Source: an uncultured Gammaproteobacteria bacterium (GTDB lineage: Bacteria > Patescibacteriota > Patescibacteriia > UBA11705 > JABHMO01). From it: a stretch of 62,684 bases of DNA. This document shows positions 1 to 62,684 of this stretch, in pieces. Position numbers and translations under genes: made by a program. Location of the stretch: assembly GCA_964486065.1 (NCBI GenBank), contig CAZAKN010000006.1, forward strand, positions 1 to 62,684. Reading direction: 5' to 3'. The notes under the pieces were generated by a model. That model had not been told where the DNA came from. It saw only the letters and a list, made by a program, of their open reading frames with translations, and ran no database searches. How positions within the stretch are numbered: the first letter of the stretch is position 1; each line of letters opens with the position of its first letter.

Positions 1-55
1 GGGATAAACTACCATTAGCTTGTCACGCAGAAGGCGGGAACGACCCGCGATTAAT
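1..55. repeat. 55-nt GC-rich direct repeat, copy 1 (left boundary cut by window edge)
   Basis: Identical 55/55 to 116-170. Contains hairpin GCGGG-AACGA-CCCGC. Copies are 115 nt apart. Confidence 0.9.
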
Positions 56-115
56 CAATTTTTATGAAATGAACTTTAAATAGAATCTCAAAACCTGGAG
101 TCTCCCGCCGTTAGC

Positions 116-170
116 GGGATAAACTACCATTAGCTTGTCACGCAGAAGGCGGGAACGACCCGCGATTAAT
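116..170. repeat. 55-nt GC-rich direct repeat, copy 2
   Basis: Identical to 1-55. Preceded by TCCCGC-CGTTA-GCGGGA hairpin (102-120) that overlaps the repeat start. Ends 12 nt before the dnaX stop. Confidence 0.9.
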
Positions 171-182
171 TTTCTATTTTAA

Positions 183-1886
183 TTAAACCACTTCTCCGCC
201 GAACTCATTGGCCAAATCATCCAATGCTCCATCATCAGCGGGAACCGCGACTTTTGTCGGTGCACTATCAAGCCCCGCGTCAAGCTTGGTTTTTAAGCTG
301 ACTTTGACATTGAAATATTCTTCAATGGTTTCCGTGATCACTCGGTTAACCGCCGGATCTTCCACTCGCTTTAACGGCATTTCAAATTTAAAAGCCAAAA
401 CAATTTCAGTTCCGTTTAAATCTACCGGACGCGCGTCGCATAAAGTTAAATACAAAGAAGCGTTTTTGGCTCGTAATCGCGCGGTAATTTCCGACCAAGC
501 ATTTTGCAATTTTTGTAAATTGAACACGCCGTCCCCCACTGGTTTCGGTTTTTCAATATCATCTTTTCCGACTTCTTCAATATTTGCGTCCATCGGGACT
601 TCCTCTTTATCATTTTCATCATCTTGTTTTTTAACCGCCGTGTCTGACGATTCTTTCTCATCTTCGGGGTTTGGTGCGACAGGTTTTGATTCAACCGGTT
701 TAGACTCAATGGGTTTAGGCTCAACAGAATTTGACGCGACGGGTTTCTCTATCGCGACGGGTTTTTCCCCGCTCCCGGAAGAACGCTCCGTTCCTTCAAC
801 GCCCGTCAATTCAATAACGGATAATTCAAAAGCCAGCTGACTGAATTCATTTTTTTTAAACAATTCCTTATTGGCCAGACTGCGATTTAATATTTTCAAT
901 AATACCTCTTGTGGCACTTGATCCACCAAGTCAACGGTTTGCTTAACAATATTTTCTTCAATTTCTCGCGACAACTCCGTCAAATCTTCAGTCATTTTGT
1001 AAAGCAATATTTGTCTCACGAAACGAATAAAATTGTCATTAAATTGCGCCACATCAAATCCATCCTCCACCAATTTATTGATAAACTTGACCGCGTCTGG
1101 GGTTTGCTTTCTGATCATCATGGCAAACAGATTAAATAACAAACCATAATCCGATTTGGGTAGAATCAATTCCGCTTGCTCCAAAGAAATCTGTTTTTCA
1201 CCAAGGGACAAAACCTGTTCCAAAAGACTTTCCGCATCACGCACGCATCCACCCGACTGCTTGGCGATCAACTGCAATATTTTTTTATCAACTTTCACTC
1301 CCTCTTTGGTAACGATCATCTGCAATCTCTCTGCGATATCCGTGGCGGATATTTTTTTAAAATCAAACCGCTGACAACGCGAAACAATGGTTGCCGGCAC
1401 TTTGTGCGCTTCCGTGGTCGCCAAAACGAAAATCACATATTTAGGCGGTTCTTCCAATATCTTCAAAAGAGCGTTAAACGCGGAAATGGAAAGCATGTGC
1501 ACTTCATCAATAATGAAAACCTTGTACTTCAAACTGTTCGGCGTAAAACGCGCGTTTTCAATTATATTTTCCCGCACATTATCCACGCCCGTATGAGAAG
1601 CCGCGTCTATTTCCATTATATCCATGGATTTCTTGTCCATAATCTCTTTGCACGAGTCACACTTATTGCACGGTTCTCCTTCAGCTTGCAAATCCCGACA
1701 ATTTACGGCTTTGGATAGCAATCTCGCCAAAGTGGTTTTCCCCGTTCCTCTCGGTCCACAAAAAAGATAAGCATGACCTAGGCGGTCGGCCTTTATCTCA
1801 TTTTGCAAAGTTAATTTGATGTGATTTTGGTTAGTCACATCTTTGAAGTTTGTCGGTCTGTATTTTCTGTACAAAGCCACGCTCAT
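183..1886 (-). CDS. dnaX: DNA polymerase III subunit gamma/tau
   Basis: 567 aa. Walker A GPRGTGKTT, zinc module CNKCDSC, DEVHML Walker B, SRC motif. Low-complexity P/E/K linker, then tau-like C-terminus. Confidence 0.95.
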   Translation of the reverse strand: MSVALYRKYRPTNFKDVTNQNHIKLTLQNEIKADRLGHAYLFCGPRGTGKTTLARLLSKAVNCRDLQAEGEPCNKCDSCKEIMDKKSMDIMEIDAASHTGVDNVRENIIENARFTPNSLKYKVFIIDEVHMLSISAFNALLKILEEPPKYVIFVLATTEAHKVPATIVSRCQRFDFKKISATDIAERLQMIVTKEGVKVDKKILQLIAKQSGGCVRDAESLLEQVLSLGEKQISLEQAELILPKSDYGLLFNLFAMMIRKQTPDAVKFINKLVEDGFDVAQFNDNFIRFVRQILLYKMTEDLTELSREIEENIVKQTVDLVDQVPQEVLLKILNRSLANKELFKKNEFSQLAFELSVIELTGVEGTERSSGSGEKPVAIEKPVASNSVEPKPIESKPVESKPVAPNPEDEKESSDTAVKKQDDENDKEEVPMDANIEEVGKDDIEKPKPVGDGVFNLQKLQNAWSEITARLRAKNASLYLTLCDARPVDLNGTEIVLAFKFEMPLKRVEDPAVNRVITETIEEYFNVKVSLKTKLDAGLDSAPTKVAVPADDGALDDLANEFGGEVV

Positions 1887-1991
1887 ATATTATTTTTACG
1901 CTTTAATTGCCATTTAATTTTATCAATTATTTTCCGTTTAAACAACTTGACCGCGCGCTGATAATATCATGTAACAAATTTACCCACGCGT

Positions 1992-2026
1992 AAAAAAAAG
2001 CGAATTTTGCTTGAGCAAAATTCGCT
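1992..2026 (-). terminator. Rho-independent terminator after the 2045-2662 gene
   Basis: 12-bp stem AGCGAATTTTGC/GCAAAATTCGCT followed by a T8 run on the minus strand. Confidence 0.6.
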
Positions 2027-2044
2027 TTATAATATTTTATCAAT

Positions 2045-2662
2045 TTATTCTCTAACAATATTTTCCACCGCCGCCCAACGACTTCCACCTTCGGCCGGGA
2101 TAAGGAATACCACTTCATCTCCAGGTTCACCTTTGTAATATGTTACACTGGCAGTAATAAGTTTCCATTTTTTTCCTTCCGCCACCGCGTAATACTGCAA
2201 ACTTTGTTCATCTTGCTCCAATCTTCCCACCATGCGCAATCGTTCAATCGGCTTGATTTGTTTATAAACAAAAGCCCCCAGATTATTGATGGTCAGCTTG
2301 AGAATATCGCCTTCCACCAATTTTGATTTTGACGCGTAATTGGCGGGCACATCATATTGCTCTCCGTCCGCTCCAATCATGTTTTGACCGTCAAAAACAC
2401 CTTCAATGATTTTTTCATTTTCATTTTTATGTACCGCGCCCTCATCTTTTTTCAATTCCGCCAAGGCTTGATCCGCGGCCGTGCTTTCATCATATTCCGC
2501 GCCACTTAAATCTCCACTGGTAATTGACAATTTCAATTTATCCAGCTGTCGTTGCATGTCGTTAATAGCTTGAAGAGCCTGATTTATAGAAACCCGCTCT
2601 TTACTTGAAACTTCGGCGGTTTTTTCAGACCGCTCGTCTTTTTTCTTGAAAAATCCCCACAT
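2045..2662 (-). CDS. hypothetical protein (N-terminal coiled coil, C-terminal beta-rich domain)
   Basis: 205-aa ORF with ATG start and its own terminator. No family recognised with confidence. Confidence 0.7.
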   Translation of the reverse strand: MWGFFKKKDERSEKTAEVSSKERVSINQALQAINDMQRQLDKLKLSITSGDLSGAEYDESTAADQALAELKKDEGAVHKNENEKIIEGVFDGQNMIGADGEQYDVPANYASKSKLVEGDILKLTINNLGAFVYKQIKPIERLRMVGRLEQDEQSLQYYAVAEGKKWKLITASVTYYKGEPGDEVVFLIPAEGGSRWAAVENIVRE

Positions 2663-2803
2663 ATTGATTTTGTTTTTGTTTTCTTATCGGCTAATTTTAG
2701 CCTGTTTTTTTGTTTGTGTTTACATTATATCACATTTTACATGACAAGCAAAATATATAGTAATACTTGAAAAGTTAATAATTCCAGCTTAGAATTTAGC
2801 GTT

Positions 2804-5320
2804 TTAATACTGTATTTTCAAACGATCTTTCACTTCATTTTCCACCATTTCTCTGTCTTTTCCGTATTTTAAACGAGATAATTGTTTAATAACTTGAGCC
2901 AATTCCGGATTTTTCGGCGCGACCGGCAATTCATCATGAGGAATAGTGGACATATTGAACGGTTCGGGGTTGGCATTATCAATCAATAGTTTCACAAAAC
3001 AATTAAACTTGGGCACATTCAAGAAATCATACTCGCCAAAAGTCGGCGCGAATTCTTTGGTTAATTGTTCGGCATCATCCACACCTATCCGGAAAGCCAC
3101 CTTGGTTCCCACATTACCGAAAATCGCGTCTTTGAATTTGGTTTCTCCGTTTTTAATCAACTGCCCAATATACTGGTGACCGATAGTCAATGCCAGACGA
3201 TATTTTCTGGCCTCACTTAAAATCGTTTCAATGCTATCAGTCAAGAAATTCTGGAACTCATCAATAAACAAATAAAAATCACGCCGTTCCGAAGCCGGCA
3301 CATCGCCTCTGGCCAGAGCCGCCATGAGAATTTTTCCCACAATGATCATGCCCAGCAGATTGGCGTTTATATTGCCGATTTTTCCTTTGGCCAATTTAAC
3401 CAGCACGATTTTTCCGGAATTCATGGCTTCAAAAAAATCAACCGTGGTTTTCTGCTGGGAAATAATCGGACGCATCAGATCATTGGCCGTAAACGCCGTC
3501 AGCTTACTGGTAATATACGGCACCATGTTCTGCAAAGAAGCCTCCCCTCCTGCTTTCAAGGCTTCTTTTTCCCAGAAATCTTTAACGATTTGAGATTTAC
3601 ATTTTGACAATTTATAATTACGGAAATCATCATCCGCCAAGACGCGTGAAATCTCCATCAAAGTTGAACCGGATTCGGGATCATCCATGATTAAATAACA
3701 AGCGTTTTTAAAATATTGTTCAAACATAGGTCCGCCGGTAGCACGCAAATCATAAAGTTTATCAAAAATATTCATCACCTCATTAACCACAAAAGTTTTC
3801 TGTTCTTCTGTTTCGTATTCCAACATATTTAAACCGATCGGTCGTTCGGTATCCGAAGGATCAAAGAAAATCACATCTTCCGCTCTTTCTTTCGGCACGC
3901 GCGCCAAAATTTCTTCCAAATCATCTCCATGCGGATCAATAAAACACATACCATGACCGGCCGCCACATCTTGCATGGCCAGACCACTTTGTAAATATGA
4001 TTTACCCACTCCCGTCATACCGATGACATACATATGTCTGACGCGATCTTCATCTTTGATGCGAACAAGGGTTTCCTTGCCACGATATATATTTTTACCG
4101 AGGATAACTCCTTCTTGAGGCGTATTGATCGGAGCCGGCGCTTTGCGAGCTTCCAACCAACGAATAGCCGGCGCGGTATTGATCTTAGGCAAAGGAAAAT
4201 GAAATAAACTGGCCAATTCTTCAGTATTGAAGATCATGCGCTCTTCTTCATTTATATTGCGATAAATAAAGTTGCGGATCAGCTTTTTCAATTTTACCGA
4301 CTGACTTTTGAAAGCATTGCCGTATTCGTAAATATTGTATTGCGTGAAAGCATTGGTTATATTGTTCAAGTATTGATCAACTTTCACTTGATTTTCCGCG
4401 GCCGCGATAATCCGAACATTGGCCGACACGCCCGCCTTGCTGGCTTTTTCTTCCAGACCTTTAACCACTTCTTCTTCCATGGGAGATAAACGATATGGAT
4501 CTTTATCATCGGGTTTTTTTTCAATGGTGGTCGCTTCTTTGAAAACGCCTTTGGCGATACTTGCCCCAAAACCGCCTCCCCCGGCTTCCTTGATTGCGTC
4601 TTTTATCTTTTTACCTTGTTGCATGAGTGACGCCACTTTAATGCCTTTATTCCGCCATTCGGCCTTGGCTGACCGAACCACGATTTGAATGGCCGCCGCG
4701 TCGTTTTCCGAAACCTTGCCCAAAGCATTGGTCAAAGCGTTCAAAGGATCAGAATCAAATTTATCATATCGTTTAATCGGGAAAAATTTTTCTTTGCGAA
4801 ATTTCAAAATACGCCCGCCCACGAATCCACGCGCTTTGAATAAATTATAATCAGCCACTTCTTCAATAAAAGCGTGCGAGAATTGCGCGTTGATCTGTTC
4901 TTCAATATAGGATTGATGCTCTCGCGGAGCCGCCACATAAAAATCAATTTTCCCTTTATGCATGACGATTTCAAACGAATAAGTGTCCGTGCGACCGAAC
5001 AGCCAATGCTTAAAGCCTTTTTGTGCTTTCTGACCGGCAATATTGTCAAAAAAAGTTTCCATATTACCGATTTTCTCTTGTATTTCCTGTAAACTGAAAG
5101 ACGCTTTTTGTTCATCACCCGTATCTTTCGGCACGGTAATATGCAAAATAATTTTGCTCATGCCTTTTGAAATAATCCCACGATAAACCAAAACATTACG
5201 CAACAAAAAGATCATCCCGACCAATAAAAAAATTAGGACGATCAATCCTAATCCCAAACCAACCAAAGGGTTGGCTAATAAAGTATTTAAAAATGAAGTG
5301 TCAATCTCCACTGTCGGCAT
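2804..5320 (-). CDS. VirD4/TraG-like (type IV coupling protein-like) membrane-anchored P-loop ATPase
   Basis: 838 aa. N-terminal TM helices, Walker A GMTGVGKS, Walker B FYLFIDEFQNF, TraD/VirD4-like C-terminal half. Confidence 0.75.
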   Translation of the reverse strand: MPTVEIDTSFLNTLLANPLVGLGLGLIVLIFLLVGMIFLLRNVLVYRGIISKGMSKIILHITVPKDTGDEQKASFSLQEIQEKIGNMETFFDNIAGQKAQKGFKHWLFGRTDTYSFEIVMHKGKIDFYVAAPREHQSYIEEQINAQFSHAFIEEVADYNLFKARGFVGGRILKFRKEKFFPIKRYDKFDSDPLNALTNALGKVSENDAAAIQIVVRSAKAEWRNKGIKVASLMQQGKKIKDAIKEAGGGGFGASIAKGVFKEATTIEKKPDDKDPYRLSPMEEEVVKGLEEKASKAGVSANVRIIAAAENQVKVDQYLNNITNAFTQYNIYEYGNAFKSQSVKLKKLIRNFIYRNINEEERMIFNTEELASLFHFPLPKINTAPAIRWLEARKAPAPINTPQEGVILGKNIYRGKETLVRIKDEDRVRHMYVIGMTGVGKSYLQSGLAMQDVAAGHGMCFIDPHGDDLEEILARVPKERAEDVIFFDPSDTERPIGLNMLEYETEEQKTFVVNEVMNIFDKLYDLRATGGPMFEQYFKNACYLIMDDPESGSTLMEISRVLADDDFRNYKLSKCKSQIVKDFWEKEALKAGGEASLQNMVPYITSKLTAFTANDLMRPIISQQKTTVDFFEAMNSGKIVLVKLAKGKIGNINANLLGMIIVGKILMAALARGDVPASERRDFYLFIDEFQNFLTDSIETILSEARKYRLALTIGHQYIGQLIKNGETKFKDAIFGNVGTKVAFRIGVDDAEQLTKEFAPTFGEYDFLNVPKFNCFVKLLIDNANPEPFNMSTIPHDELPVAPKNPELAQVIKQLSRLKYGKDREMVENEVKDRLKIQY

Positions 5321-5361
5321 AATCTTAAAACGCGGGCTTCAATCCGCTTTTTTATTTTTGT

Positions 5362-5619
5362 TTATTTTTTCTTTTTGTTTTTTAAAGCCTTCATCACAAA
5401 ATCGCCCACACTTTTGGCGCCCGCTGAAAAAGCTTTGTTTTTCAAAACCTCCACCACGGAAGTGGCTTTTTCAATTTTTTCTTTTACTTGCTTGGTAGTG
5501 TGTTCAATGTGTTTAACCATGCGAATCACATAATAAAGCAATACGCATAAAAATACGGTCAACCAAACAATACTGAACGACAAAACCAAATACAAAAGAT
5601 CTTTTGATTCCGCTGTCAT
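5362..5619 (-). CDS. small membrane-anchored protein (DUF948/YtxH-like, tentative)
   Basis: 85 aa. One N-terminal TM helix followed by a K/E-rich helix. Confidence 0.55.
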   Translation of the reverse strand: MTAESKDLLYLVLSFSIVWLTVFLCVLLYYVIRMVKHIEHTTKQVKEKIEKATSVVEVLKNKAFSAGAKSVGDFVMKALKNKKKK

Positions 5620-5654
5620 ATTTGTTTTTTATTTTTATATTTTAAATATCAATA

Positions 5655-8093
5655 TTATTTTCTGACTTCCGCTTTTAACCCCTTGACCAATTGGTCGGTT
5701 AAAGTTTTTTGTTTTTCCGCTATTTCTTCCATTTCCAAAGTTCTTTCTTTGGAACGATAAACAACTCGGAAAGTTATACTCTTGCTCCCTGCTTTAATTT
5801 TACCACCTCTGAACACATCCAGCAAACCGACCCGTTCAATAATATCCGGCGCTGAACCGCGAGCGATTTTTTCAATGTCGGACCATTTCACTTTTTCATC
5901 AATTATAATAGAATAATCCAAATCTATGGACGGATATTTCGGCAAAGGTTTGAATTGTCTTTCAGCCGGCCAATATTGGGCTATTTTTTCCAAATCAACT
6001 TGCCACACGGCAACCTTATCTTTTAAATCAATAAGTTTTTGCGCGACCGGATGCAAAGCACAAACATAACCGATATTTTGTTTATCAATTTCAATATTCA
6101 AATATTGCGCTCTATGACACCATCTGTCGGCGGGTTCTCCTTCTGTGAATTTAAACGGCAATTGCAAACCTTCGGCCAAAGCTTCAACCGCGCCCTTGGC
6201 CAACCAAAATGAATTTTGCTTTTCGCCCTTTTGACAAATACCACCCGCCATTATTTTTTGTTCTGGTAATTTCTCTTCACTTTCAACCAAGACATTATCA
6301 CCTTGCCCGTTATTGACAAAAACCTTGCCCACTTCAAAAATATTGTATTTTTCAAAATGCTTGGCGTTCTCCACCGCCGCTCTCATTAAATTCGGCAATA
6401 AACTCTGTCTAAGTAAACAAGTATCTTCTGTCCAAGGATTAGCCAACTCCACGGCTTTGCTCACGCTTTGCCCGAGTTTGGTTAAAAATTCTTTTGACAC
6501 GAATGAATAATTAAAAACTTCATCCGCGCCCGCGTTCAGTGTTAAAATATCTTTGATTCTTCTTTCCAGTCGGCGCGTTTTATTGGCGGGAGTTAAACTC
6601 ATGGCCACTTCAGGCATAGTCGCTTCAATATTGTCATAACCGTAAATCCGAGTAATTTCTTCAATTATATCCTCCTTGATATTAACATCTTTGGTTGCTC
6701 GCCAAAATGGTACTTTTACTTTTAAGCCCTCTTTGATTTCCTTTATTTGAAATCCCAAATTTTTCAAGGTGGTGGTTATAAACTCTCGCGACAACTCCGC
6801 CCCGATGCGACGATTGATAAAATCCCAGTTAATTTCAATGCTTTTCTCCGCCGAATTCCATTTGCCTTCATCTTGCACCTCACTGACGATCTTGGCCTCT
6901 GGACAACATTCTGAAATCAAAGCTACCGCTTTTCTTAATGCCGTTTCCGCCATTTCCGGCGCCAAACTTTTTTCAAAACGCATGACCGCCTCTGTCCGCA
7001 AGCCTAACCGATTGGCGGTTTTTCTCACGCCGTAAGCGTCAAAATTGGCGGATTCCAAAATCACGGTTTCGGTTTGTTCTCCGATTTCCGAATTCGCTCC
7101 ACCCATAATTCCGGCCAAAGCCACGGCTTTGTCTCTATCCGCGATAACCAAATCTTCCTCGGCCAATTCTCTTTCTTCACCATCCAAAGTGGTTATTTTT
7201 TCGCCTTGGGCGGCGGGCCTGACCAAGATACCTTTTTTAATCTTATCGGCGCTGAAAGCGTGTAACGGTTGCCCCAAATCATACATGATGTAATTGGTGA
7301 TATCCACGATGTTGTTGATGGATTTCTGGCCGATCGCTTGAAGTCTTTGTTTCAGCCAAGATGGAGATTCCGCGATTTTTACTCCCGTCATGGCCACGGC
7401 CAAATAACGAGGACAAGCTTGATTATCTTTTATCTCAACTTTTAAATCAATTTTTTTGCGACCCTTTATTTTCGGTGCTTCATAATCTTTTAATTTTAAA
7501 CCGTAAATGGCGGACGCTTCTCTGGCCATGCCGTAATGCCCCCACAAATCGGGACGATTGGTCAAAGATTTGTTATCAATATCATAAATCGTATCATCCA
7601 ATTTTAAAGCCTGACTGAGTGGCGTACCCGCCTTGCTTTTTAATTCGCTTAAATCCAGAATTTCATGTTCACCTTGTTTTGGGAACATTGTCGCCAAACC
7701 TATTTCTTCAGTCGCGCAGATCATGCCGTAACTTTCTTCTCCGCGAATCTTGGTTTTAGTCAATTCAATCATTTCGCCTTCTCCATGCCAGCGAACCTTG
7801 GCGCCGACTTTGGCCAATGCCACCAACATGCCTTTTTGCAAATTAACGCCACCGCAAACAACTTTAATTCTTTCATCTCCCGCGTCAACTGTTACCAGTT
7901 TCAATTTATCGGCATTGGGATGATCGCCGACTTCCAACACTTTGGCGACAACAATATTTCGCAAATTTTCCGCCAAATCTTTTATTTCCTCCACTTCCAC
8001 GGTCGCCAAAGTCAATTTCAAGCCGAACTCTTGAGGATCAACTTTATCAAATTCTTCAATATGTTGTTTAAGCCAATTTAAAGATATATTCAT
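5655..8093 (-). CDS. pheT: phenylalanine--tRNA ligase beta subunit
   Basis: 812 aa. tRNA-binding N-domain, B3/4 and B5 domains, FDX-ACB C-terminal domain, all recognisable by sequence. Confidence 0.95.
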   Translation of the reverse strand: MNISLNWLKQHIEEFDKVDPQEFGLKLTLATVEVEEIKDLAENLRNIVVAKVLEVGDHPNADKLKLVTVDAGDERIKVVCGGVNLQKGMLVALAKVGAKVRWHGEGEMIELTKTKIRGEESYGMICATEEIGLATMFPKQGEHEILDLSELKSKAGTPLSQALKLDDTIYDIDNKSLTNRPDLWGHYGMAREASAIYGLKLKDYEAPKIKGRKKIDLKVEIKDNQACPRYLAVAMTGVKIAESPSWLKQRLQAIGQKSINNIVDITNYIMYDLGQPLHAFSADKIKKGILVRPAAQGEKITTLDGEERELAEEDLVIADRDKAVALAGIMGGANSEIGEQTETVILESANFDAYGVRKTANRLGLRTEAVMRFEKSLAPEMAETALRKAVALISECCPEAKIVSEVQDEGKWNSAEKSIEINWDFINRRIGAELSREFITTTLKNLGFQIKEIKEGLKVKVPFWRATKDVNIKEDIIEEITRIYGYDNIEATMPEVAMSLTPANKTRRLERRIKDILTLNAGADEVFNYSFVSKEFLTKLGQSVSKAVELANPWTEDTCLLRQSLLPNLMRAAVENAKHFEKYNIFEVGKVFVNNGQGDNVLVESEEKLPEQKIMAGGICQKGEKQNSFWLAKGAVEALAEGLQLPFKFTEGEPADRWCHRAQYLNIEIDKQNIGYVCALHPVAQKLIDLKDKVAVWQVDLEKIAQYWPAERQFKPLPKYPSIDLDYSIIIDEKVKWSDIEKIARGSAPDIIERVGLLDVFRGGKIKAGSKSITFRVVYRSKERTLEMEEIAEKQKTLTDQLVKGLKAEVRK

Positions 8094-8095
8094 AT

Positions 8096-9073
8096 TTATT
8101 GTATTCTTAAATCTTTGTTTTTATTGGGGATTTTTTCCAATTGTTCCAAGTCTTTGATGATTTGTTCGGCGATAATCTTTTTCTCTTTCGCGTCAGCCTC
8201 GTTTATTTGTTTTTCCCGTTCAGTTTCTTTTTGTTCTCTAGCCAGCTTTTCCGCGAACTCAATTCTTTTCTCTTCAGCCCTATCTCGCAAATAACGCTCT
8301 CCGTATTGCTTGGAATAATTATCGGTAATGTAACGAGTCATTTTCTCCACCGCTCGGAAAGAGAAGATGGAATCATGCACTTGCCAACCCTTTTTATTTA
8401 AAATCTTCTTTTTATCCTCGGACAAATTTTTTTCATAATCACTTTCCGGACGAGGCGCCACGATAAATTTATATATTTCATCAAAGCTCTCCAAAGTTAT
8501 TCCTTTGGGAGGTAAATTTTTTTCATGTTTACGCAGAATATCCAAATTTTCATTGATCGCTTCAATAACGGCTTTCAGATTACCGTAAAAATTTTTAATT
8601 TGATTAAGCGTGCGAGGATTTACTCTTTTGCCCATTTTAACTTCATACATACCGGTAATGTAAGCGATTCCTTTTTCCGAATCCACTTCCACGCCCAAAT
8701 GATCGGGATTACGCATAGCCCATTCACCCAATCCCAAAAGCTGAGGTTTTTGCAAGCGACGGATAATATATTCTCCGAGAAAATCATCTTCATTATCCAT
8801 ATTGATTTCCTGATTAACCAAGTATTCAAACAAATATCCGCGCAAAAAATTCGGATTAGCTACTATTTCACGAAATTCAGCATCATTTTCCTGTTGCTTT
8901 CTGACATAATCAAAAAAAATTTTCACTTCAAACTTTTCCAAAATTTCCCGACGCAATTTATCCTGATCTTCATTTTTTTCGCCGTAATCATAACCGCTAT
9001 TGAAAGCCTCCGCCCAATTTTCATTTTTTGACTTTAAATTTTCTTGATTATTGAAACTTGTTTCTTTCAGCAT
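8096..9073 (-). CDS. hypothetical protein with PD-(D/E)xK nuclease-like motif, inserted between pheS and pheT
   Basis: ORF 8096-9109 has a GTG start. The first ATG at 9073 lies 7 nt after the pheS stop. Motif NPDHLGVEVD...(about 20 aa)...MYEVK. K/E-rich coiled-coil tail. Confidence 0.65.
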   Translation of the reverse strand: MLKETSFNNQENLKSKNENWAEAFNSGYDYGEKNEDQDKLRREILEKFEVKIFFDYVRKQQENDAEFREIVANPNFLRGYLFEYLVNQEINMDNEDDFLGEYIIRRLQKPQLLGLGEWAMRNPDHLGVEVDSEKGIAYITGMYEVKMGKRVNPRTLNQIKNFYGNLKAVIEAINENLDILRKHEKNLPPKGITLESFDEIYKFIVAPRPESDYEKNLSEDKKKILNKKGWQVHDSIFSFRAVEKMTRYITDNYSKQYGERYLRDRAEEKRIEFAEKLAREQKETEREKQINEADAKEKKIIAEQIIKDLEQLEKIPNKNKDLRIQ

Positions 9074-9080
9074 ATTGATT

Positions 9081-10118
9081 TTAAAACGCGCGACTGAAAC
9101 CGGCTTCACCGGAATTGATCAAACGAATATCATCTATTCCGTAACGCATCATTACCAATCTTGTCAGCCCCAGACCAAAAGCGAAGCCCGAATATTCTTC
9201 CGGATCAATACCACCGGCTTTTAAAACATTGGGATGCACCATGCCACAAGGCAGAAGCTCCAGCCATCCGGTCTGTTTGCAAACACCACAACCGCGCCCT
9301 TCGCAAATCAAACAATTAATATCTAATTCAAAACCTGGTTCCACGAAAGGAAAAAATCCCGGTCGCAATCTGGTTTTGACTTTCTTTTTAAATATTCCTT
9401 CCAATAAGGTATTCATCACTTTGATCAAATTGGCGATGGAAATATCTTTGTCTATCATCAATCCTTCCAATTGATTGAAAGTATGTTCATGGCTGGCGTC
9501 CAAATCTTCATTCCGAAAAACTCTGCCCGGAACCACCGCTTTAAGTGGCGCGCCGTATTGACGCATAGCCCTGACTTGCACCGGTGAAGTATGAGTGCGC
9601 AAAACTTTTTTTGCTTCATCTTCTTTTGTTTTAACATAAAAAGTATCTTGCATATCTCTGGCCGGATGATGTTCGGGAATATTCAAAGCTTCAAAATTAA
9701 AATAATCCGATTCCAATTCCGGACCGTCCAAAATCATAAATCCCATACCGCGGAAAATATCTTCCAGTTCATATTGCACTTTACTGAGAGGATTCAAGTA
9801 TCCGCTCTCTCCCCTTTCTCCGGGCAAACTGGTATCAATAAAATCATTGGCCAATTCTTCTTCCATGGCCTCTTTTTCCAATTCATTTTTTACATTTTCC
9901 GCTTGAGAACTTAATTCGTTTTTTATCTCATTGGCCAATTTGCCGACGGTTTTTCGCTCATCGGCGGACAAATCCTTCAATGATTTTAAAATATTGTTAA
10001 GCTCGCCGGCTTTGCGTCCGAAATAACGATTTTCCCATTCTTCCAATTGCTTCAAATCTTTGGCTTCACGCAAATCCTCAGTCGCCTGTTTTTTTAATTT
10101 AAGTAATTGATCTCGCAT
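9081..10118 (-). CDS. pheS: phenylalanine--tRNA ligase alpha subunit
   Basis: Class II aaRS motifs (FRNEDLDASHEHTFNQLEG, GFAFGLGLTR). The ORF track starts at a TTG (10142); the ATG at 10118 (MRDQLLKL) is more likely. Confidence 0.93.
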   Translation of the reverse strand: MRDQLLKLKKQATEDLREAKDLKQLEEWENRYFGRKAGELNNILKSLKDLSADERKTVGKLANEIKNELSSQAENVKNELEKEAMEEELANDFIDTSLPGERGESGYLNPLSKVQYELEDIFRGMGFMILDGPELESDYFNFEALNIPEHHPARDMQDTFYVKTKEDEAKKVLRTHTSPVQVRAMRQYGAPLKAVVPGRVFRNEDLDASHEHTFNQLEGLMIDKDISIANLIKVMNTLLEGIFKKKVKTRLRPGFFPFVEPGFELDINCLICEGRGCGVCKQTGWLELLPCGMVHPNVLKAGGIDPEEYSGFAFGLGLTRLVMMRYGIDDIRLINSGEAGFSRAF

Positions 10119-10195
10119 ATTTGATTGATGGAAATAATTCAATTCGCTTATTATTGTAGCACAAAATAAGATATTTTTACATAAAAAGAAGTCCC

Positions 10196-11017
10196 CTATT
10201 TTTTCAAGGGCACTTCCACGATTGTTTCTTTATCGTCCAAGAGAACATCCACACTTTGCTTCAAAACATGCCAGCCTATCACTTCGCCTTTACCGTGCTC
10301 GGTATTGATTTTGTCGCCAATCATAGGCAATTTTTCCGCCATTTTCTCGTAATGTTCCTGTTCATAAGTCAGGCAACATTTAAGTCGTCCGCAAACTCCG
10401 CTCAACCTTTCCGATCCGCGATGGGAAACTTGTTGCAATTCCGCCAAATCCGAAGTTACATTCCCCAAGTCCTTGTGAAAAGATCGACAACACAATCCTC
10501 TGCCACAAGGTCCAATATCACCGGACATTTTCATTTCATCGCGAATACCCAACTGTTGCAAACGGATATTTTTGCGAAAAATCTTATTTAAGTCTTTTAA
10601 TAATTCACGAAAATCCACGCGCCCATCGGCAATAAAAGCGAAAATCACTTTTTCTCCGTCAAAAGAAAAATGCACATCCACCAACTTAATCGGCAAATCG
10701 TGTTTTTTTATCAAAGCCTTGCAATCCACTGACGCTTTTTCCTTTTGCTTTTTATAATTCAAAGCGGTTTCAATATCTTCCTGAGTGGCTTTACGAGTAA
10801 TAGCTCGCAAATTTTCCACGCCCGTCTGTAAAATCCGTTCTTTGCTCATCTCTTTTTTTTCTATCACTTTGCCAATCTCGGTTTGTCCGAGTGCCGCGTC
10901 TTCATCCAGATCAATAACCACATAATCTCCGGCTTCCACCGGCACGGGTTCATCTTTATTCAAAGTATATTTATAGATTTTATCCCAAGGAGTTATTTGT
11001 ATATCAAGAATAGTCAT
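10196..11017 (-). CDS. PSP1 domain protein (YaaT/RicT-like)
   Basis: 273 aa. Cys-rich PSP1 C-terminal signature (GPCGRGLCCRSF ... CGRLKCCLTYE). Confidence 0.85.
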   Translation of the reverse strand: MTILDIQITPWDKIYKYTLNKDEPVPVEAGDYVVIDLDEDAALGQTEIGKVIEKKEMSKERILQTGVENLRAITRKATQEDIETALNYKKQKEKASVDCKALIKKHDLPIKLVDVHFSFDGEKVIFAFIADGRVDFRELLKDLNKIFRKNIRLQQLGIRDEMKMSGDIGPCGRGLCCRSFHKDLGNVTSDLAELQQVSHRGSERLSGVCGRLKCCLTYEQEHYEKMAEKLPMIGDKINTEHGKGEVIGWHVLKQSVDVLLDDKETIVEVPLKK

Positions 11018-11032
11018 AAATCTTGAAATTAA

Positions 11033-11818
11033 TTAAACGCTGAATCTGTAATAAGCTTCAATTTTAACATCATCGCCGGCTTGTTCTTTGATATAATCTT
11101 CAACTTTCTTTTTATCGTCTTTAATAAAAGCTTGTTTGGTCAAACAAATTTCTTCATAAAATTTATTCAACTTGCCTACCAAGATTTTTTCAATCATTTC
11201 TTCCGGTTTACCTTCATTTTTCAATTGTTCACGATAAACATCTTTTTCTTTTTCAATCACTTCCGCCGGAACATCTTCAGGATTTAAATATTCTGGATCC
11301 ATGGCCGCCACTTGCATGGCGATTTCTCCGGCCAATTCAGATGTTCCTCCGTTCAACACCACCACAGAGGCGACTTTTTTGTTGGAATGTAAATAAGTAC
11401 CGATAACTTCTCCGGCAACTTTTTCAACAATACTCAATTGAATATTTTCACCGATTTTTACCACTAATTCATTTTTAATCTTCGCTTCAGTCCGAGCCTT
11501 GAAATCATCAGCATCCGAATTCAGCAAATCCCGCGCGTAATCTTCCACCGCTTGTTTGGAATCTTCATTACGAGCCACGAAATCGGTTTCGCAAGCTAAA
11601 CCCACGACCGCTACTTCTTTTTCATTTTCCATCATTGCGATCAGACCTTCTTTGGTATCGCGATCCGCTTTTTTAGCGGCTTTGGCTTCACCTTTTTTTC
11701 TTAATATTTCAATCGCTTTATCATAATCATCTCCGGCTTCAGTCAAAGCTTTTTTGCAATCCATCATTCCCGCGCCGGTTTGTTCTCTAAGTTTGGTAAT
11801 TGTTTTTATGTCCGCCAT
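11033..11818 (-). CDS. tsf: translation elongation factor Ts
   Basis: UBA-like N-terminus ITKLREQTGAGMMDCKKAL and an EF-Ts dimerisation core. Confidence 0.95.
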   Translation of the reverse strand: MADIKTITKLREQTGAGMMDCKKALTEAGDDYDKAIEILRKKGEAKAAKKADRDTKEGLIAMMENEKEVAVVGLACETDFVARNEDSKQAVEDYARDLLNSDADDFKARTEAKIKNELVVKIGENIQLSIVEKVAGEVIGTYLHSNKKVASVVVLNGGTSELAGEIAMQVAAMDPEYLNPEDVPAEVIEKEKDVYREQLKNEGKPEEMIEKILVGKLNKFYEEICLTKQAFIKDDKKKVEDYIKEQAGDDVKIEAYYRFSV

Positions 11819-11838
11819 AAAATTTTAAACATTATTAT

Positions 11839-12579
11839 TTATTTTGTTTTGCTTGTTTTTTCAACCGCTTTTTCGGTTGTTGATGTTTTTTGACGATCAA
11901 CTTTCGCTTCACTGATCGCTTCGGCCACGGTATTGGCGATAATCTTGATTGAATTGGAAGCATCATCATTGCCTGGAATGGGATAAGTTATTTTTTCCGG
12001 ATTAACATTGGTGTCGCAAATGGCAACGATCGGCAAACCGATTTTATTGGCCTCCAAAACCGCTGTTTTTTCTTCCTTTACATCTACAATAAATATCGCG
12101 TTCGGAACTTTGTCCAAAGAAGCTATTCCACCGACCAATTCTTCCAATCTTTCAATTTCACGAGTAATGGTCAGTCTTTCTTTTTTGGTATATTTATCCA
12201 ATTTTCCGGTTTCTTTTTGTTCTTTCAATTTATTATATTTTTTAACCACGCCCAAAACAGATTTGGAATTGGTCAAAGTTCCCCCCAACCAACGAGAAAC
12301 AATGTATGGCATCCCGCAAGCTTCCGCCGCTTTTTTGACGATCGGACGAGCTTGACTTTTGGTACCAAGGAATAAAACTTTTCCGCCTTCGGCAGTTACA
12401 CTTTTCACGAAATCCAAAGCTTGTTGCAATTTTTCCGCGGTTTTTTCCAAATCAATAATATGCACCCCTTGTTTTTCCGTAAAAATAAACGGCTTCATTT
12501 TAGGGTGCCATTTGGCTGTGCGATGTCCGAAATGAACACCGGCTTTCATTAAATCAGAAAGATTTACATTCTTTGACAT
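11839..12579 (-). CDS. rpsB: 30S ribosomal protein S2
   Basis: Conserved start MSKNVNLSDLMKAGVHFGH at 12579. The 32-codon upstream extension in the ORF track is not S2-like. Confidence 0.95.
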   Translation of the reverse strand: MSKNVNLSDLMKAGVHFGHRTAKWHPKMKPFIFTEKQGVHIIDLEKTAEKLQQALDFVKSVTAEGGKVLFLGTKSQARPIVKKAAEACGMPYIVSRWLGGTLTNSKSVLGVVKKYNKLKEQKETGKLDKYTKKERLTITREIERLEELVGGIASLDKVPNAIFIVDVKEEKTAVLEANKIGLPIVAICDTNVNPEKITYPIPGNDDASNSIKIIANTVAEAISEAKVDRQKTSTTEKAVEKTSKTK

Positions 12580-12751
12580 AAATTTACCTTTTTCAGCCGA
12601 ATTTACGGAATATATGAGAAAAATATTTCGTATTTTCGACTCCTCTACCTTTCCTTTCAAAGGTTCCCGCTTCACGGGTAGGCTCCTCTGAAATTTAGCT
12701 GAAATCAGCTCAGAAAAGTATGCGGTTTATTAGTTTAATTAATACGAAGAA

Positions 12752-12780
12752 ATGATATCACAAAGCCGAGTAATTTGCAA
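12752..12780 (-). promoter_or_regulatory. putative sigma70-type promoter of rpsB-tsf
   Basis: Minus strand TTGCAA-17 nt-TATCAT with a TG at the extended -10 position. Implies a roughly 165-nt leader. Confidence 0.5.
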
Positions 12781-12820
12781 TACTTAACTTATTTCAGCGA
12801 AATTTATCCCCAAATCACTC

Positions 12821-12849
12821 TTGCAAAGTTTTGTTTAACATGATATGTT
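12821..12849 (+). promoter_or_regulatory. putative promoter of the 12915 gene
   Basis: TTGCAA-17 nt-TATGTT. A 6-bp hairpin TTGCCG/CGGCAA lies in the leader. Confidence 0.35.
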
Positions 12850-12914
12850 ATTGTCGCTTGCCGAATCGGTCGGCAAACATTCGCACTTTTTAACTTTTTT
12901 TCGGAGGTTTCTAC

Positions 12915-13532
12915 ATGTTCAAAGTCATGAACACCGGCAACAAGATTAAGATCTCTCAAATCCGCCCCATCGTGCGTCGTGAAGCGTTCACCTTCGCGAA
13001 CAACAATTATCCGGACGCAATCAAGATTCTCACTCACATGATGAAAGAAACCACCTCGGATGTTCGCACCATCCCCTTAACCAAAGACGCGTTGCGCGAT
13101 TACCTGCCTCAAAACATTTCCTTTGACAATGTCAAACGGCAGATCATCGGCTTGACCGTTCTCTACGGCACGAAAGACTACAACCTTCGCGACAACGGCC
13201 CCTACTTCGGCATCAATGTCAAGGGCAATCTGGTCATCGCCAAAACCGAACAGACCTTGATCAAAGCGTTGACCGCGGGCATGACCGACGACGAAATCCT
13301 CACGAATATTGAAAAAGAACTCTCAGACGGCTACTATGAGCTGAAAAATTTCCTGACCACCGTCCAACCCGGCCAGATCGCCACTTTCAAAACCACCAAT
13401 CCGGCGGCTTTTGAACAGGTCAATACCATCCGCAGTCGTTTCGCTTATTGGCGAGCTCTGACCGATCGCATCGGCACGATCACCACCATGGTGGTCCCGG
13501 AAACGCTGACCAACGGCACGATCAACACCTAA
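12915..13532 (+). CDS. hypothetical protein (GC3-rich, SD-led orphan)
   Basis: 205 aa. GGAGG lies 7 nt upstream of the ATG. Has its own terminator. Codon third positions are visibly G/C-rich compared with neighbouring rpsB/tsf. Confidence 0.75.
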   Translation: MFKVMNTGNKIKISQIRPIVRREAFTFANNNYPDAIKILTHMMKETTSDVRTIPLTKDALRDYLPQNISFDNVKRQIIGLTVLYGTKDYNLRDNGPYFGINVKGNLVIAKTEQTLIKALTAGMTDDEILTNIEKELSDGYYELKNFLTTVQPGQIATFKTTNPAAFEQVNTIRSRFAYWRALTDRIGTITTMVVPETLTNGTINT

Positions 13533-13582
13533 AATTCCCACGCAGGGGATCCCACCGGTTTCTTTAAGGGGGACACCGGGAT

Positions 13583-13616
13583 ACGGCTCTATTCATCTGA
13601 ATAGAGCCGTTTTTTA
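13583..13616 (+). terminator. Rho-independent terminator
   Basis: 11-bp stem ACGGCTCTATT/AATAGAGCCGT followed by T6. Confidence 0.8.
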
Positions 13617-13663
13617 TTTACCCAAAAAAGTAAAACAAAAAAGAGCGATACTTCGCTCTCTTT

Positions 13664-13750
13664 TGGTGGGCCGGGGCGGATTCGAACCACCGAAGGCGCA
13701 AGGCCAGCAGATTTACAGTCTGCCCCATTTGACCGCTTTGGTACCGACCC
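13664..13750 (-). tRNA. tRNA-Tyr (GTA), long variable arm, encoded CCA
   Basis: Manual cloverleaf: acceptor GGGTCGG/CCGGCCC, anticodon loop CTGTAAA, T-arm GGTGG-TTCGAAT-CCGCC. Confidence 0.9.
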
Positions 13751-13888
13751 ATATTAAATCAATTGGCAACCGCTTAAATTTTTAAAAATGTTTCAAGAAA
13801 CATGAAAATCAATTAATGATTCGTTCTCCACGAATAATGTTCCATGTTTCAAAATACTATCACATTATAATCACTTAATCAAGCTAAG

Positions 13889-14476
13889 TTATCTACTTGA
13901 ATAATCTTTTTCCAGATTAAGTAATTCACTTTTGTTCAAGCCCATTTTTTTACCGGAAACCAAGCGTTGTCTGGTAATTTCATACAAACATATTCCGGCC
14001 GTAACCGAAACATTTAAACTCTGCACCAATCCACGCATGGGAATATAGATTTTACTGTCCGCCAACTTTAATGCCGAGCGAGACACTCCCCGATGTTCAT
14101 TACCTATCACCAAAGCTGTTTTACCTTTACTCCAATCTGTTTGATAAATACTCTCGGCTTGTTCGTCCAAAATCGTTACCGCGATTTTATATCCTTGCTT
14201 TTTTAAGGAGTTCAAACAAACACTGGTACTTTTATATTTTTCAAAATCCAGCCACTTATTGGCGGAAGCTGAGCTGACCTTGCCGACTTTACGAGGATTA
14301 AATTCCGCTCCGGATTCAAATATCAAACAAACTTTTTGCACGCCAAAATCTTCCGCGCTACGAAAAATCGCCGCCGCGTTGTGCGGATCATGAATTTTCT
14401 CCAAAACCAAAATCAAATCTTTCTGCCGGCCGGCCACGGCTTTTTTTATTTTTTGCATTCTTTGCTCGGTGGTCAT
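13889..14476 (-). CDS. SpoU/TrmH-family RNA 2'-O-methyltransferase
   Basis: 195 aa. SPOUT motifs (DPHNAAAIFRSAEDFG, LVIGNEHRGVS, IPMRGLVQSLNVSV). Confidence 0.85.
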   Translation of the reverse strand: MTTEQRMQKIKKAVAGRQKDLILVLEKIHDPHNAAAIFRSAEDFGVQKVCLIFESGAEFNPRKVGKVSSASANKWLDFEKYKSTSVCLNSLKKQGYKIAVTILDEQAESIYQTDWSKGKTALVIGNEHRGVSRSALKLADSKIYIPMRGLVQSLNVSVTAGICLYEITRQRLVSGKKMGLNKSELLNLEKDYSSR

Positions 14477-14551
14477 ACAGAGAAAAATATATCATAAAAA
14501 TTAAGTAACACCAAGAATTATGCTATAATGATTTCAATAACTCAAATCCAT

Positions 14552-15070
14552 ATGCAATCAACAAAAACTTTGATTTTAAACAAAACCAAAACCGAAATTT
14601 TAACCTTTTCAACCTTACTTATTCTTTCCGTGGCTCTACCATTATTTTTCCATCAACAATGGCTCACCGGCTCGCTCGTCAATTGTTTACTAATCATCAC
14701 GGCTCTGCGTTTCGGTTTATCCGGTGGAATTTCTCTCAGTATCATTCCGAGTTTGGTTGCCCTGGCGGGCGGCTTATTACCCGTCGCGCTGGCGCCGGCG
14801 GTACCTTTTATCATAATGAGCAATATCATCCTCGTGATCGCGATCAGAGCTCTGACCAAGCGGAACTATTATTTGGCAATTCTACTCGGCGCGACCGCCA
14901 AATTCCTTTTTCTTTATTCCGCCGTTAATCTGATTTTAATCAATTATTTGCAATCACCTTTTTTTAACGCGGTGAGCGTAATGCTCAGTTGGCCACAATT
15001 TGTTACCGCGCTATGTGGCGGTCTTTTGGCGTGGATAATTTTAAAAGGTTTTAAAATACCTATTCATTAG
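14552..15070 (+). CDS. integral membrane protein (about 5 TM; ECF-S-component-like, tentative)
   Basis: The ORF track ATG at 14528 overlaps a TATAAT hexamer (14524-14529), so the ATG at 14552 is preferred. Ends 1 nt before the NuoF-like gene. Confidence 0.65.
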   Translation: MQSTKTLILNKTKTEILTFSTLLILSVALPLFFHQQWLTGSLVNCLLIITALRFGLSGGISLSIIPSLVALAGGLLPVALAPAVPFIIMSNIILVIAIRALTKRNYYLAILLGATAKFLFLYSAVNLILINYLQSPFFNAVSVMLSWPQFVTALCGGLLAWIILKGFKIPIH

Positions 15071-15071
15071 T

Positions 15072-16067
15072 ATGAACATAATCAAACAATTGGAAAAAAA
15101 CGCCATTATCGGCAAGGGGTGTAACAATTATCCGACTTTTAAAAAATGGCAAAAATTCAAAGCGCAAAAATCATCTGAAAAATATTTGGTGGTCAATATT
15201 TCAGAAGGCACGCCCGCGGTTTTTAAAGACGGCTGGATTCTGCAGAATCGCTTGGATATTGCTTTGAAGGCCGTGGAATTTGCCATTGATTATTTTAAAA
15301 TAACCAAGGCTTTTATTTATCTTAATCCCGATTATTATAAACAATTTTCTCCGAAAATCCGTCGCGCCATCAAAAATTATCCTAAGATTGAATTAATCAA
15401 AGAACGCGCCGGCTATATCGGCGGTGAAGAAAGCGCTATCATGAATTTTTTGGAAGGCAAAATTGCCGAGCCGCGCCAAAAACCGCCGTTTCCTCATGAA
15501 CGCGGATTTAACGATCAGCCGACCTTGGTCAATAATTTGGAAACTTTTTACGATATCGGTAGAATTTTGCGCGATGAATATGACAATACCAGATTGGTTT
15601 GCTTTTCCGGCAAAAGAATTAAACCTCAAGTTTACGAACTGGATCAAAATCTGAGCTTTAAAAAAATGTTGGAATTAACCGGCAACTTGCCGAAATATGA
15701 TTTTTTCACGCAAATCGGTGGCTGGGCTTCGGGTTTGGTTTTGAACAAAAAACAATTGAATCGCACCTTTCAACAAACCGGTGGATTGGGTGCCATTGTC
15801 ATATATGATATTAAAGAAAATCCGCGCAAATTATTTTTGGACTGGATGAAGTTTTACAAAAGTGAAAGCTGTGGCAAATGCGTCCCTTGCCGAGAAGGCA
15901 CTTATAGACTGGTAGAATTATTATCCGAGCCAAAACCGGATTGGCGAAGAATAAAGGATTTGCTTTTCACTTTGGAAGAAACCGCTTTTTGCGGACTTGG
16001 CAAAGTAGTCCCGATCGGCATGCTTTCATACATGAAAAATATTATGGATTTCAGTAAAATCAAATAA
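15072..16067 (+). CDS. NuoF/HydB-like iron-sulfur protein (51-kDa family, degenerate flavin/NADH loop)
   Basis: Motifs AGYIGGEESAIMNFLEG, PRQKPPFPHERG, TLVNNLET, SCGKCVPCREG, FCGLG. The canonical GRGGAGFPTG loop reads GKGCNNYPTF here. Confidence 0.85.
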   Translation: MNIIKQLEKNAIIGKGCNNYPTFKKWQKFKAQKSSEKYLVVNISEGTPAVFKDGWILQNRLDIALKAVEFAIDYFKITKAFIYLNPDYYKQFSPKIRRAIKNYPKIELIKERAGYIGGEESAIMNFLEGKIAEPRQKPPFPHERGFNDQPTLVNNLETFYDIGRILRDEYDNTRLVCFSGKRIKPQVYELDQNLSFKKMLELTGNLPKYDFFTQIGGWASGLVLNKKQLNRTFQQTGGLGAIVIYDIKENPRKLFLDWMKFYKSESCGKCVPCREGTYRLVELLSEPKPDWRRIKDLLFTLEETAFCGLGKVVPIGMLSYMKNIMDFSKIK

Positions 16068-16070
16068 TTT

Positions 16071-17774
16071 ATGAATATTAAAATCAACAATCAGAACGTC
16101 AAAGCGCAAGCCGGACAAACAATTTTGGAAGCTTTACCAAAAGATATTTTCGTTCCCACGCTTTGTCATCACCCCGATCTTTCGGTACGAGCGAACTGTC
16201 GCGTCTGTGTGGTGGAATTAAAGGATGGTCGCTTGGTTACCGCCTGTTCCACTCCCGTCAAACTCAACATGGAAATATTTACCGATACGCCGAAAGTAAA
16301 AAAAGCCAGACGCATGAATTTGGAATTAATTTTTTCCGAACACGCGGAAAAATGTAGCACTTGTTTTTATAATAATAAATGCAAACTGCAAGATTACGCC
16401 AAGCAATACCAAGCCAAAATTACCGGTTTCAAAGACAGGAAAAACAATCGAAAAATTTTTCAATTCGGCGAAGCTGTACAATTTGATCAAACCAAATGCA
16501 TTGATTGTGGCAATTGTTTGGAAATGTGCGAAAAACAAACTATAAATTTTTATGATAAAATCGGCAAAGGAGCTGATCGCGAATATCGCCCGACCAAAGA
16601 CATTAATCGCGATTGCACCACCTGCGGGCAATGTATCGTCCACTGTCCAGTCGGTGCGATTCAAGAAGTTTCGCATTTGGAACGCGTGCAAAAAGCGCTG
16701 GATGATCCGAAAAAAATCGTCATCGCTCAAACCGCTCCGTCCATCCGCGTTTCAATCGGTGAAGAATTCGGCATGAATCCGGGTGAAATCGCCACGGGAA
16801 AGATGGTGGCGGGTTTGAAAAAATTGGGATTTGATTATGTTTTTGACACCAATCTCGGCGCGGATATCACCACCTTTGAAGAAGCCGGCGAATATTTTGA
16901 AGGCTTCAAACGCCGCAAAATGCTTTTCACTTCATGTTGTAGCGCTTGGTTTAAATTTGTCAGATTTTATTACCCTGAATTCATTCCCAATATTTCCACC
17001 GTTCATTCTCCGCAAACATGTTTGGGCAAAACCGTAAAAACCTATTTCGCGGAAAAACAGAGCATCAACCCGCGTGATATCGTGATGGTTTCCGTTATGC
17101 CTTGCGTGGCAAAAAAATTTGAAATCACTCAACCGAATACGAAAATAAACGGTATGTATGCCGTGGATCATGTTTTAACTACCAGGGAATTCGCGCAACT
17201 CATGCGACTGAACAAAGTTAATTTCAATTATTTAAAAGATGAAGATTTTGACCACCCCCTCGGCTCATCCAGTGGTGCGGCCGCGATTTACGGAGCAACC
17301 GGTGGTGTAATGGAATCCGCTCTGCGCACTGCAGTGGAATATTACATGGGAACAAAATTAAGAAAACCTGAATTCAAACAAGTCCGAGGCATGGAGCGAG
17401 TGCGAAAAGCGAATATAAAAGTAAAAGGTGAAACTATCCGCGTGGCCGTGGCCAGTGGATTGGACAGCGCTCGTCGCGTTCTGGAAGAAATCAAGCAAGG
17501 ACGCGAAAAGTTGGACTTTTTTGAAGTCATGGCCTGTCCCGGCGGTTGTATCGGTGGTGGCGGACAACCTCTTCCCACCAATAGCTATGTAAGAAACGCA
17601 CGCATTAAAGGACTTTATGAAATTGACAATAATTCCACCGTTCGCAAAGCGCACGAAAATCCGGATTTACTGAAACTGTATTCGGATTACGCCAACTCCA
17701 AGAAAAAAAGACATCATCTATTCCATACCCATCATGGTCGTCAGAAAAGATCGCCCATCAAAACGGATAAATAA
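16071..17774 (+). CDS. hydA: [FeFe]-hydrogenase catalytic subunit (group A-like)
   Basis: N-terminal 2Fe-2S and 4Fe-4S ferredoxin domains. H-cluster motifs FTSCCSAW, MPCVAKKFE, EVMACPGGCIGGGGQP. Confidence 0.9.
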   Translation: MNIKINNQNVKAQAGQTILEALPKDIFVPTLCHHPDLSVRANCRVCVVELKDGRLVTACSTPVKLNMEIFTDTPKVKKARRMNLELIFSEHAEKCSTCFYNNKCKLQDYAKQYQAKITGFKDRKNNRKIFQFGEAVQFDQTKCIDCGNCLEMCEKQTINFYDKIGKGADREYRPTKDINRDCTTCGQCIVHCPVGAIQEVSHLERVQKALDDPKKIVIAQTAPSIRVSIGEEFGMNPGEIATGKMVAGLKKLGFDYVFDTNLGADITTFEEAGEYFEGFKRRKMLFTSCCSAWFKFVRFYYPEFIPNISTVHSPQTCLGKTVKTYFAEKQSINPRDIVMVSVMPCVAKKFEITQPNTKINGMYAVDHVLTTREFAQLMRLNKVNFNYLKDEDFDHPLGSSSGAAAIYGATGGVMESALRTAVEYYMGTKLRKPEFKQVRGMERVRKANIKVKGETIRVAVASGLDSARRVLEEIKQGREKLDFFEVMACPGGCIGGGGQPLPTNSYVRNARIKGLYEIDNNSTVRKAHENPDLLKLYSDYANSKKKRHHLFHTHHGRQKRSPIKTDK

Positions 17775-17779
17775 AAAAA

Positions 17780-17804
17780 CATCGGCATAAGCCGATGTTT
17801 TTTA
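17780..17804 (+). terminator. Rho-independent terminator after hydA
   Basis: Stem CATCGGC/GCCGATG with ATAA loop, then T7. Confidence 0.85.
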
Positions 17805-17888
17805 TTATCTGATTTTCCAATTACAACTTTCAAATATTCACTATTCCATGCTTTATGTATAATCCTTGCCAAAATTTTCAACAAAGAC

Positions 17889-17975
17889 TGGTGCCGTGGA
17901 GAGGACTTGAACCTCCACGAGATTGCTCTCACTAGCACCTGAAGCTAGCGCGTCTACCAATTCCGCCACCACGGC
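17889..17975 (-). tRNA. tRNA-Leu (CAG), encoded CCA
   Basis: Acceptor GCCGTGG/CCACGGC, anticodon stem CTAGC/GCTAG with loop TTCAGGT, long variable arm. Confidence 0.9.
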
Positions 17976-17980
17976 TTATT

Positions 17981-18424
17981 TTAACTTTTATACAATCTTT
18001 GATTTTTATAATTTTCAATTATTGATCCGGTCGGTTCAAAAATATTTTCCGGCAATTCATTCAAATCAAACCATTGCCATGCTTTACATTTATCCGGTTC
18101 TTTTAACTGTGGCTCGCCTTGGATCCGGCTCACCTTCACGCCAATCGTAACATAATGCTTGTCATCACTGGCAATGTAGCGCAAATCATCAGATATGGAA
18201 ATTATTTCCACCTCACCGACTCGCATACCGGTTTCTTCCTCGGTTTCCCGGATCGCGGCTTGAAATAGTTTTTCACCGGAATCAAGATGTCCGCCGGGAA
18301 AAGACCAATCACCGGCTCCATGGGATCCCTTTCGCAACCCGAGCAAAACTTGTCCTTGCTCATTTTGTATCATCACCCCCACTCCGATTCTTGGATATTT
18401 TTTGTCAATTATTTTTTTGTCCAT
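17981..18424 (-). CDS. NUDIX hydrolase
   Basis: Nudix box GGHLDSGEKLFQAAIRETEEETG. The ATG at 18424 is chosen because the longer ORF (to 18547) runs into tRNA-Pro. Confidence 0.85.
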   Translation of the reverse strand: MDKKIIDKKYPRIGVGVMIQNEQGQVLLGLRKGSHGAGDWSFPGGHLDSGEKLFQAAIRETEEETGMRVGEVEIISISDDLRYIASDDKHYVTIGVKVSRIQGEPQLKEPDKCKAWQWFDLNELPENIFEPTGSIIENYKNQRLYKS

Positions 18425-18502
18425 ATCATTTATAAAATTAACCTTTTTGTAATTATTCTGCTTTAAATAACAAAGTTGAAAAAAACGACGAACTAAGTCA
18501 AA

Positions 18503-18578
18503 TGGTCGGGCTGGCGGGACTTGAACCCGCGACCTCACGCACCCCATGCGCGCGCGCTACCAACTGCGCCACAGCCCG
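18503..18578 (-). tRNA. tRNA-Pro (GGG), encoded CCA
   Basis: Acceptor CGGGCTG/CAGCCCG, anticodon loop ATGGGGT, T-arm GCGGG-TTCAAGT-CCCGC. Confidence 0.9.
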
Positions 18579-18598
18579 TTTTTAAAATAAGTCTTTAT

Positions 18599-19060
18599 TT
18601 AATTCAATTTTTCGCTCCAAAATATATTTTGAACTTTTCTTTGACCATCAAAGGTCCAATGATGCTGTTTGGGAACTTTATCAAAACAACTATTGCTAAT
18701 CGCCTGTTCTTCCCCTATGTAAAAACCGATATGTTTATGCTTTTCTCCATTAAAATCAATTTCCCGCCAAACAATAATGGAGCCGACTTCGGGTTCTTCC
18801 GTCTTTTCCCAACCGGATTCAATCAAATCATTTTCCGTTCCGACAACAGTACCGTGAATTCTTTCGGTTAAACCGAACAAGGTGGTGATTGACGAAACAA
18901 AAAAAGCGCAAGACAATTCTCCGGCTCTCATAATATCCCGTTTTTCATCAGCAACTTGGGCATAAAAATTTTGAAAAATATTTGTACCCAAACTGTTTTT
19001 GATAACCGCAATATAAGTATCTTTCAATAAAGGTTTCACTTGTTCATTTATATTATTCAT
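18599..19060 (-). CDS. NlpC/P60-like (papain-fold Cys/His) hypothetical protein
   Basis: 153 aa. The pattern GELSCAFFVS ... GSIIVW ... KHIGFYIG resembles the NlpC/P60 catalytic Cys/His arrangement. No signal peptide seen. Confidence 0.55.
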   Translation of the reverse strand: MNNINEQVKPLLKDTYIAVIKNSLGTNIFQNFYAQVADEKRDIMRAGELSCAFFVSSITTLFGLTERIHGTVVGTENDLIESGWEKTEEPEVGSIIVWREIDFNGEKHKHIGFYIGEEQAISNSCFDKVPKQHHWTFDGQRKVQNIFWSEKLN

Positions 19061-19100
19061 AAAATCAATCCACTAATCCATATTTGCTCCCGCAAATTTT

Positions 19101-19178
19101 TGGTCGGGGTGAGAGGACTTGAACCTCCGACCTCGTCGACCCGAACGACGCGCGCTAGCCAACTGCGCCACACCCCGA
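19101..19178 (-). tRNA. tRNA-Pro (CGG), encoded CCA
   Basis: Anticodon stem CGTCG/CGACG with loop TTCGGGT, T-arm GGAGG-TTCAAGT-CCTCT. Confidence 0.9.
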
Positions 19179-19181
19179 TAT

Positions 19182-19766
19182 TTATTTTTCATTTTTTTTC
19201 GGCGGATTTTCAAAAGTCAATTCCGGCGTATGATTGTTTATCACTTCCGGCGGTATGTTCAATTTCTTTTGATAAATAAGATCAACCGCGCCGAATATCG
19301 CTTTATTATAATCCAATCCCAATTTCTCGGCAACTTTCTTCACCTCATCTTCACTTTGACCTTCTATTTCCAAAAAAGACTCCAAACCTGGCCAAGTATC
19401 TATTTCCAATTCCGTTCCATTCAATTCCCAAGATTCCCTTTTGGTTTCTTGATAAGACTTTTGCTTGCAATTCAAATTTTTTAAAAATTCAACACCTTGT
19501 TCAAAATCATTTATTTCCAAACAATTTTCTTTTTGATCATTAATCTTTATTCCGGCAACTTCCTTTATGCTCATGGTTATTTTATTACCTTCATCTCGGA
19601 CTCTCAGCCAACAAGCAGTTTCAATATCACCCGTTTTCGGTGGATTGAAATTTGCTCGGCGCATCAATCTTTCCGGTTGAATCAATTTTGCTCCGGCTTT
19701 TTTCAATCTATCCCTCAAATCTTGCTTTTCATAATCAATAAAAGTGGCTTCAAATTCGGTTAACAT
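19182..19766 (-). CDS. CYTH domain protein (CyaB/ThTPase-like)
   Basis: 194 aa. N-terminal EFEATF (ExExK-like) strand and a C-terminal acidic ELEIDTW...LEIEG pattern. Confidence 0.8.
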   Translation of the reverse strand: MLTEFEATFIDYEKQDLRDRLKKAGAKLIQPERLMRRANFNPPKTGDIETACWLRVRDEGNKITMSIKEVAGIKINDQKENCLEINDFEQGVEFLKNLNCKQKSYQETKRESWELNGTELEIDTWPGLESFLEIEGQSEDEVKKVAEKLGLDYNKAIFGAVDLIYQKKLNIPPEVINNHTPELTFENPPKKNEK

Positions 19767-19979
19767 AAATAATTATTATGAATATTTCGTTTAATACTTT
19801 ATCATAAAAATCCTCGGATTTCAATATTCACTTATGACACGCGAGCTTGTTTTACTGCGACAATCACTATATAATGAATCACGGAACACGGACCATGTTT
19901 CACCTTTCACTTCACGATTTAATCAAGATGGACAATCCACGAACAATGATTCAAGCTCCGAAACAAATGACACTTATTT

Positions 19980-21998
19980 ATGTTTAACCTGAAAGCCAAC
20001 TACCAACCGGCCGGAGATCAACCGCAAGCCATTGAAAAATTGGTTAAAGGCCTAAATAAAAATCATCAAAAACAAACTTTGCTCGGCGTAACCGGTTCGG
20101 GTAAGACTTTTACCATTGCCAATGTTATCGCCGAAACCAATTTGCCGACTTTAGTAATCGCGCACAACAAAACCCTGGCCGCTCAGCTATGCAATGAATT
20201 TCGCGATTTCTTTCCTGAAAACGCCGTGGAATATTTCGTCAGTTACTACGACTATTACCAACCTGAAGCATATCTTCCTTCCAGCGATACCTATATTGAA
20301 AAAGAAGCGGAAATCAATGATGAAATTGATCGCTTGCGTCACGCTTGCACAAATGCCCTACTTACCCGCAAAGATGTGATTATCGTGGCTTCGGTTTCAG
20401 CGATTTACGGTCTGGGATCGCCGGTGCAATACGAACAAATCATTTTGCACTTAACCAAAAATCAGAATTTGAATCGTCGCGAAATGACCGAACATTTGGT
20501 CAAAATGCAATATGAAAGAACCAACACCGATTTACGACGCGGTCATTTCCGCTTACGCGGTCAAGTTTTTGAAATCATGCCGATCAATGAAGATCGTATT
20601 TATCGTTTTGAAATATCGGAAAAAATTGATCAAATTGAAATAATTGACGCGATCAGTAAAAAAATCATTAAACCTGATCTTCATGACGCTTGGATTTTTC
20701 CGGCCAAACATTATGTAATTGACGAAAAAACCAAGCAAAAAGCCATCGCCGATATTAAAAATGAATTACAACAAAGATTAAAACATTTTAAAAACAAAGA
20801 TAAAATTTTAGAAGCTGAAAGACTGAAGCAAAAAGTTCGCTATGATTTGGAAATGATTGAAAATATCGGTTATTGCAACGGCATTGAAAATTATTCACGC
20901 CACTTGGATGGTCGCGAACCGGGACAACCTCCCTTCACTTTACTTGATTATTTCAATCACAATAATGATAAATTTCTCACCGTGATTGACGAATCTCATG
21001 TTACCGTACCGCAAATCGGAGCCATGTACAACGGTGATCGCGCGCGCAAAAAAAATTTAATTGAACATGGATTTCGCTTACCCAGCGCACGAGATAACAG
21101 ACCGTTGACTTTTGACGAATTTGAAAATCGCGCCAAACAAACCATCTATGTTTCCGCCACTCCGGCTCAATTTGAAATCAATGAAAGTCGCCAAGTGGCG
21201 GAACAAATCGTGCGCCCCACCGGTTTGGTTGATCCTGAAGTGATTATTCGTCCAATCACGGAAACAAAGAAAACCCTTTCGCAAGTTGACGATGTTATCA
21301 TGGAAATTGAAAAACAAACCGCCAACGGAGCCCGCACACTGGTTACCACGCTGACTAAGCGCATGGCCGAAGACTTGACGGAATATTTGCAAAAGAAAAA
21401 AATCAAAGTCAATTATTTGCATAGTGATATTGACACCTTGGAACGCGTGCAAATCATCACCGATCTGCGCAAAGGACATATTGATGTTATAGTCGGCGTC
21501 AATCTTTTGCGCGAAGGTTTGGATATCCCCGAAGTCTCGCTGGTAGCCATCATGGACGCGGACAAAGAAGGTTTCCTGCGTTCGGAAACGAGTTTGATTC
21601 AGACCATCGGACGCGCTGCCCGCAATGTTGACGGTCGCGTGATCCTCTACGCCGATCAAATTACCGGCTCCATTGACCGCGCTTTAAAAGAAACTGCTAG
21701 GCGCAGAGCCAAACAGCTGGCTTATAATAAAAAACATAATATTACACCGAAAACCATTCAAAAAAACATTAAAAATATTTTGGAAGAGTTCGGTTTGACG
21801 GTAAACAAATCAAAACTTAAACAACGCAATCAAAAAAACATTTTAAAATTGGATTTGGCCGGCGACGACAGACCTCTAACCGAAATCATCAAAGACAAGG
21901 AAGTTCAAATGAAGCAAGCCGCCAAAAATTTGGAATTTGAATTGGCCGCCGTCTTGCGTGATGAAATAAGCGAATTGAAAAAAATGAAGAAAAAATAA
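19980..21998 (+). CDS. uvrB: excinuclease ABC subunit B
   Basis: 672 aa. Helicase motifs GVTGSGKT, DESH, C-terminal UVR domain (LEFELAAVLRDEI). Confidence 0.97.
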   Translation: MFNLKANYQPAGDQPQAIEKLVKGLNKNHQKQTLLGVTGSGKTFTIANVIAETNLPTLVIAHNKTLAAQLCNEFRDFFPENAVEYFVSYYDYYQPEAYLPSSDTYIEKEAEINDEIDRLRHACTNALLTRKDVIIVASVSAIYGLGSPVQYEQIILHLTKNQNLNRREMTEHLVKMQYERTNTDLRRGHFRLRGQVFEIMPINEDRIYRFEISEKIDQIEIIDAISKKIIKPDLHDAWIFPAKHYVIDEKTKQKAIADIKNELQQRLKHFKNKDKILEAERLKQKVRYDLEMIENIGYCNGIENYSRHLDGREPGQPPFTLLDYFNHNNDKFLTVIDESHVTVPQIGAMYNGDRARKKNLIEHGFRLPSARDNRPLTFDEFENRAKQTIYVSATPAQFEINESRQVAEQIVRPTGLVDPEVIIRPITETKKTLSQVDDVIMEIEKQTANGARTLVTTLTKRMAEDLTEYLQKKKIKVNYLHSDIDTLERVQIITDLRKGHIDVIVGVNLLREGLDIPEVSLVAIMDADKEGFLRSETSLIQTIGRAARNVDGRVILYADQITGSIDRALKETARRRAKQLAYNKKHNITPKTIQKNIKNILEEFGLTVNKSKLKQRNQKNILKLDLAGDDRPLTEIIKDKEVQMKQAAKNLEFELAAVLRDEISELKKMKKK

Positions 21999-22256
21999 TT
22001 AACAAAATTTAAAAGAGACGCTCTTCATGGAGTCGTCTCTTTTTTTATGTTTGCTTTTGCGGGAATAAGCTTTTTTGCTTTTTTCCACGCGCGTGGCCGG
22101 AATTGTGCCAAAGGCTTCTCGGCTTTCCCGCTTGATCTGTCGCGCCAGGCGAGAACTTTTTTCTTCCGAGTTTTCGCCTCGTTGCGCTTTACGAAATTCC
22201 GCTTGATGCAGTTTGCGCTTACGGCGACTACTTGCTTTTTTACCTTTTTTCGCCAT
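21999..22256 (-). CDS. small highly basic K/R/S-rich protein
   Basis: 85 aa. GGAGGA SD 4 nt upstream of the ATG. GC-richer than surroundings. Divergent from the J-domain operon. Confidence 0.6.
   Translation of the reverse strand: MAKKGKKASSRRKRKLHQAEFRKAQRGENSEEKSSRLARQIKRESREAFGTIPATRVEKSKKAYSRKSKHKKRDDSMKSVSFKFC
22014..22046 (+). terminator. Rho-independent terminator after uvrB
   Basis: Stem AGAGACGCTC/GAG-CGTCTCT followed by T6. Lies inside the 3' end of the convergent small basic ORF. Confidence 0.7.
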
Positions 22257-22397
22257 GATTTCCTCCTTTTTTTTAAGTTTTGGCGATTTTAAGAAACTTT
22301 TTCATCATAACACTATTTTCATTTTTTGTCAAATGTAATATAAAATACAATAAAATTGTTAACAAATCTGAATATTAAGCTAATATACCAAAAAACC

Positions 22398-22426
22398 TTG
22401 ACAAAATTAAATATTTATTATAAAAA
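22398..22426 (+). promoter_or_regulatory. putative promoter of the J-domain operon
   Basis: TTGACA at 22398-22403 followed by an AT-rich -10 region (TATAAA/TAAAAA 15-17 nt downstream). Confidence 0.5.
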
Positions 22427-22462
22427 GTACATGGTTCATTACAACAATCCAAGGAGAATACA

Positions 22463-22753
22463 ATGAATCTTAACCCCTATGCCGTCCTGGGAGTGGATGA
22501 AAAGGCGGGGGCTGATGAGATAAAAAAGGCTTTTCGCCAAAAAACCCTAACCTCTCACCCCGACCTATTCCAAGGAGAAACTCCGGAAACATTGGAAGAA
22601 AAACGCTTGGAATTTGAACAACTTCAAAAAGCGTATGAACTCCTGATGAATCCGGAAAAAAGAAAGATTTACGACTCTACCGGCGGTTTAATCGTCACTA
22701 AAGGAAATATGGCTTTCGTCAGAGATTTTTGGCGAAAAAAACTCAATCTCTAA
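22463..22753 (+). CDS. J-domain-only protein (DnaJ-like)
   Basis: 96 aa. NPYAVLGV...EIKKAFRQKTLTSHPD (HPD motif) ... KAYELLMNPEKRKIYD. AAGGAG SD. Confidence 0.85.
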   Translation: MNLNPYAVLGVDEKAGADEIKKAFRQKTLTSHPDLFQGETPETLEEKRLEFEQLQKAYELLMNPEKRKIYDSTGGLIVTKGNMAFVRDFWRKKLNL

Positions 22754-22766
22754 AAAAGGAGCAAAA

Positions 22767-23750
22767 ATGCCAAAAGCTTTATTAAGACACAGTGTAATGG
22801 AAGAACTAAGCGGAATCCGGAGTTTGTCCGGAAATCCCACACCGGAGGAGGAAGTGGCTGAAGGAAGAAAGCGGGCTTTGGAATATTTACAAAGACCCGA
22901 ATTGTACTCTGAAGCGATTTTCTCGCCGGACCATGCCTCGGCCATGCTTTTAGCCTCTGGACCGGAAAGTTGGGACGGAGAAGCCAAAGACAAAGTCACC
23001 AAGGATTTTCTGGAACAGCTCGGACCCGAGCTGGCGGAAGAAGTGGAAAGTTTGGTTCAAGATGTTATGCCCTTGGACAAACAACGCCACCTGTTCCTAT
23101 CCATGAAAACGACGACTCCGTCAAAAAACATGGTGATCTTCTCTCCGCAAGATGTGGCGAAAATTCAAGAACTTCGTGACTGCGTCAAGAAAAATGGCGA
23201 CAGCGAAAAAGTCTTCGCTCTTGTTCCGTTTAAGCAACAAGCGCTGGTGCTGGCTGCCTCTTACGAACAGGCTAAGGAATCCGCCGGCTTGCAAGGAATG
23301 AAAGATCAGCAATTACGGCGTTACGAAGCCATCTTCTTGGAGAAAAAGGAGAAAGAAAGACGCGAAGTAATCGGCATTATGATCAACAACGGCGATGGCG
23401 CCATGATCATGGAACTGTCCGCCGCTTCCGCGGGTGATGATTCACCTCTCATGGACTCGTTGACCGCCGACATGCTGGCAAAAATGTTCGACATGGATAA
23501 AGACATCCATGATTCGGATGAACGCTTGATCAACATGATGTACACGCTGGTGTGCATCAACGGCCTCAAGTCCAACTCCATCACTTTTTTACAAAGTAAA
23601 AAGGGGCAGGCTTGGTTGAAAAGGTTGATCAAGGTTAATAGCGATAGAGCTAAAGATCTTGACGACCTGAGCCATGAAGAAATCATTGCGATCGTCCGAG
23701 ATTCCATGGCGGAAGACATCAGCATCCCGTGGCCGGGATTGCGAGACTAA
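22767..23750 (+). CDS. hypothetical protein (no recognisable domain)
   Basis: 327 aa. AAGGAG SD 5 nt upstream. Starts 13 nt after the J-domain gene. Confidence 0.8.
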   Translation: MPKALLRHSVMEELSGIRSLSGNPTPEEEVAEGRKRALEYLQRPELYSEAIFSPDHASAMLLASGPESWDGEAKDKVTKDFLEQLGPELAEEVESLVQDVMPLDKQRHLFLSMKTTTPSKNMVIFSPQDVAKIQELRDCVKKNGDSEKVFALVPFKQQALVLAASYEQAKESAGLQGMKDQQLRRYEAIFLEKKEKERREVIGIMINNGDGAMIMELSAASAGDDSPLMDSLTADMLAKMFDMDKDIHDSDERLINMMYTLVCINGLKSNSITFLQSKKGQAWLKRLIKVNSDRAKDLDDLSHEEIIAIVRDSMAEDISIPWPGLRD

Positions 23751-23860
23751 ACAAAAAACACAGGGAGTGGCTCGCCACTCCCTTTCTTTTCAAACTTCAC
23801 TTGAGCATTTGATCAATTTTCAAGCGAGTTTTGAAACAAAACAAGGACAAGGAGAAGACA

Positions 23861-25066
23861 ATGAACGGATCATTAACAACTGAAACCAGAAATGCCGACT
23901 GGCAGACTACCGCCATCTATTTGAAAAAGTTCAGCTTATTGGATTCCGCCAAAGCTGAAAAACTTCTGGACGAACTGACGGAAATCACCTATGCGTGGCT
24001 GGAAAAATACAGTATCAACCCACATGATTTGGCTCAAGTAAAACAGACCTGTGATATTATCTTTAACCTGCTTGACGCCAAGATCAAAAGGAGTAATTTG
24101 ACGAACCAAGAAGCGTCCTCATTATTGCTCCAACCGAACGCCACGAGGGAAATTTACGCCAATGCTTTACGAGATATTGAAACGCTTTGGAATAAGTTTC
24201 TTATTCGTGAAAATAAAATTCACCGCACTTACAAAGATGGTGAATTCACGGTTACCATGAAGCAATTGGAAGATAATGAAGATATAGCGCTTAGCTTGGG
24301 GATGGAACCTGACGAAGAATCCGCGAACGATAAAAACTTGCTGATAAAAACCGCTGTGGTTATCAGAGCTTTTGATCTTCTGCAAATGGTCGCGCAGGAA
24401 CATGAAGAATTGATAGCATTTCTCAATAACTACCGCCAAATGCTTTTATCGGAAAAGGATATCTACCTTTTCCTGGCGGATATGGAAAACTTTCAATTGT
24501 TCAACAATTACCTTGACCAAGCGCAAAAAATGGAACAAATTTCTTTGCGTTACCTGCCTTGGGAAAATTTGGTCAAAGAATTGAAGCTTAAACCGCACGG
24601 CTTTTATCAAAAAGATTTACGCATAAGCAATATTGATAAAATCCTTGAGACAAAGGCTTACTTGTTCCGCACCTTGAACTTTTCCACCATGGTTAACACT
24701 TTGATCATTTCCAACAATTTCTGGCAAAAACCGCCTTCTTGCACGATCAAGTGGCGTTCGTTCAAAACGGCGCTGAACAAAAAAGGTTTCCCCTCGGCTG
24801 ATGAATATTTTGCTATGGCTGAAAAAACCAAACAAACATATTTGTCTCGCTTGAAGGAAAAACCATCGGAAAAAGAAATGCCGATTTTTCATGACTTGTG
24901 GGATTTGGCGGTTGAAAACTTTCTTGAACAGATTAACAACCGCAACACGCATATTATGAGCAAAAAATTGGTCGCCATTGTCTGGGCTCAACTTCTGCAT
25001 ATCACCACTCCGAACGGTCTTTACCGTCATTACAATGAATTGCAGTTTGACAACATGGAGCTATAA
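23861..25066 (+). CDS. hypothetical protein, predicted all-helical (no recognisable domain)
   Basis: The ATG at 23861 is preceded by AAGGAG; the ORF track starts upstream at 23831. 401 aa. Confidence 0.8.
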   Translation: MNGSLTTETRNADWQTTAIYLKKFSLLDSAKAEKLLDELTEITYAWLEKYSINPHDLAQVKQTCDIIFNLLDAKIKRSNLTNQEASSLLLQPNATREIYANALRDIETLWNKFLIRENKIHRTYKDGEFTVTMKQLEDNEDIALSLGMEPDEESANDKNLLIKTAVVIRAFDLLQMVAQEHEELIAFLNNYRQMLLSEKDIYLFLADMENFQLFNNYLDQAQKMEQISLRYLPWENLVKELKLKPHGFYQKDLRISNIDKILETKAYLFRTLNFSTMVNTLIISNNFWQKPPSCTIKWRSFKTALNKKGFPSADEYFAMAEKTKQTYLSRLKEKPSEKEMPIFHDLWDLAVENFLEQINNRNTHIMSKKLVAIVWAQLLHITTPNGLYRHYNELQFDNMEL

Positions 25067-25073
25067 AACAAAA

Positions 25074-25096
25074 CCCCGTCAATGACGGGGTTTTTT
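25074..25096. terminator. bidirectional Rho-independent terminator
   Basis: Stem CCCCGTC/GACGGGG flanked by an A-run and a T-run. Serves the convergent 23861 and 25115 genes. Confidence 0.85.
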
Positions 25097-25114
25097 AATA
25101 TTATAATTACTTGA

Positions 25115-25345
25115 TCAATCTTCCAAATACTCAAATCGTGGAATCTTTTTGCCATCAACTTCAACTTGTTCGGTAAATTCATCAGCCGGCCTGGTCCATA
25201 AAACATGTTCGCCGAATTCGGGATGTTCATACTGCGCTTCGTAAACCACCATATCTCGTAATGTTTCACTATGCTTGGCCACGGCGATCACTTCGTAAAT
25301 CTTGCCTTTATAATGTTTATATCTACCCGGTTTTATTTCCATCAT
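25115..25345 (-). CDS. DUF1653 domain protein
   Basis: GRYKHYKGKIYEVIAVAKHSET...VVY pattern typical of DUF1653. The ATG lies 1 nt after the HD gene stop. Confidence 0.8.
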   Translation of the reverse strand: MMEIKPGRYKHYKGKIYEVIAVAKHSETLRDMVVYEAQYEHPEFGEHVLWTRPADEFTEQVEVDGKKIPRFEYLED

Positions 25346-25346
25346 A

Positions 25347-25904
25347 TTAATAATAATTGAAAAGCGAAGCGTATTCATCAAAAATTTCACCTTTTTCCTC
25401 ACCGAATTTTTCGTGAAATTTTTTCTTAATACTACGCACGCTACGATCTTTATGTTTATGAATATCTTTTTTTGAATAGAACTTATCCGCGAAACAGATT
25501 ATTTTTTCTTCCAAAGATACCGGCATCATTTCCCTTTTCGGTAATGGTAGTTTTTGTCCGATAATATCTTTTAAAGTCAAACCAACTCCCGTATGTCTTT
25601 CGCAAACAAGTGCGTGTTTCGGCAAGCCTTCTTTTTCCAAAAGCTGTCTGCCCAAATAACCGTGAGCCAAATAAGGTTTTTCACCATTGCAACCGATCTT
25701 CGGACAATCCGTCATAAATATTCCGATATCATGCAGCATCGCCGCTTCTTCAACGAATTGAAAATCAGGATTTAATTCTTTTACTCGCGCGGCGATTTCC
25801 AGGGCTTTCTCCGCTACGCAACGCGAATGCAAAATCAAAATTTCATAAGCTCGCGAGCCAGGTTCATAATAATTTTCTATGATTCGCATTGGTTCAATAG
25901 CCAT
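25347..25904 (-). CDS. HD-domain phosphohydrolase
   Basis: 185 aa. H...HD motif (AAMLHDIG) and downstream His/Asp residues. Confidence 0.85.
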   Translation of the reverse strand: MAIEPMRIIENYYEPGSRAYEILILHSRCVAEKALEIAARVKELNPDFQFVEEAAMLHDIGIFMTDCPKIGCNGEKPYLAHGYLGRQLLEKEGLPKHALVCERHTGVGLTLKDIIGQKLPLPKREMMPVSLEEKIICFADKFYSKKDIHKHKDRSVRSIKKKFHEKFGEEKGEIFDEYASLFNYY

Positions 25905-25907
25905 AAA

Positions 25908-26060
25908 TCAATCCGCGTATTTGGCAATGACACCGACCAGCAAACCGGCCAGAAAACCGATAACCGAAGTAATCAAAATTCCGCCGAAAACAGTTCCGAC
26001 AATAATTCCCACCGCCAATCCAACAATTGTAAAAATTATAAATAAATGTTTGCCTTGCAT
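25908..26060 (-). CDS. small glycine-zipper membrane protein (50 aa)
   Basis: Translated by hand as MQGKHLFIIFTIVGLAVGIIVGTVFGGILITSVIGFLAGLLVGVIAKYAD. The stop lies 4 nt before the HD gene ATG. TATAAT sits 8 nt upstream of the ATG. Confidence 0.55.
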   Translation of the reverse strand: MQGKHLFIIFTIVGLAVGIIVGTVFGGILITSVIGFLAGLLVGVIAKYAD

Positions 26061-26154
26061 ACTTTTACATTATAGCAAATCTCGCTCACTTGGGTCTATA
26101 ATTTTTATTTCTTTTTAATTAACCGTAAAACCGCCACTCAACCGAATCTCTCAA

Positions 26155-26183
26155 TTGACTGTGTATAACCGGACTGCTAAAAT
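26155..26183 (+). promoter_or_regulatory. putative promoter of uvrA
   Basis: TTGACT-17 nt-TAAAAT. Confidence 0.6.
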
Positions 26184-26250
26184 GGATACACCACCCCCTA
26201 ACAACCCCCGGGAGGTGGATTTTGAAGTTTATAAGCAATAATATTTCATT

Positions 26251-28836
26251 ATGGAAGATAAAATAAGCATTAAAAACGCTCGCGAACACAATTTGAAAAA
26301 TATCAATCTGGAAATTCCCCGCAACAAAATGATCGCTTTTACCGGTTTATCCGGCTCGGGGAAATCCAGCTTGGCTTTTGATACCATTTTCGCAGAAGGG
26401 CAAAGAAGGTATATTGAAAGTTTGTCCGCTTACGCGCGACAATTTCTGGGTGGCATGAGCAAACCGGATGTTGATGAAATAACCGGCCTATCTCCCGCCA
26501 TTTCCATTGATCAAAAAGCGCATAGCGCCAATCCCCGCTCCACCGTAGCTACGATCACGGAAATTTATGATTACTTGCGCGTTTTGTTCGCGAAGATCGG
26601 CAAACCACATTGCCCGCTCTGCGACACACCATTAAATAAAATGACGGTTGATGAAATGTTGGATCAAATTATCGCCCATATTCCCAAAAGAAAAGCGAAC
26701 TCTAAAGAGCTATCAGCTTTGACGATAATGGCTCCGGTAGTCCGCGGTCGCAAAGGCGAATACTATCAAATGCTTTATGATATTTACAATTCGGGATATT
26801 CGGAAGCACGCATTGACGGTAAGATTAAAAAACTGAAAAATCGCGTTACCATCAATAAAAATAAAAAGCATACCATTGAAATTATTATTGATAAAATTTT
26901 AATAGTTGATGAAAAAGATTTAAAAAACAATAAAGGTTTTCGCCAAAGATTGTCCGAAGCCATTGAAACTGCCATTGATCTATCCAACGGACTTTGCACA
27001 GTAATTTATCCTGACGGCAATGAGAAAATTTTTAGCACAGAATATTCTTGCCTGAATGACGGTTTCAGTTTTCCGGAAATTGAACCAAGACTTTTCAGTT
27101 TTAACAGTCCTTACGGTTATTGCGAAGCTTGTACCGGGCTGGGCACAAAAGGTCTGTTCAGCACGGAAGATTGTCCCGTTTGCCAAGGTAAAAGATTGAA
27201 TGAAAAAGCACTGGCCGTAAAAATAAACAATAAAAATATTTGGCAAGTAACGGATTTCACCATTAAAGAAGCTTTAAATTTTTTCAATACTTTGAAAAAA
27301 AAACTAACCGCCAAAGAAATTGAAATAGCTTCCGTGGTTCACAAAGAAATCACGAATCGTTTGAACTTCATGAATAATGTCGGCTTGCATTATTTGAATT
27401 TGAATAGGCGCGCCGGCACGCTCTCCGGCGGTGAAGCCCAGCGTATGCGATTGGCTTCACAAGTCGGCACCCGACTTGTCGGCGCGCTGTATGTCTTGGA
27501 TGAACCGACCATCGGATTGCATCAAAAAGACAATGATCAACTGGTTAAAACTTTGCGTGATCTTTGCGATATCGGTAATACTATTATCGTGGTGGAACAT
27601 GATGAAGACACTGTTTTATCAACGGACTGGGTGGTGGATATCGGTCCGGGCGCGGGAAGACATGGCGGTGAAATAACTTATTCCGGACCGCTTGATCATT
27701 TATTGATTACGGGCAAGCAATTACCCGCGCGAGCGGACAAATGCCAAACGCAAGGTAGTCAAAAATGCCTAACCGGACAATATTTACGCCATGAAAAAAC
27801 CATTCCCCTACCCGACAAACGACGCGAGGTTAATCGCTCCACGCCCATGATTAAAATTCGTGGCGCGGCCGAACATAATTTAAAAAAAATTAATGTTGAT
27901 TTTCCGCTTAACCGTTTGATTTGTATCACTGGCGTTTCCGGCTCAGGAAAATCCACGCTGATGAACGATATTCTTTACCAAGGCGTTTTCAACAAACTGA
28001 ATCGCACGCGCAAACCCGTGGGAAAACATGAGAAAATCATGGGGCTTGAATATCTGAACAAAGTAATCAAAATTGACCAATCACCGATCGGCCGTTCACC
28101 TCGCTCTAATCCCACAACTTACACGGGAGCTTGGACGCATATTCGGGATATTTTTGCCGCTACCGCGGAGGCTCGCATAAGAGGCTATAACCCTGGTCGT
28201 TTCAGTTTTAACCGACCGGGCGGTCGTTGTGAACATTGTGAAGGACGCGGTTCTTTGGAAATTGAAATGCACTTCTTGCCCAGCGTGGAAGTAACTTGCG
28301 ATATTTGCCAAGGAAAAAGATTTAACAAAGAAACTTTGCAAGTATATTACAAAAAGAAAAATATTGCCGATGTGCTTAATATGACTATTGCCGAAGCCAA
28401 AGAATTTTTCCGCGACATTCCCGCCATTGCCGACAAGCTGGTTATTTTAAGCAAAGTCGGACTGGATTACCTGACTCTCGGTCAATCCGCCAAGACTCTA
28501 TCCGGCGGTGAAGCGCAAAGAATTAAATTGAGTAAAGAATTGGCAAAAAGAGGCACGGGAAAAACTTTGTACTTACTGGACGAACCAACCACCGGTCTGC
28601 ATTATGATGATGTGAAAAAACTTTTGGAAGTTTTGCGGATGTTGACCGAATCCGGCAATACCGTAGTTATAATTGAACATAATCTTGATGTAATTAAATG
28701 TGCTGACTGGCTGATTGACCTTGGCCCCGAAGGAGGCGACCAAGGTGGTGAGTTGATCAAAGCCGGCTCTCCCGAAGATATCGCTCGTTACGCGTTCAGC
28801 CATACCGGCAAATATTTGAAAAAATATCTAAAATAA
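26251..28836 (+). CDS. uvrA: excinuclease ABC subunit A (short form lacking the insertion domain)
   Basis: 861 aa. Two ABC ATPase modules (GLSGSGKSS, GVSGSGKST, LSGGEAQR twice) and zinc modules. Only 8 aa separate CEACTGLG from CPVCQG. Confidence 0.97.
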   Translation: MEDKISIKNAREHNLKNINLEIPRNKMIAFTGLSGSGKSSLAFDTIFAEGQRRYIESLSAYARQFLGGMSKPDVDEITGLSPAISIDQKAHSANPRSTVATITEIYDYLRVLFAKIGKPHCPLCDTPLNKMTVDEMLDQIIAHIPKRKANSKELSALTIMAPVVRGRKGEYYQMLYDIYNSGYSEARIDGKIKKLKNRVTINKNKKHTIEIIIDKILIVDEKDLKNNKGFRQRLSEAIETAIDLSNGLCTVIYPDGNEKIFSTEYSCLNDGFSFPEIEPRLFSFNSPYGYCEACTGLGTKGLFSTEDCPVCQGKRLNEKALAVKINNKNIWQVTDFTIKEALNFFNTLKKKLTAKEIEIASVVHKEITNRLNFMNNVGLHYLNLNRRAGTLSGGEAQRMRLASQVGTRLVGALYVLDEPTIGLHQKDNDQLVKTLRDLCDIGNTIIVVEHDEDTVLSTDWVVDIGPGAGRHGGEITYSGPLDHLLITGKQLPARADKCQTQGSQKCLTGQYLRHEKTIPLPDKRREVNRSTPMIKIRGAAEHNLKKINVDFPLNRLICITGVSGSGKSTLMNDILYQGVFNKLNRTRKPVGKHEKIMGLEYLNKVIKIDQSPIGRSPRSNPTTYTGAWTHIRDIFAATAEARIRGYNPGRFSFNRPGGRCEHCEGRGSLEIEMHFLPSVEVTCDICQGKRFNKETLQVYYKKKNIADVLNMTIAEAKEFFRDIPAIADKLVILSKVGLDYLTLGQSAKTLSGGEAQRIKLSKELAKRGTGKTLYLLDEPTTGLHYDDVKKLLEVLRMLTESGNTVVIIEHNLDVIKCADWLIDLGPEGGDQGGELIKAGSPEDIARYAFSHTGKYLKKYLK

Positions 28837-28849
28837 CTTCTCAAAAAAA

Positions 28850-28897
28850 CGCCCCTTCATTATTTGTGAATAAATAATCTGAGCGGGGCGTTTTTTT
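28850..28897 (+). terminator. Rho-independent terminator after uvrA
   Basis: CGCCCC/GGGGCG outer stem with ATTATTT/AAATAAT inner stem, then T7. Confidence 0.7.
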
Positions 28898-28937
28898 GTT
28901 TAATTTTAAATAAATAACAATTATCTAATATTTAATA

Positions 28938-29300
28938 ATGAGAAATTATTTGTACTTATCTAAAATCACCACTCAACAGAAAGACTCAGCTATGAATAAC
29001 ATACGGAAAAATAATGCTTTGGTAATTTTGGGGAAAATCATCAAGAAAGCAAAAAGTAGAAGATGTAAAAATACAGTAGTCAAAATAAGTCACTACTTCA
29101 AGTCGCCTTTAAAGACAAAGACCAACATCTATTCGTGCCCTTGAAAAACGATGCAAGCAAGTCTTTTAAAGAAAATTTGTTGCAATGTCTCCATATCATT
29201 GATGAAACAATAACTATTCAATGGAATATGGATTTAATCCTAGCCGATATCAAATTACGACAGCTGGGGGAAGAGATTATTATCTATATTGCCATCCATT
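28938..29300 (+). pseudogene. possible frameshifted small gene (two overlapping ORFs in different frames)
   Basis: ORF 28938-29144 overlaps a second open frame at 29069-29300 that has no ATG. The overlap contains A-runs. A strong terminator follows at 29315. Confidence 0.25.
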
Positions 29301-29314
29301 AGCCTAACACTTTC

Positions 29315-29345
29315 GGAGGAAACCAACATTGGTTTCCTCCTTTTT
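29315..29345 (+). terminator. Rho-independent terminator
   Basis: 10-bp stem GGAGGAAACC/GGTTTCCTCC followed by T5. Confidence 0.8.
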
Positions 29346-29413
29346 GTTTATTTGACTGGAAAATTTTTTTGCCATATAATCAGATCACCAATAACTTTAC
29401 CGGAGGTAAGCAG

Positions 29414-29707
29414 ATGTCCTATGAAAAATTTTTAAAAGAACAGCAAAAATATCTTCCAAAATTACGCAAACCAATCAACTTGATTGGCAAAATATTGTAT
29501 TTTGAACCTTTTAACGAATATGATGCCTCATTCATGGCTCAAATCAGCGGAGTTGAAATCCGAGACGGACAATTATTCTTTGATTTAACCAAGCGAAAAT
29601 ATAAAGGGCAAGAATTACACTACATCCGAGTGGGTTCCGAATTTGTCTTACACTATGGCTCAAACGCCACCATGCAATTAGAAGGTGATATAAAAATAAC
29701 AGACTGA
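29414..29707 (+). CDS. hypothetical protein
   Basis: 97 aa from the ATG at 29414, preceded by GGAGG (7-nt spacing). The ORF track starts at 29369. Confidence 0.65.
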   Translation: MSYEKFLKEQQKYLPKLRKPINLIGKILYFEPFNEYDASFMAQISGVEIRDGQLFFDLTKRKYKGQELHYIRVGSEFVLHYGSNATMQLEGDIKITD

Positions 29708-29715
29708 ATAATTTG

Positions 29716-29750
29716 GCGGAGTATCTGTTTCAACAACACTCCGCTTTTTT
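29716..29750 (+). terminator. Rho-independent terminator
   Basis: Stem GCGGAGT/ACTCCGC followed by T6. Confidence 0.8.
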
Positions 29751-29755
29751 ATTAC

Positions 29756-29783
29756 TTGAATTATTTATCAACTCAATTACAAT
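29756..29783 (+). promoter_or_regulatory. putative promoter of uvrC (leaderless configuration)
   Basis: TTGAAT-16 nt-TACAAT. The uvrC ATG begins 7 nt after the -10 hexamer. Confidence 0.55.
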
Positions 29784-29789
29784 ATCCAT

Positions 29790-31028
29790 ATGAACATAAC
29801 AACCCTAAAAAAACAATTATCTCAATTACCTGATAATCCGGGTATATATTTTTTTTATGATGAAAAAAACAGGTTGATTTATGTCGGCAAAGCAGTTTCC
29901 CTGAAATCCAGAGTTCGCAGTTATTTTTCCGGTAAAAAAAATCCGCGTCCGATTGAAGAAATGATAGGTCAAGTTGCTCGCATTAAATATTCCATCGCTG
30001 ATTCCGCGCTTGAGGCCGCCATTTTGGAAGCACTGACCATTAAAGAAAAAATGCCAAAATACAATGCATTGGGGAAAGATGATAAATCATGGAATTATTT
30101 AACGCTGAGCAAAGATGAATATCCGCTAATAAAAACTTTGCGCCAACATGAATACAAGCGTTTAACCGAAAAACAGTTAAAACAAAAATATTATAAAGTC
30201 TTCGGCCCGTTCCCAGGGATCAAAACCAAAGAATTGATTAAAGTCTTGCAAAAATTATTTAGCTTTTGCGTCTGCAAGCCGGGCGCGAAATCATGTCTTT
30301 ATGAACAAATGCATTATTGTCTGGGAGCTCATATGAACAAAATCACTCCACGAGAATATAAAGACAAAGTAATCAATCCTTTGATTCGCTTTTTAAACGG
30401 CCGCAAAAAGGGGTTACTTAAATCTTTGTCAATCAAAATGAGACAAACCGCCAAAGCACAAAACTTTGAAGAAGCCGGACGGCTTCGCAATCAAATTGAT
30501 AATTTACGAAAAATTCAAGATGTTACCTTGCTGAGTGAAGCATTCGTGAAACACGCTTTTGGCAATGAAAAAACTATCCGCTTGGAAGCTTATGATATTT
30601 CAAATTTGGGAGCTTCCGGAAAAGTCGGTAGCTTGGTGGTTTTTGATGAAAACGGACCCCTGAAACAATACTATCGACGTTTTAAAATCAAAACCGTTTC
30701 CGGACAAAGTGATGTTGATTGTTTGAAAGAAGTGCTGAGACGACGCCTGAAACATGATGAATGGCAACTACCTGATCTGTTTTTGATAGATGGCGGTAAA
30801 CCACAAGTTAACTCCACTCGTCAAATACTTGCCGAATATCAACTTCCCACTCCCGTAGCTGGCATCGCCAAAGGTAAAAATCGCAAAAACAATGATTTAA
30901 TGATTATCGGAGCTGATGCTGATTTGAAAAAGTGGATTAATGAACATATATCCTTGCTGATTCAAGCTCGCGATGAAGCGCATCGTTTTGCCATTGATTA
31001 TCAACGCAAACTAAGAAAACTCAAATGA
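29790..31028 (+). CDS. uvrC: excinuclease ABC subunit C (short form lacking C-terminal HhH domain)
   Basis: 412 aa. GIY-YIG N-domain (GIYFFYDEKNRLIYVGKA), UVR motif (FEEAGRLRNQIDNL), RNase H-like endonuclease domain. The protein ends right after that domain. Confidence 0.9.
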   Translation: MNITTLKKQLSQLPDNPGIYFFYDEKNRLIYVGKAVSLKSRVRSYFSGKKNPRPIEEMIGQVARIKYSIADSALEAAILEALTIKEKMPKYNALGKDDKSWNYLTLSKDEYPLIKTLRQHEYKRLTEKQLKQKYYKVFGPFPGIKTKELIKVLQKLFSFCVCKPGAKSCLYEQMHYCLGAHMNKITPREYKDKVINPLIRFLNGRKKGLLKSLSIKMRQTAKAQNFEEAGRLRNQIDNLRKIQDVTLLSEAFVKHAFGNEKTIRLEAYDISNLGASGKVGSLVVFDENGPLKQYYRRFKIKTVSGQSDVDCLKEVLRRRLKHDEWQLPDLFLIDGGKPQVNSTRQILAEYQLPTPVAGIAKGKNRKNNDLMIIGADADLKKWINEHISLLIQARDEAHRFAIDYQRKLRKLK

Positions 31029-31061
31029 TTTGATGAAAATATTATTTAAACTTAATCGGGC

Positions 31062-31090
31062 TTGACCGCCCTTTTTTTATTTAGTATTAT
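31062..31090 (+). promoter_or_regulatory. putative promoter of the fur-prx-dfx operon
   Basis: TTGACC-17 nt-TATTAT. Confidence 0.65.
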
Positions 31091-31095
31091 AAAAG

Positions 31096-31110
31096 TAGTA
31101 ATGATTACTA
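31096..31110. promoter_or_regulatory. putative Fur/PerR-family operator
   Basis: Perfect 7-1-7 palindrome TAGTAAT-G-ATTACTA, 5 nt downstream of the -10 hexamer. Confidence 0.55.
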
Positions 31111-31119
31111 TTTTTAAAT

Positions 31120-31542
31120 ATGACAAAACCGACCATAAAACAACTCCAGAATGAACTCAAACAAACGGGCCATCGTTTATCCTTACCGCGTGTTTACATT
31201 TTGCAATATTTAAGAAACACACTTAGTCATCCCCCCGCGGAAGCGGTTTACGAACATGTGAAAAAAAATTTGCCGAATATAAGTTTGGGGACGATCTATC
31301 GCAATTTAAATCAAATGACGGAAACGGGGTTGGTGCGCGCGATACACGGGACTGACGGCAAAACGCATTATGATGGCGATACCGGTTTTCATTTACATTT
31401 CAAATGTAAAAATTGTAAACGCATTTTTGATGTTTTTCATAAAAATAATTTTTACCATAAAGACCTGGCCAAACATGGCGAAATCCATTGTTTGGAAGCC
31501 ACGGCAACAGGCATTTGCCGAAATTGCCAAAATAAGAAATAA
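31120..31542 (+). CDS. Fur-family transcriptional regulator (PerR-like by context)
   Basis: 140 aa. Winged-helix N-domain, HxH and two CxxC motifs (CKNCKR, CRNCQ). Confidence 0.9.
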   Translation: MTKPTIKQLQNELKQTGHRLSLPRVYILQYLRNTLSHPPAEAVYEHVKKNLPNISLGTIYRNLNQMTETGLVRAIHGTDGKTHYDGDTGFHLHFKCKNCKRIFDVFHKNNFYHKDLAKHGEIHCLEATATGICRNCQNKK

Positions 31543-31553
31543 TGTGAATATGT

Positions 31554-32141
31554 ATGGACAATCAAAATCAAGATTATCGGCCTTTAATCGGCCAAAAACT
31601 ACCGAACATGGAATTGGAAATATTTCATGATAATGAATTTAAAAAAATCAATTTATCTGATTATCGCGGTAAATGGCTGATTCTATTCTTTTATCCCGCG
31701 GACTTTACTTTCGTCTGCCCCACGGAATTGAAAGATTTAAACGCTCATTATAATGAAATCAAAGAGCAAGGAGCTGAAGTTATAAGCGTCAGCACGGACA
31801 CGGTTTTCGTGCACAAGGCTTGGTATGATAATTCCGAAGCCATCAAGGGCGTGCAATTCCCCATGGCCGCCGATCCAACCGGAAAACTCTGTCGTTTACT
31901 GGAAACTTATTTGCCGGATGAAGGCGTTTCATTGCGAGGAACTTTTCTGATTAACCCGGATGGTGAAGTCAAAGCCATGGAAATTCATGATAACAGCATC
32001 GGCCGTAGTGGTGCGGAATTGGTCAGAAAACTGCAAGCCGCCAAATTCACCGCAGAACACGGAGATCAAGTCTGCCCCGCCAATTGGCGTCCCGGTGAAG
32101 ACACTTTAAAACCGGGCTTGGACATGGTAGGAAAAATTTAA
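31554..32141 (+). CDS. 2-Cys peroxiredoxin (AhpC/Prx1 family)
   Basis: FYPADFTFVCPTEL peroxidatic Cys motif. Resolving Cys in GDQVCPANW. Confidence 0.92.
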   Translation: MDNQNQDYRPLIGQKLPNMELEIFHDNEFKKINLSDYRGKWLILFFYPADFTFVCPTELKDLNAHYNEIKEQGAEVISVSTDTVFVHKAWYDNSEAIKGVQFPMAADPTGKLCRLLETYLPDEGVSLRGTFLINPDGEVKAMEIHDNSIGRSGAELVRKLQAAKFTAEHGDQVCPANWRPGEDTLKPGLDMVGKI

Positions 32142-32162
32142 TTTATAAATAACAAATTATCT

Positions 32163-32540
32163 ATGAATGAAAGAAAACAAATTTACAAATGTAATGTTTG
32201 CGGGAATATCGTGGAAATGCTTCACGCCGGCAAAGGTGAATTGATTTGTTGTGGACAGCCCATGGAATTAAAAAAAGAATTGTCAGGAGATGAAGGCACG
32301 GAAAAACATACTCCGGTTATTGAAAAAACAGACAAAGGCATTTTGGTAAAAATCGGTTCCGTACCTCATCCCATGGAACCAGAACACTGGATTGAATGGA
32401 TTGAACTTAACGCCGATTGTCGCTCCTATAAAAAATTTTTGGAGCCGTCCGATGAACCACAAGCTCTTTTTGAAATAGAAGGACAAGATTTGTCCGCTCG
32501 GGCTTACTGCAATGTCCATTACCTATGGAGAAATGAATAA
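32163..32540 (+). CDS. dfx: desulfoferrodoxin (2Fe superoxide reductase)
   Basis: N-terminal desulforedoxin-like CNVCGN...CCG. EKHTPVIE and a C-terminal CNVHYLW centre II motif. Confidence 0.9.
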   Translation: MNERKQIYKCNVCGNIVEMLHAGKGELICCGQPMELKKELSGDEGTEKHTPVIEKTDKGILVKIGSVPHPMEPEHWIEWIELNADCRSYKKFLEPSDEPQALFEIEGQDLSARAYCNVHYLWRNE

Positions 32541-32556
32541 TATCAAAGCAGTAAAA

Positions 32557-32583
32557 CGCCCCCTTCGGGGGGCGTTTTTTTAT
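32557..32583 (+). terminator. Rho-independent terminator
   Basis: CGCCCCC-TTCG-GGGGGCG followed by T9. Confidence 0.9.
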
Positions 32584-32596
32584 CCACAAATATTCT

Positions 32597-32625
32597 TTGA
32601 CACAACATCTTTTGCATATTACAAT
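32597..32625 (+). promoter_or_regulatory. putative promoter of the second fur-family gene
   Basis: TTGACA-17 nt-TACAAT. Confidence 0.65.
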
Positions 32626-32627
32626 AT

Positions 32628-32642
32628 TAGTAATGATTTGCA
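32628..32642. promoter_or_regulatory. putative Fur/PerR-family operator (imperfect copy)
   Basis: TAGTAATGATTTGCA shares its first 11 nt with the 31096 palindrome. Lies 2 nt after the -10 hexamer. Confidence 0.45.
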
Positions 32643-32661
32643 ATAATTAAGATAAACGCAA

Positions 32662-33084
32662 ATGATTATCAATAACTATCAAGCCTTTAAACTCAAGCAA
32701 GAGCTGAATAAAGATGGCAATCGCTTAACTCGGCAAAGATTTTTAATATTGAAATATTTGCGTGGCAATAAAAATCATCCCACCGCCGAGCAAGTGCATA
32801 AACATATAAAAAAATCTTTACCCGAAATCAGTTTGGCCACGATATATCGTAATCTGCAATATCTTTTGAAACAAAAACAAATATTCACCATTAAGACTTT
32901 TGATGATAAAACTCATTTTGACGGAGAAAACATTTTTCACATGCATTTTATCTGTGAAAACTGTCACACCATAAAAAACATTTACAATATTGATGAATAT
33001 AGTTTTAAACAAGTAAAAAAATTTGGTATGGCCGGCAAAACCACGTTAAACCTATACGGGTTTTGCAATAAGTGCCAAAGTTAA
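32662..33084 (+). CDS. Fur-family transcriptional regulator (second paralog)
   Basis: 140 aa, collinear with the 31120 paralog (ATIYRNL, HFDG, CENCH, CNKCQ). Confidence 0.9.
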   Translation: MIINNYQAFKLKQELNKDGNRLTRQRFLILKYLRGNKNHPTAEQVHKHIKKSLPEISLATIYRNLQYLLKQKQIFTIKTFDDKTHFDGENIFHMHFICENCHTIKNIYNIDEYSFKQVKKFGMAGKTTLNLYGFCNKCQS

Positions 33085-33160
33085 ATATGTTATTCGGTGC
33101 CTCTCATAATTAGCTCTTTCACCACACACAGTGCCGAATAATTTTCCCAAATTAACGAAA

Positions 33161-33188
33161 ACAGCTCCGCTTTTGCGGAGCTGTTTTC
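33161..33188 (+). terminator. Rho-independent terminator
   Basis: 10-bp stem ACAGCTCCGC/GCGGAGCTGT with TTTT loop, then T4. Confidence 0.85.
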
Positions 33189-33289
33189 ATTGCCTGAATA
33201 ATAAGTTATACTTAACTTGAATCGCGGATGATTGATCGCGGATAGCAGAGTACGCAACATACCCAGTAATCTGTAAATTTTGACCAAAT

Positions 33290-34477
33290 ATGATTCCATT
33301 AGCTGAAAAAATGCGCCCTGAAAAACTCGGGCAATTCTTGGGCCAGCCGGAGATTGTCGGCAAGGACTCTTTTCTGGTTGAAGCGATTAAACGAGATCAA
33401 CTCCCCTCTCTGATTTTCTGGGGTCCCCCAGGAACGGGAAAAACAACGCTGGCCAATATCATTGCTCACGAAACAAAGTCCAAATTCATCAAACTGTCAG
33501 CTGTTTCCAGCGGTAAAAAAGATTTGATGAGCATTATTAATGATGCCAAAGCAAACCAAAGATTAGGGCAAAAAACAATTGTTTTTATTGATGAAATCCA
33601 TCGTTGGAATAAAGCTCAACAAGATACATTATTACCGTTTATTGAAAATGGAACCATTGTTTTAATCGGTGCCACCACGGAAAATCCCAGTTTTGAAATA
33701 AACTCCGCGCTCATGTCTCGCTGTCGGGTTCTGGTTTTAAAAGAATTAGATGAAAAATCTTTGATTAAAATTGTTGAAAACGCGATAAAAGACACAGAAC
33801 ATGGACTGGGAAAATTAAACTTAAAAATTGACAATACAACGATCAAAACCATCGCCCGATTGTCCAATGGTGACGCGCGCGGAGCTTTAAATATTCTGGA
33901 AACTTGCGCCGGACAGAATAGCAAAACCACGGTAAATTTGGTTAAGCAAGTAGTTCAGAAAAGTAATCTGCTTTATGATAAAAACGGCGAAGAGCATTAC
34001 AATATTATTTCCGCACTTCATAAATCATTGCGAGGTGGCGACGCTGACGCGGGGTTATACTGGTTGGTTAGAATGCTGGCCGGTGGCGAAGATCCCTTGT
34101 ATATCGCCAGAAGACTATTGCGTTTCGCTTCCGAAGATGTAGGACTGGCGGATAATTACGCGGTGGTGTTGGCTAACGCGGTTTTTGAATCTTGTCATAA
34201 AATAGGTCTACCCGAATGCAAAGTGCATTTGGCTCAATTGGTTATATATTTGGCAAAAACGAAAAAAAGCATCTCTGCTTATGAAGCCTTAAGTCGCGCG
34301 GAAAAAGATATGGAAACGCATGGCAATCTGCCCGTGCCTTTGCATCTTCGCAACGCGCCGACCAAATTAATGAAAGACCTCAGTTATGGAAAAAATTATA
34401 AATACACTCCCCATCAAGATAGCTCAGAACAGCAATATTTGCCGGATAAATTAAAAAAGGAAAAATACTATAAATAA
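33290..34477 (+). CDS. rarA: replication-associated recombination protein A (AAA+ ATPase)
   Basis: PLAEKMRPEKL, GPPGTGKTT, VFIDEIHRWNK, and a MgsA C-terminal domain (LHKSLRGGDADAGLYWL). Confidence 0.93.
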   Translation: MIPLAEKMRPEKLGQFLGQPEIVGKDSFLVEAIKRDQLPSLIFWGPPGTGKTTLANIIAHETKSKFIKLSAVSSGKKDLMSIINDAKANQRLGQKTIVFIDEIHRWNKAQQDTLLPFIENGTIVLIGATTENPSFEINSALMSRCRVLVLKELDEKSLIKIVENAIKDTEHGLGKLNLKIDNTTIKTIARLSNGDARGALNILETCAGQNSKTTVNLVKQVVQKSNLLYDKNGEEHYNIISALHKSLRGGDADAGLYWLVRMLAGGEDPLYIARRLLRFASEDVGLADNYAVVLANAVFESCHKIGLPECKVHLAQLVIYLAKTKKSISAYEALSRAEKDMETHGNLPVPLHLRNAPTKLMKDLSYGKNYKYTPHQDSSEQQYLPDKLKKEKYYK

Positions 34478-34481
34478 AAAA

Positions 34482-34502
34482 GCCCCGTCATTATGACGGG
34501 GC
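34482..34502. terminator. hairpin terminator between convergent genes
   Basis: 9-bp stem GCCCCGTCA/TGACGGGGC. T-run on the minus side, weaker on the plus side. Confidence 0.7.
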
Positions 34503-34509
34503 GAATTGT

Positions 34510-35400
34510 TTATTGATGGAAATCTATCTCCAAAAGATAAAATATGAAATCCAAATTACGATTCATGTATTTTTCCGTAACCTTCTTAATTTCATGGTTA
34601 TTCAAATAATGATCTTTGCTTGCTCGCATATACAAATTCCACAAATCACGAAAGCAATTTTCATCACAACCGTATTCTCGTTCCAAGGCCGAGAAAAACA
34701 AAGCTCCCTTGGTATGCGCGGTGAAATATTGCGGAACTTGATCCAAGGATCGCTCATTCACTCTTAATTCTTCCCAATATCGCAAAGCCGTAATATATCG
34801 CGAATCCAAATCTTCAATCTGCGAACAGATCCGATTGCCTTGCAAATATATACTGATCCCCTCATGCAACCAAGCGGTCGGAGAATCACTCCAACACCCC
34901 ACATGTACGAAATATCCCGCATTATTGGTAAAAGCATGAGCTGTTTCATGAATATCCATGCGCACATCGGATAACGCGTTAATCGCGGTTTGACCATCTT
35001 GTTTAATGCCGATAAATCCGGGAAAAGTCAGGGTAACCGCTGATGCCCCGCCCAAACTCCTGGTATCCACGCGATAGTACAACCAATTCAAAGTATGAGA
35101 TACTTTGTAATTGATTTTGATTTTCGGGTGATGACCGAGAAACCTCGACAAGCATTGCCAAGCTTTGGTTTGTTTTTCCAAGGTGGCACGCAAAATCTCT
35201 TCATCCCGCGGGCAACAAGCTGAACATGACACACTCACCCATTCATTATCCTCAATTATTTGCGAAGCTATTCCTCGCTCACAAATGGGAATCCAATGTC
35301 CCACTTTGAATTTTTGATAAATGCTTTGACATCTTTTGCTCTGCCCGGCGCAGCCGAACATCATGCCAAGAATTAAAATCAAAAAACATTTTTTCAGCAT
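34510..35400 (-). CDS. putative lipoprotein zinc metallopeptidase (HExxH, peptidase-MA-like)
   Basis: ATG at 35400 preceded by AAGGAGG. Lipobox LGMMFGC. HETAH plus a downstream WLHEGISIY glutamate motif. Confidence 0.7.
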   Translation of the reverse strand: MLKKCFLILILGMMFGCAGQSKRCQSIYQKFKVGHWIPICERGIASQIIEDNEWVSVSCSACCPRDEEILRATLEKQTKAWQCLSRFLGHHPKIKINYKVSHTLNWLYYRVDTRSLGGASAVTLTFPGFIGIKQDGQTAINALSDVRMDIHETAHAFTNNAGYFVHVGCWSDSPTAWLHEGISIYLQGNRICSQIEDLDSRYITALRYWEELRVNERSLDQVPQYFTAHTKGALFFSALEREYGCDENCFRDLWNLYMRASKDHYLNNHEIKKVTEKYMNRNLDFIFYLLEIDFHQ

Positions 35401-35497
35401 TACCGCCTCCTTGTGAATGAACAACTAACTTAGTTTATTAGCGCGTTAAATTTTTGTCAACAAAAAATCCCCGGCAATCGCGGAGATTTTTAATATC

Positions 35498-35923
35498 TTA
35501 AGCGACTTTTTTATTTTTTATCAATAACCAATGATACAAATACAGAGGCATTCCCACGATAATCATGGCCAAGCTGGTGGCTGATTCACGATGACGACGA
35601 GATTTTACCGGATCAATTTGCGAGCGTCTTTCTTTCCAATCGTTGTAATCCTGAATTATTGTTTCCAATTCCTGTTTTTCTTCAGCTGACAAAATAACTT
35701 CTCCGCTTGTGTTTTGATTATCTTCCAAAAGATTTCGCGGTTTGGCATAATAGGTGTCAAACGGTCTTTGCCAACTCAAACGAGTTTCTTCATCTGCGGC
35801 GGTAAAAACCCAAGCTTTCAAGCCCATGTCAATAAATCTCACACTGCCAATAATCAATAGAATCAAACCAACTAAAGCAAATGAATAAAGATAAATGGTT
35901 CTTAACCAAGATTGTTTTTCCAT
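35498..35923 (-). CDS. membrane protein (2 TM, extracytoplasmic loop)
   Basis: The ATG at 35923 avoids overlap with the upstream gene. No family assigned. Confidence 0.6.
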   Translation of the reverse strand: MEKQSWLRTIYLYSFALVGLILLIIGSVRFIDMGLKAWVFTAADEETRLSWQRPFDTYYAKPRNLLEDNQNTSGEVILSAEEKQELETIIQDYNDWKERRSQIDPVKSRRHRESATSLAMIIVGMPLYLYHWLLIKNKKVA

Positions 35924-35933
35924 AAATAAAATT

Positions 35934-36401
35934 TTATTTGTTTTTTTGATAAGTTTGCCAAGCAAATAACCAGTTTAACATGAGCCAAGCCAAAACCGGC
36001 AGTAAAAAGGATGCTCCGACAATTGAAATCATGCTCCAAAAATAAATGCCGGATAAAACCGTTAAAATCCACAATAGAATAAATATTACGAAAGCGCCTA
36101 TATTATGCTTGCGCCACATGAAGAAATTACCGGTGGAAAATAATGTGAAAAACAACACATAAAAACCCAAGACCAAAGACGCTTCCATTCTATTATCAAT
36201 TTGATTCCAAGTTAGCAATCCGGCGATGGTCAGCAAGGTATAATTCAAATACCAAGTGTATAAATATTTATTATCATGTATCGCTTTAATCGGTTTTGCT
36301 CTTACGGTTTCAAACCAAACCGCTCCTTCATTTGATAAATAACTGGCGATCAAAACCGCAAAAAACATAATGAAAGGAATAATAATGTAACCTAAATACA
36401 T
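35934..36401 (-). CDS. integral membrane protein (about 5 TM, Trp-rich)
   Basis: 155 aa. TspO-like size and topology, but the signature was not confirmed. Confidence 0.65.
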   Translation of the reverse strand: MYLGYIIIPFIMFFAVLIASYLSNEGAVWFETVRAKPIKAIHDNKYLYTWYLNYTLLTIAGLLTWNQIDNRMEASLVLGFYVLFFTLFSTGNFFMWRKHNIGAFVIFILLWILTVLSGIYFWSMISIVGASFLLPVLAWLMLNWLFAWQTYQKNK

Positions 36402-36410
36402 ATTGGTAAA

Positions 36411-36836
36411 TTAATTATTTTGTTCACATTCCCCCCTGTAAAATAACCATTCTTCACATTCATTACCGTTTTCAAATACGCAATATCCGACTTGTCCGCC
36501 ATCTTCGTTTTCACGCAGTTCCAATTCACCACCTTGATCCAAACAATAAGTTGAAGCCGGATTGGCAATTTCAATATTACCGTTTTCAATTTCATTCAAA
36601 TTATCCAATACTTCCACATGCAACTTTCCTTGACCATCACGACATTGTCGCGGATAACTTTCCATGACGGGAAAACCGGCATCCACGCATTCTTGAAAAT
36701 TATTTACTTGTTCATTAACCAAAGGAAGCTCTTCAATATCAACGGTTTTTTCATGTGTTAAAATTTTTACGGATAAAGCCACGGCCGAGACAACGACCAA
36801 AGCCAACATGATTATCAATATATAATCTTTTTTCAT
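36411..36836 (-). CDS. DUF333 domain protein, membrane-anchored
   Basis: ANPASTYCLDQGGELE...GYCVFENGNECEEWLFYRGEC matches the DUF333 pattern. Confidence 0.8.
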   Translation of the reverse strand: MKKDYILIIMLALVVVSAVALSVKILTHEKTVDIEELPLVNEQVNNFQECVDAGFPVMESYPRQCRDGQGKLHVEVLDNLNEIENGNIEIANPASTYCLDQGGELELRENEDGGQVGYCVFENGNECEEWLFYRGECEQNN

Positions 36837-36881
36837 AAAAAATTAAGTTTGATTTCATAAATAATTATACTATTTTTACCA

Positions 36882-37964
36882 TCACTTGGCAAAACCGGCT
36901 ATTTGTTTTTTAAGTGCCAAAATCCGTCGCAATGATTGTCTCGTTTTTACCTCGGAAAAATTTAGCGTGAGCCTCCTCCTCGCAAATTCATATTCCTCTC
37001 CCGCCCCGACATATAATAAAATATCATTTCCCGCCCCGAAAGCGAGATCGGCAGCTTGAGCCGGATCATAATTATTTTGCAAAGCGCCCATCAACATATC
37101 ATCGGTAATCAGAACTCCTTGAAACGCCAAACTATCACGCAAATAATTCAAATGAACCGCGGACAATGAGGCCGGATATTCATCCAAATCAGGAAACTGA
37201 ATATGCCCGCTCATCATCATGGCCGGACGACTTTGACTCATCAAAGAACTGAATTGTGAAACATAATCCGAATAGCTCATGCTTTTTAAATCAACACTCG
37301 GCAATTGCTTATGCGAATCCACTCCCTCACCATGATGTCCCGGATAATGTTTGGGACAAGCGATAATTCCGGCATCTTGATAACCTCTGACCATGGCCGC
37401 TCCCAGATCCGCGACTTGCCCGCGATCTCCACGGAAGACTCTGCCATATAAAAATGAATCTTGATCTTCAATGTAATCCATAACCGGCGAAAAATTAACA
37501 TTGATTCCCAGACTTTTCAATTGTGTTCCTCTTTCATAAGCGACTTGATATGCTCGTGAAACGGTGTTGAGTTCCGCTTGCGCGGTGCTTTCATACATGG
37601 AAGGCAGTCGGCTTACCAAACCACCTTCCTGATCAATGGCGATCAACAAAGGATACTCCGGATGTGGATTGGAAGCTTGAATTTGCGCTGTTAAATTTTT
37701 TATTTGTTCTTCATCTTGCAAATTATATTTCATCAATATCACGCCTCCGGCGAAACCTTGTTGCAATAAGTTTTTAGTTTGCTCGGGTAATTCATAGCCG
37801 TTAAAACCGACCATAAAAAATTGTCCCGCTTTTTGTTCCGCGGACCAATCCGGTTCTTGCCAAACCGTTTTTTCTTGCGGTTCATTAATACTAAAAGCGA
37901 ATAACAAAACAGCACCGGCTATTACCACGGCCAAAATAATTTTAAAATATTTGGATATTTGCAT
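36882..37964 (-). CDS. nagZ: glycoside hydrolase family 3 beta-N-acetylhexosaminidase
   Basis: IAIDQEGG, FSPVMD, KHYPGHHGEG motifs. N-terminal signal/anchor. Confidence 0.88.
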   Translation of the reverse strand: MQISKYFKIILAVVIAGAVLLFAFSINEPQEKTVWQEPDWSAEQKAGQFFMVGFNGYELPEQTKNLLQQGFAGGVILMKYNLQDEEQIKNLTAQIQASNPHPEYPLLIAIDQEGGLVSRLPSMYESTAQAELNTVSRAYQVAYERGTQLKSLGINVNFSPVMDYIEDQDSFLYGRVFRGDRGQVADLGAAMVRGYQDAGIIACPKHYPGHHGEGVDSHKQLPSVDLKSMSYSDYVSQFSSLMSQSRPAMMMSGHIQFPDLDEYPASLSAVHLNYLRDSLAFQGVLITDDMLMGALQNNYDPAQAADLAFGAGNDILLYVGAGEEYEFARRRLTLNFSEVKTRQSLRRILALKKQIAGFAK

Positions 37965-38087
37965 ACAACTCTATTTTATCAAATCGCAAGCGATTTTTAC
38001 AGTCAATAAAACAGCTCGTTTGACAAAAACCTCATAATAAGTTTTAATCAAAAATCAAACAATACAAAACCGGAAGGAGGTTACAGA

Positions 38088-38597
38088 GTGAAAATATTGA
38101 AGAAGTTGGACCTTGATAAAAATCAATGGCAAAAGCATAGCTATATTCGCACATTCTTCCTCGTCAACACTGAAAAACTCGAAAATTTATATGAGCAACT
38201 GAACGGCTCTCTTGAACTGAACGCGGAAAGCTGGCACCGATTCGCGAACAGTAAAGAATTGTTTAATTTGGTTTATCCGCTTATACCAAACATTTCAAGC
38301 TTTACGCTTGAAGCCATCGCCTACAGCGAACCGGTTGAATGGCTTGGTGATGAAATGAGAACCGGCGATTGTGAAGTTTATCATGCCATGCCATTTGAAT
38401 TGCATGACAACATGCAAAGACCCGATATCAGCTTTGGATTCATACAACACGCGACCAAGTGCTTTATCACCATGTTAAATCATATGTTTTTTAAACACTT
38501 ATACCAAAAACCCTTTATGATTCTGCGTGACATTCAAGGCACGGGTAGTTCTTGGGTATGTTTAAATGACGATCTGGACTATTACCAAATAGAGTAA
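38088..38597 (+). CDS. hypothetical protein (SD-led, GTG start, monocistronic)
   Basis: 169 aa. AAGGAGG lies 7 nt upstream of the GTG. Has its own terminator. Confidence 0.7.
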   Translation: MKILKKLDLDKNQWQKHSYIRTFFLVNTEKLENLYEQLNGSLELNAESWHRFANSKELFNLVYPLIPNISSFTLEAIAYSEPVEWLGDEMRTGDCEVYHAMPFELHDNMQRPDISFGFIQHATKCFITMLNHMFFKHLYQKPFMILRDIQGTGSSWVCLNDDLDYYQIE

Positions 38598-38612
38598 ATA
38601 CATCCGTGATTT

Positions 38613-38637
38613 AACCGCCAAAATTTGGCGGTTTTTT
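38613..38637 (+). terminator. Rho-independent terminator
   Basis: AACCGCC.../...GGCGGTT stem followed by T6. Confidence 0.75.
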
Positions 38638-38732
38638 ATTTTAAAAAATAATACAAATATGCTTATCAAAATCTTTACATAATCATAATATAATCACATT
38701 TCATTAATTTTCAAATTGTTTTCACGGTAAAC

Positions 38733-38764
38733 AAAAATACCTCATTTTAAAAGAGGTATTTTTA
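38733..38764. terminator. bidirectional hairpin terminator
   Basis: Stem AATACCTC/GAGGTATT flanked by an A-run and a T-run. Confidence 0.7.
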
Positions 38765-38774
38765 TCTATCCGAT

Positions 38775-40778
38775 TTATTTATGATACTTAACAGTAGTGG
38801 TAAAAACTTCAGCGACTCCGTCCAAACTTACTCTGCGTTTGGTGGAACAATTGATCACATAATTACTTTTATCAAAACACAAATCATCACCTTTACCAAA
38901 GACATCACTCAAATACCAACGATAATCATCATTCCAAAATAGTAATCCAAAAACATCGCTGGTATAAATTTTGTAACCATATACTTCACTCGGCATTTCA
39001 TGAAGAAATTTTTTTGTATCGTAAGTTGACTTCAAAACATCACGAAGATACAGAGTATTATTTCCGGCGACTTTTCTGAGCCAAAATCTGTGTCCATCTT
39101 GATAATATGCTTTGATCGCATTGAAAGATACTTTTTTAAAAGCAATATGACGACGAATAATCGTGGCGGTGGTATCATCTCCGTCCAAATAATTCATAAA
39201 TGACTTGATATCCGTCACATATTTGGAATGTTCGGGAAATTGATAAAAATGAATAGCTTCACGACCATTAACTTTAATATCGTCCAGTAAATATTTAATA
39301 TTACCTTTCGCGGTTCTAGAAGACACGCCTGATAAATTATGTTTATATTGGTCGGAATGATAATGACAATCTGATCCGATAATATTGGCCAAATCCGCCA
39401 TGACTTCAATTCTGCAATCAACACCCGCGGAACCGGCTGAACATGAATTGAATTGTTTCCATAATTTACCAACTCTTGATCCCAATTCTGAAAATTCATA
39501 TCTGCCTAGGATTGAAAACAATCGCATATACTCGGCAGATGGCGCGCAATAGTCGCCACATAAATTACAGTCACGATCAATGGTAGCCGCTTCAGATACG
39601 CTTAATTTATCATAATAATTATTTGTATTGGCTCCATATTTGCTCAATTGTCGTTTGGCGCAATTGGAATTCAAGCCGGTATTCAAAGAAAAACCGACCA
39701 CCATTCTTTTATCATAATCAGTCTTCCAAACGCTCGGCCAATCAAAATATGATTTATTGTAAGAACTTATCTTATTATTTGAAGATGAATTGGGACTTGA
39801 GCGTTGCTGGTCTTTTTCTTGCTCTTGCTTTTTTCGTTCTTCAGCTTCTTGTCTTTGTTTTTCCAATTCTTTTTTTCGTTCAAGTTCGGCCTGTCTTTGT
39901 TCAGCCAATGCATTTTGTCGAGCTTCCGCTTCACGGCGTTTTTGCTCCGCCAATTGTTCTTGCTTGGCTTTTTCGCTTTGAGATGCCAATAATTCTTGGC
40001 GTTTTCTTTTCGCTTCTTGCTTTTTTTGTTCCGCTAAACGGCGTCGCTTATCAGCTTCTTGTCTTTGCTTTTCCAATTCTTTTCGTCTTTCAAGCTCGGC
40101 CTTTCTTTTTTTCGCCAACTGTCTTTGTTTTTGTTCATGAATTTTCTGTTGTCCCAAAGCTTCTTGTTTTTTTTGTTCGGCCAAGCGTCTTTTTTCTTCC
40201 AAATAATCCTCATAACCATTGCTATTTGAATTGCCAGTTTTTTTGGCGCTACGCGTCGCCGGCACAAAAGCGGAAGTTTGATTCTGATTATTGGAATAAT
40301 ATTGATAATTCGGATCAACAGGTATTCGGTTTAAATCAGCATTACTGATCCCTAGTCCCAAACTTTTTATAATACGAAAAGCGTCAACCGGTTTACCCAA
40401 AAAATATCCTCGTGAATTTACCGGATACACATAATACGCTTCGCCTTTTGATTCAACATCCAACAAAATTTTTCCTGCCAAACGCATTGGAAATCCGTAT
40501 CTTAAATAATTATGCAATTCATCATGCCTTATTCCCACGCCGAATTCTTTCATCATAAAAAACGCGTCACTCGGCTTTCCCATGTAACATCTTTTATAAT
40601 TATCCGGATTAACATACCAAGCTTCGCCCCTTGATTCAACTTGCAATAAAATTCGTCCGCTGAGTTTTTGCCTAAGATTAGTGACCGCTTCCGCGGGGGA
40701 AGAAATCGCAAAAAAACAAACTGAAATCATTAATACCGCCATGGAAATCACTGATAATTGTTGTAATTTGAGTTTCAT
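38775..40778 (-). CDS. large secreted repeat protein (two N-terminal about 50-aa repeats, K/E/Q/R coiled-coil repeats, C-terminal globular domain)
   Basis: ATG at 40778 followed by signal peptide MKLKLQQLSVISMAVLMISVCFFAISSPAEA. Repeats GRILLQVESRGEAWYVNP... and GKILLDVESKGEAYYVYP.... RRLAEQKKQEA and AELER(R/K)KELEKQRQEA each occur twice. Confidence 0.8.
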   Translation of the reverse strand: MKLKLQQLSVISMAVLMISVCFFAISSPAEAVTNLRQKLSGRILLQVESRGEAWYVNPDNYKRCYMGKPSDAFFMMKEFGVGIRHDELHNYLRYGFPMRLAGKILLDVESKGEAYYVYPVNSRGYFLGKPVDAFRIIKSLGLGISNADLNRIPVDPNYQYYSNNQNQTSAFVPATRSAKKTGNSNSNGYEDYLEEKRRLAEQKKQEALGQQKIHEQKQRQLAKKRKAELERRKELEKQRQEADKRRRLAEQKKQEAKRKRQELLASQSEKAKQEQLAEQKRREAEARQNALAEQRQAELERKKELEKQRQEAEERKKQEQEKDQQRSSPNSSSNNKISSYNKSYFDWPSVWKTDYDKRMVVGFSLNTGLNSNCAKRQLSKYGANTNNYYDKLSVSEAATIDRDCNLCGDYCAPSAEYMRLFSILGRYEFSELGSRVGKLWKQFNSCSAGSAGVDCRIEVMADLANIIGSDCHYHSDQYKHNLSGVSSRTAKGNIKYLLDDIKVNGREAIHFYQFPEHSKYVTDIKSFMNYLDGDDTTATIIRRHIAFKKVSFNAIKAYYQDGHRFWLRKVAGNNTLYLRDVLKSTYDTKKFLHEMPSEVYGYKIYTSDVFGLLFWNDDYRWYLSDVFGKGDDLCFDKSNYVINCSTKRRVSLDGVAEVFTTTVKYHK

Positions 40779-40915
40779 ATTTTCGTATTCCTTTCTACTA
40801 TCATTTAGATAGAAATCAAACAATTTGTCAAATATTATCATATTTTAACTAAATTCATAATATCAATATTTATACTAATTTTAGACAAAAAACCTCATTT
40901 TATCCACTTCTGCTA

Positions 40916-40944
40916 TTGACATGTTTTAATTGTTGTGCTGTTAT
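40916..40944 (+). promoter_or_regulatory. putative promoter of the GC-rich intergenic transcript
   Basis: TTGACA-17 nt-TGTTAT. Confidence 0.45.
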
Positions 40945-40950
40945 GTAGTC

Positions 40951-41277
40951 ACGATTTAAGTTCTTTTATTGCGTACCATTGACCAAAACCCCTCACGCCC
41001 CACAAACACACCACGGGCGTGTACAAACGACAAAAGGAGGGCAAATGCCTCACTGGGACCCTGGCTAAATATCATACAACTCCCCTCCCCACCGACCGCC
41101 ACATCAGGTAAGCCATCTGTGTCGCTTATGTCCGCGACGCGCCAAGGCTACCTCGGATGTGGCAGGGCCAAACAGCAGGTCGTTCAACGCAATGAGAAAA
41201 TGTCCGATGACATGCCTCTCATATTGTGCGACCAAGTTTCGCCCGCCCCCCGATCACACGATCGGGGGTTTTCTTTT
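40951..41277 (+). ncRNA. candidate structured non-coding RNA, class unknown
   Basis: GC-rich island in an AT-rich intergenic region. Nested helices: 40994-41000/41015-41021; 41099-41105/41156-41162 enclosing 41106-41114/41146-41153 and 41121-41125/41134-41138; and a long hairpin at 41178-41233. A G-U pair favours the plus strand. Ends in an intrinsic terminator. Confidence 0.5.
41246..41277 (+). terminator. Rho-independent terminator
   Basis: CCCCCGATC-ACAC-GATCGGGGG followed by TTTTCTTTT. Confidence 0.85.
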
Positions 41278-41285
41278 AATAAAAA

Positions 41286-41320
41286 CACCCCGCTTGATTT
41301 CACAACGGGGTGTTTTTATT
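41286..41320. terminator. second (bidirectional) terminator
   Basis: Stem CACCCCG/CGGGGTG flanked by A5 and T5ATTT. Can also terminate the minus-strand tRNA-Thr. Confidence 0.8.
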
Positions 41321-41335
41321 TGAAAAAATAATTAC

Positions 41336-41411
41336 TGGAGCCGTCGAGCGGGATTGAACCGCTGACCTCATCCTTACCATGGATGCGCTCTACCAACTGA
41401 GCTACGACGGC
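41336..41411 (-). tRNA. tRNA-Thr (GGT), encoded CCA
   Basis: Acceptor GCCGTCG/CGACGGC, anticodon stem CATCC/GGATG with loop ATGGTAA, T-arm AGCGG-TTCAATC-CCGCT. Confidence 0.9.
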
Positions 41412-41476
41412 GAAGATTAAAACTTGAATCAACTTGAATTACACTCTTTTCAATATTTATTCAGTACTCCGCGATT

Positions 41477-42337
41477 TTAATTACCAAAATCCGCGATTTT
41501 TTCTTCGTATTCCTTTAATTTTTGATTTTCCGGATTTACCTGTCGCAATCTTTGCCAAACCTCCATTGCTTTATTCTTATCTTTCATGATTATACAAATT
41601 TGTAACAATTGATCAAGATTGCGCGGATTATTCGGTTCCAATTCATAAGCGCTGTTATAATGCTCCAAAGCTTGTTCGTTTTTTTCCATCATTTGATAAA
41701 CAAAACCCAAATCAATATGAGCGTCCGCCAATTCATGAGCATTACTCAACGCTGTGTAAGTTCTACCATGTTCATCTTTTTTCTCCACGGCTTTACTGTT
41801 TTTCTTTTCAAGTTTTAAAACAAAACCGGCTGTTTGCAAGGCTTGCTTGTAATCCTTTTGTTCTGAATAAACATCCGCCAAACCTTTGTAAGCCTTGATG
41901 CAAGCGGGATCCAAACTGATCAATTCAATATATTTTTTTTCCGCTTCTCCATAATTTTCATCTTTCACTTGCTGTTCCGCCTCTTGCAACATGGTCGCTG
42001 TTTTTTGAGTCAATGACTCCCCTTTCAACTTCGCGGACTTGCCTCTTGATTCCAATTGATATTTTCTTTCCAAAGCATAAATCTTTTTAAACAGCTTACT
42101 GAAAAAATCGCTCATTTTTTTAAACAAAGGAGACACTCCTTTTTGCAGAGCTTTTTGACTTTTTTCGGTACTCCTTTTCATGCGATCATACAACAATCTT
42201 TGTCTGACTTTGTCATGCTTCTCCTCCGGCACCGTATTCACATCCAGCAATCTTATTTTGGGGAATTTACTGATCACGATTCCCACCATAATCATGAGAC
42301 AAATCGCTATCACTATTCCCAATATAATATTCAACAT
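41477..42337 (-). CDS. membrane-anchored TPR repeat protein
   Basis: N-terminal TM helix followed by several TPR-like repeats (AEKKYIELISLDP, ALEHYNSAYELEPNNP, AMEVWQRLRQVNPEN). Confidence 0.8.
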   Translation of the reverse strand: MLNIILGIVIAICLMIMVGIVISKFPKIRLLDVNTVPEEKHDKVRQRLLYDRMKRSTEKSQKALQKGVSPLFKKMSDFFSKLFKKIYALERKYQLESRGKSAKLKGESLTQKTATMLQEAEQQVKDENYGEAEKKYIELISLDPACIKAYKGLADVYSEQKDYKQALQTAGFVLKLEKKNSKAVEKKDEHGRTYTALSNAHELADAHIDLGFVYQMMEKNEQALEHYNSAYELEPNNPRNLDQLLQICIIMKDKNKAMEVWQRLRQVNPENQKLKEYEEKIADFGN

Positions 42338-42369
42338 ATTCCCAATTCTAGCAAAATTCACTTGGATTA

Positions 42370-43134
42370 TCAAGCCCTGCGGGCGGCTTCAACTATTTCT
42401 TCCATTTCCGTAATTTGAGTGGAAGCTTTGCCAATCAACATCCCGTCCAAAAAATCACCTGCCCAATATTCATCACAATTTTCCGCGTTAACACTGCCAC
42501 CGTAAAGAAATGCGGTTTTCTCTTCAAAGTATTTTTCGGAAAAAAGACCGGCAATATTCCTTTTAACCAATCTTTGCACTTCACTTAGCGCATCTACCGA
42601 CATATTATCGCCCGTTCCGATCGCCCAAGCTGGTTCGTAAGCTATTAATAATCTGTTTTCCGGCAAATATCCACATTTATTCAAAACATTCCCGATTTGT
42701 TTGGTCAAAACATTTGCCCATTTTCCGTTTTCTCTTTCTTCTTTCAATTCGCCGATACACAAAATCGGTAATAAGCCGTATTCATAGCATTGATCCAATT
42801 TGTTTTTTATCAAATCATCATTTTCATTTAAACCGCGCCTCCTCTCCGAATGTCCGATAATAGCGTAACGACAACCGGCTCTTCTCAACAAATCCGCCGG
42901 CGATTCTCCAGTGGACGCCATTTTGTCCGTAGCCGAAGCGTTCTGCGACGCCATTTGCAAAGGCGAATCATTAAGTAATTTTTTTATCTCATACAAATAT
43001 AACGAATTGGGAGCCAAAACAATATCCAAATTTTTTATTTTATTAAACTTGCTTAAGTAATCATGCGCCAAAGTCACGGTCTTTGTATGGTTTAGATAAT
43101 TTTTCCAATTACCGATCAATATTTTTTTCATCAT
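42370..43134 (-). CDS. tpiA: triosephosphate isomerase
   Basis: IGNWK, IIGHSERR, AYEPAWAIGTG, LYGGSV motifs. Confidence 0.93.
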   Translation of the reverse strand: MMKKILIGNWKNYLNHTKTVTLAHDYLSKFNKIKNLDIVLAPNSLYLYEIKKLLNDSPLQMASQNASATDKMASTGESPADLLRRAGCRYAIIGHSERRRGLNENDDLIKNKLDQCYEYGLLPILCIGELKEERENGKWANVLTKQIGNVLNKCGYLPENRLLIAYEPAWAIGTGDNMSVDALSEVQRLVKRNIAGLFSEKYFEEKTAFLYGGSVNAENCDEYWAGDFLDGMLIGKASTQITEMEEIVEAARRA

Positions 43135-44399
43135 AAAGATATGTGTTTATTGAATAAAGCATTATCTTTAAAAGGTCCGATTACCGCCAAATTCAGTTTT
43201 TCCCGGATAAAATATTTCGTGGCAATTTCTTTGATTTGTTTGACTGTTACCTTATCGTAATTTTTTAATTTTTCTTCCAAACTCATCAATCCTCCCTGCA
43301 ACAATTCTTGTTTGGCGTAGTATTCCGCCTTGACCGAAGAATCTTCCAACTGCAAAGTTAATTTACCTCGCAAGTAATCACGAGCTTTCTTCAATTCATC
43401 GGCGGTAATTCCATTATTTTTAATCTTTTTCAATTCGGTTTGAATAATCTTCAGTGCCTCCGGCAAACGGCTCTTATCCAAGCCCGCGTGGACCAGAAAA
43501 TTGCCGGCATCTTCGTAAAAATTGGGATAAGCCCGCACGAAATAAGCCAAACCTTTTCTCTCTCGCACGGAAATAAAAAGTCGCGAACTCATATTACCGC
43601 CCAGAACTATGCTCAATAAATGCAAAGCATAACGATCATCATCTTGATAACCGAAAGTCGGGAACCCCAAAGCCATTTGAACTTGTTTAGTGCTTTTATA
43701 TTGCAAAGCGACGCGCGGACTTTTTTGTTTATCAATGAAATTTTTAAACTCACTTTTATTTCCTTTTCCCTTTTTAACTTTGGCGATATATTTCCTTTCT
43801 AGAGAAGCTATCAACTCTTTTTTTATTTTTCCGGACACGGCTATAACCAGATTATCGGGACGATAATGATCATGATAATAATCCACCATTTGTTTGCGAC
43901 TGACTTTTTTTATTACTTGCACCGGTCCTGCCACATCACGAGCCATTGAATTACCTTTAAAAACGCTTTCTTCAAACACGGTTTCCAAATGCATGAGCGG
44001 ATTATCTTTGTACATATTGATTTCTTCAATAATCACGCCCCGCTCGCGATTCAATTCGCGAGCGTCAAATCTGGTATTAAGTAACATATCGCTTAGAATA
44101 TCGGTGGCCAAGTCTGCTTTTTCCGCGTCTATTTTAATATAATAACCGGTATAATCTTTAGCTGTCATGGCGTTAAATTCCGCGCCCACACTATCCAATT
44201 CGCGTGAAATATCCAGAGTGGTGGGTCGCTTTTTCGTGCCTTTGAACATCATGTGCTCAATAAAGTGAGATATACCGTTTATTTCCGCGCTTTCGTATCT
44301 TGAACCCACGCCGAATAAAAATAAAATTGTTACCGCTTTGGTGTCTTGAGACGGAATTTGCAACAACCTCAACCCGTTGTCATATTTTTTTATTTTCAT
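43131..44399 (-). CDS. M16-family zinc peptidase (insulinase-like)
   Basis: HFIEHMMFKGT (HxxEH) motif. 422 aa. ATGA overlap with tpiA. Confidence 0.9.
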   Translation of the reverse strand: MKIKKYDNGLRLLQIPSQDTKAVTILFLFGVGSRYESAEINGISHFIEHMMFKGTKKRPTTLDISRELDSVGAEFNAMTAKDYTGYYIKIDAEKADLATDILSDMLLNTRFDARELNRERGVIIEEINMYKDNPLMHLETVFEESVFKGNSMARDVAGPVQVIKKVSRKQMVDYYHDHYRPDNLVIAVSGKIKKELIASLERKYIAKVKKGKGNKSEFKNFIDKQKSPRVALQYKSTKQVQMALGFPTFGYQDDDRYALHLLSIVLGGNMSSRLFISVRERKGLAYFVRAYPNFYEDAGNFLVHAGLDKSRLPEALKIIQTELKKIKNNGITADELKKARDYLRGKLTLQLEDSSVKAEYYAKQELLQGGLMSLEEKLKNYDKVTVKQIKEIATKYFIREKLNLAVIGPFKDNALFNKHISL

Positions 44400-44411
44400 A
44401 ATATTTGTAAA

Positions 44412-45056
44412 TTAATCTTCTTCAATTCCCAGCAAAACCCTCGCGTTGGTTTTTAATCTTTGCCACCAACTTTGCTGATATTTGATAGTCGCCTTGTTTT
44501 TTTCAGCTGTATTTAAAACCTGTATTTCAGCGGTATTTATGGGATCGGATTTTTTGAAATCATCTGTTAATTCCGGATCTTCCGGCACCTCGGCCGAATC
44601 TTGTTGTGACTCATTATCATTCATTTGCTCGTCTGAATCAACTTCTTTAGATTCCACTTCCAACACTTCATTTTTCGTATTTTCAATTTCCTTCAATTCA
44701 TCTTGCTCCAATTTTTTTTTCATTCCAGACAACATTTCTTCCATAGCCTCCTTTTTTTCCAACAAATGCTCCTCATACCTGTCATCTCCCCGCAAATCAA
44801 GCAATCGTATTTCCGATTCTCGCTCGGCTTTCACTTTTTCCAAATATTTGATCTTGCTTTTCACGCCAAAAGAAAAACTGAACTTCAACTCCTCCGCGTA
44901 AATATCCGCCCAATACCAAAAGGATGTAGGTAAAATTCCCGCTTCCTCCGCCAATTCAGCTTCAATTCCCCTTGATTTATTTGATTTGGTTTCCGCTATC
45001 GCGGGGATCGGCAAAGAGATCATCAGTATAAATAATGTCAATAATGCGATTTTCAT
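44412..45056 (-). CDS. secreted hypothetical protein (DUF5667-like N-terminus, acidic C-terminus)
   Basis: Signal peptide. GILPTSFWYWADIYAEELKFSF resembles DUF5667, which is common in CPR genomes. Confidence 0.65.
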   Translation of the reverse strand: MKIALLTLFILMISLPIPAIAETKSNKSRGIEAELAEEAGILPTSFWYWADIYAEELKFSFSFGVKSKIKYLEKVKAERESEIRLLDLRGDDRYEEHLLEKKEAMEEMLSGMKKKLEQDELKEIENTKNEVLEVESKEVDSDEQMNDNESQQDSAEVPEDPELTDDFKKSDPINTAEIQVLNTAEKNKATIKYQQSWWQRLKTNARVLLGIEED

Positions 45057-45058
45057 AA

Positions 45059-45448
45059 TTATTCCATTTTTATTAATTCTCCATTGATATTTAATTCAAT
45101 GATATGTTCGGCTTGGCCGGATAAATATCTGGCGCATTGATTTTCCGGTAAATCATCAATGCTTTCTCTCGGCTCATGAGCGATATCCAAAACCCAATCC
45201 GGCGACAACTCTTCAGTCAAGCATGGTCCACTGTTCATATCCACTCCCGTCGCGCGCATTTGAAAATAAATGTTCTTCGCTTTGCCAATTAATTCCGTTT
45301 TTACATTTTGTTTTTGACTTTCGGGAGAATTAACCGGCGGAATTTTGGCGATCAACATACTTACTGTGAAAATAACCATAAAAGCCAAACAAATTATCAC
45401 TACTATTTTTCCCGCTTTTTCAGGTTTGACTTCTTGCGGTTTGAACAT
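45059..45448 (-). CDS. membrane-anchored hypothetical protein
   Basis: 129 aa with a single N-terminal TM helix. Confidence 0.6.
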   Translation of the reverse strand: MFKPQEVKPEKAGKIVVIICLAFMVIFTVSMLIAKIPPVNSPESQKQNVKTELIGKAKNIYFQMRATGVDMNSGPCLTEELSPDWVLDIAHEPRESIDDLPENQCARYLSGQAEHIIELNINGELIKME

Positions 45449-45449
45449 A

Positions 45450-46454
45450 TTATTCTCGCATTATTTCCTTGGCGGTCCGCCATAAACTATCATCTCCTTT
45501 TACTTGCTTCATCCAATACCACCATTCCGCCCCCCACCAGTAAGCAGCTGACAAACCCGTCTTTTTCGCGTAATCCGCGTGTATTTTCAACCTTTCCGTG
45601 TCCATGGAATATTTCATTTCTTCAAGCGACATTTCTTTCATCGGGACTCTGGCCCACGGCTCACCTTGTAATTCGGAAATAATTATTTCATCCAAATCTT
45701 TAGCCGTCAATCTGGCTTTTAAATTGTAAAATGCCGGTGGCAGATGATAATAAAAATATCCTAAAAATTGATTGTGCGTTACTCTGTATAAAGTGGTTCC
45801 GAATAAATCTCCCACGCGTGACGGCGTGGCCCAAAATCCCAATTCTCCACTATCGGTGATTAAAACCGGACGATCGTCCAAATTTTTCACCACCGCAACT
45901 TCTCTGCGTAGCAAATCAACATCAGCCGGCGGACAATCGCCAAAAGAGTCCAACATTGGTTCATTTTCCACTTGCCAAGCCACGACACCGTTTTCATTCT
46001 TGTACCTTTTAACCACTTCAGCCACCATTTCCAATTGTTCCGCCTTGACCAATTTTTGAGACAATGCATCCAGCCAAACCGGATCGTGACATTCCGGCCA
46101 GCGAGGCGTTCGCCTACCCAAAACCAAAATTATATCTATGTCTCGTTTGGTCGCTTCGGCGATCTGCCAATCAAGTTCCGCGAAATTCCAAGCGCCTCGC
46201 ACTTTTTCCACTTCATCCCACGGCGCAGCCAAACGCAAATGCTTAACTTGCAAATCATCCAAAATCGCCAAATAAGTTTCCTGCCAATCCAAGCCCAATT
46301 CTTCAGCGTATTGAGGTGAAAAATGCACGCCAAAATAAAAATCATCGCGTGAAAAATCCGCTTTAAAAAAGATCACCGCCGTCGTGGCGACCATGATAAT
46401 CACAATCAATAAATAAATAGTTGTTCTGACGGCTTTTGATTTATTAAATCTCAT
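45450..46454 (-). CDS. clan GH-A (TIM-barrel) glycoside hydrolase-like protein, membrane-anchored
   Basis: WQVENEP acid/base-type motif and an N-terminal anchor. Family not assigned. Confidence 0.6.
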   Translation of the reverse strand: MRFNKSKAVRTTIYLLIVIIMVATTAVIFFKADFSRDDFYFGVHFSPQYAEELGLDWQETYLAILDDLQVKHLRLAAPWDEVEKVRGAWNFAELDWQIAEATKRDIDIILVLGRRTPRWPECHDPVWLDALSQKLVKAEQLEMVAEVVKRYKNENGVVAWQVENEPMLDSFGDCPPADVDLLRREVAVVKNLDDRPVLITDSGELGFWATPSRVGDLFGTTLYRVTHNQFLGYFYYHLPPAFYNLKARLTAKDLDEIIISELQGEPWARVPMKEMSLEEMKYSMDTERLKIHADYAKKTGLSAAYWWGAEWWYWMKQVKGDDSLWRTAKEIMRE

Positions 46455-46457
46455 AAA

Positions 46458-47363
46458 TTATCCGCGAGCCAATAAAGCCAGCCCCGCGACGATTATCAAT
46501 AAACTGAATATTTGCAAACTGATTTCACTTTTAGTGAATTTTTCTTTTAAAATTTTTGGGAATTTATATGTGAACACAATCACCAAAACAAACAATATGG
46601 CATATTGCGCGCCCGCTAAGGCATTAACCAAAGTGGCGCTCTGCAAAGAGATAGCATAACCGATAAGTAATGCGTAGGCTCCAGCCAAGCCTTTGTTTAA
46701 ACCCAAAAGAGCAAAACCTTTTTTGTCTATTTTAACTCCTTGTTTTTTACTGAGATCTCGCCACAGGCCGGGTAAAAAAAGTAATGGTAAAACCGCCAAT
46801 GCGCTACCTATTCTGGCCCAAGCAAAGCCGGTGGCAAAAGTTTCTTGCAAGTACACAAATCGTAAAAGAGCGTAAGACAAAGCAAAAAATAACCCCGCCA
46901 AAAACGCCCATAAAACTCCGATATGCCAACCGTCATGCTCATCACTTTTCTCCGAAGCGATCAATAACGCGCCGGCGGATAATAAAAATACAGCAATCAA
47001 CTGTCCGGAAGTCAATAATTCACTGAAAAACAAGTAAGAAAAAAGAATTGAAAAAACCGGCACCAAACCTCCGGTTAAAGGCGCGATATGTGAAGCTTCA
47101 CCTTTTTTCATGCCCATGTAAAAAAACTGTAAAGCAATCGTGAAAACCGCACCGGACAATAATGCTGTCCATAATTCCGACCAAGCCGGCCACCAATTAA
47201 AATCTTTTGAAAAAACAAAAACCAGACCGAACAGATTGGCGATGGCCGTCCAAAAAGTTAACACTGCCGGACGCGGAAAACTTTTACTTATCAGTAATTT
47301 ATCCAAAAATTGCGCGCCGGCATTACAAAAATTAGCGATAATTACTATCCAAAACCATAACAT
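46458..47363 (-). CDS. EamA/DMT-family transporter
   Basis: 301 aa, about 10 TM helices in two EamA-like halves. Confidence 0.85.
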   Translation of the reverse strand: MLWFWIVIIANFCNAGAQFLDKLLISKSFPRPAVLTFWTAIANLFGLVFVFSKDFNWWPAWSELWTALLSGAVFTIALQFFYMGMKKGEASHIAPLTGGLVPVFSILFSYLFFSELLTSGQLIAVFLLSAGALLIASEKSDEHDGWHIGVLWAFLAGLFFALSYALLRFVYLQETFATGFAWARIGSALAVLPLLFLPGLWRDLSKKQGVKIDKKGFALLGLNKGLAGAYALLIGYAISLQSATLVNALAGAQYAILFVLVIVFTYKFPKILKEKFTKSEISLQIFSLLIIVAGLALLARG

Positions 47364-47416
47364 ATGACAGACACATTATATCAAAAAAAAAGCAATTTTA
47401 CTAATACCTGAATAAT

Positions 47417-47444
47417 AAAAAAGAGGATCCTTTCGGGGATCCCC
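47417..47444 (-). terminator. Rho-independent terminator after the histidine kinase gene
   Basis: Stem GGATCC/GGATCC with a 6-nt loop, followed by a T-run on the minus strand. Confidence 0.75.
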
Positions 47445-47450
47445 TTATGC

Positions 47451-50400
47451 TTAATCATCCAGAGCCTTGCGCAAGAGAGAAATCAGTTCTTCTCCCTTAA
47501 AAGGCTTGGATATAAAATGTGCATCTTCGGGAATTATACCATGGTCCGATACAACTTCTTCATTGTAACCGGACATAAACACCACTTTTATTGCCGGATT
47601 TTTCTCTTTGACTTTTTCCGCCAATTCTTTGCCATTCAAGCCGGGCATTTTCACATCCGTTAACAGCAAATGGAATTGCGACAAATCCTTTTCCGACATG
47701 CGTGCAATTCGCAAAGGCTCGCTGAAAGCCTCAACTGCAAAACCCGAATGTTCCAAAAGCTTTTGAGCTACATTTAAAACACTGATTTCATCTTCCGCCA
47801 TAAGAATTCTTTCTTTACCGTCAAGATGCTTTTGCTCAGCTTCGCGCATTTGCCGAGCCTGATCGGAAACGCTTTCCCGTCTGGGCAAATATATTTTGAA
47901 CTTGGCGCCGTTTTTACCGGAACTGATCCTGAAATAACCTTCCATTTGACTGATAATGCCAAAAGCGGTGGACAGTCCCAGACCCGTGCCTTTACCTTGA
48001 GCCTTGGTGGTGAAGAAAGGTTCAAAAACCCTTTTCAAATGTTCTTCATCAATGCCGGTTCCGTTGTCGGCAACTTCCAGCACCACATACTCTCCGGGTA
48101 AAATCTTACCTCCACCGGCAGCCGGCAAAGCTATTTGTACCACCTTATTGACCAAGTTAATTTCTATTTTACCGTCGTTAACCTTGCCTTCAAGCTGTTC
48201 TTCACTTTGTCTGCTTTCAATGGCGTCTCTGGCATTGATAACCAGATTCAGCAAGACTTGCTCCACCTGCGTGGGGTCAACTCGGACTCGCCAAAGATCA
48301 TTCACGGCTTGCCAAGACAATTGCAAATCTTCACCAATTGTTCTAATCATGATTTTGACATTGTTCTCCACCAGTCCGGACAAATCGGTATCCAACATTC
48401 TGATCGGCTGTTTGCGACTGAACGCCAATAATTGCTTGTTCAATTCAGCCGCTCTCCTGGTAGCTTTTTCTATCTCCGCCAAACACTCTCGCGCATCATC
48501 GCTCAAATCGGAAGAAAACAGTCTCATCACTTCCACATTGGCGGTGATTACCGTCAAATTGTTGTTGGAATCATGAGCCATACCTCCGGCCAGACGCCCC
48601 ACCGCTTCCATTTTTTGCGCTTGGTTCAATTGTTCCCGCAAAATAGCTTTTTCTTCCGCGAAAATCGTTTTCTCGGAAACATCTCTTAAAGTGGCTTGGA
48701 TAATCTTTTTATCACCATGCGATTTTTCAAACAAATCCATGTTGATTTTCAAAGTTACCTGTCCACCGTCTTTGCGCTTCATGAAAAATTCGTAACCGGC
48801 GCCCGGAGATCGCAACAAGCTCTCTTTGATCTTGTAATCAAGTTCAAAAAAGGTCAGCAAATTACGCCCCAAAATTTCACCGGTTTTATAACCCGTAAAC
48901 TTACCGACTTGCGGATTGCATTCAATAATCAAACCATTGTCATCACAAAGCAAAACTCCCACGCTGAGTTGTTCAATCATCTTACGATGTCGTTTTTCAC
49001 TTCTCCTCAACGCGTTAACCGCTTTTTGACGACCGATAACATTCACTGTCAAATCGCTGATACGCTTCATTAGTTCATAATCTTTTTCCGTCCAGACTCT
49101 GCTTTTCCGAACGCAATCCAGTCCCAGAAAACCGATTGTAACACCTTCGCGAATCATCGGCACGGCCAACAAAGATTGGATGCTTTGCTCTTGTAAGATT
49201 TTTTTCTCACCACGCGCTTCTTCGGGCAAATCATCCATTTCATCCAAGATGATCGGCTTAAATCTTTCCAGTTGATCCCACCACCACGGGATAATGTCCA
49301 CCGACAGCATTTGCAAATTATTGATCTGCGGTGCTATTCCGGCACGACAATACTCGTGAGTGTTACTAACGAAAAAACTTCCGTCTTGCTCTCTAGCATC
49401 AAACACATAAGCGCGATCAGCGCTAAAATAATCCGCCAATGTTTTCAGCATATTATCAACGCCTTCTCCAACGCGTTTAATCGGCAAATTGTTAAATTCC
49501 GTGGAAAATTCGGAAAACAGCGCGTTCTCCGCGGCCGCTTGCCGGTCAAGCGTTACATCCACGAACTTAACATAGCGTTTTTCTTTGCCATCCGGCCAAG
49601 CGATCATATGTGATTCCGCGCGATACCATTTATTCGTGGCACCTTTTCCTTGCAATTGCATGGGAGATACTTTTTTGAACGAAGAATTCTCACAGCCCGG
49701 ACAAGCCAAACCGAATTCTCCCAATATCTCACAGCACTTACCGCCCACAGCCGTATTTCCGAAAATTTGCAAAAACGCGGGATTGGCCTGCATAATCACA
49801 TGTTCTTCCGGATCCGCAATGTAACTCGGCATATCAGTGGCTTCATGCATGGCGCGCAACTTGGCCAAACTTTCCGCCAGCTCTTGCTCGGCTTTCTTAC
49901 GATTGGAAATGTCTCTGGAAACTCCCACCAAACCTATCGGCTTGCCGGTTTTATCCCGCAAAAACCTGATGGTGATTTCCACCCAGATTCTCTCTCCCGA
50001 CTTGGTTTTCTCATAAATTTCCACGCTTTGTGAACGATCCCAATCTCTTTGTCCACTCATCTCCGCGGCCAATTCATGATTAAAAAGCGACAAAAGTCTC
50101 TCCAAGTCCGGCTGATCCATAAAATCCAGTAAAGTCAATTGCAAAGCTTCTTCCGGCGTCCAACCAAAAACCTGTTCAACCGACGGACTGAAAAATTTAT
50201 AGTTCAATTTCAAATCCGTTTCCCAAATCACATCTTTCACGCTCTTCAACAACAGTTCATATCTTTTTTCGGACTCCAGTTTCTCGGCCTGCCAACGCCG
50301 ATTTTCCATCACCTTTTGATACACATTTTCCACCGCTTCCAAAAACGGCGACACATGAAAAGGCTTGATGATGTAATCCAACGCGCCCAAACGCATGGCT

Positions 50401-50678
50401 TGTTGCGCGCTTTCCAGATTGGCTTCACCGGTTACCATTATAACGCCAACATCCAAATGATTCTTCTGGATCTTGGCCAACAATTCCAACCCGCTGACTC
50501 CTCGCAAATAGATATCGCCAACAACCACATCAATTTGTTCGGTTCGCAATACTTCCAAAGCATCGGCCGCGTTATCGGCAAGAAAACACTCATAGCCTTT
50601 TCTTTTACTGAAAATGTCTCGAGCCAAATCCAACATGACAGTTTCATCATCAACGAACAATACGGCTCGTTTTTCCAT
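47451..50678 (-). CDS. hybrid sensor histidine kinase/response regulator (REC-PAS-GAF-PAS-HisKA-HATPase-REC)
   Basis: 1075 aa. N- and C-terminal receiver domains, H-box MAHDSNNNL, G-boxes DNGTGI and GKGTGLGLS. GAGGAG SD. Confidence 0.93.
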   Translation of the reverse strand: MEKRAVLFVDDETVMLDLARDIFSKRKGYECFLADNAADALEVLRTEQIDVVVGDIYLRGVSGLELLAKIQKNHLDVGVIMVTGEANLESAQQAMRLGALDYIIKPFHVSPFLEAVENVYQKVMENRRWQAEKLESEKRYELLLKSVKDVIWETDLKLNYKFFSPSVEQVFGWTPEEALQLTLLDFMDQPDLERLLSLFNHELAAEMSGQRDWDRSQSVEIYEKTKSGERIWVEITIRFLRDKTGKPIGLVGVSRDISNRKKAEQELAESLAKLRAMHEATDMPSYIADPEEHVIMQANPAFLQIFGNTAVGGKCCEILGEFGLACPGCENSSFKKVSPMQLQGKGATNKWYRAESHMIAWPDGKEKRYVKFVDVTLDRQAAAENALFSEFSTEFNNLPIKRVGEGVDNMLKTLADYFSADRAYVFDAREQDGSFFVSNTHEYCRAGIAPQINNLQMLSVDIIPWWWDQLERFKPIILDEMDDLPEEARGEKKILQEQSIQSLLAVPMIREGVTIGFLGLDCVRKSRVWTEKDYELMKRISDLTVNVIGRQKAVNALRRSEKRHRKMIEQLSVGVLLCDDNGLIIECNPQVGKFTGYKTGEILGRNLLTFFELDYKIKESLLRSPGAGYEFFMKRKDGGQVTLKINMDLFEKSHGDKKIIQATLRDVSEKTIFAEEKAILREQLNQAQKMEAVGRLAGGMAHDSNNNLTVITANVEVMRLFSSDLSDDARECLAEIEKATRRAAELNKQLLAFSRKQPIRMLDTDLSGLVENNVKIMIRTIGEDLQLSWQAVNDLWRVRVDPTQVEQVLLNLVINARDAIESRQSEEQLEGKVNDGKIEINLVNKVVQIALPAAGGGKILPGEYVVLEVADNGTGIDEEHLKRVFEPFFTTKAQGKGTGLGLSTAFGIISQMEGYFRISSGKNGAKFKIYLPRRESVSDQARQMREAEQKHLDGKERILMAEDEISVLNVAQKLLEHSGFAVEAFSEPLRIARMSEKDLSQFHLLLTDVKMPGLNGKELAEKVKEKNPAIKVVFMSGYNEEVVSDHGIIPEDAHFISKPFKGEELISLLRKALDD

Positions 50679-50726
50679 TTCACTTTCTCCTCATGGTTTT
50701 GTTGTCAAACAGCAAATACATGCCAT

Positions 50727-50755
50727 ATATTACAATAAAATAATGAAAATATCAA
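50727..50755 (-). promoter_or_regulatory. putative promoter of the hybrid kinase gene
   Basis: Minus strand TTGATA-17 nt-TAATAT. Confidence 0.6.
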
Positions 50756-50806
50756 GACATAAAAAAAGAACCATTCGGTCCTTTTTTTGTTTAAATTTAT
50801 AAAAAA

Positions 50807-52237
50807 TTAATCTGCGGATACCGACTGATCCAAATCCCATTGTCCGTTTGTCATCAATTTTTCATAATCATCCAAACTGTTAATCGGCTCAATTATGCGA
50901 TAATTATTCCAAAAAGACATACTCAAATCATCAACCAATCGTCGCCAATCCGCGCCAAACAATTCCGTGGCCAATTCTTCTGTCGCGATATGCGCCAATC
51001 TGCCACCACGCAAAACCGCATAAACTTTATTATCTTCCGGTGAAGTGATCAATCTTTCTCCGGGACGATAAGTAACAAAACCACCATCTTCAATTTCAGC
51101 CAATTGATTTTCTTGTACTGTTTTTATGCTGGTGAAATCAGGATACCAAGAAAAAAAACATTTTTCATTGGGAAAAGCGTATTTACGAAAATCAGAAGCA
51201 ATGTAATAAACCGTGCTATCTTGACCTTTTATCAAATCCCCTTGGTTCAGCCCCTGCGGTAGCAGTTCCGGTGCTTCAATTTTATCGGTCAAATCAATAT
51301 TTTTAAAGTATGCTTGTTTTTTTCGGGCGGACACGAAATAAATATTATTTTGATGACCGCTTAAAAATAAAGCATTGCTTTTGTCATGAGACATAATTTG
51401 ATTTTTCTCGCGATCATAAATTTTTATTTTATACATGGATAATTCTTCATCCCAAACGGTAACCGCTACATAATCACCGAACACCTCCAAATCTCGTGCA
51501 TCTGCTCCTGAAAAAAACTCCGCCGGCAAAGTCTCGGCTCGGCGTGAAGATAAATCATAAATTTTTATTTCATCATCCGCTCGCCAGATTAAATTATTTT
51601 CGTTAAGTTTAAATTGAAATCCCGGCTTCAAGCCGGTAACCAGTTTTTCGGATGTATTATTTTGCAAAGAATACAAATTCAGCGAATAACGACCATTAGA
51701 CTCATAGCGACCGTAAACGATTTGCTTGTTCTCTATTTGTAAACCCACCGGCCAATTCACTTGTGTTAATTCTCGTGTGCCTTGTTCTTTATTGAAATAA
51801 TATGTTTTTCCGGTACCAAGGGAAAAAACCACTTCTTCACCATGGGCGGACAAATAATACGGTTGCGACAATTCATTTATTGAAAAACTTTGCCACAATT
51901 TCGCTTCATGACTGATCAAATCATATCCGTAAAAACTGACGCCACTTTCTCCGGCTTCCAACCAAAATAAATACTCGCCGTCAGCGGCCGCGGACAAAGG
52001 GTTCCCTCCGTCCTCGGAAACGCCGTATTCTTTATTATTAACCAAGTTATACACTTTCAACTTTCGCCCCGCATCACTATTTTCAAGCCAAATCAAGTTA
52101 TCGTCGGTGTAAATGAATTGTTCAACCAGACCGGCTTCAATTTCTAAATCTTGTTCAGCGAATTCACCGGCTGAAGCGAAATTCAAAGGCAAACAGATTA
52201 AAAGCGCGCTTAAAAAAAAGATTATTCCGTTTTTCAT
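50807..52237 (-). CDS. secreted repeat-rich (beta-propeller-like) hypothetical protein
   Basis: 476 aa with a signal peptide. Recurrent strand patterns of the YxL/IW type. No family assigned. Confidence 0.7.
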   Translation of the reverse strand: MKNGIIFFLSALLICLPLNFASAGEFAEQDLEIEAGLVEQFIYTDDNLIWLENSDAGRKLKVYNLVNNKEYGVSEDGGNPLSAAADGEYLFWLEAGESGVSFYGYDLISHEAKLWQSFSINELSQPYYLSAHGEEVVFSLGTGKTYYFNKEQGTRELTQVNWPVGLQIENKQIVYGRYESNGRYSLNLYSLQNNTSEKLVTGLKPGFQFKLNENNLIWRADDEIKIYDLSSRRAETLPAEFFSGADARDLEVFGDYVAVTVWDEELSMYKIKIYDREKNQIMSHDKSNALFLSGHQNNIYFVSARKKQAYFKNIDLTDKIEAPELLPQGLNQGDLIKGQDSTVYYIASDFRKYAFPNEKCFFSWYPDFTSIKTVQENQLAEIEDGGFVTYRPGERLITSPEDNKVYAVLRGGRLAHIATEELATELFGADWRRLVDDLSMSFWNNYRIIEPINSLDDYEKLMTNGQWDLDQSVSAD

Positions 52238-52248
52238 AATGTTTATTT

Positions 52249-53349
52249 TTATTTTTTGTTTTTCATTAATTTAACAGCCAACAAAGTGGCGATCGGCACA
52301 GATAAAACCAAACCGATACTGCCGGCTAAAGTTCTGACAATTTCCGTGGCGATCATTTCACTATTGATAACCTGAGCAACTCCGGTAAACGGTTCCACTT
52401 TTAATATGAATAAAAGTAACAATGGCAAAGAGACTCCGGCATAAGCCAAAAACAAAGTGTTGGTCATGGAACTGATGTGATCAACTCCCACAGCCATGGA
52501 TCTTTTAAATAAATGCCAATCCGGTAATTTCGCGTTGGCTTTTCTCAATTGTTCCACCACGGAAATCTGACTGATTACGACATCATCCAAAACACCGAGA
52601 ATACCGATTATTATCCCGGCCAACAATAATCCCCGGAAATCTATTGCCATATGATTCAAGCTGACTAGATAAGAAATTTCCTCATTGGACGAACCTTTCA
52701 ATTGACTTAAATAAACAAACAAAACAGCCAAAACTCCAGTAAATAATAAACTGATCGCCAAACTAAGAATCGCCACATTGGCTTTGCGCGTAAAACCCCA
52801 AGTTATGTACACGATTAACGCCAAAATAATGATCGCTCCCAAAATACTGACCAAGAGCGGACTGTAACCTCGCAAAATCAAAGGCAAAATCAGTTTCATG
52901 ATAACCAAAAAACTGATCGCTAAACTGAGCAAATCGTATAGTCCCCTTCTTCCTCCGACAAAAAACAGTGACAAAGCAAACAAACCCGCCAACCAATACA
53001 AAATACCGAGTCGCACATGATCAATTATGTAAAAAACGGTTTCCCCTTCCGGTCCGCTCATGGCTGAAACCAAAACCTTATCGTCTTTTTTTACTTCCAC
53101 TCCCGACAAAACATCAATCTCGGAAATTCCGCGCGTCTCCACTTCTTGATCGCGCCAATCACCTTCCAAACCGATCAACCTGACATTTTGTTGAAGAGCG
53201 GTTTGTCCGTTTTCTCGAACAAAAGATCTTTCCCTCAAAATTTCAACCACGCGAGCCTCAAAGATTTCTTCTTGAGGGTTATGTTCCGCCGCCACGGAAG
53301 ACGGTAAAAAAATTAAAATCAGGAATAAGATTGTGAGTATTTTTTTCAT
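52249..53349 (-). CDS. YibE/F-like multi-pass membrane protein
   Basis: The ATG at 53349 gives a signal/anchor, an extracytoplasmic domain and then about 7 TM helices. Family call is tentative. Confidence 0.65.
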   Translation of the reverse strand: MKKILTILFLILIFLPSSVAAEHNPQEEIFEARVVEILRERSFVRENGQTALQQNVRLIGLEGDWRDQEVETRGISEIDVLSGVEVKKDDKVLVSAMSGPEGETVFYIIDHVRLGILYWLAGLFALSLFFVGGRRGLYDLLSLAISFLVIMKLILPLILRGYSPLLVSILGAIIILALIVYITWGFTRKANVAILSLAISLLFTGVLAVLFVYLSQLKGSSNEEISYLVSLNHMAIDFRGLLLAGIIIGILGVLDDVVISQISVVEQLRKANAKLPDWHLFKRSMAVGVDHISSMTNTLFLAYAGVSLPLLLLFILKVEPFTGVAQVINSEMIATEIVRTLAGSIGLVLSVPIATLLAVKLMKNKK

Positions 53350-53493
53350 ATTATAAATTATTACCATGGAACACAGACGATAAAAACCAAGCATGAAGAA
53401 TGTCCCGCGTTTGGTGATCCGTGACTAATGCTCTATGTTTTGTATATTATAACAAATTCCTTTATAATTAAGAAGTGATTATTAACAGTTTTT

Positions 53494-54306
53494 ATGGCGA
53501 AAAAACAAAAAAAATTAGGGTTAGCCTTGGGCAGTGGCGCGGTTCGCGGTTTGGTGCATGTGGGAATTATCAAAGTTCTGCATCAAAACGATATTAAAAT
53601 AAATTATCTGGCCGGTTCCAGCATCGGCGCTTGGGTGGGAGCGCATTATGCGTTGAACAAAGATGTGGACGCTTTGGAAGAATACACTTTGAATAAACGC
53701 TCTGATAAATTATCCGTTTTTTTGGAACCGAGTTTATCAGGTGGATTAGTAAAAGGAGTAAAGTTGGAAAAATTATTGAAAAAATGGTTGGGTCGTTCCA
53801 CTTTCAAAGATTTAAAAATTCCTTTGCGTGTCGTAACGGTGGATTTAATCAAAGGAAAACCTTATATTTTTAAAAATGGTGATCTGGCTAAAGCCGTGCA
53901 CGCCAGCATGTGTATTCCGACTTTATTTAAACCCATAAGACATAAAGACATGATCTTGGTTGACGGCGGAGTGGTTAATCCGGTTCCCGATGATGTGGTG
54001 AAGAAAATGGGAGCCGAAGTGGTGATCTCCGTTAATTTGGATCATTATCCCACGGAACATTGTTTCGGAGATGAATCATTATCAATGGCGCAAACCGCTG
54101 ATCGCAGTTTTTTCGTCATGCGACAATACTTATCAAAATATTGTTTACAAAGCTCGGATTTAATAATCAATCCGAAATTCAAAGATCCGGAACTACTCAG
54201 CTGGACCGCGTATTTCCGCAACAAAACTGGAGAAAAACTTATTAAAATCGGCGAACAATACGCTAAAAGAGCTTTGCCCAAAATTAAAAAACTAATAACC
54301 CCGTAA
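53494..54306 (+). CDS. patatin-like phospholipase
   Basis: GSGAVRG oxyanion motif, GSSIGA (GxSxG), DGG catalytic Asp motif. Confidence 0.9.
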   Translation: MAKKQKKLGLALGSGAVRGLVHVGIIKVLHQNDIKINYLAGSSIGAWVGAHYALNKDVDALEEYTLNKRSDKLSVFLEPSLSGGLVKGVKLEKLLKKWLGRSTFKDLKIPLRVVTVDLIKGKPYIFKNGDLAKAVHASMCIPTLFKPIRHKDMILVDGGVVNPVPDDVVKKMGAEVVISVNLDHYPTEHCFGDESLSMAQTADRSFFVMRQYLSKYCLQSSDLIINPKFKDPELLSWTAYFRNKTGEKLIKIGEQYAKRALPKIKKLITP

Positions 54307-54309
54307 TCT

Positions 54310-54810
54310 ATGCAAGTGCCCCGCCGGCGAGGCGAAAACAAACCTCAAACCAAAAAAGATTTTGCCATAACACGCGAAAAATATGAACAGCTTCGCGTCA
54401 AACTGGAAAAAATGTTGAAACGCGACCGACCGCGTCTGGCGTCCGAAGTGCAAAGATTGGGTGAATTGGGAGATTTCTCAGAAAACGCGGAATACCAAAT
54501 CGCCAAAGGCAAATTGCGAGGTCTTAATAATCGGATTGACCGAGTGAGAAACGAAATTGATCACGCGGAGATAATTGAACCTGACGAAAACAAGGAAGTC
54601 GTCAAAGTCGGACACAGTGTGGAAGTGGAGGTAACCGGGAAACGCAAAATTTATCAAATCTTGGGTTCTGGCGAAACGGATCCCTCCGCCGGTATTATCT
54701 CTCGCAACTCTCCACTGGGCGTGGCGCTACTCGGCAAAAAACCGGGACAAATCATACAACTGCCGACCGCCGACAAAACCGTTACTTACAAAATCTTGGA
54801 TATAAAATAA
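54310..54810 (+). CDS. greA: transcription elongation factor GreA
   Basis: Coiled-coil N-domain with GDFSENAEY and a C-terminal ISRNSPLGVALLGKKPG motif. Confidence 0.9.
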   Translation: MQVPRRRGENKPQTKKDFAITREKYEQLRVKLEKMLKRDRPRLASEVQRLGELGDFSENAEYQIAKGKLRGLNNRIDRVRNEIDHAEIIEPDENKEVVKVGHSVEVEVTGKRKIYQILGSGETDPSAGIISRNSPLGVALLGKKPGQIIQLPTADKTVTYKILDIK

Positions 54811-54838
54811 TCCCGCATAATAACGGGATTATTTTATT
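54809..54838. terminator. bidirectional hairpin terminator
   Basis: Stem AATCCCG/CGGGATT flanked by A- and T-rich runs. Confidence 0.8.
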
Positions 54839-54851
54839 ATTTAATAATTTT

Positions 54852-55691
54852 TTATTGACAATCAGCCGGACAAGATTTCACGCTTTCCGCGCAAGGACAA
54901 CCTTGTCCCAAACAAACCATTTCTTGACAAATACCGTCACCACATTGATCTTGGCAAATCGGTCCATCCGATGAAGCATCATTTTCTTCGGGTACAATTC
55001 GGAAATCAACAATTTTCACTTCATCAGCCGATGGTACGGCGAATTCCACCGTGGCGGTGTAAGCGACATGTCCGTCTTCATATTCCACCAAGCAAAGCAT
55101 GGGACTTAAAAAACGCACGGAAGTTATATAAAATGTGCCACCCAAAACTTCTTTTTCCGGAGACAATTCCGAAATATTGGCTTTCAAATATTCTGTTACC
55201 GATTCTTGAATAGCCGGCGAAACCGCGGAATTCAAGTCTCCGCTCGCTTCACCTTCATGGCAAATTATATTATCAATCAACCAGACGCTTTCTTGTTTTT
55301 TCAACATAACTTTAATATTTCTTTCACTGCCACCGAAATTCTCTTGCAACAAAACTTCAGCGGAATCATTGGCAATGGTTTGATTTACGATTTCAAAAGA
55401 AGCCGGTCTATCTTGAGCGCAAAGCACGGGATCATAAGCGCTTTTATCAAATGAAGAGATAATCTCATCAAGTCTATCAACGGCCGTGGCGGTTAAATAC
55501 TTATTGTCTTGATAATATTTATCAACTAAAGGATTCCCCTCATAATCAAGCCAAGTTTGATAAAAATTTTCCACGGTTTGTTCCGGTGAATCATGGAAAA
55601 CTTCAAATTTACCAAGCGCGAAAGTTATTCCCGCCACGATCAAAGTGGCGATAATCACGGTTAAAAAAATTGAAATTACATTGTTTTTCAT
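54852..55691 (-). CDS. membrane-anchored hypothetical protein with Cys-rich C-terminal module
   Basis: 279 aa. C-terminus reads CQDQCGDGICQEMVCLGQGCPCAESVKSCPADCQ. Confidence 0.7.
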   Translation of the reverse strand: MKNNVISIFLTVIIATLIVAGITFALGKFEVFHDSPEQTVENFYQTWLDYEGNPLVDKYYQDNKYLTATAVDRLDEIISSFDKSAYDPVLCAQDRPASFEIVNQTIANDSAEVLLQENFGGSERNIKVMLKKQESVWLIDNIICHEGEASGDLNSAVSPAIQESVTEYLKANISELSPEKEVLGGTFYITSVRFLSPMLCLVEYEDGHVAYTATVEFAVPSADEVKIVDFRIVPEENDASSDGPICQDQCGDGICQEMVCLGQGCPCAESVKSCPADCQ

Positions 55692-55695
55692 AAAT

Positions 55696-57174
55696 TTATT
55701 GATTATTTATTTCACTTTTTTCAAGCAACGGTTCCGAAGCTATCGCCGGTTCGCGAAGCAAAATCGGTTCTTCTCCCATTCCTTCAACCAGCAAAACGGT
55801 TACGAACCGCGAACCGAAATAATCATCCGGACTTTGTTCCACCGGAAAAAGCAATCCGGGAACCAACAATTCTTCACTCATACCTTCGGAATAATTATAA
55901 GTTTTTATCAGAGCCCGAAGCGGTGTGCCCAAAACAATTTCTTCAACATCTTCTTCCGTTTCCGAGAATGTTTGACGCATTCCCCCTTTTTCCGCCATTT
56001 CAATTATTTTATCATTATCATTGATCAAAGGATAATCCGAAGCTAAATACTTTTGAGAGCGCAAATCATAAACGGAAGAAACTTTTTCATGTCTGATATT
56101 GATGTTCATGTTTAAACCTACCGGATACCCACTTTGGTCGTAAACTTCATGACCTTCCACCATAAGCGGGAAAGTTACTTGCATACTTTCAGGCACATAA
56201 TCCGGCGCGTTTTCCCCCATGCGAGAGTAATGCCTTTTCCATTCATTGCGCACTATCGGTGCACCGTAATATTTTAAATCAATACCATATTCATCGGCAA
56301 AATTTTTAGCGATTTGGAAAAGCTTTTCATCGGAAGGCACATCAGCCAAAGTCAACATACTTTGCTCGGAACAACGAGTTTCTTCCACTCCGAAACAATG
56401 GGTTTTCAAATCACTTTGAGGCCAAGTCCGCCAATTTTCGTTAATATTGGCCACGCCTCGTTCCAAATCAATATTCAACATGTGTCCGAACTCCTTATCT
56501 TCATACAAAGTTAAATTTTGCAAACCGATATTTTTAAATTTTTTCAAATCAATCAGGCCAAGATCAATATTTTGCAAAGTTGAAGCCAACCCGCTTTCTT
56601 CAAATCCTTCCAGCAAATATTTGTAAACAGGGGCTTCGCCTTCGGTTAATCCCAATTCACCTTTAAACACATATTTATATTGTGAAGGCATTGGCGCGAT
56701 CCGAACCACCGAATCAACAGCTGTTTCCATTTTATTTGAGGCATACCCTCCCGCGCCGGCACCGCGACCTTCAGTTTCAATCAATTGAGGAGCTTGAAAT
56801 GACAAGGCGCCAAATGTTTCATCTGCTCCTTTTTCAATCCGCGTTTGGTTGATATCCATACCCGGACCGGAAGGTCCGGAATTCCACGGCACGAATATGG
56901 TAAACATCAAAACCGCTCCCAATGTCGCCCCACCACAAGCAAAAATCAAATTTTTCATCGTAATGATACTTTGCTTATCTTCCGGCTGTTGCATTTTTCG
57001 CGCTTTGGTTTGCAATTTCTGACGCAATTCGACAATGAATTTTTCATCAACAACCGGCTCCGGTTTATTCTTCAACATGACCGCGATCAATTCCGCCAAA
57101 TCAGCTTCGTGTTTTTTAAAATCCGAATCAATTTTATACAATTCATTTAAAATTTCTTTTATTTTTTTATTCAT
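55696..57174 (-). CDS. single-pass membrane protein downstream of the ECF sigma gene (putative anti-sigma/sensor)
   Basis: 492 aa. Roughly 85-aa cytoplasmic N-terminus, one TM helix, large extracytoplasmic domain. Starts 5 nt after the sigma gene. Confidence 0.65.
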   Translation of the reverse strand: MNKKIKEILNELYKIDSDFKKHEADLAELIAVMLKNKPEPVVDEKFIVELRQKLQTKARKMQQPEDKQSIITMKNLIFACGGATLGAVLMFTIFVPWNSGPSGPGMDINQTRIEKGADETFGALSFQAPQLIETEGRGAGAGGYASNKMETAVDSVVRIAPMPSQYKYVFKGELGLTEGEAPVYKYLLEGFEESGLASTLQNIDLGLIDLKKFKNIGLQNLTLYEDKEFGHMLNIDLERGVANINENWRTWPQSDLKTHCFGVEETRCSEQSMLTLADVPSDEKLFQIAKNFADEYGIDLKYYGAPIVRNEWKRHYSRMGENAPDYVPESMQVTFPLMVEGHEVYDQSGYPVGLNMNINIRHEKVSSVYDLRSQKYLASDYPLINDNDKIIEMAEKGGMRQTFSETEEDVEEIVLGTPLRALIKTYNYSEGMSEELLVPGLLFPVEQSPDDYFGSRFVTVLLVEGMGEEPILLREPAIASEPLLEKSEINNQ

Positions 57175-57178
57175 ATTT

Positions 57179-57766
57179 TCAATTCATTATTAAATATATG
57201 ATTAATGAAGAAAGCGCCGATTCTTTGCGGATTTTTCGCAATATTCTGGACACGGTCATTTTCAATCCACCCTGGCTCATACCGGTTATTTCCGATATCT
57301 CTTTATAGCTAAGTCCATCCCAAACTCGCATGATTATAATTTCTCTCTGCCGAGGGCTAAACTTTTTTAAATATTTTCCCACTTGGTTCAATCGCATACG
57401 AGCAGCCACTTCTTCCGAACAATCATCTCGCGATAAAACACCAAGTAAATTATCAATATCACTTTCATTTTTATTTTTACGATAGTGATCAATGACCGTG
57501 TTACGAGCAATCGCGTAAAGCCAAGATGAAAAAGTCCCCTGATCCGAACTGTAATGCTTTATTTTATCCAAAGCTTTGATGAAAACTTCGGAAGTAAGAT
57601 CTTCCGCTGTCTCCCGATGACTGACACGATAATAAACAAAAGCGTATATTTTTTTCACATAAGCGTCATATAATTCCGCGAAATGCTCCGGCCGGCCGGT
57701 TTGGCATTTTTCTATCAATTGTTTTTCTCTTTCCCTCATGATCATGTTGTTAATTTTGACTGTCAC
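57179..57766 (-). CDS. ECF-type RNA polymerase sigma-70 family factor
   Basis: Region 2 (AEDLTSEVFIKAL...FSSWLYAIARN) and region 4 (LSYKEISEITGMSQGGLKMTVSR). The ORF track start is a GTG; an ATG at 57745 is possible. Confidence 0.88.
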   Translation of the reverse strand: MTVKINNMIMREREKQLIEKCQTGRPEHFAELYDAYVKKIYAFVYYRVSHRETAEDLTSEVFIKALDKIKHYSSDQGTFSSWLYAIARNTVIDHYRKNKNESDIDNLLGVLSRDDCSEEVAARMRLNQVGKYLKKFSPRQREIIIMRVWDGLSYKEISEITGMSQGGLKMTVSRILRKIRKESALSSLIIYLIMN

Positions 57767-57830
57767 TTAATACAACGAAGCAATCGTTAGAAAGTAACTT
57801 CTTGTTAATATTTTACTGCAAATCAAGCAT

Positions 57831-57866
57831 AAATAAAAGAAAAGCTTCGCCTTTGAAGACGAAGCT
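57831..57866 (-). terminator. Rho-independent terminator after Zn-ribbon gene 1
   Basis: Stem AGCTTCG/CGAAGCT followed by TTTTCTTTTATTT on the minus strand. Confidence 0.75.
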
Positions 57867-57874
57867 CTTGTTTT

Positions 57875-58219
57875 TCATGAAACGAATTTGTGACTTTTAA
57901 ACCAAAACACCAAACGACCCTGTTGGTTTCTGTAAGCAAAAGGCGTATGCTCTCGGTGAATTTGGCTGGAACGGAACAGATTAACATGGGAAAAATCCGT
58001 TTCCGGCAATTGTTCCAAATTCTCGTTGAAAACTCCCCACTGTTTGCCACAATTGATGCATTGATAATGATAAAAACGCAATCCTTGCGTTCCCAGCTTA
58101 TCAGGCAAATTATTAAGCAAAGTCAATCTGCTACAATGACGCTCCATCCCGCTACCGCACCCCGGACAAGTATTGTTCCTTCGCGCGGCCTGCAATCTGG
58201 AATACGCAACATAAGACAT
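57875..58219 (-). CDS. small CxxC...CxxC zinc-ribbon protein (paralog 1)
   Basis: ATG at 58219 preceded by AGGAGG. CPGCGS...CINCGKQWGV. Collinear with the 62173-62523 paralog. Confidence 0.75.
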   Translation of the reverse strand: MSYVAYSRLQAARRNNTCPGCGSGMERHCSRLTLLNNLPDKLGTQGLRFYHYQCINCGKQWGVFNENLEQLPETDFSHVNLFRSSQIHREHTPFAYRNQQGRLVFWFKSHKFVS

Positions 58220-58297
58220 GCACACCTCCTTTTGATAAATGAACAAACGCGCCACAACAATCTATCATAAAAAAACGATTTTGTAAATCCCGTCAAC

Positions 58298-59911
58298 CTA
58301 TATCAACAATATCAGCGCCACCGTGATTAAAAGCAAAGCGGAAAGCGTGGCTGATATTCGGGAAAAATATTTGAGTTTGGAAAAAAATCTCCGCTTGGCT
58401 TCAACAATAACAAAACCAAAAACCAACAAAGTAGTCCATATACCCAAACCGAAAACCAAAATCACCGGAATAATCCAACTGATTTTTCCAATACTGAAAA
58501 GTATTATCATGATCGCCCAACCAATGGTGCAAGGCGCCAGACCGGCAATGAAGGCCAGCACCGAAGCTTTGCCCGCGGATGATTCTCGCTTGAATTCATC
58601 ATGCGGTAAAAAATTCTTTACTAAATAAAACAGTCCTAAAAACAATAAAATATACGCGCCGAGTTTCTGCAATCCGCCGATATATTTATATACATCTCCG
58701 GAAATTGATAAGACTTTAAAAACCAAAGCCAAAATAATCACATCCGCCAAATGCGTTACGGTCATAACCGTGGAAAATAAAAATGCTTCCTTTCGCCCTT
58801 TATCATGTTCCACTAGATAGGAAATCAAAATACCTTTACCGTGTCCGCTTTCAAACGCGTGCAGAACACCTAAAACATAAATCAATGCAAAAATAAGAAT
58901 TTTGGCTGTTACATCATCTCTTTCAAAAAGAGTTTTTAACTTATCCAAATATTTTTGCAATCTCTCGGTTTGAAAAAATCTGGCGGAATCTCCGGTTTCT
59001 TCATTGGCTTGCGAAGTGATAATAATTTCACCGGTTTGTTCAGATTGAGTTTCAATTTCAGCGGACGGATCGTCGGATAATTCTTCAAGTGGCAAAAAGA
59101 CATTGTCCGCTTCGGATGCGATTTCTTCAGGTAAGTCAATTATTTCTCGCTCAGGTGATCTGTCACCTTGATATTCGCGCTTCTTTTGTCCGGGAGATAA
59201 ATCTGCCACCAAAGGATCCCAACCGTTATCCGTTTCTTCTTTATCCGTATAGCCATCATAATCAGAATCCGGCTCGGTCGGATCTGTCCCGTAAACAGCT
59301 TCTTGTTCATCACTCAATCCGTCTTGATCCAAGTCTTGCAAAATCCGTTTATTTTCACCTTGAAAATCATAATAACCTCGCATGATTTTGGCTGTTAAAA
59401 TATCTTCCATATATTCTTCATCACCAATTTGGAATGTTTGCATTTCCCCATCCGAATAAAATACCATTTTATTGGTTTGCAATTTTGAAAATTCAATAAA
59501 TAATTTATTCTCATATTCCAATCGGCTGATGGTCGCACCACAATCAAATTGGTATTCCATGGCAAAACCGCCACCCAAAATTTCAAAATCATCCAACGGT
59601 GGTAAATTCACGGAAACGATACGACACAATTGTCCATTATTTTTCAAGCTGATTTTTTCATTTAAATAATCAACTAAAACTTTTTTATGATTGTAAAAAT
59701 CAGCCGGTTTTTCATAAGCAATCTTTTTGCTGTCAAACAACAAACCGAGCAAATATGGGTGAATATATGTACGCGCCTGAACAATAGATTCACCGGTTGA
59801 AACGAAAAATTCACTTCCCGTGATATCCAAAGGATGCGCTTCAACGCTCGGAATCAAAACGATAAATAGCAAAATAGTGGCAAAACCGTACTTAATGAAT
59901 ATTTTTAACAT
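58298..59911 (-). CDS. RcnA/NicO-like metal transporter fused to a large N-terminal extracytoplasmic domain with TSP3-like Asp-rich repeats
   Basis: C-terminal half carries LHAFESGHGKG and GLAPC motifs, as in E. coli RcnA (LHGLEPGHSK, GLIPC). The middle contains DLDQDGLSDEQE and DSDYDGYTDKEE. Confidence 0.75.
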   Translation of the reverse strand: MLKIFIKYGFATILLFIVLIPSVEAHPLDITGSEFFVSTGESIVQARTYIHPYLLGLLFDSKKIAYEKPADFYNHKKVLVDYLNEKISLKNNGQLCRIVSVNLPPLDDFEILGGGFAMEYQFDCGATISRLEYENKLFIEFSKLQTNKMVFYSDGEMQTFQIGDEEYMEDILTAKIMRGYYDFQGENKRILQDLDQDGLSDEQEAVYGTDPTEPDSDYDGYTDKEETDNGWDPLVADLSPGQKKREYQGDRSPEREIIDLPEEIASEADNVFLPLEELSDDPSAEIETQSEQTGEIIITSQANEETGDSARFFQTERLQKYLDKLKTLFERDDVTAKILIFALIYVLGVLHAFESGHGKGILISYLVEHDKGRKEAFLFSTVMTVTHLADVIILALVFKVLSISGDVYKYIGGLQKLGAYILLFLGLFYLVKNFLPHDEFKRESSAGKASVLAFIAGLAPCTIGWAIMIILFSIGKISWIIPVILVFGLGIWTTLLVFGFVIVEAKRRFFSKLKYFSRISATLSALLLITVALILLI

Positions 59912-59942
59912 ATATTCAATTGTAGCAAAAAGCCGAACTCAC

Positions 59943-59973
59943 AAAAAGCCCTCGCCGGAGGCGGGGGCTTTTT
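59943..59973. terminator. bidirectional Rho-independent terminator
   Basis: 10-bp stem AGCCCTCGCC/GGCGGGGGCT flanked by A5 and T5. Confidence 0.85.
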
Positions 59974-59993
59974 GTTATATTTAAAGGAAGGGT

Positions 59994-60413
59994 TTAAAGT
60001 TCGGTTTGACATCGTTTCTTGCCAAAGGCGCGACCATCGCGAAAACCCTTTTTATAAGCTTTCCCATGTCCCAATTCATCCAAGCTCAATTCTTCAGCCA
60101 ATGCTTTGGCTCCTTCCATGTCACCGGCTCGCATAAGTTTATGCATTTGCAAATGATTGTTGAAATTTTCTTCGGTCAATTTGTCTTCGGACATTTTGTC
60201 CGCCAATAAAGATTTCCAAGCCTCATAATCTTTATTTTCTAAAATTTGTTTCATTTCATCACGATGTTCTTGAAATTTTTCCGCTCGTTCGGGGTAAGCG
60301 GTCAAGCTTGATGAAACATCATTATCCGTGGCGCCGGCTATCGCCGACACACCGGCCGTGGTGATCAGTAGTCCCAAAACCGCGACTGCCAGATAATACT
60401 TGTTTTTGTTCAT
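59994..60413 (-). CDS. secreted helical hypothetical protein
   Basis: 139 aa with a signal peptide and a K/E-rich helical body. Confidence 0.65.
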   Translation of the reverse strand: MNKNKYYLAVAVLGLLITTAGVSAIAGATDNDVSSSLTAYPERAEKFQEHRDEMKQILENKDYEAWKSLLADKMSEDKLTEENFNNHLQMHKLMRAGDMEGAKALAEELSLDELGHGKAYKKGFRDGRAFGKKRCQTEL

Positions 60414-60441
60414 ACTTTTTAATTATTTTTTAACGGGCCCT

Positions 60442-61149
60442 TCACTTAGTAATACGCGGTTTTAACATATTTCTTGCGTCCGGCGATAATGGAGCTTTCA
60501 TGCCCGCTTCAGACCAAAATAATACTTTTTCCGCTTTAAATTCGCGCGGTCCCGATTGTTCACCGAAAACTTGCACTTTTTCACGCAAATATTTATTCTC
60601 CAACCCTTTATAATGAATTTTCCAAACATCATCTTTCTTTCTCATCAAGACAAAATTATCCGGTGAAATCTGAATAACTTTGCCCATGATCATCCCTTGT
60701 TCCGGACTTGCCCAAAGGCGCATTCTTTTTTCCATCATTTGTTTGTATATGGGGAAATGATCAAAAGCTTTTTTTTCTATCTTGTCGCTCCAACCCGCCA
60801 CGAAAATCAAAGTGCCGGCGATCATACTGATGCCGATACTGATCACGATAAGCAAATATGGATTTAAACGATATCCGGATTTGGTGTGTTTGAAATTGTA
60901 ATAAGCCAAAACGATAAATAAGGCCAGAACCGTCAGCCAAAAGTATGGGATGTAAAACCAACCCGATTTCAAAAGAAAATTCGTGCGTAACATGAGAATC
61001 ATTACCGCGAAAGCCAAACTTCCCACGACCACGGACACCGCGAAAAAAAACCACATTACATAATCTTTTAAAAGAAATTGCCATCTGCTTTTTGGCGTGA
61101 TTTTTTCTTGTTCCAATTTTTGAAAAACTTTATCTTGTAATTTGCTCAT
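60442..61149 (-). CDS. multi-pass membrane protein downstream of ECF sigma 2 (putative anti-sigma)
   Basis: ATG at 61149 (the ORF track starts at a TTG, 61167). Overlaps the sigma gene 3' end by 20 nt. About 4 TM helices plus a C-terminal soluble domain. Confidence 0.65.
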   Translation of the reverse strand: MSKLQDKVFQKLEQEKITPKSRWQFLLKDYVMWFFFAVSVVVGSLAFAVMILMLRTNFLLKSGWFYIPYFWLTVLALFIVLAYYNFKHTKSGYRLNPYLLIVISIGISMIAGTLIFVAGWSDKIEKKAFDHFPIYKQMMEKRMRLWASPEQGMIMGKVIQISPDNFVLMRKKDDVWKIHYKGLENKYLREKVQVFGEQSGPREFKAEKVLFWSEAGMKAPLSPDARNMLKPRITK

Positions 61150-61699
61150 ATTTTTTACATTGTTCAAAAAAATTCTTTTTGGCGCGATTCAACAAAGCCC
61201 CGACCGTGCCTTCCGGCTTTTTTAAAACATCGGAAATTTCCCGATATTCCATTTCTTCAAAATATCGCAAGATTAAAACTTCACGATATTTCAAATCCAT
61301 TTGCGACAATACTTTATTTATAAAATCATTATTCAAATTTATTTCAATTTCTTTTTCAGCGTCAAAATCACCACGCATTTTCTCCAAAATCTCTTCGCTG
61401 ATTTCCGATTCATATGTTTGCGGTCGCGCTTTCTTTTTACGATACTCGCTGATAACTTGATTGCGCGTGATGCGATAAATCCACGAGGAAAATTTCAGAT
61501 CCATATCAAAATCATTTAAATTGCGATAAACCTTGATAAAAACTTCTTGCAATATGTCTTCCGCGTCCTCCACGGAAAAATTGGAAATGCGACGAATGTA
61601 TCTGAATAACGGTTTTTCATATTTTTCAATCAAATACCTGAAATCAGCCTGGCTATGTAAAGCCAGCCGAACCAGTTCAGCATCTGTTTTTGATCGCAT
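61130..61699 (-). CDS. ECF-type RNA polymerase sigma-70 family factor (second copy)
   Basis: Region 2 (AEDILQEVFIKVY...FSSWIYRITRN) and region 4 (MEYREISDVLKKPEGTVGALLNRA). ATG at 61699. Confidence 0.88.
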   Translation of the reverse strand: MRSKTDAELVRLALHSQADFRYLIEKYEKPLFRYIRRISNFSVEDAEDILQEVFIKVYRNLNDFDMDLKFSSWIYRITRNQVISEYRKKKARPQTYESEISEEILEKMRGDFDAEKEIEINLNNDFINKVLSQMDLKYREVLILRYFEEMEYREISDVLKKPEGTVGALLNRAKKNFFEQCKKYEQITR

Positions 61700-61859
61700 A
61701 TTCAATCAATGTTTAATAATCATTAAGTTCCGCGTCACCTGCCAAGTAATACGCATTATACCCCGATTTCTTGCATAAACAAAACCGAAAAGCATTGACT
61801 TTTTGATAATAATTGGCAATAATGTCTTTACATTTTTCAATCCAAACAAGGAGGCGTCA

Positions 61860-62084
61860 ATGAGTTTCAAAAGGAAGAACGAAAACCTGAAACATGTCCG
61901 AGAGGGAAAAGGTTTTTGCCACGAATCAACGGTGAAAGCACACGGCAAAACTTATCATGTCCGCTTCCATGATGTTCACCCCGAAGATCCTCGCAATCCG
62001 CCAACTCTCGAACAATTGGATTTTCCCGCCAAGAGAATCCTCAAACGACAGGCAGAACCTTTCAATCCGCCACGCGGTGAATAA
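61860..62084 (+). CDS. small His-rich hypothetical protein
   Basis: 74 aa from the ATG at 61860, preceded by AAGGAGG (5-nt spacing). Has its own terminator. Confidence 0.6.
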   Translation: MSFKRKNENLKHVREGKGFCHESTVKAHGKTYHVRFHDVHPEDPRNPPTLEQLDFPAKRILKRQAEPFNPPRGE

Positions 62085-62103
62085 TCCGCCTCAAATTAAA
62101 CCA

Positions 62104-62128
62104 AGCCCCATCGCGTGATGGGGCTTTT
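62104..62128 (+). terminator. Rho-independent terminator
   Basis: 9-bp stem AGCCCCATC/GATGGGGCT followed by TTTT. Confidence 0.8.
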
Positions 62129-62133
62129 GTAAT

Positions 62134-62166
62134 AAAAAAGGCCTTCTTCAAATGTGAAGAAAGCCT
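62134..62166 (-). terminator. Rho-independent terminator after Zn-ribbon gene 2
   Basis: 11/12-bp stem AGGCCTTCTTCA/TGAAGAAAGCCT followed by T6 on the minus strand. Confidence 0.75.
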
Positions 62167-62172
62167 CTTGTT

Positions 62173-62523
62173 TTAAACCGCTAAAAATCTTTTTCCATCC
62201 GAGAAAAAAAACAAACTTTGTCCATTCATTTCAGCGTAGGTTTTTCCTCGCAAATGATGCGCCCCCGCTTGCGGATGCATCATCTTTTGAAATGAATTTG
62301 GAGGTAAATTTTTCAATTGCGGGCTGTAAATCCCCCATTCTTTGTCGCAAAGACTACAATGACAAATAGTAAAGCAAAGCGTATTTCCCGGCATAGAAAC
62401 TCGGACATTATTAAGCCTTTTGGTTTCTTGCCAACGATCCATGTTCTCCTGACCGCAATACGGACATTTGTCACTTTTGCCTTTTTGAGATTGTCTGGAA
62501 AATGCTTGAAATCCATTATTCAT
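62173..62523 (-). CDS. small CxxC...CxxC zinc-ribbon protein (paralog 2)
   Basis: ATG at 62523 preceded by AAGGAG. CPYCGQ...CSLCDKEWGI. Collinear with the 57875-58219 paralog, including a conserved 5' leader. Confidence 0.75.
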   Translation of the reverse strand: MNNGFQAFSRQSQKGKSDKCPYCGQENMDRWQETKRLNNVRVSMPGNTLCFTICHCSLCDKEWGIYSPQLKNLPPNSFQKMMHPQAGAHHLRGKTYAEMNGQSLFFFSDGKRFLAV

Positions 62524-62654
62524 GCCCGACTCCTTTTGACTAAAAGTTTTTAAAATGAACGCAAAAAACAGCATAATACAATATAATTTTTTTTGCAAAT
62601 ATGGTTTACCATAAACTGACTGATGCTTGATTTATCAAACACCGACTGGTAGGG

Positions 62655-62684
62655 GGAGCCAGGTACCGGACGGCACCTGGCTCC
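62655..62684. other. GC-rich 10-bp-stem hairpin at the right window edge
   Basis: GGAGCCAGGT-ACCGGACGGC-ACCTGGCTCC. Context is truncated by the window end. Confidence 0.6.

Follow-up and report, generated by a model that had tools for sequence, protein, structure and literature searches.

A J-domain-led gene module of uncultivated bacteria that may be a distant relative or an analogue of the Atc DnaK-targeting network

Introduction

What does a J-domain-only protein serve when its gene stands directly ahead of two genes whose products carry no recognisable domain? The question is raised by a block of four genes between uvrB and uvrA in the window, by which we mean the whole 62,684-nucleotide stretch of DNA analyzed here. 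The original prediction described a three-gene operon led by a J-domain protein, together with a divergent gene for a small basic protein, and knew of no described system with this composition. In bacteria, J-domain proteins other than DnaJ, CbpA, DjlA and HscB have been little studied. Few systems are known in which a mini J-protein links DnaK to one particular machine; in Atc, which is among them, this machine is RNA polymerase. AtcJABC functions in the cold adaptation of Shewanella oneidensis and is found mainly in beta- and gammaproteobacteria; AtcJ (94 aa) recruits DnaK via its HPD motif and binds AtcC (about 298 aa or longer) via a Trp-bearing tail, a C-terminal extension of about 21 aa with a PX7W motif whose Trp is essential for this binding, AtcC binds AtcB (about 252 aa), two Asp residues of AtcB bind RNA polymerase, and AtcA has 162–177 aa (PMC6715715; bioRxiv 10.64898/2026.09.07.749886). 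In some bona fide Atc systems the PX7W motif is degenerate or absent (bioRxiv 10.64898/2026.09.07.749886).

Results and Discussion

Gene content and base composition

The four open reading frames lie where they had been predicted, and the Shine-Dalgarno leaders claimed for them are present, in GGAG-type form, for all four genes. The 85-aa basic protein is encoded on the minus strand (21999–22256); the plus strand carries the genes for the 96-aa J-domain protein, hereafter J (22463–22753), for ORF2 (327 aa; 22767–23750), separated from J by the expected 13 nt, and for ORF3 (23861–25066), called as 401 aa from an ATG, or as 411 aa from an upstream TTG. The whole block is kept in strains of about 95% identity from other metagenomes, in which frame-breaking indels are confined to spacers and substitutions fall at third codon positions in 23 of 40 cases in ORF2 (p = 0.0014) and 19 of 40 in ORF3 (p = 0.044). 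This pattern indicates that the genes of the module are real and under purifying selection in related strains.

The block had also been seen as a GC-rich island with all four genes richer than their surroundings, a description that turns out to apply to ORF2 only. The GC content of the window is 0.400, compared with 0.423 for J, 0.403 for ORF3, 0.453 for the 85-aa basic gene, 0.426 for uvrA and 0.411 for uvrB, while ORF2 has a GC of 0.485 and a GC3 of 0.567 (z about 2.4–2.5, second among 48 long ORFs). Because the deviation is limited to ORF2, the island was dropped as evidence that the block as a whole had been transferred horizontally.

J is a class C (type III) J-domain protein, as judged by Pfam PF00226 and by the profile of its own family. 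The J-domain (residues 4–71; 66.9 bits against a cut-off of 27.8, E = 1.7e-18), with the predicted intact HPD at residues 32–34, is the sole Pfam match in the 96 residues and is followed by a 25-aa C-terminal tail (...GGLIVTKGNMAFVRDFWRKKLNL). A G/F-rich region, a zinc finger and a DnaJ C-terminal domain are not present in J, and full-length DnaJ models align to it over profile positions of about 3–80 only.

A recurrent J-A-B-C module

Word-indexed homology searches with ORF2 and ORF3 returned the query only, and with J the query and one unrelated 135-aa DnaJ-domain protein (P0004). Exhaustive HMMER searches and contig look-ups revealed a co-oriented module of J, A and B (separate or fused) and C in at least nine other metagenomic loci (the P0005 contig, L083, L086, L087, L088 and L122–L125, with partial copies at L084 and L085). 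The recurrence of this arrangement supports a dedicated functional unit formed by J and the two unassigned proteins, and the three genes are therefore co-conserved beyond the window. Relatives of ORF2 are always preceded by a gene for a DnaJ-domain protein of 95–105 aa and followed by a gene for a protein of 467–582 aa; in the family as a whole, J has 95–105 aa, A 143–213 aa, B 208–261 aa and C 467–582 aa. The proteins of the related loci are 16–32% identical to those of the window. Four separate genes in the order J-A-B-C are found at L123 and L125, and L122 and L124 are the same up to B, with J of 95–105, A of 143–213, B of 208–259 and C of 470–551 aa in these loci; in the window this order is kept, with A and B joined in one ORF and ORF3 as C. 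Profiles built without the window sequences match only J (E = 1e-22), ORF2 and ORF3 among the 208 ORFs of the window.

ORF2 accordingly divides into a predicted A-like N-terminal domain (residues 1–118; 22767–23120, plus strand) and a predicted B-like C-terminal domain (residues 119–327; 23121–23750, plus strand). The leave-one-out A profile matches residues 12–103 (E = 1.4e-5; next-best ORF in the window, 0.78) and the corresponding B profile residues 145–321 (E = 6e-27), and eight cluster representatives from the HMMER search match residues of about 131–296 with E-values from 3e-11 to 3e-4. The B-like domain, with invariant residues in the alignment of the B family, is the best-conserved part of the module. 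The counterpart of the A-like domain is a separate gene, for 143–213 aa, in most related loci; A and B are split in L122–L125, L088 and L085 and fused in three lineages, which argues that they act together. ORF3, a helical protein, is the shortest and most divergent member of the C family; the leave-one-out C profile nevertheless matches it with E = 5.9e-11, against 0.09 for the next-best ORF of the window, in a colinear alignment with S228, P233, W234, T276, W298 and W375 invariant.

Pfam, NCBIfam, PDB-profile, PHROG and PADLOC scans of A, B and C were empty or gave isolated matches, with no family shared among relatives, and thus the unassigned proteins fall in no characterised family unrelated to chaperones. 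Among the isolated matches we rejected DUF4464, which is not common to the relatives, ZorD for ORF2 (one match of 17.7 bits, to the window ORF2 alone and absent in its relatives) and AbiEi for ORF3 (one match of 14.9 bits, E 0.0037, to the window ORF3 alone). Single-sequence AlphaFold2 models of ORF2 (pLDDT 48) and ORF3 (pLDDT 37) were too poor for fold comparison; Foldseek with the low-confidence ORF2 model gave nothing in the PDB below E = 0.15, with TM values of at most 0.25, a result that was set aside.

Members of the family were found in metagenome assemblies and one MAG only. A pattern scan for the B family found three loci in JGI metagenomes and none in GTDB species representatives or viral contigs. 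The contigs that carry the module range from 40 to 63% GC and the neighbouring genes vary between loci. Moreover, the module is absent from all of the best 80 uvrB loci, and in the closest of these (L003, 71% UvrB identity) genes for RlmN and a membrane protein lie between uvrB and uvrA. A different uvrB-uvrA interval in the closest genome found, variable neighbours and the raised GC and GC3 of ORF2 are what would be expected of a horizontally acquired cargo, toxin/antidote-like or defensive, in which C, J and DnaK would restrain a growth-inhibitory A.B; overproduced AtcB is toxic, and this toxicity is relieved by AtcC, AtcJ and DnaK (bioRxiv 10.64898/2026.09.07.749886). We nonetheless regard such a cargo as improbable, since A, B and C lack credible PADLOC or PHROG matches, relatives were not found in viral contigs, no integrase, repeat or transposase was found beside the block and the GC of J and ORF3 is ordinary.

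It had also been suggested that the proteins are effectors acting on the Hsp70 of a host cell in an episymbiont. J-domain-only proteins are so used by some phages and pathogens, as illustrated by Rki of the T4-like phage RB43, which like J is very short and redirects DnaK to a single target (PMC3486835). Rki, however, comes from a phage and lacks conserved partner genes, while no relatives of J-A-B-C were found in viral contigs and the PHROG matches of the module are to the J-domain only. Other genes of the window specify an FeFe hydrogenase, a NuoF-like protein, full uvrABC repair and a PAS/GAF hybrid sensor kinase of 1075 aa, which is not the reduced gene set of a symbiont; the direct translations of the module carry no secretion signal, and phage and defence signals were likewise not found. 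Together with the spread of the module over contigs of differing GC and neighbours, these observations make the effector idea very improbable.

Comparison with Atc

The composition of the block is not without precedent, contrary to what had been supposed: AtcJABC of Shewanella has the same composition and gene order, and distant similarity to it is seen in J and C. In both systems a J-protein of about 95 aa, consisting of a J-domain and a tail of about 21–25 aa, comes first, and the genes downstream of it on that strand encode A, B and C, acidic helical proteins of rising size without known domains; J, A and B are tightly coupled or overlapping in both, and C is variable in length in both. Comparison of the C family with AtcC by hhalign gave a probability of 78% (P = 1.8e-5; colinear, columns 4–95 against 3–93), while 29 controls gave P values of at least 0.066 (12 cross-family comparisons) and at least 0.12 (17 reversed sequences). 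The match spans only about 90 residues, and these correspond to the N-terminal part of AtcC reported to be structurally conserved. The Atc profiles are shallow because they hold gammaproteobacterial sequences only; scans for Atc operons, with a primer-derived pattern and an AtcB alignment, recovered only gammaproteobacterial ones of at least 69% AtcB identity.

The window J aligns with AtcJ at a probability of 99.4% (hhalign), with W90 on the essential Trp of AtcJ, and the tails alone align with P = 0.0034, against 0.096 for the reversed control. Asn82 occupies the position of the Pro in PX7W, and the other J tails of the family have F, Y or C where W90 stands. By direct reading, 22 residues separate HPD from the "AY" of helix III in both the window J and AtcJ, and 17 in the other J-proteins of the family. 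The NCBIfam AtcJ model NF050028 aligns with residues 4–90 of J over its positions 3–89 of 93 at 46 bits, below its cut-off of 150 (true AtcJ, 185 bits). The models for AtcA, AtcB and AtcC score true Atc proteins at 283–512 bits (AtcA, 283); none of the three (NF047888 for AtcA, NF047889 for AtcB and NF047890 for AtcC) matched ORF2 or ORF3 at E <= 0.1, or the eight HMMER relatives of ORF2 at E <= 1. Nor was similarity detectable by hhalign between the A family and AtcA (P = 0.17) or the B family and AtcB (P = 0.16); an alignment of B with AtcB made by eye around "...LTP..I.." had no hhalign support and was dropped.

The module departs from Atc in other respects. A and B are fused in the window, the C proteins of the family have 401–582 aa against 298 for AtcC, and most family loci have a hairpin-bearing spacer of 71–194 nt before C, whereas this spacer is about 10 nt, and without such a hairpin, in canonical atc operons. 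Furthermore, none of the known Atc-bearing genera yielded a member of the family. On balance, J, ORF2 and ORF3 constitute a single copy of a rare but conserved J-A-B-C module, and we consider it somewhat probable that this module is a distant, non-canonical relative or a functional analogue of the Atc DnaK-targeting network. An independent origin, in which the likeness to Atc would be one of analogy only and A.B, C or a structure bound to them would be delivered to DnaK for a process involving neither RNA polymerase nor cold, is possible but doubtful. HscB, the Fe-S cluster co-chaperone that delivers IscU, offers a model for such a system; it binds its client through a structured C-terminal domain and works with an Hsp70 of its own, HscA. 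J resembles HscB in the J-domain only and is not listed by the NCBIfam HscB models. Co-conservation and tight coupling stand whatever the homology, and the dissimilarity of A and B to AtcA and AtcB, the missing of every NCBIfam Atc cut-off, the much greater length of C and a B-to-C hairpin foreign to atc operons would all suit an independent origin. Against it, the two weak similarities (the C N-terminus, P = 1.8e-5; the J tail, P = 0.003) are independent and concern the pair of Atc proteins that bind each other, and the four genes follow an order and a size pattern identical to those of Atc.

Transcription and a possible mechanism

Promoter-like sequences, recognised as matches to the consensus, lie upstream of J on the plus strand (22359–22426) and include TTAACA-16-TAATAT at 22359–22386. 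Of the TTGACA promoter proposed for the three genes, the hexamer is present at 22398–22403, but a canonical -10 element is missing at 16–18 nt and only a weak one is found. In the proposed operon the trio shares one orientation and J and ORF2 are close together, but a terminator-like hairpin on the plus strand (23762–23791 with its TTCTTTTC tract) divides ORF2 from ORF3. It lies in a 110-nt spacer (fold z = -3.5) and has a 9-bp stem with six GC pairs (AGGGAGTGG-CTCG-CCACTCCCT; 23762–23783), followed by TTCTTTTC. The stem is identical in the strains of about 95% identity, and the B-to-C spacer carries a strong hairpin in seven of the eight related loci folded. ORF3 may therefore be attenuated, or transcribed separately from J-ORF2. 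The bidirectional terminator predicted after ORF3 was located as an 11-bp stem (25070–25094) that is intrinsic-terminator-like on either strand and closes the module.

By extension from Atc we infer all contacts between the proteins, the part played by DnaK, the cellular target and the role in physiology. J would bind DnaK and stimulate it via the HPD of its J-domain, and its C-terminal tail, with W90, would dock onto C, whose conserved N-terminal region of about 90 residues would in turn hold the B domain of ORF2. DnaK would in this manner be brought to the A.B protein, which could be remodelled or released from a cellular target (RNA polymerase in the case of Atc). The subunit ratio is probably set by the tight translational coupling of J, A and B and by the hairpin or terminator before C.

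A broader reading, for now a tentative one, is that J-A-B-C represents a previously undescribed DnaK-targeting system scattered widely among uncultivated bacteria, either an ancient sister of Atc beyond its known lineages or a separate invention along the same lines. The recurrence of the A-B fusion would then mean that A works physically with B, and the terminator or attenuator conserved in position ahead of C would add a level of regulation not present in atc operons. If a divergent family does share the wiring of Atc, the J-tail/C/B architecture would be old and reusable rather than a curiosity of the Shewanella type. The natural A-B fusion would also make the role of AtcA-like proteins testable, and the sequence diversity of the family would help to predict structures and to map the interfaces of the J tail with C and of C with B.

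The divergent basic gene

The 85-aa basic gene had been counted with the system; it is not co-conserved with the trio at any other locus, and is separate from the module. Its product (pI 11.1) is a candidate ArfA-like ribosome-rescue factor. BLASTP aligns it with residues 10–50 of Escherichia coli ArfA (18 of 41 identical, 44%; E = 2e-5), the two sharing the motif QIK...EA...P..RVEK.KK..Y.RK.KH; the Pfam ArfA model PF03889 (cut-off 25.5 bits; 89.5 bits for E. coli ArfA) does not match it even at E <= 10, and unlike ArfA it has about 30 extra residues in a basic N-terminus. Eight of the ten strain variants listed for the gene are synonymous, and a promoter scan placed a promoter at 22332 to 22304 with 11 of 12 consensus matches and a TG element. 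The hairpin and T-run predicted as the uvrB terminator are present after uvrB (22011–22046) and fall within the last 15 codons of the 85-aa gene (codons 71–82; the stop is codon 86), with a U-tract ahead of the stop codon, and terminated transcripts would therefore lack a stop codon. A terminator hairpin within the reading frame, giving non-stop transcripts, is the regulatory design of arfA and brfA; ArfA and Bacillus subtilis BrfA are also, like the 85-aa protein, small and very basic, with the hairpin in frame before the stop. Given its divergence from Pfam ArfA, an ArfA-like gene with this built-in non-stop design would widen the known range of alternative ribosome-rescue factors.

A conserved J-domain-led module between uvrB and uvrA

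The genes J, ORF2 and ORF3, which lie between uvrB and uvrA, are one member of a conserved module, J-A-B-C, whose A, B and C families have no known domain; the neighbourhoods of related contigs and profiles built without the window agree on this. As originally predicted, the interval carries four ORFs, each preceded by a GGAG-type ribosome-binding site: on the minus strand, an 85-aa ORF rich in Lys, Arg and Ser (21999-22256) and, on the plus strand, J (96 aa; 22463-22753), ORF2 (327 aa; 22767-23750) and ORF3 (401 aa, with an ATG start; 23861-25066). The J protein is, by Pfam and NCBIfam, a complete J-domain with a 25-residue tail and nothing else; its HPD motif is intact (residues 32-34), ORF2 starts 13 nt past it, and the block is closed by a hairpin that is terminator-like on both strands (25070-25094), all in keeping with the prediction. 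Of the GC-richness ascribed to these genes, only that of ORF2 is borne out (GC 0.485, GC3 0.567; z about 2.4-2.5 among the 48 long ORFs of the window), whereas J (0.423) and ORF3 (0.403) are ordinary against the window value of 0.400. Likewise, the TTGACA thought to drive the genes is present (22398-22403) but lacks a canonical -10 hexamer at the usual distance, and a promoter scan prefers TTAACA-16-TAATAT upstream of J (22359-22386). By composition, the window's most marked outlier is an ORF of 205 aa elsewhere (12915-13532, plus strand; GC3 0.709, against a window mean of 0.407, sd 0.067) that is without a Pfam match.

The four genes are real. A microbial-mat metagenome is the source of the window, with identical sequence in sister samples, and the whole block is kept in approximately 95%-identical strains from freshwater-sediment and other metagenomes; indels in these strains are confined to an in-frame loss of 6 nt in ORF2, a single base in the spacer between J and ORF2, and minor changes upstream of the 85-aa gene. 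Third codon positions carry 23 of the 40 substitutions listed for ORF2 (p = 0.0014) and 19 of the 40 listed for ORF3 (p = 0.044), and 50% and 35% of the substitutions, respectively, are synonymous, against about 20% expected at random; for the 85-aa gene, 8/10 listed strain variants are synonymous.

Nothing credible was found for ORF2 or ORF3 in Pfam, NCBIfam, PADLOC or PHROGs, and a word-indexed search of 5.8 billion proteins returned the queries alone. When 1.84 billion cluster representatives were scanned exhaustively with HMMER, eight relatives of ORF2 emerged (E 3e-11 to 3e-4, identity 23-32%), all matching residues ~131-296. Directly upstream of every one of them, on the same strand, is a gene for a 95-105-aa DnaJ-domain protein, and downstream, wherever the contig continues, is a gene for a protein of 470-582 aa (at least 413 aa if truncated by the contig end); three more loci, with a third gene of 467-472 aa, came from scanning JGI metagenomes. 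In most loci the place of ORF2 is taken by separate genes, A (143-213 aa) and B (208-261 aa); the window, the L086/L087/P0005 lineage of metagenomic contigs and the related locus L083 have the two as a single ORF, a fusion which suggests that A and B act together. Profiles made from the other loci only were run against every window ORF of 60 aa or more (208 in total): A matched ORF2 residues 12-103 (E = 1.4e-5), B matched ORF2 residues 145-321 (E = 6e-27), C matched ORF3 (E = 5.9e-11) and J matched the J gene (E = 1e-22), with the best unrelated ORFs at E >= 0.09. ORF3 is colinear with the other C proteins, with which it has in common an R[YF]LPW motif as well as several invariant Trp residues, and is the shortest and most divergent of them. 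The original prediction had staked itself on the trio being co-conserved in other genomes, and the same module indeed recurs at other loci.

The uvrB-uvrA interval itself is variable. In the closest genome found (L003; UvrB 71% and UvrA 73% identical), the interval (12035-14126, against 21999-26250 in the window) holds a 205-aa membrane ORF and an RlmN-like gene in place of the J module and the DUF1653 and HD genes. This variability and the high GC3 of ORF2 are what could be expected of an acquired cargo of the toxin/antidote type; defence, phage and mobility signals were looked for and none was found, and we regard such an origin as improbable. In the window, the longest DUF1653 ORF (25115-25402) shares 56 nt with the end of the HD-domain gene (25347-25904), both being on the minus strand; with the later start chosen by the gene caller (91 aa), the overlap is still about 44 nt.

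Resemblance to the Atc system

The claim that no system of this composition had been described is incorrect, because AtcJABC, a DnaK-recruiting system for cold adaptation in Shewanella, is published. There, atcJ leads the atcJABC operon, and AtcJ (94 aa) consists of a J-domain and a tail of 21 aa through which it binds AtcC; AtcC is the partner of AtcB, and AtcB that of RNA polymerase, the AtcB-RNAP complex being limited by DnaK recruited via AtcJ-AtcC, while AtcA has an acidic tail and a role that is not known (PMC6715715; bioRxiv 10.64898/2026.09.07.749886). The window J matches the NCBIfam entry "cold adaptation protein ActJ", which is AtcJ of Shewanella oneidensis, end to end, below threshold. 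We compared the families, profile against profile, with upwards of 50 genuine atc operons (Shewanella, Moritella, Parashewanella, Aeromonas, Rheinheimera and others), gathered by a pattern based on a published primer and by an AtcB-alignment scan; the resulting Atc profiles are shallow because they hold gammaproteobacterial sequences only. Against such a shallow profile, the C family aligned with AtcC over columns 4-95 versus 3-93 (Prob 78%, P = 1.8e-5). The J family aligned with AtcJ (99.4%) through the tail; for the tails alone, which aligned at the same positions, P was 0.0034 (reversed control, 0.096). W90 of the window J aligns with the AtcJ Trp that is essential for AtcC binding, whereas the Pro of the AtcJ tail motif PX7W is replaced by Asn. 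Cross-family controls (n = 12) gave P >= 0.066 and reversed controls (n = 17) P >= 0.12. J and C thus resemble, weakly but specifically, the mutually binding pair of Atc, AtcJ and AtcC, and the two systems share their architecture.

With these gammaproteobacterial profiles, no similarity was detected between A and AtcA or between B and AtcB (P = 0.16-0.17). Moreover, the NCBIfam models for AtcA, AtcB and AtcC score true Atc proteins far above threshold and give no match to ORF2, ORF3 or the B relatives, so that, judged by these models, the window fails formal membership of the Atc equivalogs. An analogous J-protein/client module, unrelated to Atc, would fit the lack of similarity between A, B and their Atc counterparts, and the similarities of J and C speak against it; we think it rather doubtful, if the most serious of the alternatives. 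The module, which is real, conserved, unannotated and led by a J-domain gene, is best described as an Atc-like variant. We lean towards a function of the Atc kind, in which J with DnaK, ORF3 and ORF2 would act as a DnaK-targeting unit. The J-domain would engage DnaK, the W90-bearing tail would dock onto ORF3, and the conserved N-terminal domain of ORF3 would hold the B domain of ORF2; the A.B protein would then be remodelled by DnaK, or released from a target that, by analogy, may be RNA polymerase. All of these contacts, and the physiological role, we infer.

A hairpin between B and C

That the three genes form one operon is an assumption, because a GC-rich 9-bp hairpin followed by TTCTTTTC separates the second from the third (23762-23783). 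This is a recurrent feature that the original prediction had missed. Across the family, J, A and B are spaced by -14 to +16 nt (except for an A-B gap estimated at ~70 nt in locus L088), and B and C by 71-194 nt in 8/9 loci. In seven of the eight B-C spacers that were folded, the spacer starts with a strong, terminator-like GC-rich hairpin, in most cases with a U-run behind it (z from -3.5 to -8.1; that of L088 is weak): 23751-23860 in the window and, in the related loci, L083 1911-2044, L084 1044-1181, L085 1204-1353, L086 9189-9335, L087 720-869 and L123 5099-5248. It is the position that is conserved and not the sequence, since the hairpins are unrelated in sequence between loci. Possibly, the hairpin keeps the level of C below that of J, A and B, whether by terminating part of the transcripts or by affecting their processing or stability. 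A second long hairpin lies further downstream in the spacers of L083, L084, L086/L087 and L123.

The divergent basic gene

The 85-aa gene had been counted as part of the block; no counterpart was seen next to the module at the other loci, and it is therefore a separate unit, an incidental lead beside the module. It has a strong divergent promoter by promoter scan (TTGACA-17-TATGAT, with an upstream TG). Residues 40-75 of its product align with residues 10-50 of E. coli ArfA (18/41 identical, 44%; E = 2e-5), with the motif RVEK.KK..Y.RK.KH in common. Moreover, the bidirectional uvrB terminator hairpin (22011-22046) lies inside codons 71-82 of the gene, whose minus strand reads hairpin and then UUUUAAAUUUU ahead of the stop at codon 86; transcripts ending there would therefore lack a stop codon. 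The arfA and brfA genes have the same autoregulatory non-stop design. As a hypothesis, then, the gene may be ArfA-like and of non-stop design, an identity kept at that level because the Pfam ArfA model gives no match to the protein.

Host lineage and neighbouring genes

The placement of the source lineage bears on these comparisons, since Atc and ArfA occur mainly in beta- and gamma-proteobacteria. The closest UvrB relatives are from MAGs labelled uncultured Gammaproteobacteria (L003, L004 and L005), followed, at 54-62% identity, by Patescibacteria and by Melainabacteria or Cyanobacteria-related lineages. The window encodes a NuoF-like protein and the large subunit of a FeFe-hydrogenase (15072-17774), as well as a hybrid sensor kinase of 1075 aa that has PAS, GAF and two receiver domains (47451-50678). 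Such a gene set speaks against a reduced episymbiont and contradicts the suggestion that the module's proteins are effectors directed at a host, which we consider very improbable indeed. Just upstream of uvrB are three tRNA genes, all on the minus strand (17892-17975, 18506-18578 and 19104-19177), which are interspersed with a NUDIX gene, an ORF weakly similar to CHAP/NlpC-P60 and a CYTH-domain gene (17892-19177).

What the first reader, a model, noticed from the sequence alone, without database searches (positions are those of the whole stretch)
40916..41320. Promoter-to-terminator GC-rich intergenic transcript with nested helices: candidate structured RNA of unknown class
The 0.5-kb gap between a secreted-protein gene and tRNA-Thr contains a conspicuously G/C-rich segment of about 330 nt in an otherwise AT-rich spacer. 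It is preceded by TTGACA-17-TGTTAT and closed by two consecutive intrinsic terminators. The first, CCCCCGATC/GATCGGGGG plus a U-run, is plus-strand specific. Hand-folding gives the following helices:
- A 7-bp helix at 40994-41000/41015-41021.
- A three-tier domain: CCACATC/GATGTGG (41099/41156) encloses AGGTAAGCC/GGCTACCT (8 bp, one bulge), which encloses GTCGC/GCGAC.
- A long hairpin of about 56 nt at 41178-41233 with 20 bp in four segments. One G-U pair in it would be a C-A mismatch on the other strand.
The RNA also contains an SD-like AAGGAGGG (41034-41041) followed by a 7-codon ORF (MPHWDPG). That SD can pair either locally or with an anti-SD-like CCCTCC (41083-41088). I could not match it to RNase P, tmRNA, SRP, 6S or common riboswitch signatures by eye.
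Basis: partly seen in the sequence, partly recalled or inferred. Interest (0 to 1): 0.7.

Follow-up and report, generated by a model that had tools for sequence, protein, structure and literature searches.

The report
Orphan structured small-RNA candidate
A 330-base, unusually G+C-rich and strongly folding non-coding stretch next to a tRNA gene in an uncultured Patescibacteria genome looks like a small RNA gene, but it exists in only this one genome in all data searched, so it cannot yet be shown to be functional.

Summary
Window 40951-41277 (+) is a G+C-rich (~0.55), non-coding segment. It holds two very stable stem-loop domains (z -5.9 and -4.0) and ends in a plus-strand intrinsic terminator. 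It matches no Rfam family, and no reading frame has a protein relative. Three claims are weaker than stated. The promoter has a perfect -35 box but a -10 box (TGTTAT) lacking the key A. The SD/anti-SD pairing is no better than chance. The second terminator is bidirectional and most likely belongs to the convergent tRNA-Thr. The element is an orphan. Searches of about 100 syntenic Patescibacteria loci and k-mer scans of genome, metagenome and viral collections found no homolog. Phage and plasmid BLAST found none. The only other copies, in two other assemblies, are 100% identical. Covariation therefore cannot be tested. The tRNA-Thr 3' flank is hypervariable in relatives. Several of them carry unrelated promoter-to-terminator structured RNAs there, some with conserved Met-X-Asp-stop mini-ORFs. 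Best reading: a lineage-specific small RNA of about 325 nt, with a C/A-rich single-stranded 5' half and a rigid 3' half. Its function is unproven. Interest is modest.

The parts
40916..40944 (+). Promoter-like site: -35 TTGACA (40916-40921), 17-nt spacer with TG at 40936-40937 (extended -10), and -10 TGTTAT (40939-40944)
   Evidence: Read from the sequence. The promoter scan did not call it because position 2 of the -10 box is G. TTGACA plus a >=4/6 -10 box is common by chance in this window.
40951..41277 (+). Predicted transcript of about 325 nt. The 5' end is inferred from the -10 box. The 3' end lies in the U-run after T1.
   Evidence: MFE -112 kcal/mol, z -5.5 including the terminator. No Rfam match. 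No coding signal.
40975..41097 (+). C/A-rich, G-poor 5' domain (A 40, C 48, G 20, U 15 of 123 nt). It is mostly unpaired and includes the C-rich runs ACCCCU and CUCCCCUCCCCACC.
   Evidence: Composition and strand skews. Unpaired probabilities >0.7 for 40975-40993, 41001-41014, 41022-41028, 41065-41076 and 41090-41097.
40994..41021 (+). Hairpin H1: a 7-bp G+C-rich stem (CACGCCC/GGGCGUG) with a 14-nt CA-rich loop
   Evidence: Pair probability 0.98. z -2.9.
41034..41068 (+). SD-like AAGGAGGG (41034-41041) and a 7-codon mini-ORF, AUG 41045 to UAA 41068 (MPHWDPG). The spacing from AGGAGG to AUG is only 4 nt.
   Evidence: Sequence and translation. Pairing with CCCUCC 41083-41088 appears in the MFE, but the segment is not more structured than shuffles.
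41098..41163 (+). Three-tier stem-loop domain (8 + 5 + 3 + 8 bp, apical loop UUAUGUCC)
   Evidence: Pair probabilities 0.87-1.0. z -5.9, 0 of 200 shuffles as stable.
41165..41244 (+). Long interrupted hairpin (4 + 4 + 6 + 3 + 6 + 5 bp, apical loop CGAU)
   Evidence: Pair probabilities mostly 0.94-0.99. z -4.0.
41247..41277 (+). Intrinsic terminator T1: a 9-bp stem (7 G-C pairs), loop ACAC, then UUUUCUUUU. Specific to the + strand.
   Evidence: Terminator scan. -18.4 kcal/mol, z -4.3.
41281..41317 (.). Bidirectional terminator T2 (AAAAACACCCCG / CGGGGUGUUUUU). It is most likely the terminator of the convergent tRNA-Thr and a backstop for the + strand transcript.
   Evidence: Inverted repeat I1. 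-22.4 kcal/mol on + and -23.7 on -. It lies 19 nt from the 3' end of tRNA-Thr (41336-41411, - strand).

Best explanation
This is an independently transcribed, lineage-specific (orphan) small non-coding RNA gene of about 325 nt on the + strand. It sits in a hypervariable islet at the 3' flank of tRNA-Thr(GGU) in a Falkowbacteria-like Patescibacteria genome.

Shown:
- It is non-coding.
- It is far more G+C-rich than any other intergenic DNA in the window.
- Its 3' half forms two rigid stem-loop domains, followed by a strand-specific intrinsic terminator.
- Its 5' half is a C/A-rich, G-poor, largely single-stranded region.

Inferred:
- It is transcribed from the TTGACA/TG-extended promoter.
- It acts in trans as a regulatory RNA. 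The 3' hairpins and terminator would give stability. The accessible C-rich stretches (ACCCCU, CCCCUCCCC) would pair with G-rich Shine-Dalgarno regions of target mRNAs. This is how the C-rich sRNAs of low-GC Gram-positive bacteria (RsaE/RoxS type) work, as recalled from my own knowledge and not tested here.
- The SD-like AAGGAGGG with its mini-ORF is more likely a ribosome-binding or stabilising element, or a chance feature, than a peptide gene.

The confidence of 0.5 is for 'a genuine transcribed structured RNA gene'. I rate the specific anti-SD mechanism at only about 0.15.
For: - GC is 0.49-0.58 in a spacer of 0.17-0.29. Other intergenic regions have a median GC of 0.31.
- Fold z is -5.0 for the core without the terminator, and -5.9 and -4.0 for the two domains.
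- These windows rank in the top ~1% of 1252 windows scanned across the contig.
- The helices are well defined, with pair probability >0.9.
- A + strand-only terminator lies exactly at the end of the structured part.
- There is no Rfam match.
- There is no protein relative in any frame.
- The locus is identical in an independent Logan assembly spanning 32775-41379, so it is not an assembly artefact.
- Sister lineages carry other promoter-to-terminator, G+C-rich, strongly folding RNAs (z -6.3 and -6.5) at the same tRNA-Thr flank. RNA genes of this kind are therefore a habit of the clade.
- The 5' half is 72% A+C with high unpaired probability.
Against: - No homolog was found, so there is no covariation and no evidence of purifying selection. 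The only other copies are 100% identical.
- The -10 box lacks the conserved A, and the promoter is not above chance.
- There are no expression data.
- The SD/anti-SD pairing is at chance level.
- Recently acquired foreign DNA would also be G+C-rich in this genome.
- No convincing target was found among the translation start regions in the window, though that test was crude.
Confidence: 0.5

Rival explanations
1. This is a non-functional or decaying relic of horizontally acquired DNA at a tRNA integration hot spot. A G+C-rich fragment of an integrative element, possibly once an RNA gene, was left beside tRNA-Thr. Its promoter is now degraded (TGTTAT is one transition away from TATTAT).
For: - The tRNA-Thr flank is hypervariable among relatives. 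It carries partial tRNA copies, G+C-rich cargo genes, and tyrosine-recombinase-like genes inserted at or next to the tRNA in L017 and L032.
- Two Logan assemblies break inside this tRNA, at window 41365-41379.
- The element is unique to one genome.
- The -10 box is defective.
Against: - No integrase lies nearby, and there is no direct repeat of the tRNA 3' end anywhere in the window (one search covers 34000-41480).
- The fragment matches no phage, plasmid, protein or relative.
- A random fragment would not be expected to fold at z -5 to -6 and end precisely in a strand-specific terminator.
- The neighbouring genes have ordinary composition.
Confidence: 0.25
2. This is a divergent, inverted member of the same fast-evolving RNA group that sits at the tRNA-Thr flank in sister lineages. 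Those RNAs carry a strong SD and conserved Met-X-Asp-stop mini-ORFs, upstream of a TrmB-family gene.
For: - The position is the same, immediately 3' of tRNA-Thr.
- The size is similar (330-520 nt), and so is the build: a TTGACA -35 box, a CA-rich leader, AAGGAGG plus a short ORF, G+C-rich hairpins and a terminator.
- These RNAs evolve fast. L021 and L025 are nearly identical over the first ~170 nt and at the terminator, while the middle is scrambled.
Against: - The defining AUG-NNN-GAY-stop signature is absent from the window.
- A profile HMM of the group does not hit the region, and nhmmer finds nothing in either direction.
- A covariance model of the core of this element hits none of these RNAs.
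- The orientation relative to the tRNA is opposite, there is no TrmB gene, and the SD-AUG spacing is 4 nt rather than 6-7 nt.
Confidence: 0.1
3. This is an mRNA for a micro-peptide. The RNA exists to express the 7-residue ORF MPHWDPG, or is a dual-function RNA.
For: AGGAGG lies 4 nt before the AUG, preceded by an A-rich leader. Sister-lineage RNAs at this locus have conserved mini-ORFs.
Against: - The SD-AUG spacing is shorter than the usual optimum.
- By my rough estimate, an SD followed by AUG in 330 nt has only about a 4% chance occurrence. That is a weak signal.
- The peptide has no relatives, and most of the RNA (250 nt of hairpins) would be unexplained.
Confidence: 0.07
4. This is a protein-coding gene (the 120-codon frame 40969-41331 or another frame), or a cis-regulatory leader or riboswitch.
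For: An open 120-codon frame exists.
Against: - The frame has a TTG start without an SD and reads through two terminators.
- It has no hit in 5.8 billion or 1.84 billion proteins, or in Pfam.
- No gene follows on the + strand. The next feature is a convergent tRNA, so there is nothing to regulate in cis.
Confidence: 0.03

Closest known systems
Stand-alone bacterial trans-acting sRNA genes ending in an intrinsic terminator, especially the C-rich sRNAs of low-GC Gram-positives (RsaE/RoxS type)
   Same: It is an intergenic unit with its own promoter-like site and a Rho-independent terminator. It is non-coding. It has accessible C-rich stretches that could pair with GGAGG Shine-Dalgarno sequences, and stable 3' hairpins.
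   Different: It is three times longer than RsaE/RoxS and has no sequence or covariance-model similarity to any of them (Rfam at E<=10). It has no conservation at all, and its targets and expression are unknown. The resemblance is architectural and recalled from knowledge, not tested.
G+C-rich intergenic structured-RNA candidates found by 'GC-IGR' analysis in A+T-rich genomes (Stav et al. 2019, PMC6429828)
   Same: It is a long intergenic region whose GC content is far above the intergenic background, with extensive predicted structure.
   Different: Those candidates are accepted only when several homologs show covariation. This element has no homolog.
Promoter-to-terminator RNAs with Met-X-Asp-stop mini-ORFs at the tRNA-Thr/TrmB locus of sister Patescibacteria
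   Same: It occupies the same genomic slot next to tRNA-Thr(GGU). It has a similar size, GC content and fold strength, and an SD plus a short ORF near the 5' end.
   Different: It shares no sequence or model similarity with them. The mini-ORF signature is absent, the orientation is opposite, and there is no TrmB neighbour.

Membership tests
Any Rfam 15 family (RNase P, tmRNA, SRP, 6S, riboswitches, large ncRNAs such as OLE/GOLLD/ROOL/HEARO, RsaE) | Covariance-model score at or near the family's gathering threshold | tested here: not met
   At gathering thresholds only tRNAs are found in the window. At E<=10 on 40700-41500, only terminator-driven noise at 41200-41335 and two sub-threshold hits of 12-14 bits appear.
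Terminator-ended stand-alone sRNA gene | Intrinsic terminator on the same strand at the 3' end | tested here: met
   T1 41247-41268 plus a U-run, + strand only.
Terminator-ended stand-alone sRNA gene | Recognisable promoter at the 5' end | tested here: inconclusive
   The -35 box is perfect and there is a TG extension, but the -10 box TGTTAT lacks the conserved A. The site is not called by the scan and is not above chance.
Terminator-ended stand-alone sRNA gene | Detected transcript of defined size | not testable with these tools
   No expression data are available.
Structured ncRNA class (GC-IGR standard) | Homologs in other genomes with compensatory base changes | tested here: not met
   No homolog was found in 102 related loci, or in phage, plasmid, GTDB-genome, JGI-metagenome or IMG/VR scans. 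The only other copies are identical. This is absence of data, not evidence of broken pairs.
Structured ncRNA class (GC-IGR standard) | GC content and fold stability well above the intergenic background | tested here: met
Met-X-Asp-stop mini-ORF RNAs of sister Patescibacteria | A strong SD followed at 6-7 nt by AUG-NNN-GA(C/U)-stop, usually twice per RNA | tested here: not met
   A regular-expression scan finds the signature only in L010/L011/L012/L028, L020, L021/L022 and L025. It also gave two chance matches, one inside a tRNA in L013 and one in L079. None is in the window.
Met-X-Asp-stop mini-ORF RNAs of sister Patescibacteria | Sequence or profile similarity to known members | tested here: not met
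   The profile HMM of L020/L021/L025 gives no hit in 40900-41340. nhmmer finds no hits.
Met-X-Asp-stop mini-ORF RNAs of sister Patescibacteria | Location immediately 3' of tRNA-Thr(GGU) downstream of the TIM-TPR genes | tested here: met
   The synteny M16 peptidase - TIM - TPR - tRNA-Thr is conserved. In the window, however, the RNA is convergent with the tRNA, not co-oriented.
Protein-coding gene | An ORF with start signals and protein-level relatives | tested here: not met
   The ORF runs through two terminators.
Remnant of a tRNA-integrated mobile element | Direct repeat of the tRNA 3' end (att site) and/or an integrase nearby | tested here: not met
   The window holds no second copy of the tRNA 3' 25-mer with <=3 mismatches. 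No relevant repeat lies in 34000-41480. None of the ten ORFs scanned between 26.2 and 40.8 kb has an integrase domain.
Tandem-array RNAs (CRISPR, TIGR, ToxI-like) | Tandem or interspaced direct repeats | tested here: not met
   No repeats lie within 40916-41320.

The most novel reading that the evidence does not exclude
The 3' flank of tRNA-Thr(GGU) in Falkowbacteria-like Patescibacteria may be a dedicated, rapidly turning-over 'RNA cassette' slot. Different lineages hold different self-contained, highly structured RNAs of 330-520 nt there, each with its own promoter and terminator. Many of these engage ribosomes through strong SD sites and tiny ORFs (Met-X-Asp-stop). The window's element would be one such cassette, and this would be a previously undescribed class of exchangeable regulatory or conflict-related RNA genes in ultra-small bacteria.
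Probability: 0.15. Interest if true: 0.65.

Novelty: new member of a known kind. Interest (0 to 1): 0.3.

Why it matters
To my knowledge almost nothing is known about regulatory RNAs in Candidate Phyla Radiation (Patescibacteria) bacteria, and two literature searches here found nothing on the subject. These organisms have tiny genomes and few classical regulators. If this element is a real, expressed 325-nt structured RNA with no relatives, it would be an example of lineage-specific RNA innovation in them. Together with the unrelated RNAs at the same tRNA flank in sister lineages, it would point to a hot spot where RNA genes are gained and replaced. As it stands it is a single-genome prediction. 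Its value is as a target for metatranscriptomics, not as an established finding.

Tried and rejected
- **Known RNA family.** Rfam at gathering thresholds and at E<=10 gave nothing. Rfam on 21 related loci gave only tRNAs, so no known RNA habitually sits in this slot.
- **Protein gene.** The 120-aa frame has no relatives. Four frames have no Pfam hit. tblastx against all related loci found nothing.
- **SerC pseudogene.** The 19-mer GAGAAAATGTCCGATGACA matched 11 diverse genomes. Six of these matches lie antisense in a gene I recognised as the phosphoserine aminotransferase gene serC, over its motif DMSSDIFS. Only 7 residues match, so this is chance.
- **Homologs by synteny.** Twelve contig look-ups and a 79-locus genome scan around the neighbouring TPR gene were made. 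The tRNA-Thr is conserved but the element is not.
- **Homologs via the other neighbour.** The 688-aa secreted protein has only N-terminal-domain relatives. Its cluster mate lies on a contig 100% identical to the window.
- **Homologs by k-mer.**
  - One metagenome scan gave 4 chance hits.
  - Four viral scans gave nothing for two k-mers and only short chance matches for the other two.
  - Two genome scans gave none for the first pattern and only short matches for the second.
- **Phage and plasmid BLAST.** No matches.
- **Covariance model of the 151-nt core.** It hit only itself in 648 kb.
- **Paralogs in the window.** None.
- **att repeats and tandem repeats.** None.
- **Target prediction.** A scan against start regions in the window was uninformative. 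The ORF set was crude.
- **Literature.** Searches for Patescibacteria ncRNAs or the source runs found nothing relevant.

Full report
**What is there.**
- The window is a 40% GC contig. The relatives of its proteins place it in Patescibacteria near Falkowbacteria.
- The neighbouring secreted-protein gene is on the - strand. Its longest ORF runs 38775-40841, and the called 667-aa product starts at 40778.
- tRNA-Thr(GGU) is also on the - strand, at 41336-41411.
- Between them, an A+T-rich spacer (GC 0.17-0.29) is followed by about 330 nt at GC 0.49-0.58.
- In a rough annotation of the window, other intergenic regions have a median GC of 0.31 and never exceed 0.44. This region is therefore both one of the longest and by far the most G+C-rich intergenic stretch.
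- Long, G+C-rich intergenic regions in A+T-rich genomes are known to be enriched for structured RNAs (PMC6429828).

  - the 7-bp hairpin 40994-41000/41015-41021 (P 0.98);
  - the three-tier domain 41098-41163 (P 0.87-1.0);
  - the long hairpin, with 20 bp in four segments as described, extended by two more 4-bp segments to 41165-41244;
  - the terminator stem 41247-41255/41260-41268 (P 0.93).
- Against dinucleotide-preserving shuffles, the core without the terminator has z = -5.0 on the + strand and z = -2.9 on the - strand.
- Element by element, the three-tier domain scores -5.9, the long hairpin -4.0, T1 -4.3 and the small hairpin -2.9.
- In a scan of the whole contig with 150-nt windows, the windows over this element rank in the top ~1%.
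- The structural observation is therefore real and well beyond chance.

1. The promoter.
   - The -35 box is a perfect TTGACA at 40916-40921. The spacer is 17 nt and a TG lies at the extended -10 position.
   - However, the -10 hexamer TGTTAT has G at the position of the nearly invariant A, so the consensus scan does not report it.
   - TTGACA occurs 37 times in the window, about the chance number. Twelve of those have a 4/6 or better -10 box at the right distance.
2. The SD/anti-SD idea.
   - The 6-bp pairing of GGAGGG (41036-41041) with CCCUCC (41083-41088) is in the MFE.
   - The segment 41030-41092 folds no better than its shuffles (z +0.6), and its pair probabilities are low.
3. The second terminator.
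   - The second 'terminator' (41281-41317) is a perfect bidirectional hairpin, equally stable on both strands.
   - It lies 19 nt from the 3' end of the convergent tRNA, so it is best assigned to the tRNA.
   - The element's own terminator is T1, the only one called by the scan, and it is + strand specific.

**Not coding, not a known RNA.**
- Rfam 15 gives nothing but tRNAs at gathering thresholds for the whole window.
- At E<=10 on the local 800 nt it gives only terminator-driven noise.
- The 120-codon frame has a TTG start without an SD and reads through both terminators.
- That frame has no relative among 5.8 billion proteins by word-indexed search. It has none among 1.84 billion representatives read in full by HMMER. 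It has no Pfam hit, and neither do three other small frames.
- tblastx of the region against all fetched related loci finds nothing.
- A 19-mer from the long hairpin matched 11 diverse genomes. Six of these matches lie antisense in a gene I recognised as the phosphoserine aminotransferase gene serC, over its motif DMSSDIFS. Only seven residues match and nothing else aligns, so this is a chance hit, not a pseudogene.

**Search for relatives.**
- The neighbouring TPR-protein gene (41477-42373, - strand) has relatives at <=52% identity. Their contigs keep the order M16 peptidase - TIM - (aldolase) - TPR - tRNA-Thr(GGU).
- A profile-based scan of one genome per GTDB species added 79 loci.
- In none of about 100 loci does nhmmer, blastn or tblastx find the element.
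- A covariance model of its 151-nt structural core finds only itself in 648 kb, including the rest of the window.
- BLAST against phage and plasmid collections finds nothing.
- Exact k-mer scans of GTDB genomes, JGI metagenomes and IMG/VR returned either nothing or 18-25-nt chance matches, verified by local blastn.
- The other neighbour, the 688-aa secreted protein, has relatives only for its N-terminal domain.
- The only other contigs carrying these genes (Logan assemblies of SRR7048223 and SRR7048224) are 100% identical to the window.
  - One of them spans 32775-41379. This confirms that the element is truly linked to its upstream gene and to the tRNA 3' part.
  - Both Logan contigs break inside the tRNA.
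- The element is therefore an orphan in all data that could be searched. Covariation, the usual proof of a structured RNA, cannot be evaluated in either direction.

**Context: a hypervariable tRNA flank.**
- What lies 3' of tRNA-Thr differs in almost every relative:
  - nothing (L006, L024, L029, L044);
  - G+C-rich protein genes (L013, L015);
  - tyrosine-recombinase-like genes, inserted in the tRNA in L017 and immediately after it in L032;
  - partial tRNA copies (L010, L013, L015, L025, L030-L033);
  - tRNA arrays in more distant lineages.
- Several lineages have, in this same slot, other self-contained RNAs:
  - L008 has TTGACA-17-TATACT, about 520 nt and a terminator (z -6.5).
  - L010/L028 has TTGACA-17-TATAAT, about 330 nt and a terminator (z -6.3).
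  - L020 and L021/L025/L124 carry further examples.
- L010, L020, L021 and L025 share a peculiar signature: a strong SD followed at 6-7 nt by AUG-NNN-GA(C/U)-stop.
  - It occurs twice per RNA in L020, L021 and L025. In L010 it occurs once, with a second copy behind a weaker SD.
  - It is found nowhere else in about 700 kb except two chance matches.
  - The middle codon varies while Asp-stop is kept.
- These RNAs sit upstream of a TrmB-family gene and are co-oriented with the tRNA.
- The window's element shares the slot, the size, the composition, and an SD plus a short ORF. It differs in several ways:
  - It lacks the signature.
  - It is not hit by a profile of the group.
  - It is inverted relative to the tRNA.
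  - It has no TrmB neighbour.
- It is therefore analogous to these RNAs, but membership was tested and not met.

**How it most likely works.**
- The anatomy divides into two halves.
  - The 5' half (40975-41097) is 72% A+C with only 16% G. It is mostly unpaired and contains C-rich runs and one small hairpin.
  - The 3' half is two rigid domains plus a terminator.
- This is the usual build of a trans-acting base-pairing sRNA. The C-rich single strands are what low-GC Gram-positive sRNAs of the RsaE/RoxS type use to occlude Shine-Dalgarno sequences.
- That resemblance comes from my own knowledge of those systems. It is an inference and was not tested here.
- A crude duplex scan against start regions in the window gave no convincing target.
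- I put 0.5 on 'a genuine transcribed structured RNA gene' and about 0.15 on this particular mechanism.
- The main rival (0.25) is a non-functional relic of acquired DNA at an integration hot spot.
  - For it: the defective -10 box and the uniqueness of the element.
  - Against it: the absence of att repeats or an integrase, and the improbability that a random fragment folds at z -5 to -6 and ends in a strand-specific terminator.

**Verdict.**
It is weakened in its promoter, SD-switch and double-terminator parts.
- The interpretation, 'candidate structured RNA of unknown class', survives the two refutation tests that could be run, but it gains no positive comparative support.
- It is best filed as a new, single-genome candidate of a familiar kind: a stand-alone sRNA gene.
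- Interest is modest (0.3). The more intriguing lead is the recurrent, non-homologous RNA cassettes at this tRNA flank in sister lineages.

Noticed in passing
L021:6800-7232, L025:3210-3700 (= L124:3700-4195), L020:2390-2792, L010:6715-7100 (= L028:5212-5597): These are promoter-to-terminator, G+C-rich RNAs between tRNA-Thr and a TrmB-family gene in sister Patescibacteria. A strong SD is followed by a 3-codon ORF, Met-X-Asp-stop. It occurs twice per RNA in L020, L021 and L025. In L010 it occurs once, with a second copy behind a weaker SD. The middle codon varies while Asp-stop is kept. There is no Rfam match. In about 700 kb of loci the signature is otherwise seen only as two chance matches.
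   Followed up: partly
L008:6190-6740: A 520-nt structured transcript (TTGACA-17-TATACT promoter, terminator, z -6.5) lies in the same tRNA-Thr/TrmB slot. It has an SD plus a 14-codon ORF (MATGGRFFSTWDNN) and is unrelated in sequence to the others.
   Followed up: partly
window 12915-13532 (+): A 205-aa ORF with GC 0.55-0.59, far above the contig's 0.40. It has a GGAGG SD, an ATG start and its own terminator (about 13590-13615), and it lies next to tRNA-Tyr (13664-13750, - strand). It looks like a real gene of atypical composition, either highly expressed or acquired.
   Followed up: no
L017:1847-2894, L032:5355-5725; partial tRNA copies in L010:6383-6440, L013:2954-3010, L015:5935-6035, L025:1230-1290, L030:4560-4640: tRNA-Thr(GGU) appears to be an integration hot spot in this clade. 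Tyrosine-recombinase-like genes lie in the tRNA (L017) or immediately after it (L032), and many loci carry truncated or interrupted tRNA copies beside the intact gene.
   Followed up: partly
L006:6013-6052, L008:5985-6085, L024:4594-4634: A short hairpin unit (…TTCGC…GCTACGAATGGCGC(A/C)GCC…) is found directly after tRNA-Thr. It is duplicated in tandem in L008 and may be a small repeat element or a processing or termination signal.
   Followed up: no
L021:5090-5495 (- strand), L025:1500-1935, L124:1905-2340: About 400 nt of G+C-rich sequence with no called gene lies between a 175-179-aa gene and a bidirectional terminator, convergent with tRNA-Thr. L124 has a further ~600 nt with no called gene (GC 0.35-0.53) upstream of that gene (2880-3500). 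These may be long UTRs or more RNAs.
   Followed up: no
window 41365-41379: Two independent Logan contigs of the same population end and begin inside the tRNA-Thr gene with a 15-nt overlap. This suggests a branch in the assembly graph at the tRNA, that is, flank variation within the community.
   Followed up: no
window 38734-38749 and 40887-40902: A 16-nt direct repeat, AAAA(T/A)ACCTCATTTTA, brackets the 688-aa secreted-protein gene. It may be chance in A+T-rich DNA.
   Followed up: no
window 28837-29368: This is the longest other gap without an ORF of 70 or more codons in the window (532 nt, GC 0.31). A strongly folding 150-nt window lies at its start (28801-28950, - strand, z -6.3).
   Followed up: no
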